Shown here one piece after another: positions 1 through 64,000 of a stretch of 64,000 nt of DNA. The notes below the pieces were generated by a model. It was not told the DNA's origin. It saw nothing but the letters and a program-made list of their open reading frames with translations, and ran no database searches. Position numbers and translations under genes: made by a program. How positions within the stretch are numbered: the first letter of the stretch is position 1; the number at the start of each line of letters is the position of its first letter. This stretch comes from an archaeon (GTDB lineage: Archaea; Nanobdellota; Nanobdellia; SCGC-AAA011-G17; GW2011-AR17), in contig JBDRRK010000012.1 in assembly GCA_043825775.1 (NCBI GenBank), positions 129,237 to 193,236 on the forward strand, given 5' to 3'.

Positions 1-440
1 TCTCTTGTTCTTTTCTGTCTCTTTACTGCTGATTTGATTGGTGGAATTTGTTGTATTTTTCCAACTAGCTCTTCCATTTTAGTTTTTATTGTTTTTTCAT
101 CAAACTCATCATGCAGATGCATTAAACAGATGTATTCTTTTCCTGCATTTAGTAATACTTGTACAATTCTTGTTGATCTTCCTAAGGCTATTGGTAGAAC
201 TCCAGTAACTCCTGGATCTAATGTTCCAGAGTGTCCTGCTTTGGATAGGTCTAGAATTCTCTTTACATAATCAGAAACTTGATGTGATGTAGGACCAGAG
301 GGTTTGTTTAGAACAATAACTCCTAGTTCTAGAAGATCTTTAACTTCTCTTTCATTTGGGTTTTGGCCATAATCTGGATTAGTAGTTTCTTCTTTTTTTG
401 TAATAATATTTCTATTTACTTTTTCAAAGGGGAGTTTCAT
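1..440 (-). CDS. cbf5: tRNA/rRNA pseudouridine synthase Cbf5 (H/ACA RNP catalytic subunit), N-terminal part; C-terminus runs off the window start
   Basis: Reverse-strand translation from the ATG at 440 gives MKLPFEKVNRNIITKKEETTNPDYGQNPNEREVKDLLELGVIVLNKPSGPTSHQVSDYVKRIL...GHSGTLDPGVTGVLPIALGRSTR. The KPxGPTSH and GTLDP motifs are typical of the TruB/Cbf5 family. Not in the ORF track because it is truncated by the window edge. Confidence 0.8.
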   Translation of the reverse strand, partial: MKLPFEKVNRNIITKKEETTNPDYGQNPNEREVKDLLELGVIVLNKPSGPTSHQVSDYVKRILDLSKAGHSGTLDPGVTGVLPIALGRSTRIVQVLLNAGKEYICLMHLHDEFDEKTIKTKMEELVGKIQQIPPIKSAVKRQKRTR

Positions 441-475
441 AAGAATAAAAGTTAGTATTTAATTTATAAAGGTAA

Positions 476-1276
476 CTAAAGCTTTCTTAATTCTTCAGGA
501 ACTAATCTATATGAATCTCTAATTTTTCCCATATTCCTTACTGTTACAGAATCTCTATTTTTCCCTAGGATTTCACTTACTACATGTAAAAAGTCTATAT
601 ACTCTTGACTTATATTAAATTCATCCACAACTGGTAAGTAGACTCTTTTTCCTTCACTATCTTTATCCATTCTATATTTTGCTGGAAAGAATCCTACTCT
701 GTCCATTGTGACAATTTGTGTAGTTTCTATAGGAATTACAATTTTTTGTTCAAGTAAACTTTGATATGTTTCGTTTAATTCTTTTCCTTCTCTTTGCAAT
801 TTAGAGTCAACAATTCCAATTGTTTTGTAGGATATTGAATCTTTAATTGCATCACGATATGCTTGTACATTTTCTTCTCTAAAATCTACAGAAGGACCAA
901 AAAATTCTTTTGTTTTTATATTGGCATAGTTTGTTCTAGCTGCATCAAATTGTTTGTAAACTCTTTTTAATGAGTTTCCACTTATTACTTCATCAATAGA
1001 TAGAAATGAACCGCCATGAGGTGCAACATTATTTATAACATTTTCAAAAACACTTCTTAATACTTCCCTTAGTCTATGAACTTTGTTTGATGCTGGAACA
1101 TATTGAACCTTTTCATTTGGAAAATTATCATTAATTACATTCATAACATCAATAAAAGGTACACTTCCAAACATTGGAGCAATTATACAATCTGGTTTTT
1201 GATCTTCAATAATCTGATTTGCTCTTTCTAAAGCTCTTACAAAATCTTCAATTGTGTCATAATTATTAGGATCCAT
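476..1276 (-). CDS. hypothetical protein (266 aa)
   Basis: Long uninterrupted ORF with host-like AT-rich codon usage, co-directional with cbf5. No motif recognised. Confidence 0.5.
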   Translation of the reverse strand: MDPNNYDTIEDFVRALERANQIIEDQKPDCIIAPMFGSVPFIDVMNVINDNFPNEKVQYVPASNKVHRLREVLRSVFENVINNVAPHGGSFLSIDEVISGNSLKRVYKQFDAARTNYANIKTKEFFGPSVDFREENVQAYRDAIKDSISYKTIGIVDSKLQREGKELNETYQSLLEQKIVIPIETTQIVTMDRVGFFPAKYRMDKDSEGKRVYLPVVDEFNISQEYIDFLHVVSEILGKNRDSVTVRNMGKIRDSYRLVPEELRKL

Positions 1277-1336
1277 TGTATTATAAATAACCTCTTTTTC
1301 TCTTTATAAACCTTTCTATTTTGTAACTACTAATAT

Positions 1337-1852
1337 GTGATGACAAGATTTATATATGAATTATTATCTTCAGAGATTATGAAATCACATTATTTGTTAA
1401 TAAGCCTTTTGGCATTAAATGGATGTAGTCATCTAAGACAGGCAAATACTTCTGATTTAGAGCTTTTAGAGGATTCTTTAAAGTTTAAAGAAAGTATTGG
1501 AAGAGTTTTAACAGAAAGAATTATTGAACAGAGAAAAGTTAAATTAAGAGATAATCAATTTGAAAGAGAGTATTACTTGGATTTAGATGTAGAACCTATT
1601 GATATAAGGCCTGTTGCTGATTATTCTATTTTGCCTGTTCATTTAACTTATGTTGATTCTGTTTATGGTGATCAAACTTTATTTGTAGATGTTAAATTTT
1701 TAGGGGAAAATAATTGTAATGCAACTTATTGGGGTTTGTTGAATAGGCCTGAATTTGAGCTTATTTGGTTAGATGGAACTTGTGATTCTTGGGCTGGTGC
1801 TGATAGTGTTGAGAATTTAGTTACTAATGCAGTTGTAAAAAGTTTAGAATAA
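1337..1852 (+). CDS. hypothetical secreted/lipoprotein-like protein
   Basis: Hydrophobic N-terminal segment ending LLALNGCSH (lipobox-like), followed by a soluble domain. Confidence 0.4.
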   Translation: MMTRFIYELLSSEIMKSHYLLISLLALNGCSHLRQANTSDLELLEDSLKFKESIGRVLTERIIEQRKVKLRDNQFEREYYLDLDVEPIDIRPVADYSILPVHLTYVDSVYGDQTLFVDVKFLGENNCNATYWGLLNRPEFELIWLDGTCDSWAGADSVENLVTNAVVKSLE

Positions 1853-2404
1853 TTATTTCTTTAATGTATCTTTTTTATCATGTCTATGTATTAGTGTTTC
1901 TTCTTCTTTAGCTTCTTGTTCTTCTCTTTTAGCAAATTTTTCATCTTTATCAAATTCTTTTTTATCTTTTAATGTATCTTCTTTTAGAACTTTAGCTTTT
2001 TCTTTAGCTTCCTCTTCTTTATGCTCTTCTTGTTTTCCCATTTTCCCTGAAACTTTTGTATCTTTTTTACCTGTCATTTGTTCTATTTTTTCTTGAAGCT
2101 TACCTTTTTTCTTATCATCTTTTTTCTTTTCTTCTTCTTCAAATTTCTTTCCTGGTATTTCAGCTCTGACATAGGTTCCTTCTTTATTTTCAAATTTTTT
2201 AACATTAACTTCAATTTTATGAGGAGGGTTTCTGTTTCCATTATTCCACAGAGCCATGTTTAGATGTTTTCCTAGTCTAACATCTTCTACTTTCATATGT
2301 TTTTGTAAGAATTCTTTTACAGTTCTAACTGCTCTAGGTGTTCTCTTGTAAATAGGTGATTTCTGGTATTCCTTTCTCAGTGGTATTATGTATTTTCTTT
2401 CCAT
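1853..2404 (-). CDS. rpl31e: 50S ribosomal protein L31e with a long K/E-rich C-terminal extension
   Basis: N-terminal ~90 aa match the L31e family (RTPRAVRTVKEFLQKHMKV...LNMALWNNGNRNPPHKIEV). About 90 aa of lysine/glutamate-rich low-complexity tail follow. Confidence 0.8.
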   Translation of the reverse strand: MERKYIIPLRKEYQKSPIYKRTPRAVRTVKEFLQKHMKVEDVRLGKHLNMALWNNGNRNPPHKIEVNVKKFENKEGTYVRAEIPGKKFEEEEKKKDDKKKGKLQEKIEQMTGKKDTKVSGKMGKQEEHKEEEAKEKAKVLKEDTLKDKKEFDKDEKFAKREEQEAKEEETLIHRHDKKDTLKK

Positions 2405-2405
2405 T

Positions 2406-2579
2406 TTATACCTTGGTTTTTACTCTTCTCCAGGATCTTTTTATTGTAGTATGTCTTCCTGGGTGAACTCTTCTACCTGTACCATATATTTTAGGGACTG
2501 TCCAAAAAGGAGCCCATCTAGTTTGACGGCCTTTCTTTGCCAATCTTAATTTTTTTGCTAGGTGTAGATATCTGCTCAT
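2406..2579 (-). CDS. rpl39e: 50S ribosomal protein L39e
   Basis: Manual translation gives MSRYLHLAKKLRLAKKGRQTRWAPFWTVPKIYGTGRRVHPGRHTTIKRSWRRVKTKV (57 aa), a classic L39e signature. Stop lies 2 nt upstream of the rpl31e start, in the conserved L39e-L31e order. Missed by the ORF track because it is under 60 aa. Confidence 0.8.
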   Translation of the reverse strand: MSRYLHLAKKLRLAKKGRQTRWAPFWTVPKIYGTGRRVHPGRHTTIKRSWRRVKTKV

Positions 2580-2884
2580 TTTCTTGTGATCTTGAATTCT
2601 TTTTTTTGTGGTGTCATCATTTGAAGTAATTTTTTATATTCTTCATCATTAATGTGTGTTAGTTTTTCTTTTTGCGATGTTTGGAAAATTATTAACAATG
2701 ATTGCAATGCTTTTTCAGGATGTGCTGTTTTCAGGTTATTGTACCGGCTGATTGCTTGTTGGCTCATCAGTTGCTTTACTTGCAGTTCCAGTTGGTTTAT
2801 TTGTTGCTGGAGCTGTAGTTGCTCTTGTAATTCCTGGTTTTGCATCTCCTGAAGCTTCCTTTGTTTTATTTCCTCCAGTTCCAT
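2576..2884 (-). CDS. PDCD5/TFAR19-like dsDNA-binding protein
   Basis: Q/E-rich coiled N-terminus (MELEEIKQRKLQEMQNQELQEQ...) followed by a basic region, as in archaeal PDCD5-like proteins usually encoded beside rps19e/rpl39e. Start overlaps the S19e tail by 149 nt out of frame. Confidence 0.6.
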   Translation of the reverse strand: MELEEIKQRKLQEMQNQELQEQLQLQQQINQLELQVKQLMSQQAISRYNNLKTAHPEKALQSLLIIFQTSQKEKLTHINDEEYKKLLQMMTPQKKEFKITRK

Positions 2885-3302
2885 CTTTCTTCCTAATTAC
2901 TGTATCTAAAAATGATCTTCCTTTAGGAGTTAAAATTTTTCCTTTATGTACTCCCTTTTCAACTTGTTTGATTAATCCTTCTGCTTCTAATTGTTGTAGG
3001 ATTGTTCTAATAACTTTACCAGATGCTTTGTAAAACTTTCCTGGTTTTACTCCTCTGTTTTTTTTAGTTCCATAGAAGTTTCTTAGTTTTGATACTCCAA
3101 TAGGACCTCTTGTGTAAATCTTCCTTAGAATAGAGCCTGCTCTAACATACCACCAGTTTGCATCATCTGGGGTTCTTTCTTTGCCTGCACCTGTCTTGAT
3201 ATAAGAAGCCCACTCTGGTTTTTGGACGTTTTTTGTTTTTTTAAGCTCAATTGCAGCTTTATTTATCAAATCAGTAGGATTTATGTCATATGCAGTTGCC
3301 AT
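2736..3302 (-). CDS. rps19e: 30S ribosomal protein S19e with a low-complexity C-terminal tail
   Basis: MATAYDINPTDLINKAAIELKK...PEWASYIKTGAGKERTPDDANWWYVRAGSILRKIY...GRSFLD matches S19e. The last ~45 aa are a T/A/K/P-rich tail overlapping the next gene. Confidence 0.8.
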   Translation of the reverse strand: MATAYDINPTDLINKAAIELKKTKNVQKPEWASYIKTGAGKERTPDDANWWYVRAGSILRKIYTRGPIGVSKLRNFYGTKKNRGVKPGKFYKASGKVIRTILQQLEAEGLIKQVEKGVHKGKILTPKGRSFLDTVIRKKDGTGGNKTKEASGDAKPGITRATTAPATNKPTGTASKATDEPTSNQPVQ

Positions 3303-3384
3303 CTTTGTTTTTTACCTTTATTTTTAGTTTTAATATAATTTTATGATAATCAGTAGAAAAATAGGGGGCTTATATAGTTTTCTG

Positions 3385-3630
3385 TTAAGGATATATAGGA
3401 TTGGTACTTATTATTACCTCTTGATTAGCTCTATGATGATAGTAACCATAGGATATTGAGAGTAAGTTTTTCTGTCCTTGTTCTTTCCAGACTATTGTGT
3501 TTGAATCCCTGTACACAACTTCTGAATTATCTGTAAAACCTAATGCTCTTGCAAATCTTTCTGATAAAACTTCTAATGGTTCTGTACTTGTCATTAAGGC
3601 TTGCCAATGTTCCCTATGAATATCTGCCAT
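3385..3630 (-). CDS. hypothetical protein (81 aa)
   Basis: ORF only. Confidence 0.3.
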   Translation of the reverse strand: MADIHREHWQALMTSTEPLEVLSERFARALGFTDNSEVVYRDSNTIVWKEQGQKNLLSISYGYYHHRANQEVIISTNPIYP

Positions 3631-3737
3631 TTTTATTTTTGAGAATTAGTTGTTAATAAGTTTTTTGTAATTATATACTTTATATAATTTCTTTGGATTC
3701 AATTTAAACTTATTCTTGTTATATATTATATTGGAGG

Positions 3738-4040
3738 ATGATTAAGATGAAAAAAATGCTATATGGATTAGTTTTAGGATGTGCACTTTATTGTGGTAAG
3801 GCTAGTGCTGATGAATTGCCAGATTTTGAAATGCCTGAATATCAGTTTCAAAGGCCAAATCATTTGAAAGGTACATCAAAGACATACAATATAAGACCTG
3901 TTAGTTTAAAACCTTTGAATAAACAAAGAACATTTCAACATAACAATGTTGAGGATATTATTTTACAGGAAGAGAATATGTTTCCTGGTTTGGAGTATAA
4001 AAGTCCTGGAACGTTTAATATTGTGTTGTTTAGGTTTTAA
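3738..4040 (+). CDS. hypothetical secreted protein
   Basis: N-terminal signal-peptide-like segment MKKMLYGLVLGCALYCGKASA. Confidence 0.4.
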   Translation: MIKMKKMLYGLVLGCALYCGKASADELPDFEMPEYQFQRPNHLKGTSKTYNIRPVSLKPLNKQRTFQHNNVEDIILQEENMFPGLEYKSPGTFNIVLFRF

Positions 4041-4076
4041 GTTAGATTTATAAGCATCTGTTGAATTTTTAGTTTT

Positions 4077-4892
4077 ATGAAATTAGATGAATCATTTAAA
4101 GATGTTTGTAAATTAAGAACAGATGAGATACTTACTGATAAGAAGGAGATAATTAAAGAGTTAGAGAGGTTATTAGTTAATGCTGTTGATAGAAGAAAAG
4201 GAGAAGTTGCAATAGCTTTTTCAGGAGGTTTGGATTCTACTTTACTTGCTTTTATTTGTTCTAAGTTAGGAATAAAGTTTACATTATATTCTGTGGGTTT
4301 AGAAAATGCACCAGATTTAGAATGGGCTAGAAAGGTTGCAAAACATTATGGTTGGAAGTTGAAGTATAAAGTATTGACTGATGAAGAGGTTGAAGATATA
4401 TTTTTGAAGTTGAAAGATATATTAGTAAGGAAGGATGTTGTTAATTTTGGTGTTGGTGCTGTAACTTATGCTGTTTGTTCAATGGTTGAAGAGAATATAT
4501 TGTTTACTGGTTTAGGCAGTGAAGAGTTGTTTGCTGGTTATGAGAGACATAAGGGTGATATAAATAAAAATTGTTGGGAAGGGTTGTTAGGGATATATGA
4601 TAGAGATATTGTTAGAGATAAAAGTATTGCTAAAAGTTTTAATATTGAAGCAAGATGTCCTTTTTTAGATAGAGACTTGATTGAATATGCAATGAAGATT
4701 GATGGTTCTTTGAAAATGAATGAGGAATTTAAGAAAGTCATATTGAGAGAGACTGCTGAACATCTGGGAATGGAATTTTGTTGGAGAAAGAAAAAAGCTG
4801 CTCAATATGGTAGTTATTTTGATAAGGTGTTAGAGAGAATGGCAAAGAAAAAAGGGATTAGTAAAAAAGAGCTTATCTCTTCTTTTTCTTAG
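4077..4892 (+). CDS. asparagine synthase C-domain-like PP-loop ATP pyrophosphatase
   Basis: PP-loop AFSGGLDS near the N-terminus and an RCPFLD motif typical of the AsnB synthetase domain. Confidence 0.6.
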   Translation: MKLDESFKDVCKLRTDEILTDKKEIIKELERLLVNAVDRRKGEVAIAFSGGLDSTLLAFICSKLGIKFTLYSVGLENAPDLEWARKVAKHYGWKLKYKVLTDEEVEDIFLKLKDILVRKDVVNFGVGAVTYAVCSMVEENILFTGLGSEELFAGYERHKGDINKNCWEGLLGIYDRDIVRDKSIAKSFNIEARCPFLDRDLIEYAMKIDGSLKMNEEFKKVILRETAEHLGMEFCWRKKKAAQYGSYFDKVLERMAKKKGISKKELISSFS

Positions 4893-5136
4893 TTTTTTTG
4901 AATTTTTTTACAAGATATTCTGCTTCTTGTTCTGTTTTTAAGAAGATATACATTAACATAATTACAAATATTGTTGCTATAAATGCTGTTATAAACTTGA
5001 ATAAGAGTTCATCTCCTGCTGGAACAAATACTCCAATGAATTCCATAATAACATCTCTCCATATTAATGCAACAACAAAAGTTAGTGCTGCTATCATTGC
5101 AGTTTTAAGAATCTGTTTAAATTTTAAATCTTTCAT
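4873..5136 (-). CDS. small membrane protein
   Basis: Two predicted TM helices and a basic C-terminus. Confidence 0.4.
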   Translation of the reverse strand: MKDLKFKQILKTAMIAALTFVVALIWRDVIMEFIGVFVPAGDELLFKFITAFIATIFVIMLMYIFLKTEQEAEYLVKKFKKTKKKKR

Positions 5137-5188
5137 ATATTCATTATAAGTTTAATAGTTAATAAATGTTTTTAAAAAAAGAAAAAAT

Positions 5189-5767
5189 TTACTTGGATCT
5201 ACCAAGTTTTGCTCTTCTACTAGGTCTTAGTTTTTCAGTACCAATTCCTTTCTTTCTTAAACCTCTAGATTTTTTAGCTGCTGAGGTTTTTCCTCTGAAT
5301 ACTCTATTAGTATGTTTTCTAAAGCAGAAAGCTTTCAATTTTGGATCGTTTTTTATTTCTGGTCTATAAGTATCAATCATGATAACTTCAAACCATCTGT
5401 ATAATCCATCTTTAGCAACTTCATATGAGTTTAGCACTTCTAAATTTGTGAATTTTCTTTGTGCTTTTTCCTCTGCAATCCATTGATATGATTTTCCAAC
5501 AATTTTTCTTCTTCTTTGAGTTTTAGATCTTCTTCCACCTTTTCTTTGTTCTCTGTGTCTTCCACCTCTTCGAACTCTAACTCTTGCTATTGTTATTCCA
5601 GTTTTTGCTCTATAGCCTAAAGATCTTGCTCTATCAAGTCTTGTTGGTCTTTCAATAGAAATAATTGTAGGCTCTCTTCGCCATTGTATAAGTCTTTCTT
5701 TGTATAGCTCGCCAAGATTTTCTTTTGGCTTTTTCCATAGTTTTCGTATTTCTTGATACATTCCCAT
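5189..5767 (-). CDS. rpl15e: 50S ribosomal protein L15e
   Basis: [70 protein letters not shown]..., conserved across L15e. Confidence 0.85.
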
Positions 5768-5886
5768 TTTGTTTACCTTGGATTCAGGATGCTAGTCCCA
5801 CATCTCCTTTAGAGTTTGGATAAATTCGGCCTTTTTAAAGGTTTTGGCTCATATAATTTTATAAAATTTGAGTGTATTGAACAAAT

Positions 5887-7107
5887 ATGGATTGTATTTC
5901 ATGTCAAGGAAGATTGTATCAAAATCCTTTAGTTTGTGGAAAGAATGCTTGTCCTATTTTTTCATCTAGAAAGATGTTCAAAGTTCAAAAGATGGAGAAG
6001 CAGGATTTTTTAGGTAGTCCTCCTACTGTGTTTGTTGGTAGGTATAATTATCCTAAGATTAATGTTGGAATTGTTTCTACCCCTGAACATACTGTAAATG
6101 CAGAGATATATGATGATCCTAGAACTTGGGGGAAGAATGCATTGCCAATAAAAGAAGTTGTTGACTTTAGATCTGTGTTGATTAATTCAAGATTTAAGTC
6201 TGAGGTTAGGTTTAATAAAAGTTTAGAAATTTCACAGCAAGTTGCTTTGGCTAAAAGACCTGTTGATATTGAATTTCATTTAGATAAGAAGCCATTTTAT
6301 AATTTTAAAAGTGATAAAGTTGAAAGTCCTGTTGGAGCGACTGCTAATTTAGTTAAAGCTGTAATTACTGAGAATGTTAAGATTGATAGAAAGGTTGAAT
6401 ATATTTTTAATGATGTTGATTTGAAATCTACAAAAGGATTGAATATACTTTATGATAAAGGATTTGATGAGAACTTTTTGTCTAGGATACTTTCGGTAGG
6501 TACTTTGGGAGTTAAGAAGGATAGAAAGTTAGTTCCAACTAGGTGGAGCATTACTGCTGTTGATGATACTATTGGCAAAGAGAAGATTAAAGAGATTAAA
6601 GATTATCCAGAAAGTGATTATATTTTATTTTTTGGTTCTTTACATGGAAATTATTATTTGATTATGTTTTTTCCGAAGAAATGGAGTTATGAATTGTTTG
6701 AAACTTATTTGTCCAATTCTTTAATGAATCCTGATTCTGAATTTAAGACTGTTACTGATTATGAGTTTTATGATGGAAGGAAAAATTACGCAACTAATAC
6801 TGCTGGAGGTTATTATGCTTGTAGATTGGGGATTTTAGATAAGTTATTAGAGATGCATAGGCAGTCTAGTGTGTTAGTTCTTAGATTTATTACTGATGAA
6901 TATCATACTCATTTAGGGGTTTGGGTTTGTAGAGAAGCTACTAGAAGAGCTTTGGAGAAAGGAATGCAGTTTTCTTCTCATGAAGAGATGATTAGATATG
7001 CTAAAAAAATTATTTTTGATAGATTTAATGTTGATATTGAACAATTCTTTAAGAAAAGTAAGTTGTTAGATTTTGTTACGAAACAGAAAACATTATTTGA
7101 TTATTAA
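5887..7107 (+). CDS. zinc-ribbon-containing protein, possibly archaeal Nre-family
   Basis: N-terminal CxxC...CGKNAC zinc-ribbon-like motif and a 406-aa conserved-looking body. The Nre assignment is from memory only. Confidence 0.4.
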   Translation: MDCISCQGRLYQNPLVCGKNACPIFSSRKMFKVQKMEKQDFLGSPPTVFVGRYNYPKINVGIVSTPEHTVNAEIYDDPRTWGKNALPIKEVVDFRSVLINSRFKSEVRFNKSLEISQQVALAKRPVDIEFHLDKKPFYNFKSDKVESPVGATANLVKAVITENVKIDRKVEYIFNDVDLKSTKGLNILYDKGFDENFLSRILSVGTLGVKKDRKLVPTRWSITAVDDTIGKEKIKEIKDYPESDYILFFGSLHGNYYLIMFFPKKWSYELFETYLSNSLMNPDSEFKTVTDYEFYDGRKNYATNTAGGYYACRLGILDKLLEMHRQSSVLVLRFITDEYHTHLGVWVCREATRRALEKGMQFSSHEEMIRYAKKIIFDRFNVDIEQFFKKSKLLDFVTKQKTLFDY

Positions 7108-7275
7108 AGGTTTAAAGGGCTTTTACACCCAATAAACACAGGGAGGGATTGCCTAATAAGACTACTAAAAGGTAGTAATACTTATTTATAAATGTTTTGG
7201 TTGTGTAATTACTATAGAAAGGTGACAAATTTTAATATAATAATATTTATAAATGGTCTTTAAGTTAGTATTTTT

Positions 7276-7530
7276 ATGTATAGAGAAATTAAAGAATATT
7301 ATAAATCCCATAAAAGGGGGTTGAATATTGGATTTGTAGTAGGTTATACTTTAATTCAAGTTGGTTCTTTTGGATGGTGTTATCATAAGGTTAAATCTTT
7401 AGAAAGACAATTGGAGGAATGTAGCTCTAATAATGTTAGAGAAGTTTCTAGTTTAGATGGTTGTGTTGAAGAAGAGATAGTTAGAAATCCTATTAAAAAA
7501 GGTATTTTAAAATTAAAAGAATTACTTTAA
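7276..7530 (+). CDS. hypothetical small protein
   Basis: ORF only, with one hydrophobic segment. Confidence 0.3.
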   Translation: MYREIKEYYKSHKRGLNIGFVVGYTLIQVGSFGWCYHKVKSLERQLEECSSNNVREVSSLDGCVEEEIVRNPIKKGILKLKELL

Positions 7531-9423
7531 TCTTAATGCATCTAAATTTCTAGGAGCATTTGATTCTACTCTTAATGCTTTGTGTGCAGAACTTGCTAGG
7601 TCTAAACACTTTGAACTTTCACCATGATTTACGATTACTCTTTTTGGTTTTGGATCTAGTCTGTGTAAGAATGACATTAATTGTGGTCTTGAACTATGAC
7701 CTGAGAAACCATGAATGGTATGAATCTCACATTTTACTCTTGTAACCTCTGATTTTCCATTTCCAACTGCATAACCAATTTCACGTTCACCATTTTGTAA
7801 TCTTCTTCCTAAAGAACCTTCACCTTGGTAACAAGTAATAACTAGAGAATGTTTTGGGTTTTCAGCTAGATGTTTGAAATATTCTACTGATGCTCCACCA
7901 ACCATCATTCCTGAAGTAGCCATAATTATACATGATTCTTTTGAATCAATAATCTGTTCCATTTCTTTTCTACTTCCAACTTGTTTAAAGAGATCTGATA
8001 AAAATGGATTTTGATCCTTTTGGAATATTGATTTTTTTACTGCCATACTAAAGAAATCAGGATAGGCTGTATGTATAGCATTTACATCCCATACCATTCC
8101 TTGTAGATACATTGGAATTTTTGGTATTGTTCCTTCTCTCATTGCTCTTTCTAACATAATCATTATTTCTTGGGATCTTCCTACGCCCAATACAGGCATT
8201 AATATTTTTCCTTCTCTTTTTACAGTATCATTAATTATTTTTAGTAATTGTTTTTCTGATTCTATTCTTGGAGGAAGGATATCATCTTTAGCTCCATAAG
8301 TTGATTCAATGATTACTGTTTCTAACCTAGGAAATTTAGTTACTGCTGCTGGAAGCAAATTACTTTTTTCATAATTCATATCACCGGTGTATAGTAAATT
8401 ATGTAAACCATTACCAACATGTAAATGGACCATTGCTGAACCTATTGTGTGCCCTGCATTGTATAATGTAATTCGAACATCAGGAGTGATATCAGAAACT
8501 TCTTCATAGTTTAAACATATTGTTTGTTTTACCATTTGTTTAACATCTGCTGCTGTAAAAGGAGGGTTTTTAATTTCTTGATAACCTACTGAGATGTAAT
8601 CTAAAGCTAATAGGGCCATTATATCTCTTGTTGGAGCTGTACAATAAATAGGACCAGTGTATCCATATTTGATTAATAATGGAATCATTGCACAGTGATC
8701 TAAGTGTGAGTGGGATACAACTACTGCATCTATTTCATTGATTTTAAATTCAGGTGCATCAAAATAAGGATATGCTTGTGTTTCTTGTGCTGCTACATTT
8801 ATCCCACAGTCTAATAATATTCTTGATTCTGGTGTTTGTAAGTATAAACATGATCTTCCTACTTGTCTTCCTCCACCAAGGAATGTTAAACGAACCCATT
8901 CATTTTTCTTTCCTCTTAACCATCCGTTGTATATTCTTTTTCCAACATCATTTAGGAATTTTTTTCTGAAATCATTGTTTTCATATAAAACTCCCCTAAT
9001 ATTTTCAATTAATTTTGATCTGATTGAAGGAGTTCTTTGTACTACAGGAACCCATAATGTTTTTTCTTTAATTATCTTTAAATTTTCTCCAGCTTTACCA
9101 ATTGCAACCCCTGGTTTTTCAGCTTCAATTAGAACTATACTTCTTTGAGGATCGAATAAGATATCACCAATTTTTGCTTCTTCTGGAAATGCTTTTTGTA
9201 TTATTACTTTTGCTTTTTCCATATCCATTATTATAGATGGATCAGGACGCAATTCAATTCTTTTCTTGAATTCATTTACTAAATCTCTTATATGCCCTTT
9301 ATTATCTAAGAAAAAGTCTTTTGATTTAGTGTATACTATTATGTTTGCACCTTCAAAATTACACAATGATACTTCTGCCTCATCTGGCAATTTACTCATT
9401 ATTTCTACTAATATATCTGCCAT
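7522..9423 (-). CDS. aCPSF1 / FttA (KH + metallo-beta-lactamase + beta-CASP RNA-processing nuclease)
   Basis: N-terminal KH region, then the beta-lactamase motif VSHSHLDHCAMIPLL, then beta-CASP motifs and a C-terminal RMBL region. The ~630-aa length is typical of archaeal CPSF1. Confidence 0.9.
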   Translation of the reverse strand: MADILVEIMSKLPDEAEVSLCNFEGANIIVYTKSKDFFLDNKGHIRDLVNEFKKRIELRPDPSIIMDMEKAKVIIQKAFPEEAKIGDILFDPQRSIVLIEAEKPGVAIGKAGENLKIIKEKTLWVPVVQRTPSIRSKLIENIRGVLYENNDFRKKFLNDVGKRIYNGWLRGKKNEWVRLTFLGGGRQVGRSCLYLQTPESRILLDCGINVAAQETQAYPYFDAPEFKINEIDAVVVSHSHLDHCAMIPLLIKYGYTGPIYCTAPTRDIMALLALDYISVGYQEIKNPPFTAADVKQMVKQTICLNYEEVSDITPDVRITLYNAGHTIGSAMVHLHVGNGLHNLLYTGDMNYEKSNLLPAAVTKFPRLETVIIESTYGAKDDILPPRIESEKQLLKIINDTVKREGKILMPVLGVGRSQEIMIMLERAMREGTIPKIPMYLQGMVWDVNAIHTAYPDFFSMAVKKSIFQKDQNPFLSDLFKQVGSRKEMEQIIDSKESCIIMATSGMMVGGASVEYFKHLAENPKHSLVITCYQGEGSLGRRLQNGEREIGYAVGNGKSEVTRVKCEIHTIHGFSGHSSRPQLMSFLHRLDPKPKRVIVNHGESSKCLDLASSAHKALRVESNAPRNLDALRLK

Positions 9424-9434
9424 TTTAAGAAAAA

Positions 9435-10064
9435 TTATCTTAATGTTTTTACAATTTCTTTGTTAAAGATGTATTCTGCTCCTTTTTCATTAATTCTCAG
9501 AATATCTATTCCATCTCCTGTTGCTAGGTCTCTATCTATTGCTGTTGAAATTGCTTTTATTGCTATTTCTTTTCCTTCTTCTGTTGTAAGTCCTTTCTTA
9601 TATAATGTTTCCATAACACCTAGAGCGATTATACTTCCACTTCCATCTGAAGCATAATCATCTACTTCTAATACAGAACCATCAAATGCAATTTCATATA
9701 ATTGATAGCTTTCCTTTTCATCCCAACCACCAAATAAGAATCCTACAATTCCTGGAATCATACTAGGTCTTCTAATATTAGAATATGCTAAATTCGCTAG
9801 TAAATTTGCTGATTCTCTTACTTGTGGTTCTTTACCTTTTCTTAGTTTTAAAAGCATAATTTGTGCTTTGATTATTTTTGTGAAAAGTTGAATATCACTA
9901 ACCAACCCTGCTGTAGTTAGACCCATATGCTCACTTATTGGTAAAACTTTTTTTACTCTTTTGTTTGCAATTAGGTAGCCTGCGCTAACCCTTCTATCTG
10001 CTGCCATTATTATACCGTCTTTACATACGATTCCTAGTGTAGTAGTACCTTTTTTAGCTTCCAT
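9435..10064 (-). CDS. psmB: proteasome subunit beta
   Basis: TTTLGIVCKDGIIMAADRR... Ntn-hydrolase threonine motif and length typical of the archaeal 20S beta subunit. Confidence 0.9.
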   Translation of the reverse strand: MEAKKGTTTLGIVCKDGIIMAADRRVSAGYLIANKRVKKVLPISEHMGLTTAGLVSDIQLFTKIIKAQIMLLKLRKGKEPQVRESANLLANLAYSNIRRPSMIPGIVGFLFGGWDEKESYQLYEIAFDGSVLEVDDYASDGSGSIIALGVMETLYKKGLTTEEGKEIAIKAISTAIDRDLATGDGIDILRINEKGAEYIFNKEIVKTLR

Positions 10065-10123
10065 TATAACACCCCAAATGTTTTGAGAATAAGTCTCATT
10101 TGATATATTTAAACATAAATCAC

Positions 10124-11344
10124 TTATTTATAAACTTTTCGTATGTTTAAGGATGAAACTTTTGAATTTACATATTCATCAGATGTTAGAGCCATTAGTA
10201 GATCTTCTGCGTGAGTATAGTCTCTTTGTTTCATTACATAACTAATGTCTTTTTCATATTTTACTTTTCCCCATTTGTTTTTGAAATTATCTAATCTTTC
10301 TTTATGTTTTTTACTAGGTCCATAATGTTTTATTGTAGGGGATAGTTTTAATTCTTTTACTGCAAACCAGAATAATGCATCTCCTTCCCAATTCCATCCA
10401 GATTCTACAATTTCAAAATTATTTAATCTTAATTGTTTTTCAAGGTATTGGTGACATTTTAATAGCTTTGCTCCAACAACATCTCTTTTCCCATCTAATG
10501 GTTTTATTTCTAGTAGGAATAGTTTTGCATGTTTTTTTTCTAGTTTTTCTAAATTGAATTTGTCTTTTTGAAAGAAATTTATTTTATTTTTTGATTTTAA
10601 GTATTTTTTTGCCATTTCTTTAAATAATAGAAATTTTTCTTGGCTTACTACTGATGTTACATTCCTAGTTTCTTGTACTGGGTCTATTAAAATAATTGGT
10701 GAATCTATTTTGGATTTATTTAATTCTAGAAGTATGTTCTTTTTTTTGTAATGGTTTTCTGTGTCTATAATTACTTTAGGTTTCCATTTTGTTGCTGCTT
10801 TAAGGAGTTTTTCAAAAGATCCATAATGTATTGTTAATATTTCTAAGGAGTATCCTGAAAACCCCTTTATGAATGATTCAGCTCCATAGATTTCATTAGC
10901 TTTTGCAAATGCTTTTGTTAATCTTATTTGATTTGTTTTTTTCTTATGTTTTCTTACCCATGTTATGTGTAATGGGGAGATATCAGTTATGTTGTGTGCA
11001 TCATCTGCTTTTTTTATGTCAATTATAGGTATTACTTCAATATCAAAATTATTATACTTAAACTGAAAGTAATCTCTTGAACCATGTAATAGATTTAATC
11101 CTTTAAATTTTAACTTTCTCTTTAGAATTTCAGATATGTTTAATCCAGCATATTTGTTTTCTTTGAATTTTACATAGATATCAATGTCATGATTGTCTTT
11201 TAAATGGGTTCCTTTTGCTGAACTTCCACCCATTATTACTTTTGTATAGGGTATTTTAATTTTTTTCTTTATTTCATTGAAAGTTTTTTTTAATTCTTTT
11301 TCTTCTTTTTCAGAAGGTTGTATCATTGATAAAATTCTTTTCAT
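10124..11344 (-). CDS. cca: CCA-adding tRNA nucleotidyltransferase (archaeal class I)
   Basis: GGSSAKGTHLKDNHDIDIYV nucleotidyltransferase motif and ~400-aa length. Confidence 0.75.
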   Translation of the reverse strand: MKRILSMIQPSEKEEKELKKTFNEIKKKIKIPYTKVIMGGSSAKGTHLKDNHDIDIYVKFKENKYAGLNISEILKRKLKFKGLNLLHGSRDYFQFKYNNFDIEVIPIIDIKKADDAHNITDISPLHITWVRKHKKKTNQIRLTKAFAKANEIYGAESFIKGFSGYSLEILTIHYGSFEKLLKAATKWKPKVIIDTENHYKKKNILLELNKSKIDSPIILIDPVQETRNVTSVVSQEKFLLFKEMAKKYLKSKNKINFFQKDKFNLEKLEKKHAKLFLLEIKPLDGKRDVVGAKLLKCHQYLEKQLRLNNFEIVESGWNWEGDALFWFAVKELKLSPTIKHYGPSKKHKERLDNFKNKWGKVKYEKDISYVMKQRDYTHAEDLLMALTSDEYVNSKVSSLNIRKVYK

Positions 11345-11368
11345 TGTTTATTATTAAAGAGGGTAGAA

Positions 11369-12037
11369 TTATAAAAGTTTTGCTTTTAATATCTTAAATA
11401 TACCTGAATCCTTTGTGAATAGGGTTTCTGTTTCTAGGATTTTAATTTTTTTCTTAAAAAATGGAGCATCAATAACTGTTGATTCGTATTCTCCTCCTTC
11501 ACCCATAGGAGATACTTCATATTTTCCTTTTTGTAGTTTTACTAGTTCATTTATTGTTTCTTCATTTATTTCTTTTCCTAGCCAAGATTTATCTAAAGGA
11601 TAGGCTGCTACTGCTGATATTATTATTTTGAATTCTTTTGCTATTTCTCTTACCAATTCTTCTTGGTTTCTGCCCCATAAAGGGTTTATGCATTGAATGT
11701 TTAATCTTTCACATATATTCTTTATTCTTGAAGCTTGATATTCAGAAGCTACTGCTCCTGTTGTTATTCCATTTATTTGATATTTGCCTATTGCTTCTTT
11801 AATTGCTTCTTCTAGTTCTTTTAGTTCCTCTTCTTTTTTTCCTTTTGTTGTTTTTGTAATCAAAGGAAGTTGAATTGCTTCTGCTTGTAGCTTTGTGAAC
11901 TCAATATTTGGAGTATGGTACATAAAACTTTCTTTATTTTCTGAGATAATTGTTATTAAACAAACTATATTGTTCATTTCTTTATACATTGCATAGCAAG
12001 AATCCTTGCCTCCTGTGAATAATGCGGCTAGTTTCAT
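11369..12037 (-). CDS. Dph6-like / MJ0570-family PP-loop ATPase (diphthine-ammonia ligase-like)
   Basis: N-terminal LFTGGKDSCYAM PP-loop. Confidence 0.65.
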   Translation of the reverse strand: MKLAALFTGGKDSCYAMYKEMNNIVCLITIISENKESFMYHTPNIEFTKLQAEAIQLPLITKTTKGKKEEELKELEEAIKEAIGKYQINGITTGAVASEYQASRIKNICERLNIQCINPLWGRNQEELVREIAKEFKIIISAVAAYPLDKSWLGKEINEETINELVKLQKGKYEVSPMGEGGEYESTVIDAPFFKKKIKILETETLFTKDSGIFKILKAKLL

Positions 12038-12072
12038 AGAATAAAAGAAAAAATAAGGATATTTAAGTTTAT

Positions 12073-13014
12073 CTAAATCCTTTTTAGGATCATCATTGTT
12101 GTTTTTCCAACTCTTGCATGTATGTTAAAACCTTGAAAGTTTACTTCCAATATTGGATTTGATTCATTTATTATTTTTTGGTTAGCTTCAGCTATTCTTA
12201 AAATAAGATTTTTTAGTTCTTTTTCACTGGTTCTTATGTTTGTGTGTAATTCTCCTAAGTTTCCATAATTTACAACAACAAATTTATCTCCTTCTGTAAA
12301 TATTTCATTAACCTTTTCATCACAAACTAGAATATCAATTTTACCTGCTCCAATTGCATCTCTTTTAAGATAATATTTTATTTTTGGAAGATCATCTACT
12401 GAAATTTTTAACTTTAGTTTTTCTGCTGCTTTGTAAGATATTTGTTGTATAAAATTATTGTCATCAAGAACATTTAGATTAGCACCGATTTTTTCCCCAA
12501 AATGTTTTTCAATATAATTTATTATTTCTTGGTCTATAATAGGTTCAAACTGTTTAAATAAATAATTTTCTTGTTCATCTTTTTCTATTAAAATCCCTAC
12601 TGGATATCCATACAATCTTAAAACATACTCATATTTGTTTTGTTCTTCTTCTTGAAGTGTTGGAAGTTCTGGTAATCTTACTTGAGGCCTCATTGGAATT
12701 TTAGTTTGTATTGGAACTTTAGGTTGTAATTGAGGTTTTGGAGCTAGAGCTTCAAGTTCTTTTAATTTTCTTATTTCTTCTCTTCTCCTCATTTCAAGTA
12801 TTCTTCTTTTTCTTATTGCTGTTCTTGCCTCTTCTTCTCTTCTTATTTTGTTTAATTTTTTATCTAATTCTGTTTGAAAACAAGATTTTAGAAATGTTGC
12901 AAGATGTTCTGTATGTTTATTTGGGTAAGGATCTTTCTTTGTATAAAGATCTATATTCCTTAGAATTTCATTTTCCTCTTTCTTTTGATTATCTAATAAA
13001 AAACGAACAACCAT
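12073..13014 (-). CDS. hypothetical protein with an R/E/K-rich and P/Q-rich low-complexity N-terminal region
   Basis: ORF only. Overlaps the upstream gene by 1 nt, suggesting an operon. Confidence 0.4.
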   Translation of the reverse strand: MVVRFLLDNQKKEENEILRNIDLYTKKDPYPNKHTEHLATFLKSCFQTELDKKLNKIRREEEARTAIRKRRILEMRRREEIRKLKELEALAPKPQLQPKVPIQTKIPMRPQVRLPELPTLQEEEQNKYEYVLRLYGYPVGILIEKDEQENYLFKQFEPIIDQEIINYIEKHFGEKIGANLNVLDDNNFIQQISYKAAEKLKLKISVDDLPKIKYYLKRDAIGAGKIDILVCDEKVNEIFTEGDKFVVVNYGNLGELHTNIRTSEKELKNLILRIAEANQKIINESNPILEVNFQGFNIHARVGKTTMMILKRI

Positions 13015-13015
13015 T

Positions 13016-13279
13016 TTAGTGTTCTGGAAGTGATCCAGTTTTTTTCTTTACATAGTCTTCTAAAAGTTTTAAAGCATGAGCTAAGTTTCTATTTTGTTCT
13101 AAAAGTTCATTTATTTTGTTAATCATAGGGTCTTCATATTTTCCTGATTTGATATGTTCTCCTGCGGATCTAAAGATTTCTATTAGTTCTCTTGTTGAAT
13201 CTGTTAGATTTTCAATTTTACTCTGTAGAACTTGATTACTTTGAATTAAAGCATCTATTTTTTTATCACCTGTTGCCAT
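13016..13279 (-). CDS. small coiled-coil protein
   Basis: Heptad-rich 87-aa ORF. Confidence 0.35.
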   Translation of the reverse strand: MATGDKKIDALIQSNQVLQSKIENLTDSTRELIEIFRSAGEHIKSGKYEDPMINKINELLEQNRNLAHALKLLEDYVKKKTGSLPEH

Positions 13280-13314
13280 ATAAGTTTATTAGTCAATATA
13301 ATTTATAAATGTTA

Positions 13315-13662
13315 CTATAAATCTATTGCTAGTTCTTCTAATATTTTTTTAACTTTGGCTTCTGGTTCTCCTCTTGGAATGAAACCTTCGTCTGTACAAT
13401 TAATAGCTGGAAATGAGGGTTCATCATCCCCTCCAGTACCATACCAAGAAACGGGTGCATTTGGATCACTTGTATAACTTCTAATATTAGCTCCTTCTCT
13501 ATCTAAAAATACTCTTACTCCTTTAAATTCACCAATATAAACACCATGTCTATCTTCACCTAAACTAAATAAATTTCCCCCATGTGTACCCAAATAGTAT
13601 TTTTTTCCTACTTCAAGATCTTCCCATCTCCAAGTTCCATTTTTTTGTTCTTTAACTGGCAT
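13315..13662 (-). CDS. hypothetical protein (115 aa)
   Basis: ORF directly downstream of the thermosome gene. Confidence 0.4.
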   Translation of the reverse strand: MPVKEQKNGTWRWEDLEVGKKYYLGTHGGNLFSLGEDRHGVYIGEFKGVRVFLDREGANIRSYTSDPNAPVSWYGTGGDDEPSFPAINCTDEGFIPRGEPEAKVKKILEELAIDL

Positions 13663-13663
13663 T

Positions 13664-15271
13664 TTACATCATTCCGGGCATTCCTTGAGGCATTTGGTGT
13701 TCTTTTGAACCAGAGCCTCCTGCAATTACATCATCAATTCTTAGAATTAATTCAGTTACTTCTGTTGCTGATTTTACTGCTTGTGTTTTTATTTTTAGAG
13801 GTTCAATAACTCCTCTTTCCCAAGCATCTGTTACTTTACCTGTAAACACATCTAATCCAGCCCACTTTTCACCTGCATCATGTCTTGATTTTAATTCTGT
13901 TAACATATCAATTGGATCTAGTCCTGCATTTTCTGCAAGAGTTCTAGGAACTACTTCAATTGAATCTGCAAATTTCAAAACAGCTAATTGTTCTCTTCCT
14001 GATAATGAGGTTGCAAATATTCTAATTTGACGTGCAAGTTCTATTTCAATTGAACCTGCTCCGGCAACAACCTTTCCAACTTTAACTGCAGCAGTTACAT
14101 CACCTAGAGCATCTTTTACAGCTCTTTCTACTTCATCTATAACATGTTCTGTTCCACCCCTGATGAATAGAGTAACTGCTTTTGGATTCACACATTCCTT
14201 GATGTAGGTCATCTTTTCATCTCCAACTTTCTTTTCTTCAACAATTCCAGCTGAACCAAGGTCTTCTTGAGTTAGTTCTGAGATTTTTGTTACTGTTTTT
14301 GCTCCAGTTGCCCTTGCAAGATTATCAATATCTGATTTTTTAACTCTTCTACATGCATAGATTCCATTTTTAGCTAGGTAGTATTGTGCGATGTCATCAA
14401 TTCCTTTTTGGCAAAAGACTACGTTTGCTCCAGCTTGTATTACCTTATCAACCATTCCTTTTAGAAGTCTTTCTTCTTGGTCTACAAATGCTTGTAATTG
14501 GTTTGGATCTGTTATTTGTATTTTTGCATCTGTTTCTGGACTCTTTACTTCTAGTGCTCCATCTAATAATGCTACTTTACAATTTGTTAATTTTGTTGGC
14601 ATTGAATTTGAAACTCGTTCTTTATCTAGGATTATTCCCTTGATTAATTCTGAGTCTTCTGTTCCTCCACCAATTTTCTTTTCTAGTTTGATATAATCAA
14701 GATTTATTTCATTATTTTCTGCAACTTGTTCAATTGCGTTAAGTATTAGTTCTGCAAGAACTTCTTTTGAACCTTCTGCACCCTTGCCAGTCATTGCAGT
14801 TATTGCTATTTTTTTTAATATATCTCTGTCTTGCATTGAAACATTTTCTGCAAGTTGTTTTAGAATCTCTTGAGATTTGTCTCCAGCCATTTTATAGCCT
14901 TTTGCTACCACAGTTGGATGTATATTTTGGTCTAATAGATCTTCTGCATTTTTTAGAAGTTCTCCTGCAAAGATTACTGCAGTTGTTGTTCCATCTCCAA
15001 CTTGATCTTCTTGAGTTTTTGCAATTTCTACAATCATCTTAGCTGCTGGATGTTCAATTTGCATTTCATTTAATATTGTAACTCCATCATTTGTAACTAT
15101 TACATCACCTAGTGAATCTACGATCATTTTATCCATTCCTTTTGGACCTAGAGTGGTTCTAACTGTTTCTGCTACTAATCTTCCAGCTAGAATATTATTT
15201 CTTTGTGCATCCTTGCCTAGCATTCTTTTTGTATCTTCTGGTAAAATATAAATTGGTTGTTGATTGCTCAT
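13664..15271 (-). CDS. ths: thermosome subunit (group II chaperonin)
   Basis: [19 protein letters not shown] and GDGTTT ATP-binding motifs, with a C-terminal [18 protein letters not shown] tail. Confidence 0.95.
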
Positions 15272-15272
15272 T

Positions 15273-15641
15273 TTATTGTTCTCCTAAAACTTCATATTCT
15301 ATTAAAATATTATCTTCTCCACTCATAATATTAGTGTATGTATCTTCAGTTAGTCTAACTGGCACTTCTATTTGTTCTGTAGCTCTTTCTAAATTGGATA
15401 GAACAAATCTTGTATTTCCTTGATATTTAAGTTCAGCAGTAGCAGGTTGACGATATCCTTCTTTAGAAAATACTAATCTTTCAATAGTTTCATTATCTAT
15501 TGCTAGGTTCCTTAATCCTACAACACCAATCAAAAATCTTAAATTTCCATCTCTATTAATAGAGGCTCTCATTCTATCAATACATAGTTTTTTCATCTTA
15601 ATCCTCTTTTTAAATAGGTATATATAAAGATTTCGTATCAA
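15273..15641 (-). CDS. hypothetical protein (alternative start at 15596)
   Basis: ORF only. An internal ATG at 15596 is preceded by a TATA-like tatttaaaaa, so the shorter form may be the real one. Confidence 0.35.
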
Positions 15642-15649
15642 TAGTCAAA

Positions 15650-15967
15650 TCATTCGGTATAAGAATTGCCATTCCCAAAATCATGGTGAGTATAAGGATA
15701 TCTTTGTGATTGTCTTCTATCCATTTCCTGTAAACTTCGTAATCTTTCTCTACTTCTTCTTTTCATATAACACAAAAGAACTTGAGTCTCATCACCAACA
15801 ATCTCTATTTGTCCATCAGCGATTTTAGCATGTTCACAGACTCTTTCTAACAAAGTAGGGCATTTACTACAATTATCAACAAGTTTTTCAATAAAATCTA
15901 ATTCTTTTGTATCTATAACTCGAAAAATCAAATATTTATATATAAACTTTTCTAAAAATAGAAACAT
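15650..15967 (-). CDS. hypothetical protein
   Basis: ORF only. Confidence 0.3.
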   Translation of the reverse strand: MFLFLEKFIYKYLIFRVIDTKELDFIEKLVDNCSKCPTLLERVCEHAKIADGQIEIVGDETQVLLCYMKRRSRERLRSLQEMDRRQSQRYPYTHHDFGNGNSYTE

Positions 15968-15992
15968 TTAAAAATAATCTTGGTCACCCCAA

Positions 15993-16130
15993 ATGAAAAC
16001 ATCTGGAGGATTTACAATGGAAGAAATTTTAGATGAAACATACACACTTGATGAAGATGAGGATTTTACAGAGGAAGATGATTATGATGATAATGATGAC
16101 GACTCAGACTTCGATGATGATGAAGATTAG
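15993..16130 (+). CDS. putative 45-aa highly acidic micro-protein
   Basis: MKTSGGFTMEEILDETYTLDEDEDFTEEDDYDDNDDDSDFDDDED. Below the ORF-track size cutoff, sitting in an otherwise empty 170-bp gap. Confidence 0.2.
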   Translation: MKTSGGFTMEEILDETYTLDEDEDFTEEDDYDDNDDDSDFDDDED

Positions 16131-16134
16131 TTTT

Positions 16135-16656
16135 TTATTTTAATTTTTTAATTTCAGTTCTTTCAGAGATAATTGCAGAATTTCCACTTGGATCTTCAAT
16201 TATTATTTTTAATGGCATTTCTCCCCATTTAACTTTTCTTAATTTTTTAAGAAGATTTTTAGCTTTTTTTCTTATTTCTTCTTCATCTGCATTATCTCTT
16301 TCTGATTCTATTATTCCTTGAAATTTATCTAGAAGTCCTTCAATATTTGATATGTAACCTATAGACGCTGGACCTGGACGTACATCCATTTTTAATCCTG
16401 GAATTTTTACTGCAGCTTCTGAACTCTTTACAACTCTTATTTTTAGGTCTTCTTCTTTTTCTATTGTGAATGTAATTTTTACTGGATCTTTTCTTTCTGC
16501 TGCTTCAATATCTGATTTGTTAAAATGGCATTCTGAACATTCCATTGAGAATACAAATGTTTTACCAAAATGAGGAACATCTACTTCTTCTTCTCTAAGA
16601 GTAAGTGTTTTCTTGTTACAAAATGGACAAATTTCTCCTTTTATTTCGTCAACCAT
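16135..16656 (-). CDS. ZPR1-type zinc finger protein
   Basis: CPFC...(x20)...CSEC C4 zinc finger followed by the ZPR1 beta-domain, as in archaeal ZPR1 homologs. Confidence 0.7.
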   Translation of the reverse strand: MVDEIKGEICPFCNKKTLTLREEEVDVPHFGKTFVFSMECSECHFNKSDIEAAERKDPVKITFTIEKEEDLKIRVVKSSEAAVKIPGLKMDVRPGPASIGYISNIEGLLDKFQGIIESERDNADEEEIRKKAKNLLKKLRKVKWGEMPLKIIIEDPSGNSAIISERTEIKKLK

Positions 16657-16694
16657 AGGAGAATAAAAAAGAAAGGAGTTTAAAAGTTTTACTC

Positions 16695-17090
16695 TTAAAC
16701 TATTGCACTACCTAAATTTCTATCAACAACTGCAAAACTGGGGGTTACAACAATCCAATCTTCACCAAATCCAGCTATATCTCCATCAACTGCATCGCAA
16801 GTCTTTTTTAATTTGTTTACAACTCTTTTTAGTTCTATTAAATCCTTGCTTTTTAACGGTCCAATGTTGATTAAAGCAACTGTATAACCCTCCCTTAGGG
16901 AATCTAGAATTGGCTTTACATCAGCAAAATCTGTTACTGTAAAAGGTTTAATTAGGACTTTTGATTTTTTTTGAGGAAGATTATCAGTGTCTATTTCTAA
17001 GTAATCCTCTCCATATTCGTCAGGTAAATCGTTTTCATCGTCTGACCCAGAACGAAGAATCTTGTCTTTTAGCTTTCCAAACATACTCAT
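16695..17090 (-). CDS. sepF: SepF-like cell division protein (DUF552)
   Basis: Acidic N-terminal linker, then a core resembling DUF552 (LIKPFTVTDFADVKPILDSLREGYTVALINIGPL...GDIAGFGEDWIVVTP). ftsZ lies 4 kb away. Confidence 0.6.
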   Translation of the reverse strand: MSMFGKLKDKILRSGSDDENDLPDEYGEDYLEIDTDNLPQKKSKVLIKPFTVTDFADVKPILDSLREGYTVALINIGPLKSKDLIELKRVVNKLKKTCDAVDGDIAGFGEDWIVVTPSFAVVDRNLGSAIV

Positions 17091-17150
17091 TTTTTAGCTC
17101 CTCCCATAATTTATTATAATATCTTAGTTTTCTATATAAATATTTCTATT

Positions 17151-17384
17151 TTACAAGCTTTCTAATTGGCTTACTACATTCCAGATCTGAGGCCTTACAT
17201 AAGAAGGAATATTTGGATCTTCAGCAATGTCATCTAGTTCTTGTAGTGCTTTATTTGCTTTAAAGCAGTCTTCCTTTCCTTCTTCTTTTAGGGCTTCTAC
17301 TGCATTTTGTAGTTTAGATCTAACATTCTTTGGAATTGAAGTGTCTTCAAGTATTTCACATAATTCATCAATTAGATCTTTCAT
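17151..17384 (-). CDS. UPF0147-family small protein
   Basis: 77-aa helical acidic protein resembling archaeal UPF0147. Confidence 0.5.
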   Translation of the reverse strand: MKDLIDELCEILEDTSIPKNVRSKLQNAVEALKEEGKEDCFKANKALQELDDIAEDPNIPSYVRPQIWNVVSQLESL

Positions 17385-17728
17385 TATTTTTGCTCCTTTT
17401 TTTCTATTTCAGTCATTACTTCTTTTTGTAATTTTTCTGCTTTTTCTTTAAGATTATTTTCTTGTTTTTTTAATGAACTTAATCTTAGATCAAGAACTTC
17501 TTTTCTTTCATTTAAATCCTTTTCTAAGTTTTCTTTTGTAGAATCAATCATGATTGTTCCAACAATTTTATAGACTTTATCTTTTGCATTAGACAATTCT
17601 TTTAATGCATTTTCTACTTCTAATGATTGTGATTGAAATGTTTGTTTTTGTACTAGAATGGAGTGCATGTTTTGCTCGAATAGTTGTAATTGTCTAATCT
17701 TTTCTTCTGTCTCTGGATTCATTTCCAT
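17384..17728 (-). CDS. pfdB: prefoldin subunit beta
   Basis: Coiled-coil - beta-hairpin - coiled-coil architecture (...KIVGTIMIDSTKENL...) at ~114 aa. Confidence 0.8.
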   Translation of the reverse strand: MEMNPETEEKIRQLQLFEQNMHSILVQKQTFQSQSLEVENALKELSNAKDKVYKIVGTIMIDSTKENLEKDLNERKEVLDLRLSSLKKQENNLKEKAEKLQKEVMTEIEKKEQK

Positions 17729-17730
17729 GT

Positions 17731-17868
17731 TTATACCGCCTTAACTTTAGAATGAACTGTTCTAGTTTTATATAGAATTTTACTACCACAATAAGGACAT
17801 CTTATTTTTTTTCTTACAAGATCAATTTTAATTTCTTTTCCACATCCGAAGCATTTGTATACAACCAT
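17731..17868 (-). CDS. rpoP: DNA-directed RNA polymerase subunit P (Rpo12/RpoP)
   Basis: Manual translation gives MVVYKCFGCGKEIKIDLVRKKIRCPYCGSKILYKTRTVHSKVKAV (45 aa) with the CxxC...CPYCG zinc ribbon. Directly upstream of rpl37ae, as is usual. Missed by the ORF track. Confidence 0.8.
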   Translation of the reverse strand: MVVYKCFGCGKEIKIDLVRKKIRCPYCGSKILYKTRTVHSKVKAV

Positions 17869-18084
17869 TTATTCTCCTACCTTGTAAGCTTTACCTGTAA
17901 ATTTTGAATCACACTTAGTACATTGCCAGATTCCAGGTGATAATCTTTTTGCAGTTAATCTGTTACAATAAGGACATTTATGCTTTCCTCTTTGTACTTT
18001 TTCCACAGCAACTACTTTAGCTCTTAATTTCCTTCCGTATCTAGCTCCATATCTTCCTGAAGAACCAACTTTTTTTGTTGCCAT
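17869..18084 (-). CDS. rpl37ae: 50S ribosomal protein L37Ae (L43e)
   Basis: RYGARYGRKLRAKV... CPYCN...C..C zinc-ribbon ribosomal protein. Confidence 0.9.
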   Translation of the reverse strand: MATKKVGSSGRYGARYGRKLRAKVVAVEKVQRGKHKCPYCNRLTAKRLSPGIWQCTKCDSKFTGKAYKVGE

Positions 18085-18126
18085 TTTGTAAAGTGAGATT
18101 TTAGTCTGTTTATAAATGTTTTGGTA

Positions 18127-18199
18127 TGGGGCTACCCGGATTTGAACCGAGATCTACAGGTCCCAAACCTGTGATGCTACCAAGTTACACCATAACCCC
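18127..18199 (-). tRNA. tRNA-Pro (anticodon UGG)
   Basis: The reverse complement folds as a cloverleaf. Acceptor stem GGGGTTA/TAGCCCC, anticodon stem ACAGG/CCTGT, loop TTTGGGA (U33, anticodon TGG, G37), T-arm CTCGG-TTCAAAT-CCGGG, discriminator A. CCA is not encoded. Confidence 0.8.
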
Positions 18200-18238
18200 A
18201 TAGGTTTTTAGAAATTTTGCGTGTTTATAAATTTATTG

Positions 18239-18724
18239 TTAGAGAAGGTATACTATATTTATTCTTATTTCTCTTAATCTATTTCTTATAAAATCTGCTG
18301 GATTTTGTTCTGGTAAATAATCAATATGTGAATCACCTCTAACTTTAAATTGACTTTTTTTATTTGTTATTAATTCAAAACTAACTTCTGCTAATTGTTC
18401 AAGGACTTCTTTTTCTATTCCTAATCTCTTTAATTCTGAATCATATGCAAGTTTAAATGCTTTTTTTAATAGAATTGAGTTTAATCCAACTCTTCTTAGA
18501 TTTGTAACTAATCCAAGATTTCTCTTTATATCATCAGAAGTAAAGAGAAAATTAAATTTTTTATCTCTTCTTAAACTGCTAATTAATTCAGATCTATATT
18601 GAGGACCTTGAGCTGAAATAAATTCTTTCATTGCTAGTGCAATAGAATAGCCTTGATGGTATGCATTTTGAGTTTGGTAATCTAATCCTGATTCAGCTAT
18701 ATAATCTAAGAATGTTTTTGACAT
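18239..18724 (-). CDS. hypothetical protein (161 aa)
   Basis: ORF only. Confidence 0.35.
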   Translation of the reverse strand: MSKTFLDYIAESGLDYQTQNAYHQGYSIALAMKEFISAQGPQYRSELISSLRRDKKFNFLFTSDDIKRNLGLVTNLRRVGLNSILLKKAFKLAYDSELKRLGIEKEVLEQLAEVSFELITNKKSQFKVRGDSHIDYLPEQNPADFIRNRLREIRINIVYLL

Positions 18725-18756
18725 AAAATAAGTTTTTAATTAAGAACTTAAAAAGT

Positions 18757-19422
18757 TTACTTCTTTTTAGCTGCAGGAGCTGCTACTGCTTTTCCTGCCT
18801 TTGCTTCTTTTTGAGCTTCTTTATCTTCTTTAGCTTTCTTTGCTTGTGATATTTTTTCTAATTCACCAGCAAAACTCTTTTTTACTTTTGATAACTGCTC
18901 TTCAAGGACTTTCTTTTTTGCTTCTGGGATGTTTGTTGCTTCTGCTTGTATTTCTTTGTCAAATTTTCCAGCTTTGATATCTTTAATTGCTTCTTTACCT
19001 GTTTTTCCTTCGACTAGAATACCCATTGAATTACAACTTCCACAAACTGTGTTCACTCCTGATTTTAATTCATTGATAAAAAATGCATCTTGTTTCATTT
19101 TTGCAATTTTAATTACTTGCTCTATTGCAAGGTTAGCTTGAAAATCTTTATTAGGCATACCTGCTGCAGATTTTAAGTTTAATTCTTTTTTGATTAATTG
19201 TGATGTTGGTGGTGTACCAATTTCAATTTCAAATTCTTTTGTCTCAGTGTTAACAATAACTTTAACTGGCACCTTCATTCCTTTGAAAGCTTCTGTCTTT
19301 TTGTTGATTTCAGCAACTACTTGACCTATATTTACTTTTAATGGGCCTAAGGCTGGTCCTAATGGTGGAGCTGCACTTGCTTTGCCACCTTCAACTAAAG
19401 TTTCAATGCTTTCTTTTGCCAT
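18757..19422 (-). CDS. rpl11: 50S ribosomal protein L11 with a K/A/E-rich C-terminal extension
   Basis: PPLGPALGPLKVNIGQVVAEINKKT... is the L11 core. The 221-aa length exceeds the usual ~160 because of a lysine-rich tail. Confidence 0.9.
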   Translation of the reverse strand: MAKESIETLVEGGKASAAPPLGPALGPLKVNIGQVVAEINKKTEAFKGMKVPVKVIVNTETKEFEIEIGTPPTSQLIKKELNLKSAAGMPNKDFQANLAIEQVIKIAKMKQDAFFINELKSGVNTVCGSCNSMGILVEGKTGKEAIKDIKAGKFDKEIQAEATNIPEAKKKVLEEQLSKVKKSFAGELEKISQAKKAKEDKEAQKEAKAGKAVAAPAAKKK

Positions 19423-19454
19423 TTTCGTTTTGAATTATAAGTTGTTTATAAGTT

Positions 19455-19937
19455 TTACTCTTCTATTGTGTCTTCTTCTTCATTCTCTCTTCTAATTACT
19501 TTAACAGAATCCATCTTTAAAGTTAGAGGAATTGGAACTGCTGTTTCTAAAAGTTCTACTATCACTTCTTCTTTTTGTTGGTCTATTCTTGTAATTTTTG
19601 CTTTTTCTCTTTTGAATGGACCAGAAATAATTTCAACAATATCATTTCTTTGAATATTCATTTGGATTTTAACTTGTTCAAGCATTGGTTCTATTTCTTT
19701 ATATTCAACTTCTTTTCCAAGTAAGCCTTTTGCATAAGGTATTCCATAATAAGATTCTTCTGCGGTTTGTCTATCTTTTGCTTCTAAAAAAATATAACCT
19801 CTCATTCCATGAGGCCTAATAATTGAATATACTTCTAATTTCTTTTTTTCAATGTTTGAACTTAAGAAGTCAACAACTTGGTCTTCCCTATTAGCTGTTG
19901 TTCTTAGTGCAAATATTTTGTTTTGTAATTCTTCCAT
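19455..19937 (-). CDS. spt5: transcription elongation factor Spt5 (NusG homolog)
   Basis: NGN domain plus KOW (GPFKREKAKITRID). Sits in the conserved secE-spt5-rpl11 order. Confidence 0.85.
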   Translation of the reverse strand: MEELQNKIFALRTTANREDQVVDFLSSNIEKKKLEVYSIIRPHGMRGYIFLEAKDRQTAEESYYGIPYAKGLLGKEVEYKEIEPMLEQVKIQMNIQRNDIVEIISGPFKREKAKITRIDQQKEEVIVELLETAVPIPLTLKMDSVKVIRRENEEEDTIEE

Positions 19938-19939
19938 TT

Positions 19940-20128
19940 TTAAATTCCTGCAAGGATTGCAAGTGTTGAAATTATGAATCCTATGATTCCTATTAACAGC
20001 ATTCCTAAAGCTGTTACCTTTACAATTGCTTTGAATTCAGGCATTGTTGGTTTTTTAGTTACCTTTAATACCCTTCTACATTCAATGCTGAAACTTTTCA
20101 ATTTAACCCAGTAGTCTTTAAGTGCCAT
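19940..20128 (-). CDS. secE: preprotein translocase subunit SecE (Sec61 gamma)
   Basis: 62 aa with a single C-terminal TM helix, immediately upstream of spt5. Confidence 0.7.
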   Translation of the reverse strand: MALKDYWVKLKSFSIECRRVLKVTKKPTMPEFKAIVKVTALGMLLIGIIGFIISTLAILAGI

Positions 20129-20171
20129 AGATATTGAAATTAGAAAAAATAAGGATTTATAAAGGTTTGGG

Positions 20172-20525
20172 TTAACTTGCCATATATTTAAGTTCTAATT
20201 CTAATAAATCTATATGATCTTTATAGTCTTCGTAGTATCCGCTCCACTTAGCAACCCATTTTGCATCTCTTAATCTTGTTCTTGCTTCTTTAAAGTCATT
20301 TGCATCTAATGCAAATTTGGCTAAGGATAGATTGATATCTAAATCATTATAACCACTATTTGAATAGGGTAGATACTTCCAAAATTTATCGATTTCTTCT
20401 TGTGTTCTTAGAATTCTTGGAATAACTGGTTTTGCTTTTGTAGTTGTTTCTATTGTTCTTTCAAAGCTTGCTCTAGTAGAATCTTCTAAAGTTCTTCTAT
20501 CTTGTGTTGCAGTTATTCCGTACAT
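20172..20525 (-). CDS. hypothetical protein
   Basis: ORF only. Confidence 0.35.
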   Translation of the reverse strand: MYGITATQDRRTLEDSTRASFERTIETTTKAKPVIPRILRTQEEIDKFWKYLPYSNSGYNDLDINLSLAKFALDANDFKEARTRLRDAKWVAKWSGYYEDYKDHIDLLELELKYMAS

Positions 20526-20621
20526 GTTAAATTTAGGGCTTTATGCCCATTTTAATAAGAATATGGCTAATTTTAATGTTTATAAACCTTTGCTTTTTTA
20601 CTACTAACAGGAGGTTACAAA

Positions 20622-20906
20622 TTAAGCAACCATCCTATCAATTGCAACTGGAATAGGTATTAGTTTTATTTCTAATACTCTCTCAGCAATGTTTATTTCT
20701 GCTTTTTTAGCAAAAAAGGCTGATTTTTTTGGGTCTACTTCTGCTAGACTTCTTGCTAATGAGAGATAGACTTCAGTAGGATTTCTAAACGTTGGTTGGT
20801 TAGAAAAATCATAATCAAATGTTGGTTGTTGTGGGTCTCTTCCGTAAACTGGTCTTTCTTCTTGATTAAGCCAGTTATATCCTGTTTCATATGTGCTTGG
20901 TGTCAT
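20622..20906 (-). CDS. hypothetical protein
   Basis: ORF only. Confidence 0.3.
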   Translation of the reverse strand: MTPSTYETGYNWLNQEERPVYGRDPQQPTFDYDFSNQPTFRNPTEVYLSLARSLAEVDPKKSAFFAKKAEINIAERVLEIKLIPIPVAIDRMVA

Positions 20907-20991
20907 TTTTCTCTCTCTTAGCCTTTATAAATGGGTCGGGACTATAGCACATAGGTTATTTATAAAGATTTATATAATAAAATATAGAAGT

Positions 20992-22095
20992 TTAATCAAT
21001 AAATTCTATTCCAAGCTCGTTTTCAATTTCTCTTCGTTCTTCTTCGTTTTTTCCAAGGTTCCTAGGACCTAAAATTTGAGGGCTTTGAACACCTGTAACA
21101 ATTAATAGAACTCTTAGAGTATTTTCTAAATCATCTGATATTTGTGCTCCCCAGATTATTCTTGCATCGTCGTCTAACTTGTTTGAGATGGATTCTACAA
21201 CACATTTTGCTTCATCTAATGTCATATCTTGACCACCTGAAACATTAATTAGAGCACCTGATGCTCCTGAAATATCAACATCTAATAATGGATTTTGAAT
21301 TGCTTTTTCAACTGCTTCTATTGCTCTTTGTTCTGTATCAGATTCACCAATCCCAATCATTGAAACCCCACCATTGCCCATAACAGCTCTAATATCTGCA
21401 AAGTCTAAGTTAACTAGTCCAGCTTTTGTAACTAATTCTGCTATTCCCTTTACTGAATTTGTAAGAATTTCATCTGCAACCTTGAATGCTGTTTGTAATG
21501 GTAGATCTGGAGCTAATTCAAGAAGTTTATCATTAGGAATAACAATTAATGTATCAACATTTCTTTCCATTTTTTCAAGGCCAATAACTGCATTTTCATA
21601 TCTTCTTCCACCTTCCATTGCAAATGGCAATGTAACAATTCCTACTGTTAGGGCTCCAACTCTTTTTGCAATGTCTGCAACTACTGGTGCGGATCCTGTT
21701 CCAGTTCCTCCACCAAGCCCACAGGTAATGAAAACCATGTCTGCACCTTGTAAGTGTTGTCTTATTTCATGTTCTGATTCACGAGCTGCTTCTTCACCAA
21801 CTTGTGGCATTGAGCCTGCTCCTAAACCCTGAGTTAATTCCTTACCAATTAGAATTTTAATATCAGCATTAGTATATAAGAGATCTTGAGCATCTGTATT
21901 GATTGCCATTGTTTCAGCACCAGAGATACCAACATCAGTCATTCTGTTAATAGAATTATTTCCTCCTCCACCACATCCAACCACTTTAATCTTTGCTTTT
22001 TGTTTTGCGAGTAATTGTTCTAATTCTTGATCAACTGGATTTACCTTTCTTTGTTGTGGAGAATGGTGTTCCGCATTTCTAAAAATTGTTTCCAT
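20992..22095 (-). CDS. ftsZ: cell division GTPase FtsZ
   Basis: VGCGGGGNNSINRM and GGGTGTG tubulin signature motifs. Confidence 0.95.
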   Translation of the reverse strand: METIFRNAEHHSPQQRKVNPVDQELEQLLAKQKAKIKVVGCGGGGNNSINRMTDVGISGAETMAINTDAQDLLYTNADIKILIGKELTQGLGAGSMPQVGEEAARESEHEIRQHLQGADMVFITCGLGGGTGTGSAPVVADIAKRVGALTVGIVTLPFAMEGGRRYENAVIGLEKMERNVDTLIVIPNDKLLELAPDLPLQTAFKVADEILTNSVKGIAELVTKAGLVNLDFADIRAVMGNGGVSMIGIGESDTEQRAIEAVEKAIQNPLLDVDISGASGALINVSGGQDMTLDEAKCVVESISNKLDDDARIIWGAQISDDLENTLRVLLIVTGVQSPQILGPRNLGKNEEERREIENELGIEFID

Positions 22096-22145
22096 CTAGG
22101 AGAAAATTATAAAGTAAATTTATAAAGTTAATTATGATATATTTT

Positions 22146-22772
22146 CTATTTTTTGAAAGTTACTTCTTTTATTTCGGGGATTCTTTCTATTACTTCCTCT
22201 TGTAGTACTTTTTTTAGCTCTTCTGGAAGGTCTATTGTAATATGTAGTTTATTTTCTGTGATTTCGTGTTTTATATTGCTTCCAATTGCGTTTTTTAAGA
22301 AAGAATCTACTTTTTCTTTTGTTTCTGTAACAATTCTTGTTATTTTTACATTGTATTTTAGAATCCTACCTGAGAGAGGATGGTTGAAATCTATCATTAC
22401 TCGTCCTCCAGATACGGTTTTTACTGTTCCAATCATTCCATCTATGTTTATTTGTAAACCTGGATATGGTTGAACTTCTTGATCTTTAAATTTCTTTAAT
22501 GAGACTAGCTGGAAAAGTTTAGCATCTTTTTTTCCAAATCCTTTTTCTGGTTGGATAGTTGTTTCAAATTCTTTGTTCAGTTCTTTATCTTCTAAAGAAT
22601 CATCTAAACCTTCTACAATCTCTCTTTTACCTATGCAAACTATAATGTTGTCTAATGTTTCTTTAAAGTTGTTGGCTTTTGCTACTTCTTTATCATTTGT
22701 GTCAAAAATGCTTCCATCTTCTAGTTTTCCTGTCACAATCAATTCTACGAAGTCGCCTTTCTTTGTTTTCAT
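22146..22772 (-). CDS. FKBP-type peptidyl-prolyl cis-trans isomerase (SlyD-like, with insert-in-flap domain)
   Basis: GDFVELIVTGKLEDGSIFDTN FKBP core with ~208-aa archaeal long-FKBP architecture. Confidence 0.8.
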   Translation of the reverse strand: MKTKKGDFVELIVTGKLEDGSIFDTNDKEVAKANNFKETLDNIIVCIGKREIVEGLDDSLEDKELNKEFETTIQPEKGFGKKDAKLFQLVSLKKFKDQEVQPYPGLQINIDGMIGTVKTVSGGRVMIDFNHPLSGRILKYNVKITRIVTETKEKVDSFLKNAIGSNIKHEITENKLHITIDLPEELKKVLQEEVIERIPEIKEVTFKK

Positions 22773-22874
22773 CTTTTGTGAGAAATTCTTGGAGTATATA
22801 AAATTTTTTATATTATTCCATTTATTGTTCTTTAGTAGAAAGTTTTATAAACAAATTCTATTTTTAAGATTTAT

Positions 22875-23273
22875 ATGGGAGAGATTAAGCAGATAGATGC
22901 TACAGGTGCAAAGACTGGAAGATATGTTATCTTTGATGGTCAGGCTTGTATTGTAAAAAGTATCGAGATTTCACGTCCTGGAAAACATGGACATGCAAAA
23001 TGTCGGATTGAGGCTGTTACAATAAAAGATGGGAAAAAAATCATAAAGATTATGCCTGGACATGATAAGATTGAATCTCCTGTTATCGAGAAGAAAAAAG
23101 CCCAAGTACTCTCAGTTAATGGAAATCAAGCAAGTGTTATGGATATGGAAACATTTGAAACATTTGATATTGAAATTCCAGAGGAGTTGGTTGGTAAAGT
23201 TAATGAAGGTACTATAGTAATATACTGGGGTGTACTCGAAGACAAGTTGATGAAACAAATTTCCACAGACTAA
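22875..23273 (+). CDS. eif5a: translation initiation factor 5A (aIF5A), hypusine-containing
   Basis: SRPGKHGHAKCRIEA hypusination loop. Confidence 0.9.
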   Translation: MGEIKQIDATGAKTGRYVIFDGQACIVKSIEISRPGKHGHAKCRIEAVTIKDGKKIIKIMPGHDKIESPVIEKKKAQVLSVNGNQASVMDMETFETFDIEIPEELVGKVNEGTIVIYWGVLEDKLMKQISTD

Positions 23274-23274
23274 A

Positions 23275-23439
23275 ATGGCAAGATTTGAAGCAACACAAGC
23301 AAGATTGTATAAAAGAATCTTTGTATGTAAGAAATGTAAGACAAAGATTAGAACTGATATAAACAGAGTTTTGCAAAAAAAAGTTAAATGTAGAAATTGT
23401 CAATCAAAAGAGATGAGGCCAATTAAAACTAAGAAATGA
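23275..23439 (+). CDS. rpl40e: 50S ribosomal protein L40e
   Basis: Manual translation gives MARFEATQARLYKRIFVCKKCKTKIRTDINRVLQKKVKCRNCQSKEMRPIKTKK (54 aa) with a C4 zinc ribbon. Starts 1 nt after the aIF5A stop, and its TGA overlaps the next ATG. Missed by the ORF track. Confidence 0.75.
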   Translation: MARFEATQARLYKRIFVCKKCKTKIRTDINRVLQKKVKCRNCQSKEMRPIKTKK

Positions 23440-24608
23440 ACTGGGATTTAATTTCATTGTTTGTCTTTTATGGAATTCTTATATTAATATTTTTTAGATA
23501 TAGAGAGAAATTTATTGTTCAAAGTAAAATATTTGTTTTGTATAAGACTAAATTAGGGTTAAAATTGATGGATAGAATTTCTAGATTTTCTCCAAAAGTA
23601 CAGAAGTTTTTAGGTTATGTTGGAATTTTTGTTGGATTTATTTCAATGATATTTATTTTTGTGTTAGTTGTTTATGGAACTTTAAAATTCGTATTGGTTC
23701 CTGGAACTGCTCCTGCTTTAGCTCCTGTTTTGCCTGGAGTTAAGATTGATGGTGCTCCCGATTTAAGTTTTTGGCATTGGGTTATTTCAATCTTTATTGT
23801 TGCTGTTATTCATGAATTTTCACATGGTTTGGTTGCTAGGCTGCATAATATTAAAGTAAAGAGTTCTGGATTTGCATTTTTAGGACCAATCTTGGCTGCT
23901 TTTGTTGAGCCTGATGAAAAAGAGATGAGTAAAAAAAGTAAAATGCAACAATTATCTGTATTTGCTGCAGGACCATTTTCAAATATTGTTTTTGCAGGTT
24001 TTGTTTTATTGTTTATGATTTTTTTAATGGGACCCTTTTTGAATACTGTTTATGCTGATAATGGAGTTATTGTTAATTCTGTTATGGAAGATTCAAGTGT
24101 TAGTTCTATTGAAGCTCCCTTTACAATATATTCTATGGATGGTGTTGAGACTTTAGGGGTTATTGATTTGCTTAATGAATCTTTAAATTTGAAACCTGGT
24201 GATTCAGTTGTATTAGGTACAGATAAAGGAGAATATAAAGTAATAGTTGGTTCAAATCCTAAAAATGATAGCCTTGCTTATTTTGGTATGGCTGGTTTAG
24301 AGCAAGATAGTGTTTTGGAAGAAGAATATATCTATTTAGAAAAGTATGAAGGAGTTATTGATTGGGTTAAGTTATTGGTAATATGGTTATTTTTGATTTC
24401 ATTTGGAATTGGTTTGTTTAATCTGTTACCTTTGGGTCCTGTAGATGGAGGAAGAATGTTTTTAGTTTTAGGTACTGCTATTTTTAATGAGAAGATTGCA
24501 AAAAAGATGTTGACTATTGTTTCTATATTTTTGTTAATGATAATTATTATTAATTTGCTTCCTTATTTTAACCAATTGATAGTTGGTTTGTATAATTTAC
24601 TTTTTTAA
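23436..24608 (+). CDS. M50-family site-2 protease-like membrane zinc metalloprotease
   Basis: HEFSHGLVA (HExxH) inside a TM helix, multiple TM segments, and a central soluble PDZ-like insert. Confidence 0.75.
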   Translation: MNWDLISLFVFYGILILIFFRYREKFIVQSKIFVLYKTKLGLKLMDRISRFSPKVQKFLGYVGIFVGFISMIFIFVLVVYGTLKFVLVPGTAPALAPVLPGVKIDGAPDLSFWHWVISIFIVAVIHEFSHGLVARLHNIKVKSSGFAFLGPILAAFVEPDEKEMSKKSKMQQLSVFAAGPFSNIVFAGFVLLFMIFLMGPFLNTVYADNGVIVNSVMEDSSVSSIEAPFTIYSMDGVETLGVIDLLNESLNLKPGDSVVLGTDKGEYKVIVGSNPKNDSLAYFGMAGLEQDSVLEEEYIYLEKYEGVIDWVKLLVIWLFLISFGIGLFNLLPLGPVDGGRMFLVLGTAIFNEKIAKKMLTIVSIFLLMIIIINLLPYFNQLIVGLYNLLF

Positions 24609-25511
24609 TAGAAATATTCTTCTTGTTAAAGTTCCGTGAACATAATCTGTAGCAATTAATTCTTTGTTATATTCTGTTTCAATTTCTACATTATTTGGAG
24701 ACATTAATACTACTCTGTCTATAAATGGATAGACATTTTTTAGAAATTCTTTGTAGAGTTTTTCTATTTCTGTTTTGTGTAAAGAAGCTCTTCTACCATA
24801 TGGTGGATCAGTAACAATTGCATCTGCTTTGTATTTTGCTTTTCTTGCATCTGCTATTTCTAATTTACCTTCTACTTTGTATTCTTTGAAGTTTTTTTCT
24901 GCTAGTTCTATTAGTTTTTTATCTATGTCTGTTCCAATTATAGTTAATTTCATTAATCCAGCTTCAATTAGTATGCCTCCAGTTCCACAGAATGGATCCC
25001 ATACTATTCCTTCTTGTACCCCAGTTAGATTTACTAGGGCTCTTGCTAATTTAGGTTTTAATGATACTGGAAAAAAACCTGGACGTATATCTGGACGTCT
25101 TAGATGAAATTTTTCTTCTCTTTTATGTATATGTTTTCCAACAATTACTTGATTTTTTGTTATAAAAATATTTATTTCAGTATCCGAATTGTTTAATTTA
25201 ACTTTTGGATTATCAACTTGTTCCCAAATAAATTTTGCAAATGATTTTTCATATTTTGTTTCATTACTTCTTATGCAGAAATTGTTTTTGTATTCATTTT
25301 TCCAGTCAAAGTTTTGAAATTTTGCTTTTATTTCTGTTTTTTTACATTGGAATAGAAATTTGTATATGTTTTTTGTGTAGGATAATCTTGTGTAATCAAA
25401 TTCTTTGTCTAAGAGTAATAGGTTTTCGTATATTTTACCTTTGATTTGTGCTAGTTGTTCTACTTCTGCCCTTGCAAGGTCTATATTGTCCTTGTTTAGT
25501 TCGAATATCAT
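24597..25511 (-). CDS. THUMP-domain tRNA (guanine-N2) methyltransferase (Trm11/Trm14 family)
   Basis: N-terminal THUMP-like region, then motif I DPFCGTGG and motif IV DPPYG. Confidence 0.75.
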   Translation of the reverse strand: MIFELNKDNIDLARAEVEQLAQIKGKIYENLLLLDKEFDYTRLSYTKNIYKFLFQCKKTEIKAKFQNFDWKNEYKNNFCIRSNETKYEKSFAKFIWEQVDNPKVKLNNSDTEINIFITKNQVIVGKHIHKREEKFHLRRPDIRPGFFPVSLKPKLARALVNLTGVQEGIVWDPFCGTGGILIEAGLMKLTIIGTDIDKKLIELAEKNFKEYKVEGKLEIADARKAKYKADAIVTDPPYGRRASLHKTEIEKLYKEFLKNVYPFIDRVVLMSPNNVEIETEYNKELIATDYVHGTLTRRIFLLKK

Positions 25512-25563
25512 TGTTTATTTTAATTTCTAAATCTTTAAAAAGCTTAGTAAAAATATTGAACTT

Positions 25564-26616
25564 ATGGAATCTTATGGTCAATCAGTGGGAAGGAGATATC
25601 CTGTACAAATAAATACATTGATAACTAATTCTTTTTTGAATGATTATGCAAGATTATTGGGTTCTAAGAGTAGAAGAAGATTGACTGAAAAGACACAAGT
25701 TTTTTCCTTACCTAGAAATATTTATGTTAGAACAAGGGCTGTTCATACTGATGATGTAATTGCGACTTCTATGGCAATAGCAAGTCAATTAGGATTGAAT
25801 GTTCCTCTTTGTATGGCTGGTGCTGCTGGGCATGATATTGGTCATACTCCTTTTGGTCATTTAGGTGAAAGTGTTTTAACTAGATATGCTCAAGATGTCT
25901 TAGGAAGAGAGGGAGTAGAATTTAAACATTATGTTGCAGGTGTTGTTGTCGCACAACAGATTGAACGTAGTGGTTCTGGTTTAAATCTATGCTATGAAAC
26001 ATTAGAATGTATGTTAAATCATTCAAGAGGAGAAGGAGATTTAGTAGTTGATTCAAATTTATCACAAGAAGCTGCTGTTGTAATGTTTGCTGATAAGATT
26101 GCTTATACTTTTGCAGATATTAATGATGCATTTAGAAATGGATATTTATCTGAAGGAAGTATTCCTGTTGCAGCTAGACAGCTTGGTAGAAGTCAAAGAA
26201 AGAGAGAGAATGCAGTTATTAGGGCTTTAGTTTCTGAGAGTTTGGATAGAGGCTATGTTTCTTTTTCAGAGGGAGAAGTTTTTGAAATGTTTACTGAAAT
26301 AAAGGCTTTTATGTATACAAATGTTTACAAAACAATTAATACTGAAATTCATGAGAAAATTTTATGGGAGATATGTAAGTTTTTTAATGAGCATGAATAT
26401 TTTGGTAGTGTTGATCCAGTTTTATTAACTTCTTTACTTACTGATAAAGAGGCTTTTGATTTTGCTAAAATTATGCTTGGTGGAAGAAGACCTACAATTG
26501 AAGAGATTAGACATTTTGGTATTTTTGAAGTATTAAAATATGTAAAAAATAAAGATATTGATTGGGCTGATCCTGATTTAGACTGGAAAGATGAAGCTCA
26601 TCCTGATGTCCAATAG
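25564..26616 (+). CDS. HD-domain phosphohydrolase, dGTPase-like
   Basis: HDIGHTPFGH HD motif and ~350-aa length. Confidence 0.7.
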   Translation: MESYGQSVGRRYPVQINTLITNSFLNDYARLLGSKSRRRLTEKTQVFSLPRNIYVRTRAVHTDDVIATSMAIASQLGLNVPLCMAGAAGHDIGHTPFGHLGESVLTRYAQDVLGREGVEFKHYVAGVVVAQQIERSGSGLNLCYETLECMLNHSRGEGDLVVDSNLSQEAAVVMFADKIAYTFADINDAFRNGYLSEGSIPVAARQLGRSQRKRENAVIRALVSESLDRGYVSFSEGEVFEMFTEIKAFMYTNVYKTINTEIHEKILWEICKFFNEHEYFGSVDPVLLTSLLTDKEAFDFAKIMLGGRRPTIEEIRHFGIFEVLKYVKNKDIDWADPDLDWKDEAHPDVQ

Positions 26617-26647
26617 TTTTATTAATCCTTAATTTTTCTAATATATT

Positions 26648-27382
26648 ATGTATGTAGATGTTCACTGTCATTTAGATGACGATAGGTTTGAGAAAGATAT
26701 TGATGAAGTAATTAAAAATGCAGAGAAGAATAAGGTAGTAGCTATAATTAATAATGGTGCTTCTCCCTTAAGAAATAGGAAGACTATTGAATTGTCTAAA
26801 AAATATAAGATTGTTAAGAGTGCTTTAGGATTTTATCCTGGTGAGATTATCGATTTTAAAGATGAAGAGATTGAAAAAGAGTTGAAATGGATTGAGAAGC
26901 AAAAACCAATTGCTTTAGGAGAGATTGGTTTGGATGGAACTTATGATAATTTAGAGAAACAAGAAAAATATTTTAGGAAATTTATTGAGTTGGGTAAAAA
27001 ATTAAATGTTCCTTTAATAATTCATACAAGAAAGGCTGAGAAAAGAATTGTTGATTTAATTGAGGAGTTGAAACCAAAGAAAGTTGTATTGCACTGTTTT
27101 TCTGGAAAATTGAAATTGTTAAAAAGATTAGAAGGTATGGATGTTTATTTTTCTATTCCTCCAATTATTGTTTTTTCAGAACAGTTTAAAGCTTTGGTAA
27201 GACATACTCCTTTAACAAGATTACTGACGGAAACTGATGCTCCATGGATGTCTCCAATTAAAGGAGAAAGGAATGAGCCTTCAAATGTTTTAGTTACTAT
27301 AAAAGAAATTGCAAAGATAAAAAATGTTGAAGAACAAGAAGTAATGAAAGCAATATATTCTAATTATCAGAAGTTGTTTTAA
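26648..27382 (+). CDS. tatD: TatD-family metal-dependent hydrolase
   Basis: VDVHCHLD N-terminal motif and ~244-aa length. Confidence 0.85.
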   Translation: MYVDVHCHLDDDRFEKDIDEVIKNAEKNKVVAIINNGASPLRNRKTIELSKKYKIVKSALGFYPGEIIDFKDEEIEKELKWIEKQKPIALGEIGLDGTYDNLEKQEKYFRKFIELGKKLNVPLIIHTRKAEKRIVDLIEELKPKKVVLHCFSGKLKLLKRLEGMDVYFSIPPIIVFSEQFKALVRHTPLTRLLTETDAPWMSPIKGERNEPSNVLVTIKEIAKIKNVEEQEVMKAIYSNYQKLF

Positions 27383-27421
27383 TTAGTAACCTTTTTATAT
27401 TATTAAGCATATAGATTTTTA

Positions 27422-27571
27422 TATGGTTTTAGTAAGAAGATCTAGAAATGGAGTAGCTAAAAAAAGAGTGGTTAAGAAAAAAGCTGTTAAGAAAAAAGTT
27501 AAGAAAAAAGCAGTTAAGAAGAAAGTGAAGAAAACTACAAAAAAGAAAGCTACTAAAAAGAAAAAGAGGTA
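27422..27571 (+). CDS. putative 49-aa extremely lysine-rich protein (KKKAVKKKV repeats)
   Basis: MVLVRRSRNGVAKKRVVKKKAVKKKVKKKAVKKKVKKTTKKKATKKKKR. Fills an otherwise empty 260-bp gap and is below the ORF-track cutoff. Confidence 0.35.
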
Positions 27572-27640
27572 AAATTAATTTCATTCTTATTAATCTCTAT
27601 AGGGGAGATTGTCGCAACTTTTATAAAACTGCGTTTATTT

Positions 27641-28582
27641 TTGTTAGCTATGATTAATGATTTAATAAAAAAGGACTTAAAAAAACAAGGTTATAGAATT
27701 GTTGGTAAACATAGTGCTGTTAAGGTTTGTTTGTGGTGTAAGAGATCTCTGAAAAATGAAGATGTGTGTTATAAAGAGACTTTTTATGGTATTAAAAGCC
27801 ATAGATGTGTGCAAAGTAGTGTTTCTTTGTTAAATTGTATGCATCAGTGTGAATTTTGTTGGAGAAGTTTAGAACATACTGAATTTTCTAAGGTTAAAGA
27901 TGAGGATGATCCTAAGATTATATTAGATGGTTTGATAAGAGAACAGAATACCTTTTTGAAAGGTTTTAATGGTAATGTTAAGACTGACAAGAAGAAGTAT
28001 AAAGAAAGTATAGTACCTAAACATATTGCTTTATCTCTATCTGGAGATGCAACAATGTATAATAAACTTCCTGAGCTAATTACAGAGATTAAAAGTAGAG
28101 ATATGACTGCATTTCTTGTTACAAATGGACAAGAGCCAGATATGTTATTAAAATTAAAAGATAAACCTACACAAACATATGTTACTTTGGCTGCTTGTGA
28201 TGAAGAGATGTATAAGAGAACATGTAAACCTCATTACAAAGATGGTTGGAATAGGTTGATGAAATCATTAGAATTGTTGCAAGAGTTTCCAAGAAGTACT
28301 ATTAGGTTATCTTTGTTAAAAGGATTAAATATGGAAAATCCAAAAAAATATGCTGTGATTATTAAAAAATATAAACCTAAGTTTGTTGAAGTGAAAGCTG
28401 TAATGGCTGTAGGTTATGCACAATATAGAGTTGAGTATAAACGAATGCCTAGACATAATGAAATTTTAGAGTTTTCTAAAAAGATTGCAGAGGAATTAGG
28501 ATGGAAGATAGTTGCTGAGAAAGAAGAATCTAGAGTTGTTCTTATAATGGAAGAAGATAGAGATAGATTAATAGAAATGTAG
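27641..28582 (+). CDS. taw1: tRNA 4-demethylwyosine synthase (Taw1/TYW1 radical SAM)
   Basis: CMHQCEFC CX3CX2C radical-SAM cluster motif, additional conserved cysteines, and Taw1-like length. Confidence 0.7.
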   Translation: MLAMINDLIKKDLKKQGYRIVGKHSAVKVCLWCKRSLKNEDVCYKETFYGIKSHRCVQSSVSLLNCMHQCEFCWRSLEHTEFSKVKDEDDPKIILDGLIREQNTFLKGFNGNVKTDKKKYKESIVPKHIALSLSGDATMYNKLPELITEIKSRDMTAFLVTNGQEPDMLLKLKDKPTQTYVTLAACDEEMYKRTCKPHYKDGWNRLMKSLELLQEFPRSTIRLSLLKGLNMENPKKYAVIIKKYKPKFVEVKAVMAVGYAQYRVEYKRMPRHNEILEFSKKIAEELGWKIVAEKEESRVVLIMEEDRDRLIEM

Positions 28583-29315
28583 CTAGGATAAAGCAGTAGA
28601 TTGAAAACACCCAAAACTTCTGTTTTTTAATTATTTCAAGTAAAAACTTTAATGTTACGTAACCAACTATAATTGTGATTAACATACCTATTATTACAGG
28701 GATTAAATCTGATACAATAAAAGATGAATCATATTCTAGGATTGTTGCTCCAATAACTGCTGGTATGAATAATAAGAAAGAAAAGGTAGCTATTTCTTCT
28801 CTTTTTATTCCTAATAATAATCCTGTTGAAATTGTGCTTCCGGATCTTGAGATTCCAGGAATTAATGCAAGACCTTGTACTAACCCAATTATAATGGAGT
28901 CCTTTACTTTTATCTCTCTTTTGAGTTTTACAAATTTTGTTAATAATAATAGTATTCCAGTTACAATAAGGGCTATTGATACTGCTAATAAACTTGTGAA
29001 CATTGGAAGAATCAGGTCTTTGAATAGCAATCCTATAACTGCAGTAAAAAAGGATCCAATTAATATGTATAAACCCAGATAAAAGTGTCTATCTTTTTTC
29101 CATCTTATACATGATTTTAATATATTTATTATCTCTTGATTAAATACAATTAAGATTACAATTAAAGTTGCTAGATGTAACATAATATCATAGAATACTG
29201 GTACTTGAACTGAGAATAATTCTTGGAATATTACTAAATGTCCTGACGAAGAAATTGGTAACCATTCTGTTATTCCTTGTATTATCCCTAGGATGATTGC
29301 ATCAATTATCTCCAT
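28542..29315 (-). CDS. uppP: undecaprenyl-diphosphatase UppP (BacA)
   Basis: GITEWLPISSSGHL motif in a polytopic membrane protein. Confidence 0.85.
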   Translation of the reverse strand: MEIIDAIILGIIQGITEWLPISSSGHLVIFQELFSVQVPVFYDIMLHLATLIVILIVFNQEIINILKSCIRWKKDRHFYLGLYILIGSFFTAVIGLLFKDLILPMFTSLLAVSIALIVTGILLLLTKFVKLKREIKVKDSIIIGLVQGLALIPGISRSGSTISTGLLLGIKREEIATFSFLLFIPAVIGATILEYDSSFIVSDLIPVIIGMLITIIVGYVTLKFLLEIIKKQKFWVFSIYCFILATFLLIYLYLLPL

Positions 29316-29340
29316 TTTTAGAATTTATAATTTGAGGTTT

Positions 29341-29931
29341 TTAAACTTTGAGAATTTCTCCATCACCACCTGGGTTGATTATTAGTGTTTTACCTATAAC
29401 CTGCTTTGCTTTTGCATTTTCTTCAATGTGGCCACATATATATAATAGAGGTTTTAAGGTTTTAATTGCTTTATTATAAGAATTATTTCCTACATAATCT
29501 CCGTGTAATTCATCTAGTTTAGTTTTATATGGTGGACCATGAGTTATTAGTATTAGTTTGTCTCCTTTTTTTAATGTTTTTTTGAATAGGGCTATTCCTT
29601 GTTCAAATCTTTTATCTTGACGAGCAAATCCTCCTCCACCCCAACCAAAGAATACTCTATTTCCCATTCTAAAACTTTTTTTGTGTAGAAATCTAATGTT
29701 TTTGTATTTCTTGCAGAGTTTTTCAAGTTTTTCAGGATCTTCATGATTTCCATGAATCATTAAAATTATTTTTTCTATCTTTGCAAATGTTTTTAACATT
29801 CTATCTAAATCTTTTCCAAACCAAGTTAAGTCTCCTGCACAAACAAGAATATCTGCTTCTTTTGATTTTTTGATTATTGCTTTGTTATTTTTTTCTATGT
29901 TATGTGAGTCAACAAATGCTAGTATTTTCAT
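29341..29931 (-). CDS. calcineurin-like metallophosphoesterase
   Basis: D-x-H...GD...GNHE motifs (FVDSHN, CAGDL, HGNHE). Confidence 0.7.
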   Translation of the reverse strand: MKILAFVDSHNIEKNNKAIIKKSKEADILVCAGDLTWFGKDLDRMLKTFAKIEKIILMIHGNHEDPEKLEKLCKKYKNIRFLHKKSFRMGNRVFFGWGGGGFARQDKRFEQGIALFKKTLKKGDKLILITHGPPYKTKLDELHGDYVGNNSYNKAIKTLKPLLYICGHIEENAKAKQVIGKTLIINPGGDGEILKV

Positions 29932-29946
29932 GTTTTATATTTAGAA

Positions 29947-30777
29947 TTAGGGATTTAAAAGTGTATCTAATGGGCTTTTCACGTTGAGTAGTTTAGGAGT
30001 TGCTAAGTGAACATAGATCATTGTTGTTTTTGGACTTTCATGCCCTAGTAGGTTTTGTACTGTTTGTAAATCATAATTATTTTCAATTAAGTGTGTTGCA
30101 AATGAATGTCTTAATGTGTGAGGATGGACATTTTTTGTTAATTTTGCTTTTTTTGCTGCTTTTTTTATTATTACTTGTATTGTTCTTACTGAAATATGTT
30201 TTCTTTGTCCTTTGAATAGATAATTTTCAGGTTCTAGATTGTTTTCTTCTATATGTTGTTTTATTTTTTTATTTAGTTTTTTTGCGATTATGAACATTCT
30301 GTCTTTGTTGCCTTTTCCTTGTCTCACCCACCCAAAATTGTTTTTAAGTTCAAGGTGATTTACTTTTAATTTTGTTACTTCACTAACCCTTAATCCTGCT
30401 GAGTATAGAAGCTCAATCATTAGTTTATGTTTTTTGTTTTTTATTGCATTTAATAATAAGATTACTTCTTCTTGTGTTAATACTGTTGGTAGAATGTTTT
30501 TTGTTCTTGCTGGTTGTATTTCTAGTACATATTGTTTGTTTAGAATGTTTTTTAGTGTAAACTTTATTGCTTGCAATTGTAGATTTAATGTACTTTCAGA
30601 TATATTTGTTAGTGATAAGTTGTATAAATAATCTTTTATGTCTTTTTTTGTTATCTTTTTTGGTTCTTTTTGACATTTTTTAAGAAATTGTTTTATTGCA
30701 TAAGTATATGATTTAATTGTTTTAGGACTGTATTTTCTTCTTATCAATTCTTTTTGCATTTTATAGATTAAATCCAT
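29947..30777 (-). CDS. tyrosine site-specific recombinase (XerA/integrase family)
   Basis: C-terminal catalytic region HPHTLRHSFATHLIENNYDLQTVQNLLGHESPKTTMIYVHL with the R...HxxR...Y tetrad. Host-like AT-rich composition. Sits exactly at the core/accessory junction. Confidence 0.85.
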   Translation of the reverse strand: MDLIYKMQKELIRRKYSPKTIKSYTYAIKQFLKKCQKEPKKITKKDIKDYLYNLSLTNISESTLNLQLQAIKFTLKNILNKQYVLEIQPARTKNILPTVLTQEEVILLLNAIKNKKHKLMIELLYSAGLRVSEVTKLKVNHLELKNNFGWVRQGKGNKDRMFIIAKKLNKKIKQHIEENNLEPENYLFKGQRKHISVRTIQVIIKKAAKKAKLTKNVHPHTLRHSFATHLIENNYDLQTVQNLLGHESPKTTMIYVHLATPKLLNVKSPLDTLLNP

Positions 30778-31079
30778 ATTATTTATTATAAAAATAGTGT
30801 TAATAAGGTCTTATGTAGGAATTCCGGAAATCTTTCGGTAGTAACAGAAAATATAATTGTGAAGAGTTGTTTTTTGTGAGATAAAGGCTCCAGGGTGTGA
30901 ATTATGGAGACTTGCGTATATTAGGAGTTGTATACAATTAATTTTCTCCCTCCCTTTTCTTAAAATCCTTAAAATTTGAGAAATTATGGAGTTCAGTCTG
31001 TATCTTCTAAGTTATGGTCAACAGTCTATCTTTCCCACCCCGAAAATTAACTCTGCGTCGGCTCCGCCTCCTTGTCCTT

Positions 31080-31113
31080 CCCTTCGGTCAGGAGTATCCA
31101 ACATCGTTGGACG
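31080..31113. repeat. imperfect 34-bp direct repeat, copy 1 (contains palindrome TCCAAC-ATC-GTTGGA)
   Basis: cccttcggtcaggagtatccaacatcgttggacg, with a second copy at 31514-31547 (26/34 identical). A pyrimidine-rich ~25 bp upstream is also similar between the two copies. Confidence 0.6.
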
Positions 31114-31116
31114 AAA

Positions 31117-31130
31117 TAATAAACTGACCC
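31117..31130. repeat. 14-bp perfect inverted repeat, left arm (taataaactgaccc)
   Basis: Exact reverse complement of 31472-31485 (gggtcagtttatta). The two arms bracket the MazG-like gene. Confidence 0.7.
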
Positions 31131-31441
31131 TATTCAATTCCATCTAAATAGATTTTTTTAGAAAAAGTACCTCTTTCATAAGCTTTGTTTCTTCTAACTT
31201 CTTCTAATTCATTAATTGGAACACCATAGAAATCAGCTAATGCATACACAACTTCCATAACATCTGCCAATTCATTTATATCCTTTGCATCCCTAAGTTC
31301 AGCAATTTCCTCATCAAGTTTCCTCCAAAGTTCTGTTTCAAGTTCTGTATCATCCGCAAGAATATGTGTGAGGGGAGTTCTTCCACTTTCACTGATGATT
31401 TTTGGAATTCTATCTCTTACTAGTTTATTTGCCATAATCAA
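31130..31441 (-). CDS. MazG-like nucleotide pyrophosphohydrolase (all-alpha NTP-PPase)
   Basis: LVRDRIPKII ... EELADVMEVVYALA pattern of small MazG/HisE-like pyrophosphatases, at 103 aa. Confidence 0.6.
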   Translation of the reverse strand: MIMANKLVRDRIPKIISESGRTPLTHILADDTELETELWRKLDEEIAELRDAKDINELADVMEVVYALADFYGVPINELEEVRRNKAYERGTFSKKIYLDGIE

Positions 31442-31471
31442 AAGTTTAAAACTATATTTTATATGTCTTTC

Positions 31472-31485
31472 GGGTCAGTTTATTA
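31472..31485. repeat. 14-bp perfect inverted repeat, right arm
   Basis: gggtcagtttatta, partner of 31117-31130. Confidence 0.7.
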
Positions 31486-31513
31486 CTCTCCTTCACTTCG
31501 TTCAGTCGCCCTT

Positions 31514-31547
31514 CCTTTCAGTCAGGGTCGTCCAACACCGTTGGGCG
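31514..31547. repeat. imperfect 34-bp direct repeat, copy 2
   Basis: cctttcagtcagggtcgtccaacaccgttgggcg. Confidence 0.6.
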
Positions 31548-31561
31548 CAATTGGAAAATAA

Positions 31562-31774
31562 CTATCTTCTTATTCTTGGTCTCATTAATTCTTCGAGGTT
31601 GTCTTCAGCAAGTCCACGCAATATTGCACAAGTAGTTCTTCTTTTAGTAATATCTAACCTTCTTTTGTCTGAAACTACTTCTGGAACCACAGGATTTATA
31701 CCAGAATTTGCGGGTCTATAGCCAACCTCATAGTCACACAATTGCTCTTCTTTTGTAGAATAATCTGTTGTCAT
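31562..31774 (-). CDS. hypothetical small protein (internal-Met start of track ORF 31562..31957)
   Basis: The upstream part of the track ORF would run through the promoter element of the divergent gene, so the shorter MTTDYSTKEEQL... form is more plausible. Confidence 0.3.
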   Translation of the reverse strand: MTTDYSTKEEQLCDYEVGYRPANSGINPVVPEVVSDKRRLDITKRRTTCAILRGLAEDNLEELMRPRIRR

Positions 31775-31913
31775 GGGTTTAAGAAAGTCCTTGACATTAA
31801 TAATATTTGTTATTTTCCAACTGTCCAGTCGCTTCGCTCCTCGCCCAACACCCCTTTTACGACTTTTCTCGCCATAAAATATGGATTTTCTGAAAAAAAA
31901 TACCGCCTTAATA

Positions 31914-31938
31914 CACTGTCCGAAACCCGCCTTTAAAA
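31914..31938 (+). promoter_or_regulatory. archaeal BRE/TATA promoter, island family copy 1 (ccgaaacccgcctttaaaa)
   Basis: BRE-like CGAAA immediately 5' of an A/T-rich TATA box, ~35 nt upstream of ATG 31973. A GAGGAGG Shine-Dalgarno lies in between. Confidence 0.6.
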
Positions 31939-31972
31939 TGCGGAAAACACAGGACATGTGAGGAGGAAAAAG

Positions 31973-32356
31973 ATGAGAGGCACTGTTTATGACAAGATGA
32001 GGGTTTTGAAAGAAGGCCTGAAAAAGGAGTTCAAGTGGCTGAAAGATAGGGAGATGTTTGGGGCAATGTCAAAGCTAAGTTCATGGCATTACCCAAATAA
32101 AAGAACCAAGACAATGAAGCTGACAAATCAGGAGGCAATGATCTACGAGTTTCTGTTGAAGAACAACTATAATCCTTCAACCTGCTACAAGTGGATGCTT
32201 GCCTGCTGTACAAACGAGGATCTGCAGAAAAAGCTGATGAAAGGAGAAATCAGCATGAAGAAAGCAATACAGCAACCTTATGGCAAACTCTCGCAGACAG
32301 AGCAGGAATTCTTGTACCAGATAAAATTATGCATTAAAAAATATGTAATAAGGTGA
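31973..32356 (+). CDS. hypothetical protein (first gene of the integrase operon; track ORF starts at GTG 31958)
   Basis: The ATG at 31973 is preceded by GAGGAGG. Visibly G+C-richer codon usage than the host genes. Confidence 0.45.
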   Translation: MRGTVYDKMRVLKEGLKKEFKWLKDREMFGAMSKLSSWHYPNKRTKTMKLTNQEAMIYEFLLKNNYNPSTCYKWMLACCTNEDLQKKLMKGEISMKKAIQQPYGKLSQTEQEFLYQIKLCIKKYVIR

Positions 32357-33183
32357 TAAACATGAAAACAAAATATGCACAGGACAGAGGGGAGAACAAG
32401 CCCTTTACTTGTTCAAAGAAAAAGCTTCCCTATGTTCCCACAAGGGAGGAAATCTTGAAACTATTGGCTTATGCAGATGATGTTAGATTGGGATTTTCAA
32501 TATTTGTCAGTGTTTTTCAAGGTTTACGAATTGGGGAAACTGCGAAATTAAAATGGAGCAATGTTGACTTAATTAATGGCGAAATAAGAATTATTGATGG
32601 AAAAAATACAAGAAGGTATAAGTCAGGCTATGGAAAAGACAGGATAGTTCCGATAAATGAGATGTTCTTGTATATATGGAAGGCTTGGAGATTAATGAAT
32701 CCAGATCAGGAGTATGTTCTTCCAAGTGATGATAGGTTTGGAGTAAGGGCTGATTACAAGAATATAGTTAGACAGATACAGAAGAAATTGTTTAGTTCCC
32801 TGAAAAAAGCTGAATTGTTACAAGTTGATTATTATCAAAAGGATGGCAAGCCAAGATACAGATATCACACGCATTCTTTTAGGCATGTTTGTGGCACTAA
32901 CTTAAGAAGAGCTGGAATGAGGATTGAGGATATTCGAGATTTTCTTGGGCATGATGACATTGATACGACACAGGTTTACACTGAATTAACTAAAGATGAT
33001 CTAAGAGAAGTAAGCCATACTGCTTATGCTTATCCTAAAAGCAGTTTAGGATTACCTAAAGTGGAGATAAGTGTTGACAAGGAAACCTTGCTTTTACAGA
33101 GAGAGATTATTGAGAAGCAGTTGGAATTGGCAAAAATGCAGATGATTGGAAAAAGGGAGGTTGAAATCTATGCGGATATGTAA
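32353..33183 (+). CDS. tyrosine recombinase / integrase (second copy)
   Basis: HTHSFRHVCGTNLRRAGMRIEDIRDFLGHDDIDTTQVYTEL catalytic region. Overlaps the upstream ORF by 4 nt. Confidence 0.85.
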   Translation: MINMKTKYAQDRGENKPFTCSKKKLPYVPTREEILKLLAYADDVRLGFSIFVSVFQGLRIGETAKLKWSNVDLINGEIRIIDGKNTRRYKSGYGKDRIVPINEMFLYIWKAWRLMNPDQEYVLPSDDRFGVRADYKNIVRQIQKKLFSSLKKAELLQVDYYQKDGKPRYRYHTHSFRHVCGTNLRRAGMRIEDIRDFLGHDDIDTTQVYTELTKDDLREVSHTAYAYPKSSLGLPKVEISVDKETLLLQREIIEKQLELAKMQMIGKREVEIYADM

Positions 33184-33475
33184 CAACAAAAGGTATGAAA
33201 ATGAATTTGTCAAGAAGATGATTGATGAAGGACATCATTGTGAGAGAGTAGCTGGTAGTGGTTCAGGTAGAAATGCAGTTTGTGATTGTGTTTTATTTAA
33301 GGAAGGCAAGGTGTACTTAGTTGAGGTCAAGGCAACAAAAGAGAAAAAATTCTATTTTAGGGCTGGAATTAAACAGCAGTTGGACATTATGTCGAATATT
33401 GCAAGAAAGTCGAACGTTGGGGCTTTATTGGCCATCAAATTCAAACACAGAGGCTGGGAGATCATGGAATTATGA
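33170..33475 (+). CDS. Hjc-like Holliday junction resolvase (PD-(D/E)xK)
   Basis: E-x(n)-D-x(n)-EVK arrangement: HCERVAGSGSG ... DCVLFKEGKVYLVEVKATKE. Small size (~100 aa) matches archaeal Hjc/Hje. Confidence 0.55.
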   Translation: MRICNNKRYENEFVKKMIDEGHHCERVAGSGSGRNAVCDCVLFKEGKVYLVEVKATKEKKFYFRAGIKQQLDIMSNIARKSNVGALLAIKFKHRGWEIMEL

Positions 33476-33933
33476 AGATTCGTGATAGATTATTGGAGCT
33501 TTTGCAGGATTCTCCCCTGACTACAAAGGAAATACAGACAAATATTCCAGACAAGAGTAACAGGGTTTTAGCAGCAACTGTTAGCAATAATCCTGAGGTG
33601 TTTATTAGATTGGAGATGGGATTGGTTGGGTTGAAGAATAGGGATGAGCATTTGGTTACAGGGAAGAAGATAAGGCACGATAAATATTGTTTGTATAAGA
33701 AAATAGCTAATTTGTTAATTGAAAGGGAGAGAAGATTGGAAGAGTTGTATGATGCTCTTCCTGATGAGAAGATGGTTTCTATTAGGGCAAGTGTTACTCA
33801 GCATCCTGAATTGTTTTTTAGAATTGAACCTGGTGTTATTGGTAGAAGAGGAAGGGATGAGTATTTAATTGAGAAGTATAGGAGAGCAAGGAATTCTACT
33901 AAGATTCGTAGACCTAGGTTGGTGAATAGGTAA
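33472..33933 (+). CDS. protein with two tandem ~50-aa repeat domains (winged-helix-like)
   Basis: Internal duplication: LTTKEIQTNIPDKSNRVLAATVSNNPEVFIRLEMGLVGLKNRDEHL and LPDEKMVSIRASVTQHPELFFRIEPGVIGRRGRDEYL. Confidence 0.4.
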   Translation: MKIRDRLLELLQDSPLTTKEIQTNIPDKSNRVLAATVSNNPEVFIRLEMGLVGLKNRDEHLVTGKKIRHDKYCLYKKIANLLIERERRLEELYDALPDEKMVSIRASVTQHPELFFRIEPGVIGRRGRDEYLIEKYRRARNSTKIRRPRLVNR

Positions 33934-34689
33934 TTATTTTTTAGCTTGTTTCCATAAACTATCAAATAATTCCTTAAACTGTTGTGAATATGAAATATTT
34001 TCTATAAATATACAATTAGGTTCATCGAAATTGAATAAGAGTGTTATGTTGCCACAAACCATAAAATTGGATTTATCAGTTCCTTTGTGGTATCTGTATT
34101 CTTTATCATAGTTTTTGAAACTTTTTCCTTTCCTTTTTTCCTTTCCTTCCTTTGTAATAGAAGTCATGATAACTTTGGTTTTAATCCCTTTCTTTTTTGT
34201 AAGATCCATATATTTAGGCCATAAAAGTACAATATCTCTTTCTTTGCTATCATTTGCCCCATAAAGGTAGATTATTGACTTTTTATCTAATTGTTCTATG
34301 AAACTAAATAAAGCACTTCTGATTCCTTCAATACTTTCATAGACTTTCACATTACAAGATTCTTTTTTTGAATTAAATTCTTCTTCCAATTCAGGTAATT
34401 GTTTGAGGAAGGCACTTTCTTCTTGTTCAATACTAAGCTTTTTTTGTTTGATATAATCAGATATCTTTTTTGGATTTTGGGGAATATAATATTTTATATT
34501 ATTTTTAATAACAAAAGAGATTATTCCTTTGTTTGTTAACGAATCTAGAACTTGGTATATTTTGCCTGATTTAAATTTGGATTCTTTGATTATTTTACTT
34601 ACTTTTGATTCTCCTATCTTGATTAATGTAAGATAGATTATTGCTTCATTTCTTGTTAATCCAAATTTCATTAAAATTTCAGGTTTCAT
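33934..34689 (-). CDS. TrmB-family transcriptional regulator
   Basis: N-terminal HTH (LTRNEAIIYLTLIKIGESKVSKI) plus a C-terminal domain. Paralog of 36674-37429. Confidence 0.6.
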   Translation of the reverse strand: MKPEILMKFGLTRNEAIIYLTLIKIGESKVSKIIKESKFKSGKIYQVLDSLTNKGIISFVIKNNIKYYIPQNPKKISDYIKQKKLSIEQEESAFLKQLPELEEEFNSKKESCNVKVYESIEGIRSALFSFIEQLDKKSIIYLYGANDSKERDIVLLWPKYMDLTKKKGIKTKVIMTSITKEGKEKRKGKSFKNYDKEYRYHKGTDKSNFMVCGNITLLFNFDEPNCIFIENISYSQQFKELFDSLWKQAKK

Positions 34690-34784
34690 ATAATTTAGAA
34701 ATATTTTGTCATATATAAATGTTACTTTTACACTCCCCTTGAGGGGGTTTAATATTTATATAGTAATCAAAAAAGCTAATCTAT

Positions 34785-35306
34785 ATGAGAATGAGAATCG
34801 GAGAATTTGGGATAAGATATGATAGGTATAATAGAAGATATCTTGATTTTAGAGCAGATGATGTTGCTAATGATTTGATAAGATTACAACGTCTTATTCC
34901 TGAATTTAAGGATCCTCGTTCAGAAGAAGAATTATTAGATAGGTTAAGTTTAAGGTACATAAGAAGAGCTGATCTGGTAACAGCACAAGATGGTAGGGGA
35001 TTAGGACAAGATATTGGTTTTCTTTTTTCATACTCTTTTTCTGATTCTGATACTTATCTATGGTTGGGAGGAGTTGTTCCAGAGCATAGGAATAATGGTT
35101 TGATGTCAGCAATGATAGATTTTACACAAATTATTAATCCAAAAAGTTATATGAAAGTAAAGACCTACTCTGAATTTGTTAATATGCGACGATTACTTGA
35201 GGAAGAAAAATGCTTTGATCTCTTGAAAGAATCTGAGGAAAAAGATGGGAGAGTAAGTATGGAATATGTTGCTCGTTTTACTCATAATATGTTATTAGAA
35301 GAATGA
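34785..35306 (+). CDS. GNAT-like acetyltransferase (tentative)
   Basis: WLGGVVPEHRNNGLMSAMI resembles GNAT motif A. Confidence 0.35.
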   Translation: MRMRIGEFGIRYDRYNRRYLDFRADDVANDLIRLQRLIPEFKDPRSEEELLDRLSLRYIRRADLVTAQDGRGLGQDIGFLFSYSFSDSDTYLWLGGVVPEHRNNGLMSAMIDFTQIINPKSYMKVKTYSEFVNMRRLLEEEKCFDLLKESEEKDGRVSMEYVARFTHNMLLEE

Positions 35307-35702
35307 TTATTCAATTGTAACAGGAAAACCAACTTCTTTAAGAGCCTCTACAGCAATTTCAAATTTTTCTTCCCTAATCATTATATAATCTCTTGAAAAT
35401 GTTGAAACAACAAGTATATTTAATCCTTTATCAGCAATAGTTTTAGATATTTTTGCTAAGAATCCGGGTGCGAGAAAAGGAATAGAAACCTTAATCTCAA
35501 AAAGCTTGAACCATTTTACATCTTTTTCATATTTGGTATTCTTGAGATTTCCTTCTTCTGTTACAATAGTAGTTTCTGTTTCATCTTTACATATAAGAAA
35601 GTGATTTTTTATTTCAGTTTCTTCTCCTTGTAAATAAGCATATCTTCCTTTATGAACAATTACTGGACTTGCTTTTATTACTTCGTCTAATGTTGGTTCC
35701 AT
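35307..35702 (-). CDS. ACT-domain-like small protein (tentative)
   Basis: C-terminal bab-fold-like segment GFLAKISKTIADKGLNILVVSTF. Confidence 0.3.
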   Translation of the reverse strand: MEPTLDEVIKASPVIVHKGRYAYLQGEETEIKNHFLICKDETETTIVTEEGNLKNTKYEKDVKWFKLFEIKVSIPFLAPGFLAKISKTIADKGLNILVVSTFSRDYIMIREEKFEIAVEALKEVGFPVTIE

Positions 35703-35742
35703 AGAAAAAATAAAATTGTTCTATATTAAATAGTTTACTAAT

Positions 35743-36108
35743 CTATTTCTCTTTAAATTTAGAATTCTTACTAACAAACTTTCTAACACTTTTTTCAATT
35801 TTCTCATTCATATAACCAATAACAAAGACCTTTTTACTTCCAAAAATTATATCAATATTACAACCATCACAGCTAAAGTTATACCTTTCATCTACAATTT
35901 TTTTAACATCCTTTTCTTCAAGCTCTTTTTCAGCGTCTTTAACAGATGGATTCCATTTTTTGTAAACCATTTCATCTAAATGCTCAAGAAAGACATATGA
36001 AATTCCATGAATAAATTTATGTAAAAATTGTAAAATATCTTGATTTTTTTCAAATACAAAATAGGAATATCCATCTCTGTTTCCAATTGATGTAATTATT
36101 ACTGCCAT
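35743..36108 (-). CDS. hypothetical protein
   Basis: ORF only. Confidence 0.3.
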   Translation of the reverse strand: MAVIITSIGNRDGYSYFVFEKNQDILQFLHKFIHGISYVFLEHLDEMVYKKWNPSVKDAEKELEEKDVKKIVDERYNFSCDGCNIDIIFGSKKVFVIGYMNEKIEKSVRKFVSKNSKFKEK

Positions 36109-36187
36109 TTAATAAGGTAAAATCTTTGAATTTAATAGTTTTTCTCTTAAGTAAAACTTATAAAACCAAAGAAATATTCCCTTTTTT

Positions 36188-36418
36188 ATGAAAAACGAAG
36201 AAAGACCTCATTATTGTTCTGCTTGTGATTTATATGCTATTTCAGAAAGATGTTTTTTATATAGTGTAGAACAGGCAGATCCATTAATTGCTAGAGAAAT
36301 TACATCTATAACAATTGAACAAAGATGTGATGTTGTAAAAGCTCAGATTAAAAGGCAGATAAATTTAAGAGGAATATGTTTAGGTAATAATCCAGATGGT
36401 TCTTTAGAATGGTTATAG
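36188..36418 (+). CDS. hypothetical small Cys-containing protein
   Basis: ORF only. Confidence 0.25.
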   Translation: MKNEERPHYCSACDLYAISERCFLYSVEQADPLIAREITSITIEQRCDVVKAQIKRQINLRGICLGNNPDGSLEWL

Positions 36419-36673
36419 ATTTATGAATATTATTTCTAATTATAACTTAAACCTAGTAAGATATTCTCTAATATTATCCAATTCCTGCTGAATAGCTTCC
36501 CCTTCGGTTTTCTTTCCTTCTTTAATCTCTTTAAGCAAATCTTCATAACATGATTCTACAAATATCAATAATCCATTTATTGCTTTTTGACTAAATCCTG
36601 ATGGTGGCATTTTGTTTACTCCTATAATATATTTAAACCGAAAGCCTTTTATATATTATCTCCCCTGTATGGG

Positions 36674-37429
36674 GTGTATATGTATAAAGAAAAACTACAA
36701 GAATTAGGATTAACTCAAGGAGAGGCAAAGGTTTATGAGGCTTTATTAGTCTTAGGTCCTTCAACAGTTGGTCCGATTGTTAAGAAATCTAGTGTTGCTT
36801 ATTCAAATATCTATGAAATCCTTAACAGACTATTGGATAAAGGTTTAGTCAGTTTTATTGTAAAGGAAAAAACAAAATACTTTCAAGCTGAGGATATCAA
36901 TAGGATTAATGATTATTTAATTGCTCAAGAAAAAGAATTAAATGCACGAAAGCAAACTTTTAATGAACTTCAACCCAAATTAGAGAAATTAAAAGGAGCA
37001 GATAAAAAGAAAGAAGAAGCAGAGGTCTTTATTGGTGAAAAAGGACTTATGACAGCTTATGAGAAACTAATGAAAGGTTCTAATAAAAAAGATCAAGGTT
37101 ACTTTTTTTATGTTCATGATGTAGAGTATTATGAAAGAGCTGAGAAATTTTATATTAAATCTTGGCACATTCTTAGGGAATATAAAAACAAATGGAAAGG
37201 AATAAGCACTGAAGATTTTAAGAAAACTAAATTAGCTAAAAAATATCCTCCTTTTGTTAATCAAAGATATGTTTCTTTTCCTGTTCCAAGTAATATTGAT
37301 TTTATTGGAGATAAAGTTTTGATTACAACATGGAAAGAAAATCCAGTTGGGATATTAATTCATTCTAAGGAGATAGTAGAAAGTTATAAGTCTTACTTTG
37401 ATTCTGTTTGGAAGTTGGCTAAAAAATAA
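36674..37429 (+). CDS. TrmB-family transcriptional regulator (paralog)
   Basis: LTQGEAKVYEALLVLGPSTVGPI HTH. Same 251-aa length and conserved C-terminal ...SVWKLAKK as 33934-34689. Confidence 0.6.
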   Translation: MYMYKEKLQELGLTQGEAKVYEALLVLGPSTVGPIVKKSSVAYSNIYEILNRLLDKGLVSFIVKEKTKYFQAEDINRINDYLIAQEKELNARKQTFNELQPKLEKLKGADKKKEEAEVFIGEKGLMTAYEKLMKGSNKKDQGYFFYVHDVEYYERAEKFYIKSWHILREYKNKWKGISTEDFKKTKLAKKYPPFVNQRYVSFPVPSNIDFIGDKVLITTWKENPVGILIHSKEIVESYKSYFDSVWKLAKK

Positions 37430-37834
37430 TCATAACTTAACTTCTTTCCACCAATCATAATAAGGTAATAACTCCTTTAACTTTACAGTTTTATTTTTGT
37501 CTAATATAATCTCTGTGTTAAGATTGCTTTCATCTGTTTCTTTAATTAATTGTCTGCAATTACCACAAGGAGGAATTACAAATATTTTGCCTTTCTCATC
37601 TTTCCAAACAGCAACTATTTTTTTGATTTTATATTCTCCCTTTGTAATCATTGAACCAATTGCAATTTTTTCAGCACAGAAAACATTTGAACCTATATCC
37701 AAGCAAGTACCAAGATAAATTTTTCCTTTAGCAGAAACCAAAGCACAACCTACATCTGCAAACAGTCCCTCTTTTGTTTTCTTGGCTTTGATTACAGATG
37801 CTGCTTTTTTGATTAAGTTCAGATTGGTTATCAT
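37430..37834 (-). CDS. cdd: cytidine deaminase
   Basis: CAEKIAI ... PCGNCRQLI zinc-binding motifs (H/C-A-E ... PCxxC). Confidence 0.8.
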   Translation of the reverse strand: MITNLNLIKKAASVIKAKKTKEGLFADVGCALVSAKGKIYLGTCLDIGSNVFCAEKIAIGSMITKGEYKIKKIVAVWKDEKGKIFVIPPCGNCRQLIKETDESNLNTEIILDKNKTVKLKELLPYYDWWKEVKL

Positions 37835-37885
37835 AATTATTTAAGAGTTTAGCCATTTAAATCTTTTTCGTAACACCACATTAAT

Positions 37886-37910
37886 ACCTTTACCGAATCC
37901 CGCCTTTTAA
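37886..37910 (+). promoter_or_regulatory. archaeal BRE/TATA promoter, island family copy 2 (tacctttaccgaatcccgccttttaa)
   Basis: Lies ~25 nt upstream of ATG 37933 and shares the tacctt..ccgaa.cc.gc..ttta core with the copies at 43297 and 47452. Confidence 0.6.
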
Positions 37911-37932
37911 CCAAAGTAAGCACAGTGCTTAT

Positions 37933-38634
37933 ATGTTAAACAAGATTTACTGCATGGACAACCTGAAGTACCTGAAGAAGGTAAAGGATAACTCAGTTGA
38001 CCTTGTTGTTATTGACCCACCGTACAATGTGAGCCAGAAGAACAACATAAAATACAAGGACATTAACATTGTCAAGAACTTTGGTTCATGGGATTATGGC
38101 TTTGATCCTGTTCCTGTTTTGAAAGAATTAAAAAGAGTGTTAAAACCCAATGGACAGATTTATATCTTCTGTGCTACCAAACAGATTCCAATTTATATGA
38201 ATATACTTGAAGAAGAATGGTTTTTTAGGAATTTATTAGTTTGGTACAAGACAAATCCTGCTCCTAGGATGAGTAAGACTAACTTTGTGTTTGCAAATGA
38301 ATATATTCTTTATGCTATAAATGAAAAGGTTAAACCCAGTTCTGCTACTTTTAATTTTTTGGGACAGTCTTCTATGCATAACACAATCATTACTTCGGCT
38401 TTGCAAGGGAAAGAGAGATTAAAGAAAGATGGGAAGGCACTTCATCCAACCCAAAAGCCACTTTCTGTATTGAAGAAGTTGATTTCTGTATCAAGTAATG
38501 AAGATGATGTTGTGTTGGATGTGTTTATGGGTGTTGGTTCAACTGCAGTTGCTTGTAAAGAGCTAGGTAGAAACTTTATGGGCTGTGAGTTAGATAAGGA
38601 GTATGTTAGGGAGGGGAGGAAGAGATTAGACTAA
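37933..38634 (+). CDS. DNA methyltransferase (N6-adenine/N4-cytosine, beta-class; solitary)
   Basis: Motif IV VVIDPPYNV comes before motif I DVFMGVGSTAVA, as in the ParB-/CcrM-like MTase family. No adjacent endonuclease. Confidence 0.75.
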   Translation: MLNKIYCMDNLKYLKKVKDNSVDLVVIDPPYNVSQKNNIKYKDINIVKNFGSWDYGFDPVPVLKELKRVLKPNGQIYIFCATKQIPIYMNILEEEWFFRNLLVWYKTNPAPRMSKTNFVFANEYILYAINEKVKPSSATFNFLGQSSMHNTIITSALQGKERLKKDGKALHPTQKPLSVLKKLISVSSNEDDVVLDVFMGVGSTAVACKELGRNFMGCELDKEYVREGRKRLD

Positions 38635-38967
38635 TCCTGCTGATGCTCCCCAAACTATAACGCCTGCCGTAACAACTGATGAAACAATTCTTCCTATATG
38701 ATAAAAAGATTCTACCATTTTAAATTTTATTACATAAGAAGCTAAACCAATAAATCCTAAAACTGTTGCAATATTTATATACAAAACAACTAAAAAAGGA
38801 ATGCTTTGAAATATAGAAAAAAATGAAACTAATGCAATTGCATTTGCAAACATTGTTATCCTTCCAGTATAATATTTCTCAACAAGAAACCCAATAACCA
38901 TTAAAGATAAAGGGGCTAATAGATATAGCAATGTTTTGGGGAGTAGTTGTATCAGCCAAATTTCCAT
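38626..38967 (-). CDS. small membrane protein (3-4 TM)
   Basis: Hydrophobic profile. Confidence 0.35.
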   Translation of the reverse strand: MEIWLIQLLPKTLLYLLAPLSLMVIGFLVEKYYTGRITMFANAIALVSFFSIFQSIPFLVVLYINIATVLGFIGLASYVIKFKMVESFYHIGRIVSSVVTAGVIVWGASAGLV

Positions 38968-38973
38968 TCTAAA

Positions 38974-39279
38974 TTAAAACTCAGGTAAATCTCCTAAGTT
39001 ATCTTCCTCCTTGTTATTGCCTTCTGTTTTGATATACTCCTTGTCCCTTACCACAAAAATTTCTACCTTGTCTCCTTTCTTTAACTTACCCTCTTTGTTT
39101 TTATATGCAGTAATAATCTTCTTATAAGATTTAAGAAAACGAACAATATCTTCTCTCGGAAGCCTTCTCAAATTTGAAACATTAGTTCCAGTATCATCAT
39201 ATATTTCAACTTTGTTGATATGTCTCGGTTCTTTGTTGTAGTTTACCCCTACAATTATATAATCTGCCCATTTTTCCAT
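38974..39279 (-). CDS. DUF3892-like small protein (tentative)
   Basis: MEKWADYIIVGVNYNKEPRHINKVEIYDD ... pattern recalled for DUF3892. Confidence 0.35.
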   Translation of the reverse strand: MEKWADYIIVGVNYNKEPRHINKVEIYDDTGTNVSNLRRLPREDIVRFLKSYKKIITAYKNKEGKLKKGDKVEIFVVRDKEYIKTEGNNKEEDNLGDLPEF

Positions 39280-39283
39280 TTTA

Positions 39284-39568
39284 TTACCTACCTTTGTTTT
39301 TATAACCTTTTTTCCTTAGCCTTTCATTCACAGACCCATGTTTGTTAGACATTTTTCCTATTTCTCTTCCATATTTGTCTTTGCCTGTTCTTTTCCAATC
39401 TACAAACTGATTTGTTTTACCAGTCATCCCAGCTGCACTTTTTTTGGCAGTTGGTCCACCAAATTGGTATAATTCTGGAGCCCTCACATTATCTAAACGA
39501 AATCTAGTTCCATTTGCAAAAATGCCTGAATCTCCGTCATGCCATTCTTTTACTCTACGCTTTACCAT
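39284..39568 (-). CDS. short staphylococcal-nuclease (SNase)-like protein
   Basis: DGDSGIF...FRLDNVRAPE...DKYGREI resembles the SNase DGDT / RL.GIDAPE / YGR motifs. Confidence 0.45.
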   Translation of the reverse strand: MVKRRVKEWHDGDSGIFANGTRFRLDNVRAPELYQFGGPTAKKSAAGMTGKTNQFVDWKRTGKDKYGREIGKMSNKHGSVNERLRKKGYKNKGR

Positions 39569-39741
39569 CGTAAAACCTCCTTAATTTTTATTAAAATAGA
39601 TTATATACTTATATTTAAATATTGTCCAAATTTTGGACAAAAATGATTTATTATACAAAAAATATTTATATAAGAAAACAATGTTTTCATTATGTGACAA
39701 CATACTTTTATAAACTTAAATTCCAATGGAGGTTAATATAA

Positions 39742-40425
39742 ATGGTAAAAAAATACAATTCTTTTAAAAAAGCTCTGCAAGGTCTTCATGGTTTAAGCGA
39801 TGAAGAGGCTGATGCTTTTTTTCTTTTGTGCAATAACAAAATTTTCTGTGTTAATGATGTAAAAAAGATTTTAGTTGATATAAAAGCTCATAAAAAAAGC
39901 AGATCCACAGCATATAATTTAGTAGAAAAATTCGTAAAAGTGGGATTAATAACGCAAGTAAACAATGGTAGCAAAAAACAAGAATATGAATGTGTGCATC
40001 CAAGGGCAATATATAATGAACTTAAAATCCAGTTAACTCATGCTGAAAAAGAATTGCCTGAATTAGAAACTTCTTATGAAACTTCAGATTTTAAATCCCA
40101 AGATCCAAGAGAAAAATCTAAAATATTAAAATCAGAAAATGAAATATATTCAATATGTTATTCTTTAAGAGATTGTAAAATAGATATTGTTCATGATGGA
40201 AGCCCAATTATGACAGATTTTTTGGAAAGAATCAAAGATTGTGGATGTGTAAAGAAAGGAGCTACAAATGTTATTATATTTAAAAATGATGAAAAAGGAG
40301 ACAACTGCGGAGTTATAGAATTGTTAAAAAGAACCGAAAAGGGTGCTAAGGTAAGATTGTATGGTTATTTGTTGTATGATGAAGAAAAGTATAATTATTT
40401 TAAAAAAAAGGAGGTGAAAAAATGA
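39742..40425 (+). CDS. HTH-containing protein (putative toxin/partner of the Panacea protein)
   Basis: Winged-helix-like STAYNLVEKFVKVGLI, then a Cys-containing C-terminal domain. Overlaps the next gene by 4 nt. Confidence 0.4.
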   Translation: MVKKYNSFKKALQGLHGLSDEEADAFFLLCNNKIFCVNDVKKILVDIKAHKKSRSTAYNLVEKFVKVGLITQVNNGSKKQEYECVHPRAIYNELKIQLTHAEKELPELETSYETSDFKSQDPREKSKILKSENEIYSICYSLRDCKIDIVHDGSPIMTDFLERIKDCGCVKKGATNVIIFKNDEKGDNCGVIELLKRTEKGAKVRLYGYLLYDEEKYNYFKKKEVKK

Positions 40426-40856
40426 ATGAGCAAAAAGAAATTATGCTTTCTGTAATTTATTTGCTCGAAAAAGTATGGGGGAGGACATATTTACAAAAAT
40501 TTTTTTATTTATTAAACCGTGAAGTGTTTAAAGGTCATCTTTTTAGTTATGACCTATATAAATATGGGCCTTTCTCTGAACAAATAAATACACAACTTAC
40601 AGAATTGGAAATTGAAGGTCTTGTTGAAGAAAAAGCTCTTTTGACCAAAGGATTGCATACAGCTTATACATATAAATTAACAAAAAAAGGTCAAAAATAT
40701 GCCAGCAACATTTTCATAAAACTACCAAATAAAACAAGAGATGAACTAGTGAATTATACAAATAAATTCAAACAGTATTCACCAACAGAACTATTAAGAT
40801 TTGTCTATGAAAAATACCCTGAAGTCACAAAGAATAGCATCTACAATAAAGAATAG
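40422..40856 (+). CDS. Panacea (DUF4065/SocA-like) domain protein, putative antitoxin
   Basis: LQKFFYLLNREVF ... YKYGPFSE matches the Panacea signature (KLqKLlY ... YGP). Paralogous to 55024-55599. Confidence 0.5.
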   Translation: MNEQKEIMLSVIYLLEKVWGRTYLQKFFYLLNREVFKGHLFSYDLYKYGPFSEQINTQLTELEIEGLVEEKALLTKGLHTAYTYKLTKKGQKYASNIFIKLPNKTRDELVNYTNKFKQYSPTELLRFVYEKYPEVTKNSIYNKE

Positions 40857-40959
40857 TGGCTGAGATATAACTTTTACTTAATAGCAACTTTTATAAATGT
40901 ATCTATCTTGTATCTAAATTGTGGCTAAGAATATATATCTATGTAGCTAAAAAGGAGGT

Positions 40960-41220
40960 ATGGAAAAAGAGATGGTCAATGCTATTTCATTGCTAAAATC
41001 AAGTAAATATAGATTTAAGATTACTAAAGCAATAGATAATAATACTCTTACTCCTTCTGAAATAGCAAATAAAACCCAAATAAGACTTAATCACGTAAGT
41101 ATGTTCTTGAGAGAACTAAAAGACAATAAATTAGTTAAATGCCTAAATGAAAAAAGTAGAAAAGGAAGGCTATATGAATTAACAGAACTAGGTAAAAATG
41201 CAATCAAAAAACTCAATTAA
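40960..41220 (+). CDS. small winged-HTH regulator, controller (C-protein)-like, of the restriction-modification system
   Basis: 86-aa HTH protein (LTPSEIANKTQIRLNHVSMFLRELKDNKLV) immediately upstream of and overlapping the MTase gene. Confidence 0.5.
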   Translation: MEKEMVNAISLLKSSKYRFKITKAIDNNTLTPSEIANKTQIRLNHVSMFLRELKDNKLVKCLNEKSRKGRLYELTELGKNAIKKLN

Positions 41221-42478
41221 ATTCAAAGATGAATCTTGGGACTTTAGAAAAGGTGATACCAAATACAGTAATCATGGTATTCATACTTATCCTGCTATGA
41301 TGATACCCCAAATAGCTAGAAGATTAATTGAAATGTATGGAAAAGGTTCAAAAGTAATTTTAGATCCATTTATGGGTTCTGGAACCGCTTTACTCGAAGC
41401 TACATTGCATAATAATTTTATAAAAGCTTATGGTATTGATATTAACCCTCTTGCATTATTAATTGCAAAAGCTAAAACAACACCAATTGATCCAAATAAA
41501 CTTCTTGTAGAATATAACAGATTAATCGCAGATAGTGTTAGTGAAAAAAAGAAAGTCATGTTTGAGGGAAAGAAAATTAACAAACCTAATTTTTTTAATA
41601 TTGATTTCTGGTTTAAACCTGATGTGATTACAGATTTAGCAATAATAAAAGATAGCATTAATAATATTTCTAATGAAACAACAAAAAACTTTTTCTTGGT
41701 GGCTTTTTCCGAAACTGTTAGAAATGTATCAAATACAAGAAATAGGGAATTCAAGCTTTATAGAATGAGTCCTGCAATGTTAGAAAAACATAATCCTGAT
41801 ACATTTAATGAATTCAAAGAAAGAGTCAGACTTAATTTAGCAAAGATGGATGAATTTACAAAAGAAGTAAATAAAAATTGTCAAGTAAATGTCCTTGATG
41901 AAGACACAAGAAACATCAAGTCAATAAAAGATCAAGAAGTGGATTTAATTGTTACTTCCCCACCTTATGGTGATAGTAGAACAACTGTGGCTTATGGCCA
42001 ATTTTCAAGGTTAGCTTTGCAATGGATTGGTTTTGATAAAAAAACAGTAATTGATATTGATAAAATTAGTTTGGGTGGGATTCCTACAAAAGAACTTCAA
42101 GTTAATCTAGAATCACCAACATTAAAAAAAATAATAGAAGAAATCGCAAAAGAAGATTCAAAAAGAGCAAAGGATGTCTTAAGTTTTTATGTTGATTTTG
42201 ATAAATGCATAAAAGAATTGCATAGAGTAACCAAAGATGGAGCTTATTTATGTTTTGTTGTGGGAAACAGGACAGTTAAAGGAATACAAATACCTACCGA
42301 TGATATAATTGTCGAGTTATTTAAGTCTAAAAATAATTATCAACATATTAATACCTTTATTAGGAATATTCCACATAAAAGAATGCCTAAGAAAAATAGC
42401 CCAACAAATAAGATTGGTAAACTTTCAAATACAATGAATGAAGAGTGGATTATTATTCTTCAAAAGAAAAAACATTAA
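41198..42478 (+). CDS. DNA methyltransferase (N4-C/N6-A family, alpha-type order I-TRD-IV)
   Basis: N-terminal HTYPAMMIPQIARRLIEMY ... DPFMGSGT (motif I) and VTSPPYG (motif IV) ~190 aa later. This is the PF01555-type MTase family to which M.MvaI and M.BcnI belong. Confidence 0.8.
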   Translation: MQSKNSIKFKDESWDFRKGDTKYSNHGIHTYPAMMIPQIARRLIEMYGKGSKVILDPFMGSGTALLEATLHNNFIKAYGIDINPLALLIAKAKTTPIDPNKLLVEYNRLIADSVSEKKKVMFEGKKINKPNFFNIDFWFKPDVITDLAIIKDSINNISNETTKNFFLVAFSETVRNVSNTRNREFKLYRMSPAMLEKHNPDTFNEFKERVRLNLAKMDEFTKEVNKNCQVNVLDEDTRNIKSIKDQEVDLIVTSPPYGDSRTTVAYGQFSRLALQWIGFDKKTVIDIDKISLGGIPTKELQVNLESPTLKKIIEEIAKEDSKRAKDVLSFYVDFDKCIKELHRVTKDGAYLCFVVGNRTVKGIQIPTDDIIVELFKSKNNYQHINTFIRNIPHKRMPKKNSPTNKIGKLSNTMNEEWIIILQKKKH

Positions 42479-43215
42479 AGAATAATTTCTTTCTTTTCAT
42501 AGAGTTTATCTAAATGATTTCTGGATAATCTAAATCCTGGACCATGATCTCTAACAAAGAAATTACCTTTTCCCTGAGTCCTTTCTCTAATATCCATTCT
42601 AAACTCCCAAACCATTAATCCTTCTTTTAATAAAAGTTCGAATGCTTTTTCTGTCATTTTTGTTAACAAAATAGCGCTAGAATAATTAAAATATTCGCCA
42701 TCTTTTTCCATCTTCCTAAATGCCAATACCATTAACAGGTTTTCATGTAACTTCTTCTTTAAAATAGCCATTAATTCTTCAATCTTGAAAAAAGAAACTA
42801 CTCCACCTTCTTTGTGAACAATATTCAATTTGTTATTTTCCTCATCTAATTCTAGTTTAAACCCTTGCTCATTAAATCCATCTACTTTTAGAGTTGTCTT
42901 TAATGCTTTTCTTCCTTTAATGTCTTTATAACCATATTTTTCTATTATTTGCTTTGCACTTAATGGAGACCAATGAGGAACTTTTGTAAACAAAGTAACT
43001 CTAGAAGAAGCATCAATCCTTTGTGCTTTTAATTCTACAGGTATACCATTATATGAAAGATCAGGCTCTCCAAGATTATTTTCTTTAATTCCTAGCATAG
43101 TTTCAAGAGTATATCCTATTCCAGTGTTATCTTTTCTTAAAGATTTAACAAACCCTTTATCTTTTAGTTCTTTTAACTTCTCTTTTATATCAATTTCAAT
43201 TAATCCTTCTGCCAT
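42475..43215 (-). CDS. type II restriction endonuclease, MvaI/BcnI-like (tentative)
   Basis: Convergent with the MTase and overlapping it by 4 nt. GIGYTLETMLGIKENNLGEPDL...IPVELKAQR resembles the MvaI_BcnI family N-terminal motif. Confidence 0.45.
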   Translation of the reverse strand: MAEGLIEIDIKEKLKELKDKGFVKSLRKDNTGIGYTLETMLGIKENNLGEPDLSYNGIPVELKAQRIDASSRVTLFTKVPHWSPLSAKQIIEKYGYKDIKGRKALKTTLKVDGFNEQGFKLELDEENNKLNIVHKEGGVVSFFKIEELMAILKKKLHENLLMVLAFRKMEKDGEYFNYSSAILLTKMTEKAFELLLKEGLMVWEFRMDIRERTQGKGNFFVRDHGPGFRLSRNHLDKLYEKKEIIL

Positions 43216-43296
43216 TATTTTTGTTAAGAAACAGATTGTTAAATACTGATATCACATAATAGATACAATTTAGATACAATATTATATTATTCGTAT

Positions 43297-43325
43297 TACC
43301 TTCTCCGAAACCCGCTATTTACATA
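43297..43325 (+). promoter_or_regulatory. archaeal BRE/TATA promoter, island family copy 3 (taccttctccgaaacccgctatttacata)
   Basis: 27/29 identical to the copy at 47452. Lies ~33 nt upstream of ATG 43357. Confidence 0.65.
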
Positions 43326-43356
43326 ACCGAGCCACTAGGCTGTTAGGGTGTGATTA

Positions 43357-43515
43357 ATGAACTGTAGGATATGTAAAAAGAAACTCGAGGCAAAGGAAGG
43401 AACCCTCTGTAGAACATGTATTAGGTTCTTCAAATGGAAATACCGGACTCTTGAGAAATTCCGAGCATCCTACAGTTCAGCCCTTAAAGCCGATGGAGGT
43501 AATCAAGATGACTGA
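43357..43515 (+). CDS. 52-aa zinc-ribbon protein (first gene of the transfer-module operon)
   Basis: MNCRICKKKLEAKEGTLCRTCIRFFKWKYRTLEKFRASYSSALKADGGNQDD with CxxC...CxxC. Its end overlaps the start of the next gene. Not in the ORF track. Confidence 0.4.
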   Translation: MNCRICKKKLEAKEGTLCRTCIRFFKWKYRTLEKFRASYSSALKADGGNQDD

Positions 43516-43738
43516 ACTTCTGAATGGAATATTAATGGGAGTTTTCTTTTCCCTGCTTATGGTGGACACTGTTCTTCTGTTAATGTATCTAATGAAGAAA
43601 TCAAAGAAAAATCCGAAGAAAAAAATTCCCCAAGTCGCACCAAAACAGGAAACTAAACCTGTGAAGGAAAAGAAGGATATTTTTCTTGGATTTAGAAATT
43701 TATTCCCTAAAAAACTTAAAGGAGGTAAAGAACAATGA
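43508..43738 (+). CDS. small single-TM protein with a basic tail (track ORF 43451..43738, start moved to the SD-preceded ATG)
   Basis: GGAGGT lies 7 nt before ATG 43508. Product is MTELLNGILMGVFFSLLMVDTVLLLMYLMKKSKKNPKKK.... Confidence 0.4.
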   Translation: MTELLNGILMGVFFSLLMVDTVLLLMYLMKKSKKNPKKKIPQVAPKQETKPVKEKKDIFLGFRNLFPKKLKGGKEQ

Positions 43739-44070
43739 AATTGGCGCCGATTTTATTTTTGTTGCTTTTGTTGGTAACATTAGCAACGCCCTTAGTTGCA
43801 GCTGCGATTGATTTTGATGAAGAATTGACACAGGAGGAAGAAGATACTTTTGATGCAATTTTAGCACCTATAATGAAAGTATACAACTTTATCAAGTATG
43901 CTATGTCTGTTGTAGCAGTTTTAATGCTAGTATTTGCAGGTATTACTTTTGTAACTGCTGGCGGAGAAACGGGTAAGAAAGAAAAAGCAAAGAATATGAT
44001 GGTAGGAGTTGTGATTGGATTAATAATAATCTGGGTTGCACCTTTGGTTGTGGAGTATATCTTTACATGA
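43735..44070 (+). CDS. VirB2/TrbC-pilin-like or CedA1-like small membrane protein
   Basis: Long Sec signal (MKLAPILFLLLLLVTLATPLVAAA), an acidic segment, then two TM helices separated by a short K-rich loop, at 111 aa. GGAGGT Shine-Dalgarno and an ATGA overlap with the flanking genes. Confidence 0.4.
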   Translation: MKLAPILFLLLLLVTLATPLVAAAIDFDEELTQEEEDTFDAILAPIMKVYNFIKYAMSVVAVLMLVFAGITFVTAGGETGKKEKAKNMMVGVVIGLIIIWVAPLVVEYIFT

Positions 44071-46109
44071 AACCATTTATTTTTGTGGGAGTGATTCTTT
44101 TATTACTCCCATTTTCTTTAGCTTTTGATTGTTCTCTTACTTATGATGAAGATTATTGCCTTGAAATTATAAATTCTGAGTTAAATGAAACTGAAAAAGA
44201 TTTAGTGTTATCTTCTTTATTGTATGCTGATAATAAGTTTCCAAATTACGAATTTATCGAAGAGTATAATTTAGATATAGAGGTTGATGCTCCACCAGAT
44301 AATACTGCTATATATAATTCTGCTCAAATAAAAAATGCTTGGTTGAGTTTTTTAATTGTTTTTCCCTCTATTTATGAAGAAGAAATACTCTATGTTCCTT
44401 ATTATATCAATGTTTTGAGTGAATATAATTATGAAGTTGAGATACCAACTGAAACAAGAGCTGGAGATTGTAGGACTGAATATGAATTAGTTCAAAACAA
44501 TGTAGAGGTTTATTATTATCTTAATAATCTTTTAAAAGGCTCTGGAAAAACTGACTCTTTTGCTTCTAATGATGGAACATTAACAGCAGAACTAAATATT
44601 AACACAAGAATAAAAGTAGATCATTATAGAACACAAACTTACTGCTGTGGGTGGGCTGATTGGCAACAAATAAACTGTGATAGATACTGCACAAGATGTG
44701 TTTATTCCCATACTGATTATGAAGATGATTCAATACAGATTACAGAGGAGAAAAACATTACTCTATATACTGAAGAGCCTTTTGTTAATTTAACTGTTGT
44801 AAATGAGTATTGGAATACAACCAAAGGCATATTTACAGCAGAAAATTACAGCTATTTTGAATTAAATTTTGAAGATTCTTATATTTCCAAACAGAATTAT
44901 TATTATGATCTTGTTTTTGAGAAAAAACCCTACTATATTGCTTACATAAGAGCTAATAATTTCAGCCATACTGCACTAAGTAATCTCTTCTTAGATAACA
45001 ATACCTTTTTTGTAAAAAATACTGAAAATTGCAGTTTATTTGCTTTTAATCACTTCTATAATTTTACTTCTGGATGCGATTTAACTCTTTATCAGGAAAA
45101 TCTAGAAGAATTGAGCATGGAAGAGGGAAATATTAATCTAACTTTTATTTTTTATATAATAATTTTTTTAATAGTAATCTATACAATTTACATACTTCTT
45201 AAATCACAGGCACGAAAGATAATAATTCCTTTATTTTTTATTTTATTATTGCTTCCTCTTGTTTCTGCAGCAGAAGAAGAATGTGGAATAACTAACTTGG
45301 CTTCATGCATTCCTGAAAAGATTTATGATTTTTTTATTAATCTGATAAACCAACCAATTTTACCAACTTTAAGTGCAATTGAATCATTACTTACTGCTGA
45401 AGGAAATATAGATTTATTTTATCATTTATGGAGTGTAATAAGATATATCATGAGCTTCTTTTACATATTTTTCTTTGTCTATGTAGGTTATGTATTTCTA
45501 ATGTCTAATGATAATCCAATCAAAAGAGCACATGCCAAAGAGATGCTAAAGAATACTTTTTTGATGATTATGTTAATTCAAGGTTCATTTTTCATTTATG
45601 GTTTAGCTTTAGATGTAAATAGTGCTTTGAGTAGTGCAATACTAACAATGGTTGATCCAACTTTCTTCTTAATTACTGCCGACAACATTGTAAATATTGG
45701 CTTAGAGTTTATGCTGACATGGACATACTCTTTTATTTTGTTTATAACAATGTTAATGTTGGTTTTAAGATATATGGTAGTCTGTTTTGGAGTTGTGATA
45801 TTCCCCATAGGATTGTTTTGTTATTTTATCCCTCCCATGAAAGCCATTGGAAAGTTTCTTATTTCTTTTTTAGCCATATTTATCTTTGTAACTTTCTTTG
45901 ATTTATTGATTATAGTAGCTTGTTCATACTTAGTTGATATTCCTCTATTTGAAAATTTTAAGATTTGTGTTATGATTATGTGTTTTGGTATTATCATTTA
46001 CACTCTCTGGTTTGCGATTAAATTTACCCTGAGAATGTCTACAAATGTTTCAATCAAGGATGATTTGAATCAGGCTGTAAAATATGTTGCTATGGTTGCT
46101 GCTGTTTAA
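44067..46109 (+). CDS. large polytopic membrane protein with Cys-rich, N-glycosylation-sequon-rich ectodomain (VirB6/TrbL-like candidate)
   Basis: Signal/TM start, ~330-aa extracytoplasmic region with about 14 Cys and ~10 N-x-S/T sequons, then ~8 TM helices over ~330 aa. Confidence 0.45.
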   Translation: MKPFIFVGVILLLLPFSLAFDCSLTYDEDYCLEIINSELNETEKDLVLSSLLYADNKFPNYEFIEEYNLDIEVDAPPDNTAIYNSAQIKNAWLSFLIVFPSIYEEEILYVPYYINVLSEYNYEVEIPTETRAGDCRTEYELVQNNVEVYYYLNNLLKGSGKTDSFASNDGTLTAELNINTRIKVDHYRTQTYCCGWADWQQINCDRYCTRCVYSHTDYEDDSIQITEEKNITLYTEEPFVNLTVVNEYWNTTKGIFTAENYSYFELNFEDSYISKQNYYYDLVFEKKPYYIAYIRANNFSHTALSNLFLDNNTFFVKNTENCSLFAFNHFYNFTSGCDLTLYQENLEELSMEEGNINLTFIFYIIIFLIVIYTIYILLKSQARKIIIPLFFILLLLPLVSAAEEECGITNLASCIPEKIYDFFINLINQPILPTLSAIESLLTAEGNIDLFYHLWSVIRYIMSFFYIFFFVYVGYVFLMSNDNPIKRAHAKEMLKNTFLMIMLIQGSFFIYGLALDVNSALSSAILTMVDPTFFLITADNIVNIGLEFMLTWTYSFILFITMLMLVLRYMVVCFGVVIFPIGLFCYFIPPMKAIGKFLISFLAIFIFVTFFDLLIIVACSYLVDIPLFENFKICVMIMCFGIIIYTLWFAIKFTLRMSTNVSIKDDLNQAVKYVAMVAAV

Positions 46110-46151
46110 GAAACAAATAATTTTTTAAAGAAGGGTATTTTTTCTATAATA

Positions 46152-47120
46152 ATGGAAAAGGTTATCTTTGATAAGAATTTATTATTAAATCCTGAAATAT
46201 TAAAAGAACAATTAGTATTCCCTAAAGATTCTAAGATTGCAATAAAAATGCATATGGGGGAAGAGAATAATAAAACTTGTTTGAGAGCTGAAGATGTTAA
46301 GCCAATTGTAGATGTTTTACTTGAATTAGGAACTAAACCATTTATTATAGATACTCCTGTGTCCTATAAGGGTGGACGTCATACTTGTGAAGCCTATTTG
46401 AAAACTGCTAAGGATAATGGGTTTTCTGAAGAAACTATTGGTTGTCCTATTGTAATTTCAAATGATTATCATGAAGTAAGAACTGAATATATGGATTTTC
46501 AAGTATGTAAGGAACTTTATGAAACAGAGTATATGATTGTTTTATCTCATGTTAAGGGGCATTGTTGTACTGGATTTGGTGGAGCTATTAAGAATTTGTC
46601 TATGGGTGGAGCAACTATAAAGTCTAAAAGAGATATGCATTCTTTAGGAAAACCAGATATTCTTAAAGAGTGTAGTTTGTGTGGTATTTGTGAGAAAAAC
46701 TGCCCTGCAAAGTGTATTAAGATTGATGATAAATTGAATATTAATTTAGATGGTTGTTGGGGCTGTGGTGTTTGTGTTGTTAATTGTCCTGAAAAGATTT
46801 TGAAACCTAAAACTGTGTTAATTGATGAGTTACTTGCTGAAGGTGCTTGGGCTAGTGTGCAGAATAAGAAGAAGATTTTATGTATCAATATGATTAAGAG
46901 GATTACTAAACTTTGTGATTGTGAGTCTGATTCTGGTAAGATTATTGCTCCTGATGTTGGAGTGTTGTTTTCTAGTGATCCAGTTGCAATTGATCAGGCT
47001 TCTATTGATTTGGTTGGAGATGCTTTTTTGAAAGAGAATCATAAGGATCCTCAGTTGCAGATTGATTATTCTGAGAAGTTGGGTTTTGGTGGGAAGGATT
47101 ATGAATTGGTAAAGGTTTAA
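46152..47120 (+). CDS. DUF362-domain protein with 2x[4Fe-4S] ferredoxin domain
   Basis: CSLCGICEKNCP and CWGCGVCVVNCP dicluster motifs inside a DUF362-like fold. Confidence 0.65.
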   Translation: MEKVIFDKNLLLNPEILKEQLVFPKDSKIAIKMHMGEENNKTCLRAEDVKPIVDVLLELGTKPFIIDTPVSYKGGRHTCEAYLKTAKDNGFSEETIGCPIVISNDYHEVRTEYMDFQVCKELYETEYMIVLSHVKGHCCTGFGGAIKNLSMGGATIKSKRDMHSLGKPDILKECSLCGICEKNCPAKCIKIDDKLNINLDGCWGCGVCVVNCPEKILKPKTVLIDELLAEGAWASVQNKKKILCINMIKRITKLCDCESDSGKIIAPDVGVLFSSDPVAIDQASIDLVGDAFLKENHKDPQLQIDYSEKLGFGGKDYELVKV

Positions 47121-47365
47121 TATTTTAATTTTAAATATAATTCATATAAAACAATAATTCCAAAAATACTATTCATAATTATAATTGGAAGGCTAGAAAT
47201 AAGAAATCCATACGCTATCCAGAACCCTGTTCCTATTAATGTAGCTAGAATCATATTTAATGCAAGGTCTTGAACTTTTTTGGTCTTATATGATTTGATT
47301 ACTTGTGGAATAAAACTAACCATAATAAAAATCCCACCTAAATAACCTATTATATCTTCGATCAT
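47117..47365 (-). CDS. SemiSWEET (PQ-loop / MtN3-like 3-TM sugar transporter)
   Basis: 82 aa with 3 TM helices and the PQ motif in TM1 (SFIPQVIKSYKTKKVQDLAL). Confidence 0.6.
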   Translation of the reverse strand: MIEDIIGYLGGIFIMVSFIPQVIKSYKTKKVQDLALNMILATLIGTGFWIAYGFLISSLPIIIMNSIFGIIVLYELYLKLKY

Positions 47366-47451
47366 GATATTATGTTTATTTGATTAGAATATAAATTTTT
47401 CTTATTTTTTTTACATACAAATCCACAATTTCTATTAATTTATTTAAGTAT

Positions 47452-47480
47452 TACCTTTTCCGAAACCTGCTATTTAAAAA
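47452..47480 (+). promoter_or_regulatory. archaeal BRE/TATA promoter, island family copy 4 (taccttttccgaaacctgctatttaaaaa)
   Basis: Lies ~20 nt upstream of ATG 47500, consistent with a leaderless transcript. Confidence 0.65.
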
Positions 47481-47499
47481 TCAAAAACCCATTATTTAT

Positions 47500-50400
47500 A
47501 TGGGCTACGATATCCCCCCACCATTAGAACATAAGGAAAAGATAATGTTTGGTTTAACATTCTCACAGTTAGCTTATGCTTTTCCTGCTTTTCTGATTAT
47601 TTTCTTTTTAGTATTTAGAATGAATCTACCCATTACAGTTTCAGGAACAATATCTTTAATTGTTGCATTTACTGCAGCCTTCTTTATGTTTTTTGATGGA
47701 TTGAACAAAATAAGAAACTGGTATAATTATTTCAAGAATCCTCAAGTCAAGGTTTTAAGCAAGTTATTAAAACAAATTGTAGATATCAAGAAAATAAAAG
47801 ATGATGTTGTCCACCAATCTAAAGTTCAGTTAGCAATAATAGAAGTAATACCAATGAACTTCATGCTAAAGACAGAAGAGGAAAAGGAATCAATAATAAT
47901 CGGATTTCAAAAATTTCTTAATTCTTTAGACTTCCCTATTCAAATACATATTTCAAGCAATCCAATAAGTTTAAGTGAGCATTTCAGCTATACAGACAAG
48001 AAAGCAAAGGAAAAAGATTTGAAAGAATTGGTTGATTCATATTGTGGTTTTGTAAGGAAATCAATAGAAGACAATAACATACAGAACAGGAACTTCTACA
48101 TTATAATCAAAGAAAAAGACAACCTTGACATACAGGTAAAGATCTGCTGTGAAGGATTAAAATCTTTAGGATTAAAAATAAAAAGATTGAATGACAAGGC
48201 ACTAACCGAATTGTTTCATAATTATATAGCCAATAAAAAACAAAAGGATTTTCAAGAAGAAGTAAAGGATATAGCTCATTTCTTATTCTCTCCAGAAAAA
48301 ATAATGTTTCATCCTGATCATTTTGAAGTGGATGATACTTTTTGTAGAGTAATTTCAGTAACAGGTTATCCACATTCTGTTGAGATGGGTTTTTTGGATA
48401 AGCTAATAAGTTCTGGAGAAAAATATGACATCAGCATACATATTGAGCCTTTCCCAATTGAGATTACAATGATTGAATTAAATAGGGATTTACAAAAACA
48501 ACAGTCCGATTTATATGCAGATTCAAAAAAAGGCATCATAAACCCATCTTTAGAAATCAAATACAAATGCACAAGAAAAGTTTTAGAGGATTTGCAGAAA
48601 GGTAAACAAAAACTCTTTAATGTTTCTCTATATGTAATGTGCAGAGGAAAGGATAAAAAAGAAATTGATCTGTTAGCAAAAAAAATTAAAGCTGATTTAG
48701 ATGGGTTGATGATACAAAGCAAAGCCCCCATGTTTCAAATGATGGAATCGTATGCTTCAATGCTTCCTCTGGCTAATAATAAATTAAAAGTTAAAAGAAA
48801 TATTCACACAGAAGGATTGGCTGCATTTTTTCCTTTCTCTTCTCCTTTTTTGGATATTGAAAATGATGGTATCTTATTGGGCTGGAACAAGAATAAAATC
48901 CCATTTATCAAGAATGTTTTCAACCTTGCTAATGCAAATGGTATTATCTTAGCTACATCCGGCTCAGGAAAGAGTTATTTCACTAAATTGCTCCTTTCTA
49001 GGCAATATATGAATGGATGTGATATAATAATCATTGATCCACAAGGCGAGTATTTGGCGATCACAGAGCACTATAAGGGCGAGTCTATAACCATTTCCAA
49101 GAACTCCAAGACAATGATTAATCCATTAGATCTGATGGGGCATGAATACCTAGAGAAAAGGCTGTCTTTGATAGATTTATTCAAGATTATGTTTGGAGAT
49201 TTAAACGAGTTACAGCAGTCTATCTTGGACAAGGCCATTGACACGACTTATGAAAATCATGGAATTACAAGGGATGATTACGAAAGCCACGAACCTCCTG
49301 TCATGAGTGATTTATTTGATACTTTGCAGAAATTAGAGAAGACAGCAGTTCAGCAGGAAAAGGTTACTTATAGAGCCTTAATGAATAGGATTCAGATGTA
49401 TACAAAGAAAGGAGTCTTTGGTTTTCTTGATAGAAAAACAGAGATTAACTTTGAAAATAAATTTGTATGTTTTAATATTGGTTCAATGCCTAAACAAGTC
49501 AAGCCAGTTATTATGTTTCTTGTTTTAGATTTTGTTTTTATGAGAATGAAAGAGACAAGTAGAAGAAAATTATTGGTGATAGATGAGGCTTGGGCTATGC
49601 TTCAGACAGCAGAGGAATCCTCTTATGTTTTTGAAATTGTGAAGACTTGTCGGAAGTATAATTTGGGAATGTTAATGATTACTCAGGATGTTGCTGACTT
49701 AGTTGGTTCCAAGGCAGGTCACGCAGTCTTGGCAAACACATCTTATACTTTTCTATTAAGACAAAAGCCTGCTGTGATTCAGAATGTTGCAAGAACTTTT
49801 AATTTAAGCAATGCTGAAAAGGAGTTTTTAATTTCAGCTAAGTTAGGAAATGGTATTTTGATTTTGGAGAATGAACATCAGGAGTTGGAAGTCATAGCCT
49901 CCCCTGTTGAACATGAATTGATAACAACAAACCCTGATGAGTTGATTAAATTAACTGAGAGAAAAAAGCATGAACCTAAAGTTAAAAAGGAATCTGAAAC
50001 AGCTGACTTGGATTTGAACAAGGCAGTATTTTCACCTAAAGGTCTGACAGCTCTACAGGTTAATGTCCTGAACAATCATGAATATGTCTTGAAAAAGTTC
50101 CATGATTTAGAAACTGGACCTCGGCCTTACTATGTCAAGGCCCGCCACCCTGAATCAGTGGATCATACCTTCTTGGTTGAGATTATTGCAGATGAAATCA
50201 AGAAATACACCAAAGAGGTGGAGGTCTACCAAACCAAAAATGCTGACATTATTTTCAAGAACAAAGTCGGCCAGAAAATAGCCTTGGAAATAGAGACTGG
50301 AAAGGAATTTGACAAACATCAGAAAAGACTTGAAGAGAAGTTTGAAAACCTAAGAAAAACCATGGGTGGAAGGGTTTATATAATTTTAACAGATACATCT

Positions 50401-50532
50401 ATAAAAAATAGATACCTTAGATTTAACACTCAAATATTGAGTAGAAATAAAATTAAAGAGTTTGTAAAGTTACAATTTAGTGGAAATAAGAACTCTTATA
50501 TAGGGGGGATTTTAAACTTGACGAGTAGCTAA
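47500..50532 (+). CDS. VirB4/TrbE/CagE-family DNA-transfer ATPase with N-terminal TM helices and a ~190-aa C-terminal extra domain
   Basis: Two N-terminal TM helices (VirB3-like). Walker A ATSGSGKSYFT, Walker B/DEAW box LLVIDEAWAML, then ITQDVADL, at 1010 aa. The C-terminal region has a D-x12-LEIE arrangement reminiscent of PD-(D/E)xK. Confidence 0.8.
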   Translation: MGYDIPPPLEHKEKIMFGLTFSQLAYAFPAFLIIFFLVFRMNLPITVSGTISLIVAFTAAFFMFFDGLNKIRNWYNYFKNPQVKVLSKLLKQIVDIKKIKDDVVHQSKVQLAIIEVIPMNFMLKTEEEKESIIIGFQKFLNSLDFPIQIHISSNPISLSEHFSYTDKKAKEKDLKELVDSYCGFVRKSIEDNNIQNRNFYIIIKEKDNLDIQVKICCEGLKSLGLKIKRLNDKALTELFHNYIANKKQKDFQEEVKDIAHFLFSPEKIMFHPDHFEVDDTFCRVISVTGYPHSVEMGFLDKLISSGEKYDISIHIEPFPIEITMIELNRDLQKQQSDLYADSKKGIINPSLEIKYKCTRKVLEDLQKGKQKLFNVSLYVMCRGKDKKEIDLLAKKIKADLDGLMIQSKAPMFQMMESYASMLPLANNKLKVKRNIHTEGLAAFFPFSSPFLDIENDGILLGWNKNKIPFIKNVFNLANANGIILATSGSGKSYFTKLLLSRQYMNGCDIIIIDPQGEYLAITEHYKGESITISKNSKTMINPLDLMGHEYLEKRLSLIDLFKIMFGDLNELQQSILDKAIDTTYENHGITRDDYESHEPPVMSDLFDTLQKLEKTAVQQEKVTYRALMNRIQMYTKKGVFGFLDRKTEINFENKFVCFNIGSMPKQVKPVIMFLVLDFVFMRMKETSRRKLLVIDEAWAMLQTAEESSYVFEIVKTCRKYNLGMLMITQDVADLVGSKAGHAVLANTSYTFLLRQKPAVIQNVARTFNLSNAEKEFLISAKLGNGILILENEHQELEVIASPVEHELITTNPDELIKLTERKKHEPKVKKESETADLDLNKAVFSPKGLTALQVNVLNNHEYVLKKFHDLETGPRPYYVKARHPESVDHTFLVEIIADEIKKYTKEVEVYQTKNADIIFKNKVGQKIALEIETGKEFDKHQKRLEEKFENLRKTMGGRVYIILTDTSIKNRYLRFNTQILSRNKIKEFVKLQFSGNKNSYIGGILNLTSS

Positions 50533-50609
50533 ATTTGGCTAACAAATGGCTTAATTCTTTAAAATGTAACCTTACAAGTAACTTGACGAGATTAAGAAAT
50601 ATATCCTTT

Positions 50610-51281
50610 TTACTTTGAGCCTTCAATAACAAGATATAAACCCCTATCACTAGTTTCTGCTTGACCCATTCCCTTGATGTAATTTATTTTAAATCCTGCT
50701 TGCTTAATTGCCTTTTCTATATCCTCTTTTGAGTGAAGATATAAAGTAGTATCTGAAAGCACCTTTCTATTACCTAAATCAAAAGTTCCTTTTAGTAGAT
50801 TACCTTTAATTGTATAATCTTTGTAAAAAGTCTTACGTTCCTCATATGTTTCTGGATTAGCAGTAATAATTAGAAACCTTCCTTTAGGTTTTAAGATTTT
50901 AAACATTTCTTTAGCAGCAGAATTTAGATTTTTTAGATGAGACCAAACCCATATAGAAATAATCGCATCAACTGATTCATTTTTTAATGGAACATCATAA
51001 GCATTTCCTTTAATAAACTGTTTATTTGGAGAAGAATAAAGACTCTTTGCACGTTTGAGAAGTGTAAGGGAAGGTTCAATACCAATATACTTAGTTTTTT
51101 CATCTATCAAATCCGAACAATAGCCTTGACCACAACCAACATCACATAAAACTTGAGGTTTTAATTTTTTTAACCACTTTTTAATAAGGGGAATAATATC
51201 CTTTTTTCTAGCCCCTTCTGAATCTGATGCTTCTACCCAATCAATCCATTCCTTTGCTAATTTGTTATTATAACCACTCAT
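50610..51281 (-). CDS. class I SAM-dependent methyltransferase
   Basis: VLCDVGCGQGYCS motif I. Confidence 0.7.
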   Translation of the reverse strand: MSGYNNKLAKEWIDWVEASDSEGARKKDIIPLIKKWLKKLKPQVLCDVGCGQGYCSDLIDEKTKYIGIEPSLTLLKRAKSLYSSPNKQFIKGNAYDVPLKNESVDAIISIWVWSHLKNLNSAAKEMFKILKPKGRFLIITANPETYEERKTFYKDYTIKGNLLKGTFDLGNRKVLSDTTLYLHSKEDIEKAIKQAGFKINYIKGMGQAETSDRGLYLVIEGSK

Positions 51282-51379
51282 AATTATCTATTAAAGGAAT
51301 TAGATTATATAAATAAATCGTTTTTAAACCGAAGAAGATAAGGGTAATATTTATAAATACAAAATCAAAAACACAAATC

Positions 51380-51691
51380 ATGGATAGAGGCAAAAATATT
51401 AATGAATTTGTAGTTGGAGAAATGATGATAGTCCTAACTCCAGAGGAAATCATACCTCGTTCAAAATCACATAGGTTGAGTAAAGCCTTAGGAGATTATC
51501 ATAATTGTCCCTTTACCCTTTACAGATATGGGAATCCTAATCCCGAATCTCTTTCTATGGAAGAAGCAAATAAATTAGTAGAAAAAGGCAGTCATGTTTT
51601 TTGTTGGACTCGTTGCAATTATGGGGATTGTCCTGCTTATGAATCTTATATCTGGAGAACTAATGCTCAAGGCATAATCTCAGAAGCCTGA
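51380..51691 (+). CDS. hypothetical Cys/His-containing protein
   Basis: ORF only. Confidence 0.3.
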   Translation: MDRGKNINEFVVGEMMIVLTPEEIIPRSKSHRLSKALGDYHNCPFTLYRYGNPNPESLSMEEANKLVEKGSHVFCWTRCNYGDCPAYESYIWRTNAQGIISEA

Positions 51692-51741
51692 TCTCCTCTC
51701 AAGCCATCAATTTTATAAATAATAGAAGAATTCTTTTTTGT

Positions 51742-52257
51742 ATGGAAGACTTACACAAAAGGTGGCCTCACAGGTGGCTTACACCAAAAGCAAAACCGGG
51801 AGAATCTACAATACACAGATATGGAATCTTTGCAAATGAAGATATCAAAAAAGGTGAGCCAATTAATGTGTTTGGTGGGCTAGCTGTTCCTAAAACTGAG
51901 ATAGAAGAATACAGAAAAATAATTAGTCATGCAGGAATACAAGTTAGTGATGATTTCTTTATTGTTCCAGCAAGTAATGATGAAATAGTTGAACAGGGAA
52001 TTTTTAATCATTCATGCGAGCCAAATGTAGGTTTTAATTCTAGCGTGACTATGACTGCAATAAGAAATATAAAAGCAGGAGAAGAATTACTTATGAATTA
52101 CGCTTTTATGGAAAGCTTTTTTGATTCATTCGAATGTAACTGTGGTTCTCCAAAATGCAGAAAAGTCATTGATAATAATACTTGGAAAGATAAAGAATTT
52201 CAAGAAAAATACCTTGAATATTACTCTCCATATTTGAAAGAAAAAATTAGGGTTTAG
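51742..52257 (+). CDS. SET-domain protein (protein lysine methyltransferase-like)
   Basis: NHSCEPN and ELLMNY motifs, followed by the Cys-rich post-SET CNCGSPKCRK. Confidence 0.7.
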   Translation: MEDLHKRWPHRWLTPKAKPGESTIHRYGIFANEDIKKGEPINVFGGLAVPKTEIEEYRKIISHAGIQVSDDFFIVPASNDEIVEQGIFNHSCEPNVGFNSSVTMTAIRNIKAGEELLMNYAFMESFFDSFECNCGSPKCRKVIDNNTWKDKEFQEKYLEYYSPYLKEKIRV

Positions 52258-52549
52258 GAAGAAAATCTTTCTGATTAGTTTCTAACTGTTCAACTCTTCT
52301 TTCTAATTCACTGGTTCTAGCATACAATCCAGCTTCACCTAAGCCATACAGAATTGCACCTGCTAAGAAGTAATCTGTAGAATTGTCAATTATCCCAACT
52401 ATCATTGCAGTAGCTCCCATTCCTTTATAAAACATATAACTCCTTTTTGGAGAAAAGAATTTTACAGTGTCTTTTAGTATTTCATAAAGTTGACCCATAT
52501 CTTTGGGGTTTAAAGTAATATTTATAAAGTTTGAGTATCTTTTTTTCAA
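52247..52549 (-). CDS. small membrane protein
   Basis: Two hydrophobic segments. Confidence 0.3.
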   Translation of the reverse strand: MKKRYSNFINITLNPKDMGQLYEILKDTVKFFSPKRSYMFYKGMGATAMIVGIIDNSTDYFLAGAILYGLGEAGLYARTSELERRVEQLETNQKDFLPKP

Positions 52550-52677
52550 CTTCTAATACTCCTCCCCCCCATCTAGAACTAAATTCTGCCCTGTTACAAA
52601 ATCAGCAGTGGTTAGATATAAAATAGCCTCAGCAACAAAACACAAAGTTTTTATATAAAAATATTTTAATTTTAAGG

Positions 52678-53028
52678 ATGTGGAAAAACCTAGCTCCAAA
52701 AATACTTAGACAAAGAGTAATTATAGAAGGAACTACAGAAAAAATTGTAGAACCTGATCAAATAAGTGATTATTTACTTAAATTAGCAGAAGTTGCAAAA
52801 ATGGAAGTTATGAAAGAACCTATTACAAGTTCGGCTCATGAAATGGGTTGGAGTGGTTGGATTCATTGGAAAACTTCTGGAGCACATTTTTATAGTTATC
52901 CGGGGAATCCTGCATTATTTACAGTTGATATGTATACGTGCAAACTTTTTTCTGTTGAAGAAGTTGTAGAATTTACCAAGAAATATTTTAAACCAATTGA
53001 AATAGTCTCCAAAGAGGTTAAAGTATGA
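52678..53028 (+). CDS. S-adenosylmethionine decarboxylase-like (SpeH/class 1b AdoMetDC family, divergent)
   Basis: SAHEMGWSGWIHWKTSGAHFYSYPGNPALFTVDMYTC resembles the SHISIHTWPE...VDVFTCG core, but the canonical ES processing site is not obvious. Confidence 0.45.
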   Translation: MWKNLAPKILRQRVIIEGTTEKIVEPDQISDYLLKLAEVAKMEVMKEPITSSAHEMGWSGWIHWKTSGAHFYSYPGNPALFTVDMYTCKLFSVEEVVEFTKKYFKPIEIVSKEVKV

Positions 53029-53030
53029 TA

Positions 53031-53573
53031 TTATTCTAAGCTATGTATCCTCTTCAAAGCCTCATACTCCTTTCTGCACATCCCTTTAGCCTCAGGAAGT
53101 AATATCTTATCCCAATCCTTCTCCATCTTCTTCAAATTACCTTCGCATATACTCTTAATATCTCTATCTGGATTCTCCCAAAAGAAAATCTCAAAAAATG
53201 GACTCAAAAAGTGTGAAACAGCATCAGCAGAAGCAATTAATTTAACCTCTATCCTATCTTCAGGACTAGGTTTATTATGTTTAAATACACATTCAACAAT
53301 TAAATCCTTATGTGAATAATCCCTTAACATTTCAGAAACAATCTCTGCTCCTGTTTCAGCATGATTATCCAAACCTCTAATCTTTCCAATGTCATGAAGA
53401 TAAACAATCATCTCAATTAATTCCAAATCCAAATAATACTTTTTAGCCAACTCCAAAGCAATCTCTTTCATAGGAACAATATGATAATCCCAATACCAAG
53501 AACTATGCTTAAAATTACTATCAGAACATTCCTTTTTCACTCTTTCCTTAATTTCTTCCAACATTCTAAGCAA
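53031..53573 (-). CDS. HD-domain phosphohydrolase
   Basis: YLHDIGK HD motif. Confidence 0.65.
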   Translation of the reverse strand: MLRMLEEIKERVKKECSDSNFKHSSWYWDYHIVPMKEIALELAKKYYLDLELIEMIVYLHDIGKIRGLDNHAETGAEIVSEMLRDYSHKDLIVECVFKHNKPSPEDRIEVKLIASADAVSHFLSPFFEIFFWENPDRDIKSICEGNLKKMEKDWDKILLPEAKGMCRKEYEALKRIHSLE

Positions 53574-54867
53574 CCTCTCTCAATCTTACATCTTCCAAGC
53601 TTGGATTCATACTTAAGATTTTCTCTACATCAACTTCCATTTCAATACCACCAACTTCTCTAACTACTCTCTTCTGTGTTTCATATAAAAGTTGTAAAGC
53701 ATCAAATGAATCTTCCAAACTAACCGGTAAAGCCACTAATCTAACATGATTATAATCATCCAAATCATCTGAAACTATCCTTATTTCTTCAGAACTGGAT
53801 ATCTTTGAACTTGGGTGAGGAGTATACATACAAGTATAAACCTTAACTCTTTTATCTCTGCCAATCTCAATCATAAAATCAGCATCCTGCCTTAAATCTT
53901 CTTGTGTCTGACCGGGCAGACCTAAAATAAAAGAAGGATTCACAACAAAGCCATAATCCAAAGCCATTGCTATTTTTCTTCTAACCTGCTCTTCTGAAAT
54001 TCCTTTATCAAATGATTGTGTTATTGATTCTACTCCTGTATGTATTTCAACAAATCCAGCAGCTCTTAATAACCCTAAAATCTCCTCATCCAGTTCTGCA
54101 ATTCCTGATTTGGCTTTATAGGTTAATCCCAAATCCTCAGCTTTTATTCTTGCTATTAATTGAACTAACCTCTCCCTATTTTGAGTTAAAGATTCATCCT
54201 TAAAATTAACTTCTGTGAAACCATTATCTCTATAATACCTTAATTCTTCAACAACAGAATCTATTGACCTTAATCTTTGATGATGCTCCCAATGTGGAGA
54301 TACAGTACAAAAATCACATGCATTATTACAACCCCTTGCTGAATAGATTATTCCCTTTACATGTTCCCTATAATCATCCATTGGCAATAAATCATAAGCA
54401 GGTTGTAAATCTATGTTTTCTAATTGTCTTCTTCTTACTCTTGGAACTTCTCCTCGTTCTAAAGCTCTAACTATATCAACTATAACTTGCTCTCCTTCTC
54501 CTTTAACTATATAATCAGCACTTCCAAAAAAATAATCAGGATTGCTCGTAGGAAATATTCCTCCAGCTATTGTTATCTTTCCTAAAGATTTAGCTAACCC
54601 TAATATTTCTCTTGCAGACTTTGCCTCTGCTGTTGAAGCTCCAACACAAACAACATCACTCTCTTGAATATCTTGGGTTATATCATAATCCTGATCTAAA
54701 AAATCTAGTAACCTGTAAGGCTGAATTCTTACTTCTGTTTCTGGAATTTCTTGTCTTAGATAACTTGCTAAAAGAGCATAGTTCAACCTTATTCCTACTT
54801 CTGCCCTTCCTTGAGAATGAACTTTGTTTGGGTATCTTACCTGTGGTTCTGCAAATAAGATTTTCAT
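53566..54867 (-). CDS. B12-binding-domain radical SAM protein
   Basis: N-terminal cobalamin-binding-like region, then CNNACDFC (CX3CX2C). Confidence 0.8.
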   Translation of the reverse strand: MKILFAEPQVRYPNKVHSQGRAEVGIRLNYALLASYLRQEIPETEVRIQPYRLLDFLDQDYDITQDIQESDVVCVGASTAEAKSAREILGLAKSLGKITIAGGIFPTSNPDYFFGSADYIVKGEGEQVIVDIVRALERGEVPRVRRRQLENIDLQPAYDLLPMDDYREHVKGIIYSARGCNNACDFCTVSPHWEHHQRLRSIDSVVEELRYYRDNGFTEVNFKDESLTQNRERLVQLIARIKAEDLGLTYKAKSGIAELDEEILGLLRAAGFVEIHTGVESITQSFDKGISEEQVRRKIAMALDYGFVVNPSFILGLPGQTQEDLRQDADFMIEIGRDKRVKVYTCMYTPHPSSKISSSEEIRIVSDDLDDYNHVRLVALPVSLEDSFDALQLLYETQKRVVREVGGIEMEVDVEKILSMNPSLEDVRLREVA

Positions 54868-55023
54868 AATAGGAGAAATGTAAACATGATTTAAATAATG
54901 GCTTGAGTCGATTTTTTTACAATTGAAGTGTTTTTAGAGGAAAATAAGGTAATTGTAAAAGGGATTTATAAAAGACTGTGACATGGCATTTGTACGCAAC
55001 CTTTAAAACTAAATAAGTCTATC

Positions 55024-55599
55024 ATGGTTTATATGGAGGAAGATCAAATTTTGGAAAATATGTCGGAGTTACAGAAATATATAGTTCTACTCCTAAAAGC
55101 AAATAATAGAGAACTTATTAAAGGTAACACTTGGTTTCAAAAAGAACTTTTTCTTATTTCTAAAAATATTCCTTCCGTAGCTGAAGAAGCCTCTTTTGAA
55201 GCAGATATGTATGGTCCTTTTAGTGAAACTGCTGAAGAAGAACTTGAAGAACTTGGAATGGATGATGTTGTTTTAAAATCTGGAAATAAAGTTTTTTTAT
55301 CAAGTTTAGGAGATAAAATTGCTGCTAAAATAAAATCAAATATATCTAAAGAAGAATTCGAAATGATTTCAGAATTTAAGACCTTATTAAATGATTTGAA
55401 TCCTGAAGAAGTATTGACTTTAATTTATTTTACTTTTCCTAATATGACTCAAGAGTCTTTAGTTTTGGACAATATCAAGAAGCATAGAAAAAAAATAGCT
55501 ATAGAGTTATACAAAAAAGGAAAAATTAGTCTTCAAAGGGCATCTGAAATTGCAGATTTGCCTTTAGAAATTTTTGTTGAGGAGATTAAAAACATATGA
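55024..55599 (+). CDS. Panacea (DUF4065/SocA-like) domain protein, putative antitoxin
   Basis: LQKYIVLLLKANNREL ... DMYGPFSE, paralogous to 40422-40856. Confidence 0.5.
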   Translation: MVYMEEDQILENMSELQKYIVLLLKANNRELIKGNTWFQKELFLISKNIPSVAEEASFEADMYGPFSETAEEELEELGMDDVVLKSGNKVFLSSLGDKIAAKIKSNISKEEFEMISEFKTLLNDLNPEEVLTLIYFTFPNMTQESLVLDNIKKHRKKIAIELYKKGKISLQRASEIADLPLEIFVEEIKNI

Positions 55600-56090
55600 A
55601 AATTACTGATTCTTCTTGCTTAATCTGTATATTTGTAGAGATTGAAAAACCATTTATTCTGCTTAATTGGATAAAAAGAGGATATAAAATTGTTATTCCT
55701 CATCAAATATTTAAAGAATTACAAAAAAATAAAAAAACTTTTGAGAAAGTTAAACCAAAAATAAATGAAGGATTAATTACACTACAAAAATTAATAAATG
55801 AAGAAGATATTATAAAATTTAGAAATAGACATCCTCAACTTGGAAAAGGAGAAATATCTGTTATATTAACAGCTATAATGTTAAATAAACAAAAAAAGAG
55901 ATATTATGCAGTAATAGATGATAAAAATGCGAGAAAGATAGCTCAAAAATATAATATTCAACTCACAGGAACATATGGTTTGTTGAAGACATTAAATGAT
56001 AAAAAAGTTATTTCAAAAAAAGAGTTCACTGATTGTAAAAAAGCGATGCAAGATTCAAAATTTAGGATAAATTTTGATAAAATAAAATGA
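55596..56090 (+). CDS. PIN-like nuclease domain protein (putative toxin)
   Basis: KITDSSCLICIF (D5), KELQ (E41) and AVIDDKNARKIA (D108/109) follow the spacing of PIN catalytic acidics. The ATGA overlaps both neighbours. Confidence 0.4.
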   Translation: MKITDSSCLICIFVEIEKPFILLNWIKRGYKIVIPHQIFKELQKNKKTFEKVKPKINEGLITLQKLINEEDIIKFRNRHPQLGKGEISVILTAIMLNKQKKRYYAVIDDKNARKIAQKYNIQLTGTYGLLKTLNDKKVISKKEFTDCKKAMQDSKFRINFDKIK

Positions 56091-57229
56091 GTATTGAAAC
56101 AAATATTAAGCTTTTGAATGAAGATACAGAACATCTTTATAGAGTTCAAAAGATTAAGTTTTCTTCAAGTAAACACATAACTACTCCAACTAAAACTATT
56201 CCTTTAGATAGGTTAAGATTAAAAGACTCATTGAATACAAAATCAAGGCAACTTAATGAAATTTTTAAAAGATTTACATCAGAAAAAATAAAAGAAGCCA
56301 ATGAAGACAATGATAAATTTACTAAAATTGAATCTGAATTTAATTCAAATATGAATAAAGTACAAGAAAATGATTCAACATTTTGTTTTTTGGATTTTGC
56401 TGAAAATATATTTCCTACCTCTGAAGAAATTGAATTTATGATAGATATTGCTTATTGTAATTCTGATATTACAACAATTCCAACCATAAGTCAAATTAAA
56501 ATAAAAGAAGAAAATTTTAGTGATTTTTTAAATTATCTTAATAATGCTATTGAAACAATTGAACAACTTAATAATAAACCAATAATGGGGATGATTCCTT
56601 CTGTGGCTCCTAAAAAAGTTGAAGATTTATTAAATCTTTATGAAGAAAAAGGGATAAATTCATTTCTTTTAGACTTAGATGGAAAAAACCCTATAACTGC
56701 AAGAATGAGAATTTTTAGAATTTTAAAAATATTAAATAAGAAAAAACTGCTTGATTCTTCTTATATTCATGGACATAATGTTGGAATGAGAGTAGCAAAA
56801 ATAGTAGATGTAATTCCTGCAAAAGATATTTTAGGATTTGGTTTAGGTTTAAACTCCTTAGGAGAAAAACGTAAAATATTTCATCCAAATAAAGCTTTTT
56901 TAAATTATATAAAAACAAATCCTGAAAATAAATTTAGATTATTTAATAAAGAGGATTATGGATATTGGAAAGGATTAGCTTCAAAAGAATTAGATAAAAT
57001 TTGGCCAGAAGATAGTAGCTTTGAGACTATTTCATTTAAAGAAGCAAAAACATCTGGTTATTTACAAAAAGCATTTAATGTTGAACAATTAGCTTTAGCA
57101 TCACATAAATTAAGAGAAATTGTAAACGAAGAACCCAATAAAACATTGGATTTTATCAAAAATAAAAAGTATGTTAAAAAAGAAGATATAAAAATTATTG
57201 AAAATGTAAAGAAAAAAATTGCTAAATAA
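56087..57229 (+). CDS. hypothetical 380-aa protein, third gene of the Panacea-PIN operon
   Basis: ORF only. Confidence 0.4.
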   Translation: MSIETNIKLLNEDTEHLYRVQKIKFSSSKHITTPTKTIPLDRLRLKDSLNTKSRQLNEIFKRFTSEKIKEANEDNDKFTKIESEFNSNMNKVQENDSTFCFLDFAENIFPTSEEIEFMIDIAYCNSDITTIPTISQIKIKEENFSDFLNYLNNAIETIEQLNNKPIMGMIPSVAPKKVEDLLNLYEEKGINSFLLDLDGKNPITARMRIFRILKILNKKKLLDSSYIHGHNVGMRVAKIVDVIPAKDILGFGLGLNSLGEKRKIFHPNKAFLNYIKTNPENKFRLFNKEDYGYWKGLASKELDKIWPEDSSFETISFKEAKTSGYLQKAFNVEQLALASHKLREIVNEEPNKTLDFIKNKKYVKKEDIKIIENVKKKIAK

Positions 57230-57278
57230 ATTCTTAACTTTTTCCACAAGCTTTAAAAACAACCATTTAAATCCAAAT

Positions 57279-57644
57279 GCTATGGAATTAGAAGTAAGAG
57301 TAACAAATTATGATGGAGATTTAGAAGAACTAGGTAAAGTTTATCAAGAAGTTACAGGAACACCTTATGAATCTAAATCTTTTGATGAAACTGATGGAAT
57401 AAGCTTCTTACTAAACAGAGGTGGCTCAGGATATTCCTTATCAGCAATAAGATGGACAATTGAGCCTAGCTACAACCTTGTTCTAACTGCTTTTGGAAAT
57501 GATGCTCAAGTTTCAAGGGAAGTGATTGATGAATTTGCACAAATAACAGGATTAAAACCAATGGAAGCTCCCGCATACTTAAGAGAACAATTAGAAAATC
57601 AAATGGCTAAATCTCAATTAGTTTTTGCATTATTAGATCTTTAA
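57279..57644 (+). CDS. hypothetical protein (start moved to MELEV of track ORF 57219..57644)
   Basis: ORF only. Confidence 0.3.
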   Translation, partial: AMELEVRVTNYDGDLEELGKVYQEVTGTPYESKSFDETDGISFLLNRGGSGYSLSAIRWTIEPSYNLVLTAFGNDAQVSREVIDEFAQITGLKPMEAPAYLREQLENQMAKSQLVFALLDL

Positions 57645-58627
57645 ATATCAAAAACTCCTGCAGGAACATAAGTTGTCTTATGATCCTTAACAACCCTTAA
57701 ATTCTCATAACTTTTTATTATATTACCAAATTCCTCTTTAAACTCAGATAAAACTTCCTGAAAATGAGTATTATTTTTAACATGCAAATCCACCATAAGG
57801 TTCCAATCCCCCACTGTATTAATAATAAATATTACATTTTTATGGGATTGTAATTTTTTTACAAACTTCATTTTCTCAGTTTCATTAATGCAATTCAATT
57901 CAAATAAAACAACATGCCATTCATAACCAAAAACAGAAGGATCAATTTTAATCTTAAATCCTTGTATCACTCCTTCTTTTTGTAGCATATTTAATTTCCT
58001 TGTGACTGTATCTTTAGCAATTTTAGTTTTTTTGGCTAATTCCAAAACACTCATTCTTGGATCAGTATCTAAAGTCTTCAAAAGCTTAACGTCCTTCTTG
58101 TCTAATTTAAACAATTCTTCATTTCCATAATAATCATCTTTTCTCAAATAACTTGAAGAATCAACAAGGTATTTATTCTTACATGAGATAGCAGACATAT
58201 CAATAATAAACTTCTTTTCTCTTATGTTTTCTCCGAACTTGCTGTAAATTCGATTCAAAGATTCATTAAATTGTAGAATATCTCTTGTGAAAATGGCTAT
58301 GACCAAATTCCATTTTCCTGTTGTGCTTGCAACCCAACCCACTGTATCCATATCCTTTAAAAAGTTAATAAGTTCCTCTTCCCTTTGCTTAGTCATGTTT
58401 TGTAATTGTAAGAACAGATCATAAAAACTATAACCTATCTTCTTCGTATCAATCATCATGAAGAAATGAGTTATTGCACCTGTTTTCATTAATCTTCTGA
58501 CCCTATATTTAACCATTTGTTTGGATAATTCTACCTTCTTGGCTATGTCTGCAAGGGACTGCCGTGCATCTAAGTCAAGTTCGTAAAGAATACGTTTATC
58601 TTTGAGATCAAGTGATGATGGAGGCAC
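57641..58627 (-). CDS. tandem Lrp/AsnC-type transcriptional regulator (two HTH + RAM-like modules)
   Basis: Two HTH_AsnC-like segments: LDLKDKRILYELDLDARQSLADIAKKVELSKQMVKYRVRRL and LDKKDVKLLKTLDTDPRMSVLELAKKTKIAKDTVTRKL. Confidence 0.6.
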   Translation of the reverse strand: MPPSSLDLKDKRILYELDLDARQSLADIAKKVELSKQMVKYRVRRLMKTGAITHFFMMIDTKKIGYSFYDLFLQLQNMTKQREEELINFLKDMDTVGWVASTTGKWNLVIAIFTRDILQFNESLNRIYSKFGENIREKKFIIDMSAISCKNKYLVDSSSYLRKDDYYGNEELFKLDKKDVKLLKTLDTDPRMSVLELAKKTKIAKDTVTRKLNMLQKEGVIQGFKIKIDPSVFGYEWHVVLFELNCINETEKMKFVKKLQSHKNVIFIINTVGDWNLMVDLHVKNNTHFQEVLSEFKEEFGNIIKSYENLRVVKDHKTTYVPAGVFDI

Positions 58628-58729
58628 TATGATATTAACAGAATAGACTAAAAAATATATAAATTTTATGCAATTGTAAAAGAATCGTCATAAGCCATTT
58701 TAAGAACTAGTTTTGACATTATTACATAC

Positions 58730-58978
58730 ATGTTGGTCAGTCCAATCACAAACACTAACAAGATAATTAACGTGAACGGCAAGGTTTTCCACATTGAACG
58801 GAGAAGAAGAATTGACTTGAAAAAACCAATAAGAGACCTTTTTGACAATGAGAATTCTGAAGTTTACTACAAGATGGAAATATGTCTCAGTCCTGAAAAG
58901 ACAATAAAAAGAATAAGGGAACTGACGCAGAAAAGCATCATTCCTGTTATAATGTATTTCACGGTGAAAAATGAATAA
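58730..58978 (+). CDS. hypothetical small protein
   Basis: ORF only, G+C-richer like the following gene. Confidence 0.2.
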   Translation: MLVSPITNTNKIINVNGKVFHIERRRRIDLKKPIRDLFDNENSEVYYKMEICLSPEKTIKRIRELTQKSIIPVIMYFTVKNE

Positions 58979-59759
58979 ATGCCCAGAATGTCAAGGCGAA
59001 AGGTACTCAATTGATTCAAGAACAGGGGAATTTGTCTGCAGGAAATGTGGATTGGTTATTGAGGATTCCCCATTTGAAGTCCCTTATGTAAATGATGTTA
59101 TGAAGGAAAGGGCAGAAACCCCTTGCCTGTTAAAGGCAGGTGGGAAGGAAATAAGCGGGAAAGTGATCAGGAAGCACTGGATGAGATCAACAAAGGAGAA
59201 GAACATGAGAGACATGAAAGACAAACTGGATTTATTGAGCTCGCAGTTGAAACTCACTGAAAGGGCAAAGAAGGATGCATTCTTTTTCTTCAGGCAGGCA
59301 GTTGAATTGAAATTGAATGTGGGAAGGGGAAACATGAATTTATTGTGTGCATGCATCTATGCATCCTGTTTACTGCACAAGACTCCCAAGACATTTGACG
59401 AGATAAAGTTTTACACTGATATCAAAAAGAGAAAGCTGTTCAAGCCTTACATGATATTAAAGAAGAGATTAAATCTTGAAATGGAACAAGTGAATCCAGA
59501 GGATTTCATCCCGAGGTTCAGTTCAATTTTGAAATTGAAGCAGAGCACGATAACAAAAGCTTATGAGATATTGCATAAATTGGATGGTCATTATGTAATG
59601 TCGGGATGGCAGGCTCGAACAATTGCTTCGTGTGTCATTTACTTGGCCACTAAATTGAATAATGATTTCAGGCCTCAAAGAGAAGTTAGCAATGCAACTC
59701 ATGTGATTGAGACTACGTTGAGGAGAAGGTGCAGGGAGTTGAGTGTAATTATTAAGTAG
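58971..59759 (+). CDS. tfb: TFB (TFIIB-like) transcription factor paralog, short and compositionally atypical
   Basis: N-terminal zinc ribbon CPECQG...CRKCG followed by cyclin-fold repeats. 262 aa is shorter than typical TFB. Confidence 0.7.
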   Translation: MNKCPECQGERYSIDSRTGEFVCRKCGLVIEDSPFEVPYVNDVMKERAETPCLLKAGGKEISGKVIRKHWMRSTKEKNMRDMKDKLDLLSSQLKLTERAKKDAFFFFRQAVELKLNVGRGNMNLLCACIYASCLLHKTPKTFDEIKFYTDIKKRKLFKPYMILKKRLNLEMEQVNPEDFIPRFSSILKLKQSTITKAYEILHKLDGHYVMSGWQARTIASCVIYLATKLNNDFRPQREVSNATHVIETTLRRRCRELSVIIK

Positions 59760-59806
59760 TAACAAATAGAAAGGTTTATAAATAGATATAATCTGATTTT
59801 ATATAT

Positions 59807-60544
59807 ATGAAATATCTAATTGAACCAAAAGACAGAATTTGGGTTGCTGTAAATGACAGAATAGTTGGGACTAATTCAGATGAAGAATTAGTGAGAAATT
59901 TACAAGAAAGAACTAACTCTGTTCAAACTTGGTTTTTTGACTTGGATGATAATCATGCTGATTCTCCTGCAAAAAAGATAGCATTTGGAAGAGTAGGAAC
60001 AAATATTTTTGATCCAAAATTCTTATATTGGGCTTTAACACAAGGAGCACCTGCAAAGTTTATTAAAAGTAAAGAATCAGAAGCTTGGAGAAAATATGTT
60101 AATAATTTTCTTCGGGATGAAGAAGCTCTACAAGAAGTAAGAGAACTTTTTACTGAAGAAACTGCTAGACAATCTTTATATCAAGGAGTTTTAGATTTTG
60201 CTAATCTAGTTTCAAGATCATCAAGGTTTTATGTTACTAGAAACATTGCAGAAGTTGCTGAACCTTATAGAAGTGCATTAGGGATTGATGGATTTTTCCC
60301 TGAAGCTGATAATAAAGAGAAAGTTGTTGAAGGATATCTTTCTCAACATCCTGAAGTTAGAATAATTGGTGTTGATGGAGATTCTGAAGAAGATGCAGCA
60401 ATGATTGAGGTTGCACAATTTTATGATAGAGAAGTTGTTTCTTTTTATAGTATGAATAAACCAAGAGATTCCCAAATGGATCAAAGATTTGATTACTCTG
60501 TAAGTAAGAATAAAAGTGGATTGGTTAGTTTACTACAAGAATAG
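59807..60544 (+). CDS. hypothetical protein (possible HAD-like, FDLDDN)
   Basis: Weak DxDx motif only. Confidence 0.3.
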   Translation: MKYLIEPKDRIWVAVNDRIVGTNSDEELVRNLQERTNSVQTWFFDLDDNHADSPAKKIAFGRVGTNIFDPKFLYWALTQGAPAKFIKSKESEAWRKYVNNFLRDEEALQEVRELFTEETARQSLYQGVLDFANLVSRSSRFYVTRNIAEVAEPYRSALGIDGFFPEADNKEKVVEGYLSQHPEVRIIGVDGDSEEDAAMIEVAQFYDREVVSFYSMNKPRDSQMDQRFDYSVSKNKSGLVSLLQE

Positions 60545-60548
60545 TTTT

Positions 60549-61529
60549 CTAAATTCCTAAATGGGTTGCAACCATAATTCTAAAAAAAGTTGGAGTATTC
60601 ATTGGCAAACCATACATTTCTCCTTCCTGCTTAATTAATTCATATTTTTTTCTAATCATTTCTCTGCCATCCATTTCAGAAACATCAAATCTAGGAATCA
60701 AAGTTCCTAATCTTCCAACTTGTTTTCTTACTAATCTAAGGTCTTCTCTGGCATGGCTATCAGTACTATAAATTAAAGGCCTATCAACTCTTTCTGCAAA
60801 ATCTCTTGATTCTCCATTTGTTCCAACCATATATAACGAATTAGCTGAATTTCCACCTTCAATAAACACGTCAAAATCTTCACAAGCTTGTTCAAGGTTT
60901 TGTTCTTCTGAATCATTTGCAGGTAAAAATCCAATATATCTTACTGGAATTGTAAATGGATGTGCTAGAGTTGTTGGACAACCTTGCATTTCAGCAGCCT
61001 TTAGAATATCATAACTTTTTTCTCCTTTTATATCATCAAAACCTTCAACAACAATATGCATCTCATGATGATCTCTTAATAATCCTTTTTTACTTCCATC
61101 AAATTCAGTTTCAAATTCTTCACTTTGTGTGAATACTACTTGTTGGTCTTCTTTTCTTAATACAACAGCATATTTATCTTGAAATACAACTTCTATTCCT
61201 TCCAAACTTGATAACCCTTCTCTAAATCCTTCAAAAGTTAAATAATTTACACCTTGTTTTCTATTACTGATTGTCTGCATAAATACATCCATATCAAATA
61301 CTAAATTTACTAAATCCTGAAGATTATTATGTTTTGAGAAGTGAGCATGTGAATCAACCAACCCCTTATCTAAAGGAACTTCTTTTCTTTTTCTATAATG
61401 TGAAGTGATAAATCTACCCAAATCATTCATTCCTTCATTTCCGAACATTGCCCAGTATCCTGTTGTTCCCGCCACAAATCCTACTCCTCCTAGAATTGCA
61501 CTTAATTTTAAAAATTGTCTTCTATCCAT
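60549..61529 (-). CDS. Tat-signal secreted metal-dependent hydrolase (PHP/amidohydrolase-like)
   Basis: MDRRQFLKLSAILGG twin-arginine signal, then VDSHAHF metal-binding motif. Confidence 0.45.
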   Translation of the reverse strand: MDRRQFLKLSAILGGVGFVAGTTGYWAMFGNEGMNDLGRFITSHYRKRKEVPLDKGLVDSHAHFSKHNNLQDLVNLVFDMDVFMQTISNRKQGVNYLTFEGFREGLSSLEGIEVVFQDKYAVVLRKEDQQVVFTQSEEFETEFDGSKKGLLRDHHEMHIVVEGFDDIKGEKSYDILKAAEMQGCPTTLAHPFTIPVRYIGFLPANDSEEQNLEQACEDFDVFIEGGNSANSLYMVGTNGESRDFAERVDRPLIYSTDSHAREDLRLVRKQVGRLGTLIPRFDVSEMDGREMIRKKYELIKQEGEMYGLPMNTPTFFRIMVATHLGI

Positions 61530-61553
61530 AAATATTAGCTTTAAAAAGTTATT

Positions 61554-62009
61554 TTACATAATTTTTTCTATATTATCAACTTGATAAACTCGTCCTGCTT
61601 CACTTATCCAGGATTGTTCATCATCAGGAGCCATACTTGCATGAATACAATAGTTTCCAAAACCTTCTACATTAACTACAAGAGTATTATCTCCTAAATA
61701 AGTAGAAGAACAATTTTCTGAAGTATAAGCTACTCTTTCCCAGAATGGATTTGGACATTCAGAAGAAAAAACTGCTTCAGGATGTTCCTCTTGAATCTTT
61801 TCAACTAAAGCACTTGATATATGATCAGTATTTCTTTGTTTTACGCTTCCTATTTCTCCCACCCAAAGAATCATTGATACTGGAAAAAAAGAAACAGCAC
61901 CTACTCCAAAAAGAGCAATACCTACTCCTCCCAGTCCCGAATTTTGCTTTTTTTCTTGTTTTGCCATATAAATCATTTTTAAATGGTTATTTATAAAGCT
62001 TTTGTTCAA
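61554..62009 (-). CDS. membrane-anchored hypothetical protein
   Basis: One N-terminal TM helix. Confidence 0.3.
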   Translation of the reverse strand: MNKSFINNHLKMIYMAKQEKKQNSGLGGVGIALFGVGAVSFFPVSMILWVGEIGSVKQRNTDHISSALVEKIQEEHPEAVFSSECPNPFWERVAYTSENCSSTYLGDNTLVVNVEGFGNYCIHASMAPDDEQSWISEAGRVYQVDNIEKIM

Positions 62010-62616
62010 AGATTTTTAGAATTTCATGAGGAGAATTAACTAAAAAAGAAGGTTTTTCTTTTTTTAATAAATTTTTAGAGTTAAACCCCCATGAAACAGC
62101 AATAATTTCAATACCTAATTTTTTAGCAGCTCTAATATCTCTATCCTCATCACCTATGTATACAACTTCATTAAGGGCAAATTTCTGTTTTTTACATAAT
62201 CTTTTTAATATATTATGTTTTCCAAACAAGGAAGTATCTGAATATATAAAATCAAACAAGTTTAGCATATTGTATTTCATTAAAAATTTTCTTATATTGC
62301 TTTCTGAATTACTTGAAATTATTCCTAAGTGATATTTTTTAGATAATTTAGTTAAAACTCCTTTCATACCCCTGTATATTTTTATATCTTTTTTTATCCT
62401 TGATTTTATTCTCTTTTTAACTTCCTTTATATGTTTAGGAATTTTAAACTTTGAAATTTTTGTCTTAAATAGTAGTTTCTTTAAGCCAATATTCCTAGCT
62501 TCTTTTGGATTAATTTCTATGGAATATTTTTTTGAAAGTTCTATCCCATATTCTTCAACAACAAGGAAAGTATTTGCTATTGTTCCATCAAAATCAAAAA
62601 TAATAATTTTTTTCAT
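61987..62616 (-). CDS. HAD-superfamily hydrolase (phosphoglycolate-phosphatase-like)
   Basis: FDFDGTIANT motif I and GDEDRD motif IV. Confidence 0.75.
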   Translation of the reverse strand: MKKIIIFDFDGTIANTFLVVEEYGIELSKKYSIEINPKEARNIGLKKLLFKTKISKFKIPKHIKEVKKRIKSRIKKDIKIYRGMKGVLTKLSKKYHLGIISSNSESNIRKFLMKYNMLNLFDFIYSDTSLFGKHNILKRLCKKQKFALNEVVYIGDEDRDIRAAKKLGIEIIAVSWGFNSKNLLKKEKPSFLVNSPHEILKIFEQKLYK

Positions 62617-62670
62617 TAGATATTAATGGAGGAGAATATTTTTAAGTTTTTTGAGAATTATCTTTTAACT

Positions 62671-62871
62671 TTACTCGACCAGCCCATCAAAATGAACATC
62701 CTTTCCTGGATTATCCCTCTTCAGTTTCTCAATTATAGCCATCCTGACATAAGAAGACATGGAAAAACAATTACCAGTCTGTTTTTTCATCTCCTTCCAT
62801 AATTTATTAGGACAGCTAAAACTCCTCCTTTCACTTCTCATTATCTCATATTCAGTTTCTTCCATTTTCAA
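62671..62871 (-). CDS. ribbon-helix-helix (CopG-like) small protein
   Basis: Beta-strand + two helices pattern (SFSCPNKLWKEMKK...SMSSYVRMAIIEKL). Confidence 0.35.
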   Translation of the reverse strand: MKMEETEYEIMRSERRSFSCPNKLWKEMKKQTGNCFSMSSYVRMAIIEKLKRDNPGKDVHFDGLVE

Positions 62872-63037
62872 ATATCCTCTTGTGAATTTCCTTGATCCTC
62901 TCCTCCATTGGCATTGACATAAACAAGCTAAATCTTACATAATCAGATTTTTTCAAGAATCCAGCAGATCTTGCTCTTGCAATCAGAATCTGCTCCTGAT
63001 CTGGAGTTATCTTCACCGTGAGAATCTTGCTCTTCAT
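62852..63037 (-). CDS. ribbon-helix-helix (CopG-like) small protein
   Basis: KILTVKITPDQEQILIARARSAGFLKKSDYVRFSL. Confidence 0.4.
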   Translation of the reverse strand: MKSKILTVKITPDQEQILIARARSAGFLKKSDYVRFSLFMSMPMEERIKEIHKRIFENGRN

Positions 63038-63108
63038 GAGAACTAAGTGTTTGCCATTATAAAAATATGGTTTGGATACAAAAAAGGTAACAGATTAGGT
63101 AACAAAAA

Positions 63109-63792
63109 TTAATATATCCAACCTTGCTCATGATATCTCATTACAGGTCCAATCATAGAAGTGAACCTTGCCTCTTCGATTGTCAAGGCAATGTCAGGTA
63201 TTTGTGCCCCCAAATTCATCCCATTATAATGTTCATGATCCTGAAGATAGAACCAATGTCTTGATTCTGCACTCCAAGCCACCTGAAGTAATGCTAGTTT
63301 AGTTAGTGGAAATAACTTATCTTCCAATGTTAAGTCTTGTAAGGGCTTAAATGATTGCAATTCTCTTTGACTTAAATGAAAATCATCTCTATTTACTGTT
63401 AACAAAATAAAATGACAATGTTGTTTTTTACTCTTATAATTATCTACGATAACTCCTAATGCGGCTGGATGAGAAAAATCACCCTCACTAAAATCTTCAG
63501 GGAATTTCTTATCCGAAAACACCTCTTCACATAATCCTCTTATTGCTGAGCCAATTGGTTGTTCTTCTCCTAATAGTTCTGCATTTCTTGTAATTGCTGA
63601 TGGGACCAAATGTCCACCCAAGGTTTCTTTGTAAAGTCTTTGATTAAATGGATGAGACAAACCTTTCTCAACTTTTTCCCCTATTGCCCCATAATAACCC
63701 TGGAATGGTTCAGTTCCTCTTTGTCCAAGGTAAATCTGTCCATTGATAACTGGTATTGTAAATGTAACAGATGTTCCGATTTTGTCTTCCAT
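63109..63792 (-). CDS. hypothetical protein (weak Nudix-like segment)
   Basis: GAIGEKVEKG ... RGLCEEV only loosely resembles a Nudix box. Confidence 0.3.
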   Translation of the reverse strand: MEDKIGTSVTFTIPVINGQIYLGQRGTEPFQGYYGAIGEKVEKGLSHPFNQRLYKETLGGHLVPSAITRNAELLGEEQPIGSAIRGLCEEVFSDKKFPEDFSEGDFSHPAALGVIVDNYKSKKQHCHFILLTVNRDDFHLSQRELQSFKPLQDLTLEDKLFPLTKLALLQVAWSAESRHWFYLQDHEHYNGMNLGAQIPDIALTIEEARFTSMIGPVMRYHEQGWIY

Positions 63793-64000
63793 AAATCTTG
63801 TTTTTATCTAAGGATTTATAAATATTTTCAGATTGACCACCACCAAATAAATACAAAATTATCGGCGAGAGAAGTCGTAAAAAAAGGACAATATATATAA
63901 ATGAGTGCATCCACTTATATAGTAAGGCGGAGGAAAGCACGCTTACGCAAGTTCACTCCGACTAAAAAAGGGCTATATTTGCCAGAAAATCTATTTTACC

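What the first reader, a model, noticed from the sequence alone, without database searches (positions are those of the whole stretch)
43297..50532. VirB4-centred membrane DNA-transfer module (conjugation- or Ced-like) inside an integrated element of an AT-rich archaeon
The module has five co-oriented genes plus a 1010-aa ATPase:
- a 52-aa zinc-ribbon protein;
- a 77-aa single-TM protein;
- a 111-aa signal-peptide + 2-TM protein with VirB2/TrbC-pilin or CedA1-like architecture;
- a 680-aa protein with a glycosylation-sequon-rich ectodomain and ~8 TM helices (VirB6/TrbL-like candidate);
- the ATPase, with VirB3-like N-terminal TM helices, Walker A GSGKSY and the VirB4-typical DEAW Walker B.

The first four genes overlap each other and share a dedicated promoter family. 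The block sits in a region that also carries two integrases, a resolvase, restriction-modification and toxin-antitoxin genes. No VirD4-type coupling protein or relaxase appears in the window. That resembles the crenarchaeal Ced/Ted DNA-import systems (a small-pilin-like protein, a pore, and a VirB4/HerA-like ATPase) as much as classical conjugation. Such systems are essentially undescribed for small-genome AT-rich (DPANN-like) archaea.
Basis: partly seen in the sequence, partly recalled or inferred. Interest (0 to 1): 0.9.

Follow-up and report, generated by a model that had tools for sequence, protein, structure and literature searches.

The report
Minimal type IV secretion module, DPANN archaeon
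A tiny-genome archaeon carries a stripped-down version of the bacterial conjugation machine (pilin, membrane channel with an adhesin-like head, and a motor ATPase with a built-in nuclease-like domain); the same module is conserved across many related archaea and I found no description of it in the literature I could search.

Summary
Window 43357-50532 encodes a Zn-ribbon protein, a small one-helix membrane protein, a VirB2/TrbC-type pilin, a 680-aa protein and a 1010-aa VirB4 ATPase. The 680-aa protein is a beta-sandwich ectodomain fused to a helical membrane domain. The best structural match to that model in the PDB is VirB6 (TrwI) of plasmid R388. The ATPase has a VirB3-like N-terminus.

- Two unrelated genes split the module (DUF362/ferredoxin and SemiSWEET, 46152-47365).
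- The last ~180 residues of VirB4 form a confidently modelled PD-(D/E)XK nuclease-like domain with invariant acidic residues.
- The order Zn-ribbon, pilin, VirB6-like, VirB4 recurs in about 60-70 of 85 related loci from Woesearchaeota/Nanoarchaeota. It often lies on chromosome-sized contigs, next to DNA methylases, restriction systems and integrases.

No coupling protein or relaxase was found in the window or recurrently in related loci. A 29-nt promoter-like motif precedes both halves of the module.

My best reading is a Ced/Ted-like minimal T4SS derivative that moves nucleic acid. Direction and substrate are unproven. It is a new variant of a known kind. I found no paper describing it.

The parts
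43293..43321 (+). Promoter-like motif copy 1 (GTATTACCTTCTCCGAAACCCGCTATTTA), 35 nt upstream of the Zn-ribbon gene
   Evidence: The 29-nt pattern occurs exactly twice in 64 kb, with 0 expected. It belongs to the top direct-repeat family D1. Related motifs precede Zn-ribbon, virB6-like or virB4 genes in other loci.
43357..43515 (+). 52-aa Zn-ribbon protein (CxxC...CxxC), first gene of the operon
   Evidence: ORF. Weak zinc-ribbon Pfam hits, E 0.017-0.02. Homologues lie upstream of the pilin gene, often immediately, in 38 related loci. The profile also matches the N-termini of neighbouring C5 DNA methylases.
43505..43738 (+). 77-aa protein with one hydrophobic helix and a lysine-rich tail; accessory, poorly conserved
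   Evidence: ORF. No family match. Recognisable homologues occur in only 3 loci. Analogous small ORFs sit at the same position in L086.
43735..44070 (+). 111-aa VirB2/TrbC-type pilin: signal peptide, two hydrophobic helices, basic loop
   Evidence: Pfam T4SS_pilin E 1.3e-12 and TrbC E 1.3e-6, both above curated cut-offs. Found in 64 related loci next to the VirB6-like gene. Alignment A4. NCBI names it 'pilin', MFH1972652.1.
44067..46109 (+). 680-aa fusion protein. Beta-sandwich, Cys- and sequon-rich ectodomain (aa ~20-345, nt 44124-45101); membrane anchor (aa 359-379); VirB6-like helical membrane domain (aa ~408-680, nt 45288-46106)
46152..47365 (.). Insertion that is NOT part of the module: DUF362 + 4Fe-4S protein (46152-47120, +) and SemiSWEET (47117-47365, -)
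   Evidence: Pfam and NCBIfam. Neither has a homologue in any of the 85 related loci. In L004, L009, L011, L034, L046 and L087 the VirB6-like gene abuts virB4.
47448..47476 (+). Promoter-like motif copy 2 (GTATTACCTTTTCCGAAACCTGCTATTTA), 23 nt upstream of virB4
   Evidence: A related motif sits 18-27 nt upstream of virB4 in L025, L033, L035, L026, L027, L038 and L040, where virB4 is separated from the upstream genes.
47500..50532 (+). 1010-aa VirB3-VirB4-nuclease-like fusion. VirB3/PrgI-like membrane hairpin (aa 10-69, nt 47527-47706); VirB4 N-domain (aa ~110-430); P-loop ATPase (aa 476-784, nt 48925-49851); C-terminal PD-(D/E)XK-like domain (aa ~830-1010, nt 49987-50529)
31909..31939 (+). Looser copy of the promoter-like motif, upstream of a 132-aa gene, a tyrosine recombinase (32353-33183), Hjc (33146-33475) and a 153-aa gene. 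Possible co-regulated unit.
   Evidence: Repeat family D1, regex hit, Pfam.
37882..37912 (+). Looser copy of the promoter-like motif, upstream of an N4/N6 DNA methylase (37933-38634)
   Evidence: Repeat family D1. Homologous methylases lie near virB4 in 10 other loci.

Best explanation
This is a minimal derivative of a type IV secretion system.

Shown:
- A VirB2-type pilin.
- A VirB6-type membrane protein carrying an adhesin-like beta-sandwich head.
- A single motor protein that fuses a VirB3-like membrane hairpin, a VirB4 ATPase and a C-terminal PD-(D/E)XK nuclease-like domain.
- A small Zn-ribbon protein that is also conserved.
- The set is conserved as a unit in many Woesearchaeota/Nanoarchaeota genomes.
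- It lacks a VirD4-type coupling protein and a recognisable relaxase.
- Both of its transcription units carry the same promoter-like motif.

Inferred:
- The VirB4 hexamer docks on VirB6 through its VirB3 part. It extracts pilin from the membrane to build a short pilus or conduit.
- The ectodomain contacts a partner (host) cell.
- Nucleic acid is passed across the membrane while the cytoplasmic nuclease-like domain binds or cuts it. This domain would take the place of a relaxase (export) or process incoming strands (import).

In composition it works like the crenarchaeal Ced/Ted DNA importers. It is also comparable to the co-opted T4SS of Patescibacteria, more than to a classical conjugative plasmid system. 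The direction of transport is unknown.
For: Component identities:
- VirB4.
- Pilin.
- VirB6 fold as the top PDB match.
- Homology between the pilin and the first hairpin of the VirB6-like domain. Beltran et al. report the same for CedA1/CedA and VirB2/VirB6 (PMC9905601).

Conservation:
- 553+ VirB4 homologues of about 1000 aa at 50-90% identity.
- 398 matches in JGI metagenomes.
- Pilin in 64, the VirB6-like protein in 70 and the Zn-ribbon in 38 of 86 loci, co-oriented upstream of virB4.
- Contigs of 0.2-1.5 Mb.

No coupling protein:
- VirB4 is the only transfer-type Walker-A ATPase among window ORFs of 100 aa or more.
- No second recurrent Walker-A family occurs in the related loci.
- The singletons are UvrD, Lon, kinases and the like.

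Nuclease-like domain:
- AF2 pLDDT 89.6, pTM 0.85, with an alpha-beta-beta-beta-alpha-beta core.
- Foldseek probability 0.87-0.97 to NucS/EndoMS, YaeQ and R.BspD6I.
- Invariant E885, D916, E930, E932 and K947.
- 496 clusters at E<=1e-10.

DNA-centred neighbourhood: C5 and N4/N6 methylases, type I R-M, DUF2779/Cas4-like, UvrD, RecQ and integrases.

Shared promoter motif.
Against: - No experiment bears on the substrate or the direction of transport.
- The nuclease assignment rests on a predicted fold with modest scores: no Foldseek hit at E<=0.001, and TM 0.3-0.42.
- The active-site motif is non-canonical, D...ExE plus a distal K.
- The neighbourhood of methylases and restriction systems could simply mark a variable defence island rather than a functional link.
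- In Patescibacteria, a related relaxase-less T4SS is essential for epibiotic growth, and its substrate is unknown (PMC12102498, PMC12857230). A non-DNA role is therefore possible.
- In this window the module is split by two unrelated genes.
- In one lineage (L002/L003/L021) virB4 has no adjacent pilin or VirB6-like gene.
Confidence: 0.6

Rival explanations
1. It is the mating-pair-formation module of an integrated conjugative element (ICE-like). The module exports the element's own DNA. The linked integrase-Hjc operon excises or resolves the element. The VirB4-fused nuclease replaces the relaxase.
For: - The same promoter-like motif precedes the integrase-Hjc operon, a DNA methylase and both T4SS transcription units.
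- Integrases lie within 10 kb of virB4 in 12 related loci, and the window has two further away, 14-17 kb upstream.
- L004 carries two divergent complete modules flanking methylases and two integrases.
- The region is rich in R-M and TA genes.
- The closest plasmid relatives of the VirB4 are conjugative Firmicutes systems of the CD1110 family.
- Known archaeal conjugative plasmids also lack recognisable relaxases (PMC9905601; PMC12857230).
Against: - No VirD4-type coupling protein was found. Both characterised archaeal plasmid systems, pNOB8 and pT33-3, have one.
- No att-like direct repeats bound the region.
- No replication or partition genes were identified.
- Flanking genes differ widely between loci and include housekeeping genes.
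- A TFB gene and a ~90-aa gene stay linked downstream of virB4 across loci with 48-72% VirB4 identity. This suggests a long-resident locus.
- No relatives were found on IMG/VR contigs.
Confidence: 0.2
2. It is a host-interaction apparatus that does not move DNA. The pilus and adhesin-VirB6 attach the episymbiont to its host and transfer proteins, RNA or metabolites, as proposed for the essential T4SS of Patescibacteria.
For: - Patescibacteria have a relaxase-less, MPF_FATA-derived T4SS with T4SS_pilin-type (PF18895) pilins that is essential for epibiotic growth (PMC12102498; PMC12857230).
- The window pilin matches the same Pfam family.
- The Ig/FN3-like ectodomain looks like an adhesin.
- DPANN archaea share the reduced-genome, host-dependent lifestyle.
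Against: - The motor carries an invariant nuclease-like domain, and the neighbourhood is DNA-centred. Both point to nucleic acid.
- The Patescibacteria loci also encode VirB1-, VirB8- and VirD4-like parts, which are absent here.
- No effector-like genes are conserved next to the module.
Confidence: 0.15
3. It is an anti-plasmid or anti-phage defence system, or a housekeeping HerA/FtsK-type DNA pump with a nuclease effector, and not a secretion system.
For: - It lies among R-M, TA and other defence genes.
- Weak PADLOC matches to mad8 (E 4.5e-14) and HerA.
- ATPase-nuclease fusions are common in defence systems.
Against: - The VirB4-family matches are 80 or more orders of magnitude better: E 1e-100 against 4.5e-14.
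- A VirB4-specific N-domain is present.
- The conserved partners are a bona fide T4SS pilin and a VirB6-fold protein.
- The four membrane or small proteins have no PADLOC match.
Confidence: 0.03

Closest known systems
Ced (Sulfolobales) and Ted (Thermoproteales) DNA-import systems
   Same: - The same three-part logic: VirB2-like pilin, VirB6-like channel and VirB4-like ATPase.
- No coupling protein and no relaxase.
- The channel protein begins with a pilin-homologous hairpin (here; PMC9905601).
- Chromosomal location.
- Ted loci associate with nucleases and helicases (HerA, Rad50), which parallels the nuclease-like domain and the UvrD/RecQ neighbours here.
   Different: - No detectable sequence similarity was shown. 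The pilin profile finds no solved CedA1 or TedC chain.
- The host is DPANN, not Thermoproteota.
- VirB3 is fused to VirB4, and the nuclease-like domain is fused to the motor.
- VirB6 carries a large beta-sandwich ectodomain.
- A Zn-ribbon gene is part of the operon.
- Import and damage-induction are untested.
Patescibacteria (CPR) T4SS, MPF_FATA-derived
   Same: - Ultrasmall, host-dependent organisms.
- VirB4 of the monoderm MPF_FATA type.
- Pilins of Pfam T4SS_pilin/TrbC type.
- A relaxase is usually absent (PMC12102498).
   Different: - That study found no VirB3-VirB4 fusions in CPR. Here the fusion is universal.
- The CPR loci described also have VirB1-, VirB8- and VirD4-like genes.
- No C-terminal nuclease-like domain is reported for CPR.
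Conjugative VirB4 of Firmicutes/Tenericutes elements (CD1110 family; Mycoplasma ICE CDS17 / Mbov_0397 family)
   Same: - These are the best-scoring curated families: E 5.7e-95 and 1e-100, end to end over the VirB4 part.
- They share 24-31% identity over residues ~110-820.
- Mycoplasma ICEs likewise use a minimal set without VirB1 or VirB8.
   Different: - Scores fall below the equivalog cut-offs: 319 against 325, and 338 against 590.
- Those systems have a VirD4 and a relaxase.
- None of the 5000 best-scoring plasmid records that tblastn retained covers the C-terminal domain.
R388 TrwI/VirB6 (PDB 7O3V) and Legionella DotA
   Different: - Only 6-7% sequence identity.
- The window protein has no Pfam TrbL/VirB6 hit.
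- It has an N-terminal beta-sandwich ectodomain that TrwI lacks.
PD-(D/E)XK nucleases (R.BspD6I small subunit, NgoMIV, FokI cleavage domain, NucS/EndoMS, Hjc, Can2/Card1)
   Same: - The core fold is shared.
- Conserved acidic residues sit at the start of helix 1, the start of strand 2 and on strand 3.
   Different: - The motif is D...E-x-E with a distal Lys rather than (D/E)-x-K.
- No sequence-level match to any Pfam or PDB family.
- Fusion to a VirB4 motor was not seen in any plasmid record.

Membership tests
VirB4 / TraC / TrbE T4SS ATPase | P-loop ATPase domain with Walker A and Walker B of the VirB4/TraG type | tested here: met
   Pfam P-loop_TraG E 5.7e-29 over residues 476-784. GSGKS and DEAW are invariant in 23 homologues. 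PDB 4AG5, a VirB4 C-domain, E 3.3e-33.
VirB4 / TraC / TrbE T4SS ATPase | VirB4-specific N-terminal domain, which distinguishes it from HerA, FtsK and VirD4 | tested here: met
   TraC_F_IV 29.9 bits against a cut-off of 28.1. CagE_TrbE_VirB 17.8 bits, below its cut-off of 21. NCBIfam VirB4 models align over residues 22-808.
VirB4 / TraC / TrbE T4SS ATPase | Score above the curated equivalog cut-off of a named subfamily (CD1110, Mbov_0397, TraC-F, VirB4_CagE) | tested here: not met
   319.2 against 325 (CD1110), 337.9 against 590, 168.9 against 567, 137.7 against 643. It is a member of the superfamily but not of any curated subfamily.
VirB2 / TrbC conjugative pilin | Family HMM above the gathering score; signal peptide, two hydrophobic helices and a short basic loop | tested here: met
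   T4SS_pilin 48.1 bits against 26.6, and TrbC 28.9 against 27.9. The architecture is visible in the sequence and in alignment A4.
VirB2 / TrbC conjugative pilin | Assembles into a lipid-bound helical pilus | not testable with these tools
   This needs cryo-EM or cryo-ET of cells or purified filaments.
VirB6 / TrbL channel protein | Polytopic helical membrane protein with the VirB6 fold | tested here: met
VirB6 / TrbL channel protein | Sequence-level match to the TrbL/VirB6 Pfam families | tested here: inconclusive
   No Pfam hit for the window protein or in the rescan of 32 homologues. The precomputed annotation gives a weak TrbL_3 hit in 2 of 60 homologues and DUF8186 in 12 of 60.
VirB6 / TrbL channel protein | Encoded next to virB4 and the pilin gene | tested here: met
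   Found upstream of virB4 in 70 of 86 loci, directly abutting it in many, and downstream of the pilin gene.
Ced / Ted archaeal DNA-import systems | Composition: pilin, VirB6-like channel and VirB4-like ATPase, without coupling protein or relaxase | tested here: met
Ced / Ted archaeal DNA-import systems | The channel protein's N-terminal hairpin is homologous to the pilin | tested here: met
   hhalign of the pilin profile against the stand-alone membrane-protein profile: probability 96.9%, E 1.6e-10, 52 columns.
Ced / Ted archaeal DNA-import systems | Sequence homology to CedA/CedA1/CedB or TedA/TedB/TedC | tested here: not met
   Only the pilin could be tested. A profile search of all PDB chains finds no solved pilin at E<=10. 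I expect the Ced/Ted pilus structures of PMC9905601 to be among those chains but did not check.
Ced / Ted archaeal DNA-import systems | Imports chromosomal DNA; induced by DNA damage | not testable with these tools
   This needs genetics or expression data in a cultivated DPANN-host system.
Conjugative plasmid / ICE | VirD4/TraG-type coupling ATPase | tested here: not met
   VirB4 is the only transfer-type Walker-A protein in the window. No recurrent second ATPase family occurs in 85 loci, and none of 10 singletons is a T4CP.
Conjugative plasmid / ICE | Relaxase (MOB family) | tested here: inconclusive
   None was found among about 45 window ORFs scanned with Pfam. Not every ORF was scanned, and archaeal elements lack recognisable relaxases anyway.
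Conjugative plasmid / ICE | Integrase and element boundaries (att repeats) | tested here: inconclusive
   Two tyrosine recombinases are present. One looks like a chromosomal Xer type and lies beside housekeeping genes. No bounding direct repeats of 18 nt or more, other than the promoter motif.
PD-(D/E)XK nuclease superfamily | alpha-beta-beta-beta-alpha-beta core fold | tested here: met
PD-(D/E)XK nuclease superfamily | Catalytic D ... (D/E)-x-K motif | tested here: inconclusive
   Invariant E885, D916, E930-x-E932 and K947. The third position is Glu, not Lys. From my own knowledge, BamHI uses D...E-x-E. Activity is untested.

The most novel reading that the evidence does not exclude
Woesearchaeota/Nanoarchaeota carry a lineage-wide, domesticated T4SS-derived machine. 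Its motor has a built-in nuclease. These nucleotide-auxotrophic episymbionts use it to pull nucleic acid out of, or exchange it with, partner cells. It would be an archaeal counterpart of the essential Patescibacteria T4SS, and a third, independent 'minimal T4SS' lineage beside Ced and Ted. It may be driven by its own promoter element and a linked TFB paralogue.
Probability: 0.3. Interest if true: 0.85.

Novelty: new variant of a known kind. Interest (0 to 1): 0.7.

Why it matters
How DPANN archaea obtain material from their hosts, and how they exchange genes, is largely unknown. Few are cultivated.

This module is conserved and has only a few parts. It is clearly derived from the conjugation machinery, and it carries an adhesin-like head and a nuclease-like tail. 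That gives a concrete, testable candidate for the cell-to-cell conduit.

It also extends the 'pilin + VirB6 + VirB4' minimal T4SS design to a third archaeal lineage. Until now that design was known from Ced/Ted in Thermoproteota. The module also parallels the essential T4SS of ultrasmall Patescibacteria.

The VirB4-nuclease fusion suggests how a T4SS might process DNA without a relaxase or coupling protein.

Tried and rejected
- Profile search of PDB sequences with the 680-aa family: only chance hits, E>1.
- Profile search of PDB sequences with the VirB4 C-domain: polyubiquitin hits. These are an artefact of summing nine sub-threshold repeats over a 31-residue stretch.
- Profile search of PDB sequences with the pilin family: weak RNase-kappa hits, E>=0.11, judged chance.
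- Pfam on the 680-aa protein as a whole, in two halves, and on 32 homologues: nothing useful.
- The genome-contig scan with a single sequence returned one short locus. I could therefore not measure how many DPANN species carry the module.
- IMG/VR scan: no relatives.
- The first jackhmmer runs cross-contaminated the pilin and VirB6-like profiles. I replaced that evidence with a clean hhalign of separately built alignments.
- Search for att-type boundaries: none found.
- Context of stand-alone copies of the C-terminal domain: the contigs were too short to tell.
- Idea that L004 holds an invertible pilin/VirB6 cassette: rejected. The two copies are 45% identical old paralogues, each with its own virB4.
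- Defence-system reading: rejected.
- PHROGs labels the VirB4 N-half 'terminase large subunit' at E 3e-34. I treat this as a mislabelled or VirB4-containing phrog, because the VirB4 models fit far better.

Full report
**What is there**

The window comes from an AT-rich archaeon of about 30% GC. It carries typical archaeal housekeeping genes: thermosome, proteasome beta subunit, aCPSF1, ribosomal proteins L15e and S19e, FtsZ and aIF5A.

The exact VirB4, 680-aa and pilin sequences are in NCBI on a 200,748-bp MAG contig labelled only 'archaeon'. They are named 'DUF87 domain-containing protein', 'hypothetical protein' and 'pilin'. The nearest homologues are from Candidatus Woesearchaeota, Nanoarchaeota and Nanoarchaeia MAGs.

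The first four genes overlap by 11, 4 and 4 nt:
- Zn-ribbon, 43357-43515
- 77-aa protein, 43505-43738
- pilin, 43735-44070
- 680-aa protein, 44067-46109

The module is not contiguous. A DUF362/4Fe-4S gene (46152-47120, +) and a SemiSWEET gene (47117-47365, -) lie between the 680-aa gene and virB4 at 47500-50532. Neither has a homologue in any related locus.

**Identity of the parts**

The 111-aa protein passes the Pfam gathering scores of T4SS_pilin and TrbC. It has the expected signal peptide, two hydrophobic helices and a basic loop.

The 1010-aa protein is a VirB4:
- NCBIfam VirB4 models align end to end over residues 22-808, E 1e-100 and 5.7e-95. The scores stay just below or below the equivalog cut-offs.
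- The VirB4-specific N-domain is present.
- The Walker motifs are invariant.
- The closest solved structure is the VirB4 C-domain 4AG5.
- The closest plasmid genes are CD1110-family VirB4s of Firmicutes, at 24-31% identity.
- Residues 10-69 match PrgI, the VirB3 equivalent. The protein is therefore a VirB3-VirB4 fusion.

The 680-aa protein has no Pfam match. An AlphaFold model built on 32 homologues (pLDDT 78) shows three regions:
- a beta-rich ectodomain, residues ~20-345
- a membrane anchor
- a helical membrane domain, residues 408-680

A clean profile-profile comparison shows that the pilin is homologous to the first helical hairpin of the membrane domain: probability 96.9%, E 1.6e-10. Beltran et al. 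described the same relation for CedA1/CedA and VirB2/VirB6 (PMC9905601).

The last ~180 residues of VirB4 match no Pfam family. They are conserved in all full-length homologues aligned, with invariant E885, H889, D916, E930, E932, G934, K947 and R982.

The AlphaFold model is confident (pLDDT 89.6, pTM 0.85). It shows a small helix/beta-hairpin subdomain followed by an alpha-beta-beta-beta-alpha-beta core.

Two structure-comparison programs agree on PD-(D/E)XK nucleases:
- Foldseek top hits are NucS/EndoMS, AF2093, YaeQ, R.BspD6I, Can2/Card1, Mus81 and Hjc, at probability up to 0.97.

The fold is thus PD-(D/E)XK. The conserved acidic residues sit where catalytic residues are expected.

The scores are modest and the motif is D...ExE rather than D...ExK. 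Nuclease activity is therefore an inference.

A profile of this domain finds 496 clusters (at 50% identity) with E<=1e-10 among 1.84 billion representatives. Most appear to be VirB4 proteins or VirB4 fragments. Some are about 270-300-aa proteins with two N-terminal membrane helices. None of the 5000 best-scoring plasmid records that tblastn retained (its record limit was reached) covers the domain.

**Conservation and synteny**

VirB4 homologues of the same length and architecture number at least 553 clusters. JGI metagenomes hold 398 matches.

I analysed 86 loci, including the window:
- The pilin is found in 64, the VirB6-like protein in 70 and the Zn-ribbon in 38.
- The order Zn-ribbon, pilin, VirB6-like, virB4 is nearly always kept, all on one strand.
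- In more distant lineages the 680-aa protein is two genes, an ectodomain of about 400-470 aa and a membrane protein of about 270-330 aa.
- In others the ectodomain is missing altogether.
- The window protein is therefore a fusion. A second signal-peptide-like segment after residue 380 fits this.

Insertions between the VirB6-like gene and virB4 recur, for example a UvrD-like helicase in L007/L008 and three genes in L086. The two-gene insertion in the window is one instance of this pattern.

Many loci lie on contigs of 0.2-1.5 Mb with housekeeping genes nearby. No relative is on an IMG/VR contig.

**What is absent**

VirB4 is the only transfer-type Walker-A ATPase among window ORFs of 100 aa or more. 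Pfam scans of about 45 window ORFs found no coupling protein or relaxase.

Across the related loci there is no second recurrent Walker-A family. The ten singletons tested are helicases, Lon, kinases and similar proteins.

The recurrent neighbours are:
- C5 DNA methylases, 14 loci
- tyrosine recombinases, 13 loci (the window included)
- HsdM, 11 loci
- TrmB-type regulators, 11 loci
- DUF2779/Cas4-like proteins, 11 loci
- N4/N6 methylases, 11 loci
- reverse transcriptases, 7 loci

**Regulation**

A 29-nt motif, GTATTACCTTYTCCGAAACCYGCTATTTA, occurs exactly twice in the window, with 0 expected. One copy ends 35 nt before the Zn-ribbon start and the other 23 nt before the virB4 start.

It is the top direct-repeat family of the region. 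Two looser copies lie before a 132-aa/integrase/Hjc/153-aa unit and before an N4/N6 methylase.

A related motif (TAYYAC-N4-TCCGA, then a TATA-like box) precedes Zn-ribbon, virB6-like or virB4 genes in other lineages. It accounts for 7 of 12 regex hits in 1.28 Mb of loci. This fits a BRE/TATA promoter with near-leaderless transcripts, and co-regulation of the two halves despite the insertion.

A TFB paralogue plus a ~90-aa gene follows virB4 in 9-10 loci. The TFB is more diverged (31-46% identity) than VirB4 (48-72%). Whether it reads this promoter is speculation.

**Mechanism and rivals**

The best-supported reading is a minimal T4SS derivative. In it, VirB3-VirB4 energises pilin extraction and substrate passage through a VirB6-type channel. 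The ectodomain contacts a partner cell, and the nuclease-like tail handles nucleic acid at the cytoplasmic face.

In composition it matches Ced/Ted: a pilin, a channel with a pilin-like hairpin, an ATPase, and no coupling protein or relaxase. I could not show sequence membership in those families. The host lineage, the fusions and the ectodomain also differ.

Three rivals remain:
- **A true ICE transfer module.** It is supported by the promoter motif shared with the integrase-Hjc unit and by nearby integrases. It is weakened by the lack of a coupling protein, of boundaries and of replication genes.
- **A non-DNA host-interaction role,** as debated for Patescibacteria (PMC12102498, PMC12857230).
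- **A defence or housekeeping ATPase.** This is effectively excluded.

**Novelty**

Six full-text searches and the papers I read turned up no description of this module in DPANN archaea. The papers included a December 2025 T4SS review whose archaeal section, as far as I read it, covers only pNOB8-type plasmids and pT33-3. The closest DPANN report I found concerns VirB4-like domains in the giant SPEARE proteins of nanohaloarchaea (PMC10266531).

Databases already hold the pieces: Pfam DUF8186 and 'TraC-like', and NCBI names such as 'VirB4-like conjugal transfer ATPase, CD1110 family [Nanoarchaeota archaeon]'. I therefore rate it a new variant of a known kind, of high but not extreme interest.

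Noticed in passing
window 46152-47365: A DUF362 + 4Fe-4S ferredoxin-domain gene (+) and a SemiSWEET transporter gene (-) sit between the VirB6-like gene and virB4. Insertions at this junction recur in other lineages with different cargo, such as a UvrD-like helicase in L007/L008, and an AAA ATPase plus an Imm11-like gene in L086. The junction seems to be an insertion hot spot.
   Followed up: partly
window 31909-33933: A small GC-richer patch (36.7% against about 30%) holds a 132-aa gene, a tyrosine recombinase, an Hjc-type resolvase and a 153-aa gene, several with GTG/TTG starts. A looser copy of the T4SS promoter-like motif precedes it. It may be a separate small integrated element or the recombination module of a larger one.
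   Followed up: partly
window 58730-59759; L008, L026, L027, L033, L038, L040, L042, L045, L075: A TFB (TFIIB) paralogue lies downstream of virB4 in 10 loci, the window included, often within 0.3-1.5 kb. In 9 of them a ~82-107-aa gene of unknown function precedes it. The TFB is more diverged than VirB4. It could be conserved chromosomal synteny or a dedicated transcription factor for the module's promoter.
   Followed up: partly
L004 1-13147 (GCA_964498285.1, 780-kb contig): Two complete, divergently oriented modules (pilin, VirB6-like, VirB4; P0050 and P0009) flank two C5 methylases and two tyrosine recombinases. The two VirB6-like proteins are 45% identical and differ most in the ectodomain. 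This suggests paralogous systems with different partner specificity, or two adjacent elements.
   Followed up: partly
P0183, P0209, P0224, P0227; L088, L089: The C-terminal nuclease-like domain of VirB4 also exists as stand-alone proteins of about 270-300 aa anchored by two N-terminal membrane helices. The contigs found were too short to see whether a T4SS is nearby.
   Followed up: partly
L004 2827-3915 and 6145-7194; L010 6066-7136: The profile of the 52-aa Zn-ribbon protein also matches the N-termini of C5 cytosine DNA methylases encoded next to the module (E 1e-9 to 9e-5). C5 methylase genes are the most frequent neighbours of the module.
   Followed up: no
window 39742-40856 and 55024-56090: A TrmB-like 227-aa gene plus a 144-aa gene recurs beside virB4 in L002/L003/L021. 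The 144-aa protein matches PADLOC PDC-M19A (E 3e-12) and weakly DarG. A homologue is fused to a UPF0175 antitoxin domain at 55024-55599, followed by a PIN-like gene. These are probably toxin-antitoxin or defence pairs.
   Followed up: partly
window 41198-43215: A complete type II restriction-modification pair, an N4/N6 methylase (+) and an MvaI/BcnI-family endonuclease (-), lies immediately upstream of the module. A wHTH gene at 40960-41220 precedes it.
   Followed up: yes
window 47500-50532 (PHROGs result): PHROGs phrog_2666, annotated 'terminase large subunit', matches VirB4 residues 106-520 at E 3e-34. That phrog probably contains, or is mislabelled from, VirB4-type proteins of integrated elements.
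   Followed up: no
window 27456-27524: Short tandem 15-27-nt lysine-codon-rich repeats (GTTAAGAAAAAAGC...) lie in the spacer upstream of the radical-SAM-like gene at 27641-28582. They were seen in the repeat scan only.
   Followed up: no

What the first reader, a model, noticed from the sequence alone, without database searches (positions are those of the whole stretch)
49960..50532. Extra C-terminal ~190-aa domain on the VirB4 ATPase with a nuclease-like (PD-(D/E)xK-reminiscent) motif arrangement
After the canonical VirB4 ATPase core ends (around ...LILENEHQELEVIASPVEHELITTNPDELIKL), the protein continues for ~190 aa. That tail contains ...HPESVDHTFLVEIIADEIKK...EVYQTKNADIIFKNKVGQKIALEIETGKEF.... 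An Asp on a hydrophobic beta-strand is followed ~12 residues later by hLEhE, the spacing seen in Hjc/restriction-endonuclease folds (compare DCVLF...LVEVK in the Hjc-like protein at 33170-33475). A fused nuclease-like domain could replace a separate relaxase or processing enzyme in this system.
Basis: inference. Interest (0 to 1): 0.6.

Follow-up and report, generated by a model that had tools for sequence, protein, structure and literature searches.

The report
Nuclease domain fused to archaeal VirB4
The motor ATPase of a minimal DNA-transfer (type IV secretion-like) machine in a DPANN archaeon carries a conserved extra C-terminal domain with a restriction-endonuclease-like fold; it belongs to no described family and is a testable candidate for the DNA-cutting enzyme that archaeal conjugation has so far lacked.

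Summary
ORF 47500..50532 (+, 1010 aa) is a VirB3-VirB4 ATPase. Its core ends at the motif ELITTNPDELIKL (aa 806-818). A K/E-rich linker and a folded ~150-aa module follow.

AlphaFold2 with 45 diverse homologues gives pLDDT 95.4. The model has a small helix plus beta-hairpin subdomain, then an alpha-beta-beta-beta-alpha-beta core. Foldseek top hits in the PDB and viral libraries are nearly all PD-(D/E)xK nucleases: VC1899/Card1/Can2, NucS/EndoMS, Mus81/XPF and restriction enzymes. The best E-value is only 1.3e-3.

H889, D916 and E932 are invariant in 115 divergent relatives. E885, E930 (E/D) and K947 are nearly invariant. This E...D...ExE pattern resembles BamHI.

No Pfam, NCBIfam, PHROG or PDB sequence family matches, and it is not an Hjc member.

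The fusion marks a DPANN VirB4 clade: 89 of 112 relatives that reach the core end carry it. Patescibacteria relatives lack it. Free-standing or membrane-anchored copies lie directly behind tyrosine integrases in other DPANN mobile elements.

The window holds no relaxase or VirD4. The best reading is a DNA-processing endonuclease tethered to the translocation motor. Activity and substrate are untested. It is a new variant of known kinds, of moderately high interest.

The parts
47500..50532 (+). Complete ORF (1010 aa + stop): a VirB3-like membrane anchor, the VirB4 ATPase, a linker and the nuclease-like module in one polypeptide
   Evidence: ORF list; Pfam/NCBIfam hits; orthologous fused ORFs of 1010-1044 aa in 7 genome loci
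47527..47706 (+). N-terminal PrgI/VirB3-like region (aa 10-69) with two hydrophobic helices
   Evidence: PF12666 PrgI E 2.6e-5, below the gathering cut-off; hydropathy windows at aa ~19-49 and ~43-68
48925..49851 (+). P-loop ATPase domain of VirB4 (aa 476-784). Walker A is at 48958-48975 and Walker B at 49570-49593
   Evidence: PF19044 E 5.7e-29, DUF87, AAA_10; motif positions
49921..49953 (+). End of the VirB4 core: the conserved motif (L/I)ITTNP(D/N)E and the following LIKL (aa 808-818). Tail-less relatives stop 0-24 aa after the end of the core match (~aa 815-820)
   Evidence: Junction alignment of full-length relatives; tail-less Patescibacteria relatives
49954..50022 (+). Charged, low-complexity linker (aa 819-841; 13 of 23 residues are K/R/E/D), predicted disordered and variable in length and sequence among relatives
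   Evidence: pLDDT <50 for tail residues 1-13; composition; junction alignment
50023..50136 (+). Small N-terminal subdomain of the tail (aa 842-879): a short strand, a helix and a beta-hairpin, with conserved L849, L857, Y862, Y877, K880. It is possibly a DNA-contacting element (inference)
   Evidence: AF2 secondary structure; conservation
50137..50475 (+). PD-(D/E)xK-like nuclease core (aa 880-992). Candidate active-site codons are E885 (50152-50154), H889 (50164-50166), D916 (50245-50247), E930 (50287-50289), E932 (50293-50295) and K947 (50338-50340)
   Evidence: AF2 model pLDDT 95.4 with alpha1-beta1-beta2-beta3-alpha2-beta4 topology; Foldseek PDB/BFVD hits to PD-(D/E)xK nucleases; residue invariance; codon check
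50476..50529 (+). C-terminal 18 aa (FSGNKNSYIGGILNLTSS), conserved only among the closest relatives (LQFSGxKNSxIG)
   Evidence: Alignment A1/A2; not conserved in the 115-sequence set
43735..44070 (+). VirB2/TrbC-like T4SS pilin gene of the same cluster
   Evidence: PF18895 T4SS_pilin E 1.3e-12, PF04956 TrbC; syntenic in 7 related loci
44067..46109 (+). 680-aa polytopic membrane protein, the putative VirB6-like channel component. This label rests on position and topology only and has no family hit
   Evidence: No Pfam hit; always follows the pilin gene and precedes VirB4 in 7 related loci
43451..43738 (+). Small membrane protein gene upstream of the pilin gene; weakly conserved in relatives
   Evidence: phmmer hits in L002, L003, L004

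Best explanation
The C-terminal ~170 aa of this VirB4 form a genuine, conserved, probably catalytically active Mg2+-dependent endonuclease of the PD-(D/E)xK superfamily. Its active site is a BamHI-like variant: Glu on helix 1, Asp at the start of strand 2, Glu-x-Glu on strand 3, and a conserved Lys on helix 2. A flexible charged linker tethers it to the cytoplasmic end of the VirB3-VirB4 motor. That motor belongs to a minimal, relaxase-less and VirD4-less T4SS (VirB2-like pilin, putative VirB6-like channel, VirB4) in a chromosomal island of a DPANN (Woesearchaeota-type) archaeon. The most likely job is DNA processing at the cytoplasmic mouth of the translocon. It would nick or cut the DNA to be transferred and so provide the single-strand entry point that a relaxase provides in bacteria, probably without covalent attachment, as in MOBC relaxases. 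Shown here: the fold class, the residue invariance, conservation of the fusion within a VirB4 clade, the genomic contexts, and the absence of relaxase and T4CP in the window. Inferred: catalytic activity, DNA as the substrate, the direction of transfer, and the relaxase-like role.
For: The VirB4 core ends at aa ~818 and the tail has no family assignment. AF2 with 45 homologues gives pLDDT 95.4 and pTM 0.89, with an alpha-beta-beta-beta-alpha-beta core. Foldseek top hits are VC1899, EndoMS/NucS, YaeQ, Card1, Can2, Mus81-Eme1, ERCC1, TnsA, EcoRII and PaqCI (probability up to 0.98). In BFVD the top hits are restriction endonucleases, ERCC4, endonuclease I and VRR-NUC. Two of 45 members hit the PADLOC CARF_PDDEXK model (E 7.8e-5). 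H889, D916 and E932 are invariant in 115/115 sequences; E885 is kept in 111/115, E930 is E or D in 115/115, and K947 is kept in 111/115. These residues sit where the fold places the catalytic residues: before/in alpha1, at the start of beta2, on beta3 and on alpha2. The fusion persists down to 31% identity of the VirB4 core. The tail evolves faster than the core (49% vs 76% identity in P0009) while keeping those residues. Of 112 VirB4 ATPase-domain relatives that reach the core end, 89 carry the tail. All 7 genome loci found are DPANN-type MAGs with pilin, putative VirB6-like and VirB4+tail genes in synteny. The window has no relaxase and no VirD4. The literature states that no relaxase is known for archaeal conjugation (PMC9905601, PMC12857230) and that MOBC relaxases are PD-(D/E)xK enzymes with an N-terminal wHTH (PMC12857230). 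Non-fused copies are often membrane-anchored (46 of 226). They lie directly behind tyrosine integrases in 8 of 10 long contexts. That integrase-plus-DNA-processing-enzyme layout resembles bacterial integrative mobilizable elements. A NikA-like RHH protein (a relaxosome accessory type) lies 3-6 kb downstream of VirB4+tail in L005 and L002.
Against: No biochemical data exist for any family member. The structural matches are borderline (best Foldseek E 1.3e-3, TM 0.3-0.45), so the assignment is to a superfamily, not to an enzyme of known specificity. The canonical Lys of (D/E)xK is replaced by Glu. No oriT-like repeat or conserved inverted repeat was found near the cluster. Most integrase-linked free-standing copies have no T4SS genes within 6-8 kb, so the family's function is not strictly tied to secretion. 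The direction of DNA movement (export or import) is unknown for such minimal archaeal systems; the related Ced system imports DNA (PMC9905601). No direct sequence comparison with MOBC relaxases could be made.
Confidence: 0.5

Rival explanations
1. It is an import-side processor or feeding nuclease. The T4SS-like machine takes up DNA, as Ced/Ted do, possibly from a host cell, since DPANN archaea are episymbionts with poor nucleotide synthesis. The motor-tethered nuclease then cuts incoming DNA in the cytoplasm, for recombination or for nucleotide salvage.
For: Minimal VirB2/VirB6/VirB4 archaeal systems (Ced, Ted) are DNA importers (PMC9905601, PMC11868833). The cluster has no relaxase or T4CP. 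The domain is on the cytoplasmic side, where imported DNA would emerge (inferred from VirB4 topology). The closest structural neighbours, Card1 and Can2, are non-specific ssDNA/ssRNA nucleases or DNA nickases (PDB titles; enzyme properties from my own knowledge).
Against: The cluster lies in a variable island beside integrases, R-M genes and other mobile-element cargo, not in a housekeeping context. Free-standing copies are tied to integrases rather than to uptake genes. Patescibacteria VirB4 relatives, which share the episymbiotic lifestyle, lack the tail.
Confidence: 0.2
2. It is a recombination accessory of mobile elements, such as a junction-resolving, excision-assisting or replication-initiating nuclease that works with the element's tyrosine integrase. 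Its fusion to VirB4 would then reflect modular shuffling at the VirB4 3' end rather than a role in transport.
For: In 8 of 10 non-fused contexts the gene lies directly behind a tyrosine integrase, sometimes with overlapping stop and start codons. In the window itself another integrase (32353-33183) overlaps an Hjc-like PD-(D/E)xK gene (33146-33475), which is the same layout. P0001 is an in-frame chimera of an integrase N-terminus with the VirB4 end plus tail, which indicates recombination at exactly the core/tail junction. One source named a member 'Holliday junction resolvase' (P0173).
Against: The fusion is kept across a whole VirB4 clade down to 31% core identity, in 89 of 112 relatives. 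That argues for selection on the physical link to the motor. Forty-six family members are membrane-anchored instead, which a soluble recombination factor would not need. There is no detectable similarity to Hjc.
Confidence: 0.15
3. It is a defence or exclusion nuclease. A nuclease placed at the DNA entry/exit port would destroy incoming foreign or competitor DNA, in the manner of entry exclusion or restriction.
For: The nearest sequence and structure neighbours include CRISPR ancillary nucleases (Card1/Can2; PADLOC CARF_PDDEXK). R-M genes flank the cluster.
Against: Only 2 of 45 members touch any PADLOC model, and the window protein touches none. There is no sensor domain (CARF absent) and no immunity or partner gene conserved next to it.
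Confidence: 0.1
4. It is a non-catalytic module: a degenerate nuclease fold retained as a DNA-binding or oligomerisation domain that recruits substrate DNA to VirB4, a T4CP-like adaptor role.
For: The canonical Lys is missing from the (D/E)xK position. Many PD-(D/E)xK folds are inactivated and used as binding modules (general knowledge). The system lacks a coupling protein.
Against: All acidic positions and a His are invariant over >100 divergent sequences. ExE variants are active in BamHI (own knowledge). A conserved Lys (K947) is available on the adjacent helix.
Confidence: 0.05

Closest known systems
MOBC relaxases (TraX of pAD1, MobC of CloDF13)
   Same: They are PD-(D/E)xK-type DNA-nicking enzymes dedicated to conjugative transfer. 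They have a small N-terminal DNA-binding (winged HTH) part ahead of the nuclease core, and no covalent DNA intermediate is known (PMC12857230). They are the functional analogue of the role proposed here.
   Different: They are separate soluble proteins of bacterial plasmids and ICEs that work with a VirD4-type coupling protein, and none is known to be fused to VirB4. No sequence relationship to the tail was shown: there are no Pfam or NCBIfam hits, and a direct comparison was not possible. The tail's N-terminal subdomain is a helix plus hairpin, not a demonstrated wHTH.
Card1 / Can2 / VC1899 nuclease domains (CARF-PD-(D/E)xK CRISPR ancillary nucleases)
   Same: They are the best structural neighbours (Foldseek probability 0.96-0.98, TM 0.40-0.44) and the only weak sequence link (PADLOC CARF_PDDEXK, E 7.8e-5, 2 of 45 members).
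   Different: The tail has no CARF sensor domain and no CRISPR context. These enzymes carry a canonical D...ExK motif, whereas the tail has D...ExE. They are cyclic-oligoadenylate-activated dimers.
NucS/EndoMS C-terminal nuclease domain
   Same: It is an archaeal PD-(D/E)xK nuclease and ranks second to fourth among the Foldseek hits (E 2.4e-3 to 9e-3).
   Different: NucS has its own N-terminal DNA-binding domain and a PCNA-binding tail, a canonical ExK motif and a mismatch-repair role. The superposition is poor (rmsd ~15 A over the two-domain alignment).
BamHI-type active-site variant of restriction endonucleases
   Same: Both show the pattern Glu (helix), Asp, Glu-x-Glu, with Glu in place of the canonical Lys (BamHI E77, D94, E111, E113; from my own knowledge, not tested here).
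   Different: There is no detectable sequence or specific structural relationship, and BamHI does not appear among the 50 best matches listed for the PDB search. The resemblance is in motif logic only.
Hjc archaeal Holliday junction resolvase (PF01870)
   Same: It belongs to the same superfamily and has similar D-to-E spacing. An Hjc-like gene sits behind an integrase in this window, just as free-standing tail homologues sit behind integrases elsewhere.
   Different: There is no Pfam Hjc hit, hhalign probability is 0.2%, and no Hjc entry appears among the 50 best PDB matches listed. Hjc has ExK, and lacks both the ES..H helix motif and the N-terminal hairpin subdomain.
Ced/Ted archaeal DNA-transfer systems and MPF_FATA VirB4 ATPases
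   Same: They share the minimal VirB2/VirB6/VirB4 parts list and lack a relaxase (PMC9905601). The VirB4 core here is closest to monoderm conjugation ATPases (NCBIfam VirB4_plasma E 1e-100, CD1110 E 6e-95).
   Different: In the four T4SS/Ced papers I searched for nuclease-related terms (PMC9905601, PMC11868833, PMC12857230, PMC12102498), no nuclease domain is mentioned for CedB, CedD, TedB or bacterial VirB4. The scores here fall below the curated cut-offs of both NCBIfam equivalogs. Patescibacteria relatives end right after the ITTNP motif.

Membership tests
VirB4/TraC-type T4SS ATPase (host protein) | FtsK/HerA-type P-loop ATPase domain with Walker A and B motifs, preceded by the VirB4/TraC N-terminal domain | tested here: met
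   PF19044 E 5.7e-29, DUF87, AAA_10, TraC_F_IV; TIGR00929 VirB4_CagE E 4e-40, VirB4_plasma E 1e-100; SGSGKS and LLVIDEAW motifs
VirB4/TraC-type T4SS ATPase (host protein) | Score above the curated cut-off of a named equivalog (Mbov_0397 or CD1110 family) | tested here: not met
   337.9 bits against a cut-off of 590, and 319.2 bits against 325. It is a VirB4 but belongs to neither named equivalog.
VirB4/TraC-type T4SS ATPase (host protein) | Encoded with other T4SS components | tested here: met
   T4SS_pilin/TrbC gene at 43735-44070. The pilin, polytopic membrane protein and VirB4 order is conserved in 7 loci. The VirB6 identity of the membrane protein is not shown.
PD-(D/E)xK nuclease superfamily (tail) | Core alpha-beta-beta-beta-alpha-beta fold | tested here: met
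   The AF2 model (pLDDT 95.4) has elements H50-64, E70-72, E80-83, E89-95, H104-118, E122-126. Foldseek hits in PDB and BFVD are dominated by PD-(D/E)xK nucleases, though the best E-value is only 1.3e-3.
PD-(D/E)xK nuclease superfamily (tail) | Conserved acidic residue at the start of strand 2 and (D/E)xK on strand 3, often with a Glu on helix 1 | tested here: inconclusive
   D916 is invariant, E930 (E/D) and E932 are invariant, and E885 is kept in 111/115, all in the expected secondary-structure elements. The K position is Glu (ExE), and a candidate relocated Lys (K947, 111/115) lies on helix 2. Model coordinates could not be inspected to confirm that these residues converge.
PD-(D/E)xK nuclease superfamily (tail) | Metal-dependent phosphodiester cleavage | not testable with these tools
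   This needs biochemistry.
Hjc Holliday junction resolvase (PF01870) | Sequence match to the Hjc profile or to Hjc proteins | tested here: not met
   No Hjc hit for the tail or for 45 homologues. hhalign of A3 against the window's Hjc-like protein gives probability 0.2%.
MOBC relaxases | Sequence or profile similarity to TraX/MobC | not tested
   No reference sequence could be obtained: the CloDF13 record (L020) lacks a usable mobC annotation or ORF, and Francia et al. 2013 is not held. The tail has zero NCBIfam hits at E<=1 and no tblastn match in 72,556 plasmids.
MOBC relaxases | Site-specific nicking at an oriT | not testable with these tools
   No oriT-like repeats were recognised. Biochemistry is needed.
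Card1/Can2 CARF nucleases | CARF sensor domain fused to the PD-(D/E)xK nuclease domain | tested here: not met
   The tail is preceded by VirB4 rather than CARF. Only the nuclease halves align (127-134 columns).

The most novel reading that the evidence does not exclude
This domain family is the missing functional counterpart of the conjugative relaxase in (DPANN) archaea. It would be a PD-(D/E)xK nickase built directly into the VirB4 motor in self-transmissible elements, and encoded as a free-standing or membrane-anchored protein next to the integrase in mobilizable elements that borrow the T4SS. In that case archaeal elements would solve the problem of preparing DNA for transfer with a motor-tethered restriction-fold enzyme instead of a HUH relaxase plus coupling protein.
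Probability: 0.25. Interest if true: 0.85.

Novelty: new variant of a known kind. Interest (0 to 1): 0.62.

Why it matters
How archaeal conjugative and DNA-exchange systems produce and recruit their DNA substrate is an acknowledged open question. [quoted passage not shown] A conserved, apparently active nuclease domain fused to the only ATPase of a minimal T4SS gives a concrete candidate that can be expressed and tested. The candidate active-site residues (E885, H889, D916, E930, E932, K947) are already defined for mutagenesis.

The work also defines a previously unannotated domain family: at least 437 cluster representatives, with no Pfam, NCBIfam or PDB entry. The family links T4SS motors and tyrosine integrases in DPANN mobile elements. 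That could help recognise conjugative and mobilizable elements in these poorly annotated genomes.

Tried and rejected
- **Sequence-family searches of the tail and 45 homologues.** Pfam, NCBIfam, PHROGs, PADLOC and PDB sequences gave nothing significant. There were sporadic sub-threshold hits to RAI1, ERCC4, NERD and pPIWI_RE_REase. DUF6826 was hit by 6 of 45 members (best E 0.007) and was not pursued.
- **Hjc membership.** Rejected.
- **MOBC comparison.** The CloDF13 record lacks usable mobC annotation or an intact ORF, and the TraX paper is not held.
- **tblastn of the domain against plasmids and phages.** No match.
- **IMG/VR scans.** No relatives found.
- **Search for att-like direct repeats bounding the island (28-52.5 kb).** Only short, AT-rich matches that look like chance.
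- **Search for inverted repeats or oriT-like structures near the cluster, and the promoter/terminator scan.** Uninformative; the scan uses a bacterial consensus on an archaeal genome.
- **Reading the adjacent reverse transcriptase in related loci as a group II intron.** Rejected in favour of a diversity-generating retroelement, because TR/VR repeats with adenine-specific mismatches are present.
- **Idea that integrase-linked free-standing copies are displaced 3' ends of interrupted VirB4 genes.** Not supported in general. Host housekeeping genes, not VirB4 cores, lie upstream of the integrases. P0001 and P0064 do carry junction remnants.


Full report
**1. Observation**

The window is archaeal chromosome. 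It encodes Nre, aCPSF1/FttA, an archaeal CCA-adding enzyme, a thermosome subunit and FtsZ, and a TYW1-like radical-SAM enzyme as judged by eye. G+C is ~30%.

ORF 47500..50532 (+) encodes 1010 aa without interruption. Pfam and NCBIfam place a PrgI/VirB3-like segment at aa 10-69, the TraC/VirB4 N-domain, and the P-loop domain at aa 476-784. The longest model alignments end at aa 808-818. Walker A (SGSGKS, aa 487-492) and Walker B (LLVIDEAW, aa 691-698) are intact.

The finding's coordinates, 49960-50532, are codons R821 to stop. The tail alone has no hit in Pfam or NCBIfam above noise, and no PDB sequence hit.

**2. The tail is a real, widespread domain**

A word-indexed search found seven close homologues (44-62% identity), some on VirB4 fragments. 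An exhaustive HMMER search with their profile found 437 proteins at E<=1e-3 and 243 at E<=1e-10 among 1.84 billion cluster representatives.

In an alignment of 115 of these with the window sequence:
- H889, D916 and E932 are invariant.
- E885 is kept in 111/115, E930 is E or D in all, and K947 is kept in 111/115.
- T933, G934, Y972 and R982 are nearly invariant.

The family signature is (P/N)ES..H on a helix, then PD(I/V)(I/V)F, then A.E.ETG, then K on the next helix.

**3. Fold**

With the shallow alignment, AF2 gave pLDDT 81.8. With 45 diverse sequences it gave pLDDT 95.4 and pTM 0.89. The first ~13 tail residues are disordered. They belong to a linker of 23 residues, 13 of them charged.

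The folded part begins with a short strand, a helix and a beta-hairpin (aa ~842-879). It continues as alpha1, beta1, beta2, beta3, alpha2, beta4, alpha, beta, alpha. The conserved residues fall as follows: E885/H889 at or in alpha1, D916 at the N-terminus of beta2, E930/E932 on beta3, and K947 on alpha2. These are the canonical positions of PD-(D/E)xK active sites.

Foldseek against the PDB lists VC1899, EndoMS/NucS, YaeQ, Card1, Can2, ERCC1, Mus81-Eme1, a CdiA-CT toxin, TnsA, PaqCI and EcoRII (best E 1.3e-3, probability 0.98, TM 0.40-0.44). Against viral models it lists restriction endonucleases, ERCC4, endonuclease I, VRR-NUC, Mrr and MmcB-like proteins. Two of 45 members hit the PADLOC CARF_PDDEXK model (E 7.8e-5).

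**4. The fusion is a clade character**

Seven genome loci, from MAGs labelled Woesearchaeota or (probably mislabelled) Methanosarcinales, carry VirB4+tail ORFs of 1010-1044 aa. All share the gene order small membrane protein, VirB2-like pilin, ~685-aa polytopic membrane protein, variable insert, VirB4+tail.

Full-length relatives keep the fusion down to 31% core identity. The tail diverges faster than the core: 49% against 76% in P0009, and 37% against 51% in P0029.

Among the 120 best relatives of the ATPase domain, 112 reach the core end and 89 carry the tail. Most of the 23 without it fall into two groups:
- genes cut by a contig end, and
- Patescibacteria proteins (36-38% identity) and some archaeal ~570-590-aa proteins that stop 0-24 residues after the end of the core.

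Two tail-less sequences, P0301 and P0338, run 60 and 131 residues beyond the core and fit neither group. The boundary is always the motif (L/I)ITTNP(D/N)E followed by a variable charged linker.

**5. The domain also exists outside VirB4**

The 226 family members in hand break down as follows:

| Architecture | Count |
|---|---|
| VirB4-fused | 57 |
| N-terminal transmembrane helices (often plus a coiled coil) | 46 |
| Other N-terminal extensions | 17 |
| Short free-standing | 73 |
| Fragments | 33 |

Ten non-fused members on long contigs were examined.
- In eight, the gene lies directly downstream of a ~390-445-aa tyrosine integrase from three families, sometimes with a 4-bp overlap (L009, L010, L013, L014, L016, L017, L019, L023/24).
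- One lies beside a VirB4 gene (L018).
- One lies beside a 1497-aa unknown protein (L021).

Host housekeeping genes flank the integrase on the other side. These are therefore the ends of integrated elements.

**6. What it most likely does**

*Shown.* The domain is a conserved nuclease-fold module with an invariant acidic/His constellation. It is held at the cytoplasmic side of the membrane in two independent ways, by fusion to the membrane-bound VirB3-VirB4 motor or by its own TM anchor. It is carried by mobile elements next to the two kinds of proteins that handle element DNA, the T4SS motor and the integrase. The window has no relaxase and no VirD4-type coupling protein: no other ORF over 280 aa in the island is an ATPase, and the remaining large ORFs are housekeeping.

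*From the literature.* Archaeal conjugative elements have no recognisable relaxase (PMC9905601, PMC12857230). One bacterial relaxase class, MOBC, is itself a PD-(D/E)xK enzyme with an N-terminal DNA-binding domain and no covalent intermediate (PMC12857230).

*Inferred.* The tail is the DNA-processing endonuclease of this apparatus, cutting or nicking DNA where it enters the translocon. The integrase-plus-domain modules are the counterpart of bacterial integrative mobilizable elements. A NikA-like RHH protein near VirB4+tail in two relatives fits a relaxosome-like set. I put this at about 0.5.

*Rivals.*
- Processing of imported DNA, by analogy with Ced/Ted import and the DPANN lifestyle.
- An integrase-associated recombination or resolution function. 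The parallel Int-Hjc pair in this window and the P0001 chimera support this.
- Defence or exclusion.
- A non-catalytic adaptor.

None is excluded. Activity, substrate and direction of transfer are untested.

**7. Novelty**

The four T4SS/Ced papers I searched for nuclease-related terms (PMC9905601, PMC11868833, PMC12857230, PMC12102498) mention no nuclease domain on VirB4, CedB or TedB. A full-text search for VirB4 with 'restriction endonuclease-like' or 'nuclease domain' returned no relevant paper. The domain has no entry in Pfam, NCBIfam, PHROGs or the PDB.

Both building blocks are well known, namely the VirB4 ATPase and the PD-(D/E)xK fold. This is therefore a new variant of known kinds: a new domain family and a new architecture, not a new category.

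Interest is moderately high, because it turns the question of which enzyme cuts the DNA in archaeal conjugation into a direct experiment. The organisms are uncultured and all functional statements are inference.

Noticed in passing
L009:6264-8807; L010:6673-8528; L013:6202-8840; L014:6705-8555; L017:533-2267; L019:4671-6714; L023:4835-6549; L016:2982-6492: Free-standing or TM-anchored homologues of the VirB4 tail lie directly downstream of ~390-445-aa tyrosine integrases (three integrase families) at the edge of integrated elements in DPANN genomes. Stop and start codons often overlap. This is a recurrent integrase+nuclease-fold module.
   Followed up: partly
L012:192-995 (protein P0001): This is an in-frame chimera. 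The first 58 aa match the N-terminus of the L014/L010-type integrase (50% identity, E 3e-17). They are joined to the last ~20 aa of a VirB4 core (ITTNP motif) plus a complete tail. It looks like a site-specific recombination junction (split int gene?) exactly at the core/tail boundary. The TM-anchored P0064 also keeps an 'ITPNADELL' remnant.
   Followed up: partly
L010:8638-10702 (TR 9674-9761, VR 10107-10194); L016:6594-8649 (TR 7680-7748, VR 7996-8064); also L009, L023/L024, L006:10659-11771, L004:4505-6229: A diversity-generating retroelement lies convergently right after the domain gene, whether that gene is free-standing or is VirB4+tail (L006). The RTs are 50-66% identical across loci. 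The template repeat sits next to the RT and the variable repeat in the 3' end of a ~240-aa gene, with mismatches only at template adenines. No such cassette sits next to VirB4 in the window.
   Followed up: partly
window 32353-33475: A tyrosine integrase gene (32353-33183) overlaps an Hjc-family gene (33146-33475, PF01870 E 6e-14). This is the same 'integrase then small PD-(D/E)xK protein' layout seen for the tail homologues elsewhere. The segment has the highest G+C of the window (0.367).
   Followed up: partly
window 46152-47365: A DUF362/4Fe-4S protein gene and a small membrane protein gene on the opposite strand lie between the putative VirB6-like gene and VirB4. Relatives have nothing there (L006, L007), or a UvrD-like helicase (L005), or a DGR RT (L004), or other genes. 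This is a variable cargo slot inside the T4SS cluster.
   Followed up: partly
window 41198-43215; L003:3124-4047, L007:3790-4719 and equivalents: A DNA methyltransferase always lies just upstream of the T4SS cluster. In the window it is an N6/N4 methylase paired with an MvaI/BcnI-family restriction enzyme. In five relatives it is a C5 cytosine methylase.
   Followed up: no
L005:13288-13593 (-); L002:16323-16709 (-): A NikA-like ribbon-helix-helix protein (a relaxosome accessory type, PF21983 E 1.6e-6) lies 3-6 kb downstream of VirB4+tail in two relatives. No homologue was detected in the window.
   Followed up: no
L018:1-3285: In a single-cell DPANN genome, a VirB4 gene (split into two ORFs, running off the contig) lies divergently next to an additional free-standing copy of the tail domain (P0094). 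A single T4SS locus can therefore hold two copies of the domain.
   Followed up: partly
window 44067-46109 and orthologues (L002:3369-5411, L003:4608-6668, L007:5311-7425): The 680-aa membrane protein has a Cys/Asn-rich N-terminal half and a second signal-like hydrophobic stretch in mid-protein. Its orthologues are weakly hit by the VirB2-like pilin in phmmer (E 3e-6 to 9e-4), which suggests a pilin-like segment inside the putative VirB6-like protein.
   Followed up: no
L008 (CAZWRD010000240.1) and L001, L002, L004, L007 record titles: MAGs carrying close relatives of this VirB4 are labelled 'uncultured Bacteroides sp.' or 'Methanosarcinales archaeon'. Given 50-60% identity to Woesearchaeota loci and DPANN-type neighbours, these labels are probably binning or taxonomy errors.
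   Followed up: no

Follow-up and report, generated by a model that had tools for sequence, protein, structure and literature searches.

Three co-directional genes that overlap end to start form a compact cassette in the window, i.e. the whole 64,000-nucleotide stretch of archaeal DNA analyzed here. Its features are:

54975..54983, forward strand: candidate operator/promoter element ACTGTGACA, ~18 nt upstream of a TATA-like box (inferred)
55002..55008, forward strand: TATA-like box TTTAAAA, putative cassette promoter read from the sequence (inferred)
55000..57250, no strand: low-GC island matching the extent of the three cassette genes
55024..55599, forward strand: gene 1, longest ORF 191 aa, putative composite antitoxin/regulator
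55596..56090, forward strand: gene 2, ORF of 164 aa, COG2405/DUF3368 VapC-like PIN nuclease, putative toxin
56087..57229, forward strand: gene 3, ORF of 380 aa, founding member of an uncharacterized TIM-barrel family

The start and stop codons of successive genes overlap as ATGA at 55596 and 56087, and an earlier note on this DNA took the three ORFs to be one translationally coupled unit. Orthologous cassettes keep either 4-nt overlaps or gaps of 0–20 nt, so the overlaps are not due to chance and the unit is confirmed. The true start of gene 1 is probably the ATG at 55033 (residue M4), which gives 188 aa, since the NCBI call has this length and homologs begin there. The cassette is an island of 24% GC (0.22–0.25 inside vs 0.31–0.35 in both flanks), with a sharp boundary; the note made no remark on this island. 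Radical SAM/B12, HD and SET genes lie on one flank, Lrp/AsnC and TFIIB on the other. These immediate neighbors are ordinary genes, none of them defensive, which is a point against reading the cassette as a toxin-antitoxin system.

The TATA-like box lies 25 nt before ATG 55033, a distance compatible with an archaeal transcript that is leaderless or nearly so, and orthologs carry ATTTAAA or ATATAA at the matching site, 3' of a conserved motif. By a pattern defined post hoc, after the data had been inspected, 17 of the 55 non-redundant cassettes have a related motif ahead of gene 1, where the background rate of these loci would predict ~0.9. The DPANN-type clade has the form CACTGGAC(A) and the Methanosarcinales-type clade ACTTTCAC. 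As the pattern was set in this way, and the window copy is a one-base variant of it, the operator element is a candidate only. The motif nevertheless seems to travel with the cassette, which we count in favor of our preferred explanation. An Rfam scan gave no match, a search for intrinsic terminators found none, and a sigma-70 promoter scan stayed at chance level, a bacterial-type promoter being irrelevant for an archaeon.

The UPF0175–PIN gene pair

Gene 2 had been proposed as a PIN-like nuclease from the spacing of three acidic residues (D5, E41 and D108), and profile searches bear this out. PADLOC models of PDC-S70 match the protein (4.6e-18, 2e-13 and 2e-13), and its profile retrieves 2lcq, 'putative toxin VapC6', from the PDB (E 0.0018). 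On Pfam the window protein is weak, with PIN_8 and PIN_4 just below threshold (PIN_4 at 21.4 vs 21.9 bits) and DUF3368 at E 0.13. Its orthologs match among PIN, PIN_4, PIN_8, PIN_6 and PIN_12, with DUF3368 matched by 10 of 20 and PIN (PF01850) by 5 of 20; precomputed annotations of the neighboring gene in other genomes likewise read DUF3368. The three acidic residues are present and invariant in 18 closer orthologs, together with G83, G85, E86, R113, G125 and G128, and D109 is 94% conserved in the same set. In a wider set (20 sequences), with four members of greater distance added and Asgard-type copies included, E41 is the sole invariant acidic residue, with D5, E86, D108 and D109 conserved at ≥90%. 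The acidic residues follow the PIN order of an N-terminal Asp, a Glu ~40 residues in, and a distal Asp pair. By these comparisons gene 2 is a COG2405/DUF3368 VapC-like PIN nuclease and putative toxin.

Gene 1 is well modeled by AF2 (pLDDT 92.6) and has 55 detected homologs, mostly of 181–200 aa; it always adjoins gene 2, except where genes 2 and 3 have been lost. It comprises two domains:

55051..55473, forward strand: N-terminal domain (residues ~10–150), Panacea/DarG-C-terminal-like, helical plus winged-helix
55483..55590, forward strand: C-terminal UPF0175 (COG2886) helix-turn-helix (HTH; residues 154–189), Pfam PF03683

The C-terminal HTH escaped the earlier note. PF03683 matches residues 154–189 (E 7.9e-8; 32.3 bits, cut-off 27.9) and is matched by 26 of 27 family members; the model places three short helices at 155–189. 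The N-terminal domain is harder to place. It had been called a Panacea domain, paralogous to the protein at 40422. BLASTP aligns gene 1 with the 40422 ORF over 126 residues (E 3e-10, 24% identity), and hhalign joins the two families with a probability of 98.6% (E 9.5e-16, 115 columns). On this evidence the two proteins are homologous, but distantly so, and are not recent paralogs. SocA_Panacea (PF13274) is matched by 25 of 25 members of the 40422 family (best E 2.2e-7) and directly by 0 of 27 gene 1 family members at E ≤ 1, so the Panacea link, reached via the 40422 family, is transitive; NCBIfam SocA_antitoxin weakly matches the window gene 1 protein only (E 0.03).

The likeness of this domain to the C-terminal domain of DarG is about equal to its Panacea likeness. 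NCBIfam antitoxin_DarG (NF048014) is weakly but co-linearly matched by 17 of 25 gene 1 family members (HMM E 2e-4 to 0.04; 13–19 bits vs a cut-off of 250), at profile positions ~165–312 of 338, which we take to be the non-macrodomain part of DarG. The best Foldseek match of gene 1 is the weak one to 7yk3 B/D, a DarTG complex (E 0.02, TM 0.45); 7yk3 was not retrieved when the PDB was searched with the gene 1 profile, and PDB searches with genes 1 and 2 as single sequences returned noise only. In DarTG, DarG consists of a macrodomain and a C-terminal DarT-binding domain (PDB 7yk3). The cassette resembles it in that the N-domain's best structural match is the 187/188-aa chain of that complex, and in that an enzyme component would accompany a toxin-binding domain; it differs in having neither macrodomain nor DarT, with the predicted enzyme encoded as a separate TIM-barrel gene. 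PADLOC matches gene 1 to PDC-M19A (1e-9).

Within the N-domain, Q39-K40, G64-P65 and S67-E68 are invariant. G64-P65 sits in a short strand (64–66) after a conserved helix (37–46, QKELFL), and is followed by F, W, Y or D. PanA has V at this position, its signature being a GPV motif on a small β-sheet next to a conserved central helix (PMC8832971); the YGPxSE of gene 1, in a helical domain with a small β-sheet, may correspond to it. In common with PanAT antitoxins (Kurata et al. 2022, PMC8832971), gene 1 is homologous at profile level to a PF13274-matching family and takes the antitoxin position beside putative toxins. Unlike PanAT antitoxins, gene 1 lacks a direct PF13274 match and is fused to UPF0175, and the accessory third genes of PanAT are sporadic rather than obligate. 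The main text of PMC8832971 mentions no barrel, VapC, UPF0175 or DUF3368 partner. Profiles and model together suggest that the N-domain is a remote relative of both Panacea and the DarG C-terminal domain; the Panacea label thus stands at the level of linked families and not as a direct assignment. Two antitoxin-type domains would be naturally fused in gene 1, a case relevant to partner recognition by Panacea-like domains.

Since gene 1 ends in a UPF0175 HTH and gene 2 is a COG2405-type PIN, genes 1 and 2 are the known, predicted type II toxin-antitoxin pair UPF0175 (COG2886)–COG2405/DUF3368 PIN (PDC-S70 in PADLOC) (Makarova 2009, PMC2701414; Matelska 2017, PMC5499597). Gene 1 is probably the antidote of gene 2 and an autorepressor, judging from its domains. 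As in the known pair, the upstream gene carries the UPF0175 HTH at its end, the downstream COG2405-type PIN retains its acidic residues, and the genes lie next to each other in one orientation and overlap. Descriptions of COG2886 antitoxins present them as small proteins, and the pair as enriched in archaea (PMC2701414; PMC5499597). Here, in contrast, an antitoxin of 188–191 aa bears an additional domain of 150 aa, and all but one of the 65 informative loci add gene 3 to the pair, whereas the known system has two genes (one in PADLOC). PDC-S70 is an unvalidated candidate, singled out earlier as an archaeal-enriched PIN and handled as a single gene (PMC12988326). These data suggest that, in one branch of PDC-S70, three genes make up the unit: the PIN, a composite antitoxin and an obligate enzyme, whose family is uncharacterized and comprises at least 585 clusters (50% identity). 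Known three-component COG2405 systems differ from it in combining an HTH with a DUF955 protease, and we found no paper on a triad of UPF0175, DUF3368 and a TIM barrel. The claim that the arrangement is non-standard is correct in that no described system fits, although what is novel is the composite antitoxin and the obligate third gene, not Panacea plus PIN as such.

The predicted TIM-barrel protein encoded by gene 3

Gene 3 had been described as having no recognizable domain, and at the level of sequence this is so. It has no Pfam, NCBIfam or PDB match and no meaningful PADLOC match, its profile returns only noise against PDB sequences, and ten distant relatives have no match in Pfam. The AF2 model (pLDDT 91.7, pTM 0.91) confidently predicts an N-terminal β-sheet, a (β/α)8-like barrel and, at the C-terminus, a helical domain ending in a Lys-rich tail. 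Foldseek matches the model to generic TIM barrels only, with TM-scores of 0.33–0.52. The best E-values (7e-6) are to carboxyltransferases and aldolases of the DRE-TIM type (TM 0.34–0.39), while a phage tRNA guanine transglycosylase (TGT) reaches a TMq of 0.46 and Cap10 (9ntn) 0.37. That the nearest folds, at these TM-scores, are metabolic TIM barrels is a further point against a toxin-antitoxin reading.

The gene 3 family numbers at least 585 cluster representatives at E ≤ 1e-3. Across 201 sequences, T33, P34, E58, D127, P132, G168, P171, Y185, D196, N231, D247, G254, G259, F286, Y291, Y293, N331, E338 and K360 are conserved at ≥90%, and E58, D127, D196, N231 and D247 lie at or near barrel strands of the model. 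A confident TIM barrel with conserved carboxylates makes the predicted protein enzyme-like. No relatives were found among IMG/VR contigs, PLSDB plasmids or GenBank phages, which also speaks against a toxin-antitoxin system.

Two known enzyme classes share the predicted layout, a (β/α)8 barrel with a helical domain C-terminal to it and carboxylates at or near barrel strands: the DRE-TIM metallolyases (carboxyltransferase domains, HOA aldolase, IPMS) and TGT-like enzymes (the phage 'tRNA guanine transglycosylase' and CBASS Cap10, 9ntn). The hallmarks of DRE-TIM enzymes are a D-R-E signature and HxH metal ligands, and TGT has an antiparallel N-terminal sheet ahead of the barrel, of which the N-terminal sheet of gene 3 is reminiscent. 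Gene 3 differs from both classes in its low TM-scores and in having no sequence match. We rejected a DRE-TIM metallolyase via the stretch HGHNVG because its second His is not conserved: most family members have F, I or L in place of H230, N231 is the only invariant residue of 'HGHN', and no D-R-E signature is evident. Assignment to the TGT/DpdA/Cap10 base-exchange enzymes found no support beyond the fold, there being no profile match and no Cys or His conserved at ≥85% in the 201 sequences that could provide a TGT-type zinc site.

Linkage, mobility and decay of the cassette

Conservation of the three-gene unit extends well beyond this genome: of 65 non-redundant loci that were informative, 64 have gene 3 beside genes 1 and 2. 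After de-duplication, 47 triads are co-directional, 15 convergent and two divergent. Hosts include DPANN, Methanosarcinales, Methanoperedens, Nitrosopumilus/Thaumarchaeota and Asgard archaea, among which the identity of gene 3 drops as low as 24%. That the linkage outlasts such rearrangement argues for function, not for inheritance alone. The composite architecture of gene 1 is confined to cassettes with gene 3. Its additional domain of 150 aa always appears along with gene 3; the long gene 1 homologs checked are all either close to a gene 3 or orphans. The idea that gene 3 is an unrelated hitch-hiker, which in this genome follows a two-gene toxin-antitoxin pair by chance, has nothing in its favor but the missing recognizable domain and is refuted by this synteny, with 64 non-redundant triads in four archaeal groups and three gene orders and with conserved start/stop overlaps; we give it next to no credence. 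A single distant gene 3 relative (L035/L036) has unrelated neighbors, another point against a toxin-antitoxin system. The 151-aa convergent ORF at L035 was considered as a divergent PIN and rejected, having no similarity to the PIN of L033.

Cassette flanks differ in every genome and often carry HsdM/S, AbiEii, DruA, GmrSD or an integrase. Together with the low-GC island, these unrelated flanks mark the cassette as mobile; direct or inverted repeats at its insertion ends amount to short AT-rich chance matches only. Three decayed or reduced copies retain gene 1 and have lost genes 2 and 3. In one (L030), at the chromosomal site that holds a triad in L002, gene 1 is intact, gene 2 is cut to ~35 codons and gene 3 has been deleted. 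In another (L024), IS630-like and IS66-like elements lie inside gene 2 and gene 3 is frameshifted, gene 1 again being intact; the third (L032) has gene 1 alone. Because decay always spares gene 1, we count the toxin-antitoxin reading as indirectly supported. The identity of the domains, the conserved catalytic residues, the obligate linkage of the three genes, the mobility and this pattern of decay are established for the cassette.

The same data bear on whether the cassette is instead a small housekeeping operon, e.g. one in which an HTH regulator governs an RNA-processing PIN and a TIM-barrel enzyme of metabolism or RNA modification. Most TIM barrels are metabolic enzymes, the best Foldseek E-values of gene 3 are to carboxyltransferases and aldolases, and the neighbors in the window are ordinary. 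Against this stand a patchy spread (at least 22 species-representative genomes, a lower bound from a pattern-based scan), the low-GC island, presence/absence polymorphism at a syntenic site, IS-disrupted and frameshifted copies, ever-changing flanks often with defense genes, and the lack of conserved DRE-TIM and TGT active-site motifs in gene 3. We consider a housekeeping role highly improbable.

Proposed function of the cassette

We favor, with moderate confidence, the explanation that the cassette is a horizontally mobile, archaea-specific, tripartite toxin-antitoxin-like module, a candidate for abortive infection, with the TIM-barrel protein as co-effector. Gene 3 is most likely a new TIM-barrel enzyme, a second effector or co-effector that would act only with the pair. 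Toxicity, binding partners, the substrate of gene 3, the trigger and an antiviral role are what we infer. In the resting cell, gene 1 would bind and silence gene 2, and gene 3 directly or indirectly, while also repressing the cassette promoter; its N-domain would belong to the Panacea/DarG-C-terminal class of toxin-binding domains, and its UPF0175 HTH is of the kind found upstream of COG2405 PINs. Depletion of gene 1, by proteolysis or by shut-off of host expression during infection, would be the trigger, upon which the PIN would cut RNA, the TIM-barrel enzyme would act and growth would stop. Gene 3, held in check by gene 1, would have a nucleic acid or nucleotide as its substrate. The cassette offers targets for experiment in a possible new TIM-barrel activity, a candidate operator motif and predicted catalytic residues.

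Other tripartite toxin-antitoxin systems (toxin-antitoxin-chaperone, paaR-paaA-parE, mazEFG) similarly add a conserved third gene to a pair. Their third component is a chaperone, regulator or nucleotide pyrophosphohydrolase; none is a TIM barrel, and none goes with a two-domain antitoxin of this type. One feature sits uneasily with our preferred explanation: in Asgard-type loci gene 3 is transcribed convergently to the pair, from a promoter of its own, which is unusual for an antitoxin-dependent toxin on another transcript.

This independence would suit a gene 3 that is a non-toxic accessory of an ordinary UPF0175–PIN pair, whether as a sensor or trigger, as a preparer or presenter of the RNA substrate, or as a damage-reversing enzyme like the DarG macrodomain but with a gene of its own. 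Third genes do accompany some toxin-antitoxin pairs (mazG, chaperones, regulators; PMC8832971), gene 2/gene 3 distances are well correlated, and the gene 1 N-domain resembles the part of DarG that lies beside an enzymatic antitoxin domain. Yet accessory genes in PMC8832971 occur in a small fraction of pair-bearing genomes, as opposed to the near-universal linkage seen here, and the composite gene 1 is specific to gene 3-bearing cassettes. A harmless enzyme might moreover be expected to persist alone at times, whereas gene 3 without genes 1 and 2 is found only in one very distant branch. An accessory role is therefore rather unlikely in our estimate.

A sharper form of our preferred explanation holds that gene 1 is a two-headed antitoxin, in which UPF0175 neutralizes the PIN and the Panacea/DarG-C-terminal-like domain neutralizes gene 3 as an independent toxin ('PanT'), so that the cassette would amount to a PanAT-like pair fused to a UPF0175–PIN pair. 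Panacea domains neutralize many unrelated toxin folds by direct binding (PMC8832971), the extra domain never occurs apart from gene 3, and genes 2 and 3 are lost jointly while gene 1 is kept. Moreover, one locus (L096) has a short UPF0175-only ORF (~112 aa) adjoining a PIN-like ORF, ~1.4 kb from gene 3. If true, this would be an archaeal defense module of 'one antidote, two poisons', widespread from DPANN to Asgard archaea. Gene 3 might then be a TIM-barrel toxin or immune effector of a new class, inactivated by the Panacea/DarG-C-terminal-like head while the other head controls the PIN RNase, a proposal that we regard as doubtful. The chemistry of gene 3 in that case could, for instance, be TGT-like base exchange, an enzymatic action on glycosidic bonds, or carboxylate/Mg-dependent phosphotransfer, acting on tRNA, DNA or nucleotides. 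The two-headed arrangement as such we hold only tentatively: no cassette was found to pair gene 3 with a Panacea-only partner without a PIN, and in 15 loci gene 3 is on a separate, convergent transcript. Mirror-tree correlations are uniformly high (r 0.82–0.93), and the partial correlation is greater for N-domain/gene 2 (0.55) than for gene 2/gene 3 (0.38) or N-domain/gene 3 (0.29). The distances thus do not single out the pairing of the N-domain with gene 3, and the N-domain may simply be the PIN-binding part.

The three-gene cassette and its linkage across archaea

Both ATGA start/stop overlaps that the earlier note placed at 55596 and 56087 are present in the window sequence, and they join the three genes of the cassette.

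Genes of the cassette in the window
55024-55599, + strand: gene 1, ORF of 191 aa
55596-56090, + strand: gene 2, ORF of 164 aa
56087-57229, + strand: gene 3, ORF of 380 aa

In the NCBI annotation of this assembly, a MAG with locus tags ABIJ18_..., gene 1 starts at ATG 55033 and encodes 188 aa; most homologues have an equivalent start. GC content is 0.22-0.25 within the three genes vs 0.31-0.35 on either side, a sharp compositional island that matches the cassette, and neither Rfam families nor an intrinsic terminator were found in this region. A 120-aa ORF without Pfam match directly 3' of gene 3 (57282-57644) probably lies outside the cassette, because its GC is at host level again. Just downstream of the cassette, a 328-aa protein on the minus strand (57641-58627) comprises two tandem Lrp/AsnC-type units, with two HTH_24 domains and AsnC ligand-binding domains, and is followed by a TFIIB homologue (58971-59759). 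A SET-domain protein (51742-52257) and an HD-domain protein (53031-53573) lie upstream.

Loci around gene 3 homologues were taken from assemblies, GTDB species representatives and JGI metagenomes, loci around gene 1 homologues were also fetched, and all were scanned with local HMMs of the three families. The 22 GTDB species representatives with a gene 3 homologue are all archaeal. Once 15 duplicate loci had been removed, 47 loci featured gene 1, gene 2 and gene 3 in this order and co-directional, in DPANN (Woese-, Micr- and Nanoarchaeota), Methanosarcinales, Methanoperedens, Methanolobus and Nitrosopumilus/Thaumarchaeota. In 15 others, from Promethearchaeota/Asgard and other hosts, gene 3 (24-27% identity) is convergent with gene 2 and gene 1; one of these, L081, is a decayed copy. 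The gene 1-gene 2 pair is divergent from gene 3 in two loci (Freyarchaeota L004; L074), five loci are cut by a contig end with gene 2 still adjoining gene 3, and nine had no usable flank. The unit proposed from the window is thus conserved across genomes: gene 3 is obligately linked to the gene 1-gene 2 pair, and the retention of this linkage through three gene orders and identities down to ~25% is strong evidence that the three genes form one functional unit. The sole informative exception is L035:1051-2256 (= L036), a remote member of the gene 3 family (401 aa) on a contig with acidic, haloarchaeal-looking proteins. Around it lie an unrelated 151-aa ORF and a gene for a TraB/PrgY-like membrane protein, but neither gene 1 nor gene 2, so the TIM-barrel family of gene 3 is not confined to the triad.

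The cassette is mobile, and its decay spares gene 1. Its flanks differ in every genome and often contain defence or mobile-element genes, e.g. type I RM HsdM/S (L001), AbiEii (L004), DruA and a transposase (L006), GmrSD (L031) and an integrase (L029). Two loci, L002 and L030, share a chromosomal site (CNNM, pyridine-nucleotide oxidoreductase, rhomboid, HAD, Lon) that is polymorphic for the cassette, the full triad being present only in L002 (3947-6190). At L030 (3329-4100) an intact gene 1 is followed by a ~35-codon gene 2 remnant ('DTSCLICVFGEIKRPFILMDWMGRGHRIVITR*') and then directly by the shared CNNM gene, the remainder of gene 2 and the entire gene 3 being deleted. A decayed cassette on a Nitrosopumilus sp. 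chromosome (OZ245003.1; L024:1331-5156) likewise retains gene 1 intact; a ~2.4-kb insertion, bearing an IS630-like DDE transposase (1587-2645) and an IS66-like fragment (2611-3501), cuts its gene 2 short at 63 aa, and a frameshift splits its gene 3. L032 has gene 1 only, and none of the copies seen had lost gene 1 while retaining gene 2 or gene 3, an asymmetry that an antidote role of gene 1 would predict. Searches of plasmids, phages and IMG/VR contigs yielded no relatives of gene 3.

A predicted PIN toxin and its two-domain partner

The earlier reading of gene 2 as a PIN-like nuclease with acidic residues near positions 5, 41 and 108 is borne out. PADLOC PDC-S70 models match it at 4.6e-18, 2e-13 and 2e-13, Pfam PIN_8 and PIN_4 fall slightly under threshold, and its family profile matches PDB entry 2lcq, 'putative toxin VapC6' (E 0.0018). 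Among 20 orthologues, Pfam detects DUF3368 in ten, PIN in five, PIN_4 in four, and PIN_8, PIN_6 or PIN_12 in others. The 18 closer orthologues all share D5, E41, G83, G85, E86, D108, R113, G125 and G128, and D109 is 94% conserved among them; in a wider set of 20 sequences E41 still never varies, and D5, E86, D108 and D109 each show at least 90% conservation. By homology, gene 2 is a predicted COG2405/DUF3368 PIN protein, and with its acidic residues conserved the nuclease site looks intact. PDC-S70 is an unvalidated, archaeal-enriched candidate system (PMC12988326).

The C-terminus of gene 1 (residues 154-189) matches Pfam UPF0175 (32.3 vs a curated threshold of 27.9 bits, E 7.9e-8), as do 26 of 27 family members. 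Makarova et al. (PMC2701414) predicted UPF0175/COG2886 to be an HTH antitoxin, and Matelska et al. (PMC5499597) report it 'exclusively in the context of COG2405' PIN proteins. The UPF0175-COG2405 pair is already known as a prediction (PMC2701414, PMC5499597) and corresponds to the PADLOC candidate PDC-S70. Genes 1 and 2 constitute a predicted toxin-antitoxin pair of this type.

Gene 1 also carries an additional toxin-binding-type domain. It had been described as a Panacea protein paralogous to the 40422 ORF, the second Panacea-family protein of the window. A relationship between distant homologues stands, both for the N-domain of ~150 residues (BLASTP E 3e-10) and between the two families in profile-profile comparison (probability 98.6%, E 9.5e-16, 115 columns), and the 40422 family matches SocA_Panacea in 25/25 members (best E 2.2e-7). 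The UPF0175 HTH domain is additional to this shared region, and the N-domain is not a Pfam-level Panacea member, SocA_Panacea matching 0/27 gene 1 family members. NCBIfam antitoxin_DarG gives weak, co-linear matches in 17/25 family members, at profile positions ~165-312 of 338, which we take to be the non-macrodomain, DarT-binding part. The closest PDB match of the AF2 model (pLDDT 92.6) is 7yk3 chains B/D, from the DarTG complex (E 0.02, TM 0.45), with MarR-type winged helices ranking next. The invariant Q39-K40, G64-P65 and S67-E68 of the gene 1 family are reminiscent of the two features by which Panacea is defined, a conserved central helix and a 'GPV' strand (PMC8832971). We conclude that the N-domain belongs to a wider Panacea/DarG-C-terminal class of toxin-binding antitoxin domains.

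The TIM-barrel protein and its possible roles

Gene 3, noted previously as lacking a recognisable domain, indeed has no sequence match in Pfam, NCBIfam, PADLOC or PDB, and ten distant relatives contain no Pfam domains. It has 83 homologues at 90% clustering, and a profile search retrieved 585 representatives at 50% clustering (E<=1e-3), 187 of them at <=1e-30; most full-length matches span 340-430 aa. The confident AF2 model (pLDDT 91.7, pTM 0.91) comprises an N-terminal antiparallel β-sheet, a barrel of alternating β/α units (strands ~56-63, 97-104, 129-133, 166-170, 192-196, 226-230, 242-244 and 283-297), and a helical domain at the C-terminus that ends in a Lys-rich tail. Foldseek returned only generic TIM barrels from the PDB. 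DRE-TIM metallolyases (carboxyltransferase domains, HOA aldolase, IPMS) had the lowest E-values (E 7e-6, TM 0.34-0.39), with further matches to class II aldolases, to DHODH and to the TGT-like Cap10 (9ntn_A). Against BFVD, TM-scores were highest for an uncharacterised protein from Caudovirales (0.52), followed by a phage 'tRNA guanine transglycosylase' (0.46).

In a 201-member alignment, conservation is at least 90% for T33, P34, E58, D127, P132, G168, P171, Y185, D196, N231, D247, G254, G259, F286, Y291, Y293, N331, E338 and K360, and no His or Cys reaches this level. A TGT-type zinc site is therefore impossible, and 'HGHNVG' bears only a resemblance to the DRE-TIM HxH metal motif, its second His not being conserved. 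TIM-barrel active sites usually lie at C-terminal strand ends. In the model, the conserved carboxylates and amide are at or near barrel strands, with D196 and N231 at C-terminal strand ends. Gene 3 is thus predicted to represent a new TIM-barrel family, enzyme-like and with a carboxylate-based site.

Described three-component COG2405 systems combine an HTH protein and a DUF955 protease (PMC5499597), whereas the third component here is a TIM barrel. Panacea systems have sporadic accessory genes (PMC8832971), and the main text of that paper mentions no barrel, UPF0175, DUF3368 or VapC partner. No description of the triad was found within the searchable library, in line with the earlier suggestion of a non-standard arrangement. 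What is new in the cassette is the composite antitoxin and the obligatory member of an uncharacterised TIM-barrel family.

We consider it somewhat probable that these genes form a toxin-antitoxin-like cassette with gene 3 as second effector or co-effector. Gene 1 would bind and inhibit the PIN protein and repress the promoter, gene 3 would be under the same control as the PIN, and loss of gene 1 would release both, causing growth arrest and possibly abortive infection. A sharper division of labor, in which the UPF0175 head controls the PIN and the Panacea-like head controls the TIM barrel, seems rather unlikely: the extra gene 1 domain co-occurs with gene 3, but distances of the N-domain correlate more with gene 2 (partial r 0.55) than with gene 3 (0.29), giving the two-headed model no support there. 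In its favor, a ~112-aa ORF at L096:29-839 (also L095:623-1433) aligns with the gene 1 model solely over the UPF0175 portion and shares an overlap with a PIN-like ORF, the two lying ~1.4 kb upstream of gene 3. At this locus a long gene 1 is present with gene 2 as well, in convergent orientation to gene 3, which makes it a useful natural contrast of two-gene and three-gene forms. Slightly less probable again is that gene 3 is a non-toxic accessory to the predicted pair.

A candidate operator and a second coupled gene pair

Upstream of gene 1, the DPANN-type clade features CACTGGAC(A) 14-16 nt before an ATTTAAA/ATATAA TATA-like box; this motif, also given as CACTGGACA, is tandemly duplicated once, in L040. 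The Methanosarcinales-type clade instead has ACTTTCAC before the TATA-like box. These clade-specific motifs occur in L002, L007, L030, L040, L041, L013, L016, L018, L029 and others, and as a variant in the window.

Promoter features upstream of gene 1 in the window
54975-54983: motif variant ACTGTGACA, 18 nt before TTTAAAA
55002-55008: TATA-like box TTTAAAA, 18 nt after the motif variant

The pattern lies upstream of gene 1 in 17/55 non-redundant cassettes vs ~0.9 expected, an enrichment to be taken as indicative only, since the data had been seen before the pattern was drawn up. The motifs accompany the cassette into unrelated genomic flanks, and are plausible operators for the UPF0175 HTH.

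The window also has a defence-type region 12-17 kb upstream of the cassette: a restriction-modification cluster (37933-43215) surrounding a coupled pair at 39742-40856.

Genes of the restriction-modification cluster
37933-38634: N4/N6 DNA methylase
39284-39568: SNase-like ORF
40960-41220: small wHTH, possibly a controller protein
41198-42478: second methylase
42475-43215, minus strand: MvaI/BcnI-family restriction endonuclease

The pair comprises a 227-aa TrmB-like winged-helix protein (39742-40425) and, with a 4-nt overlap, the 144-aa Panacea-family protein (40422-40856), whose own match to PF13274 is weak (E 0.041), with 25/25 family members matching. It could be PanAT-like, with the upstream protein as 'toxin', or a regulator with an antitoxin.
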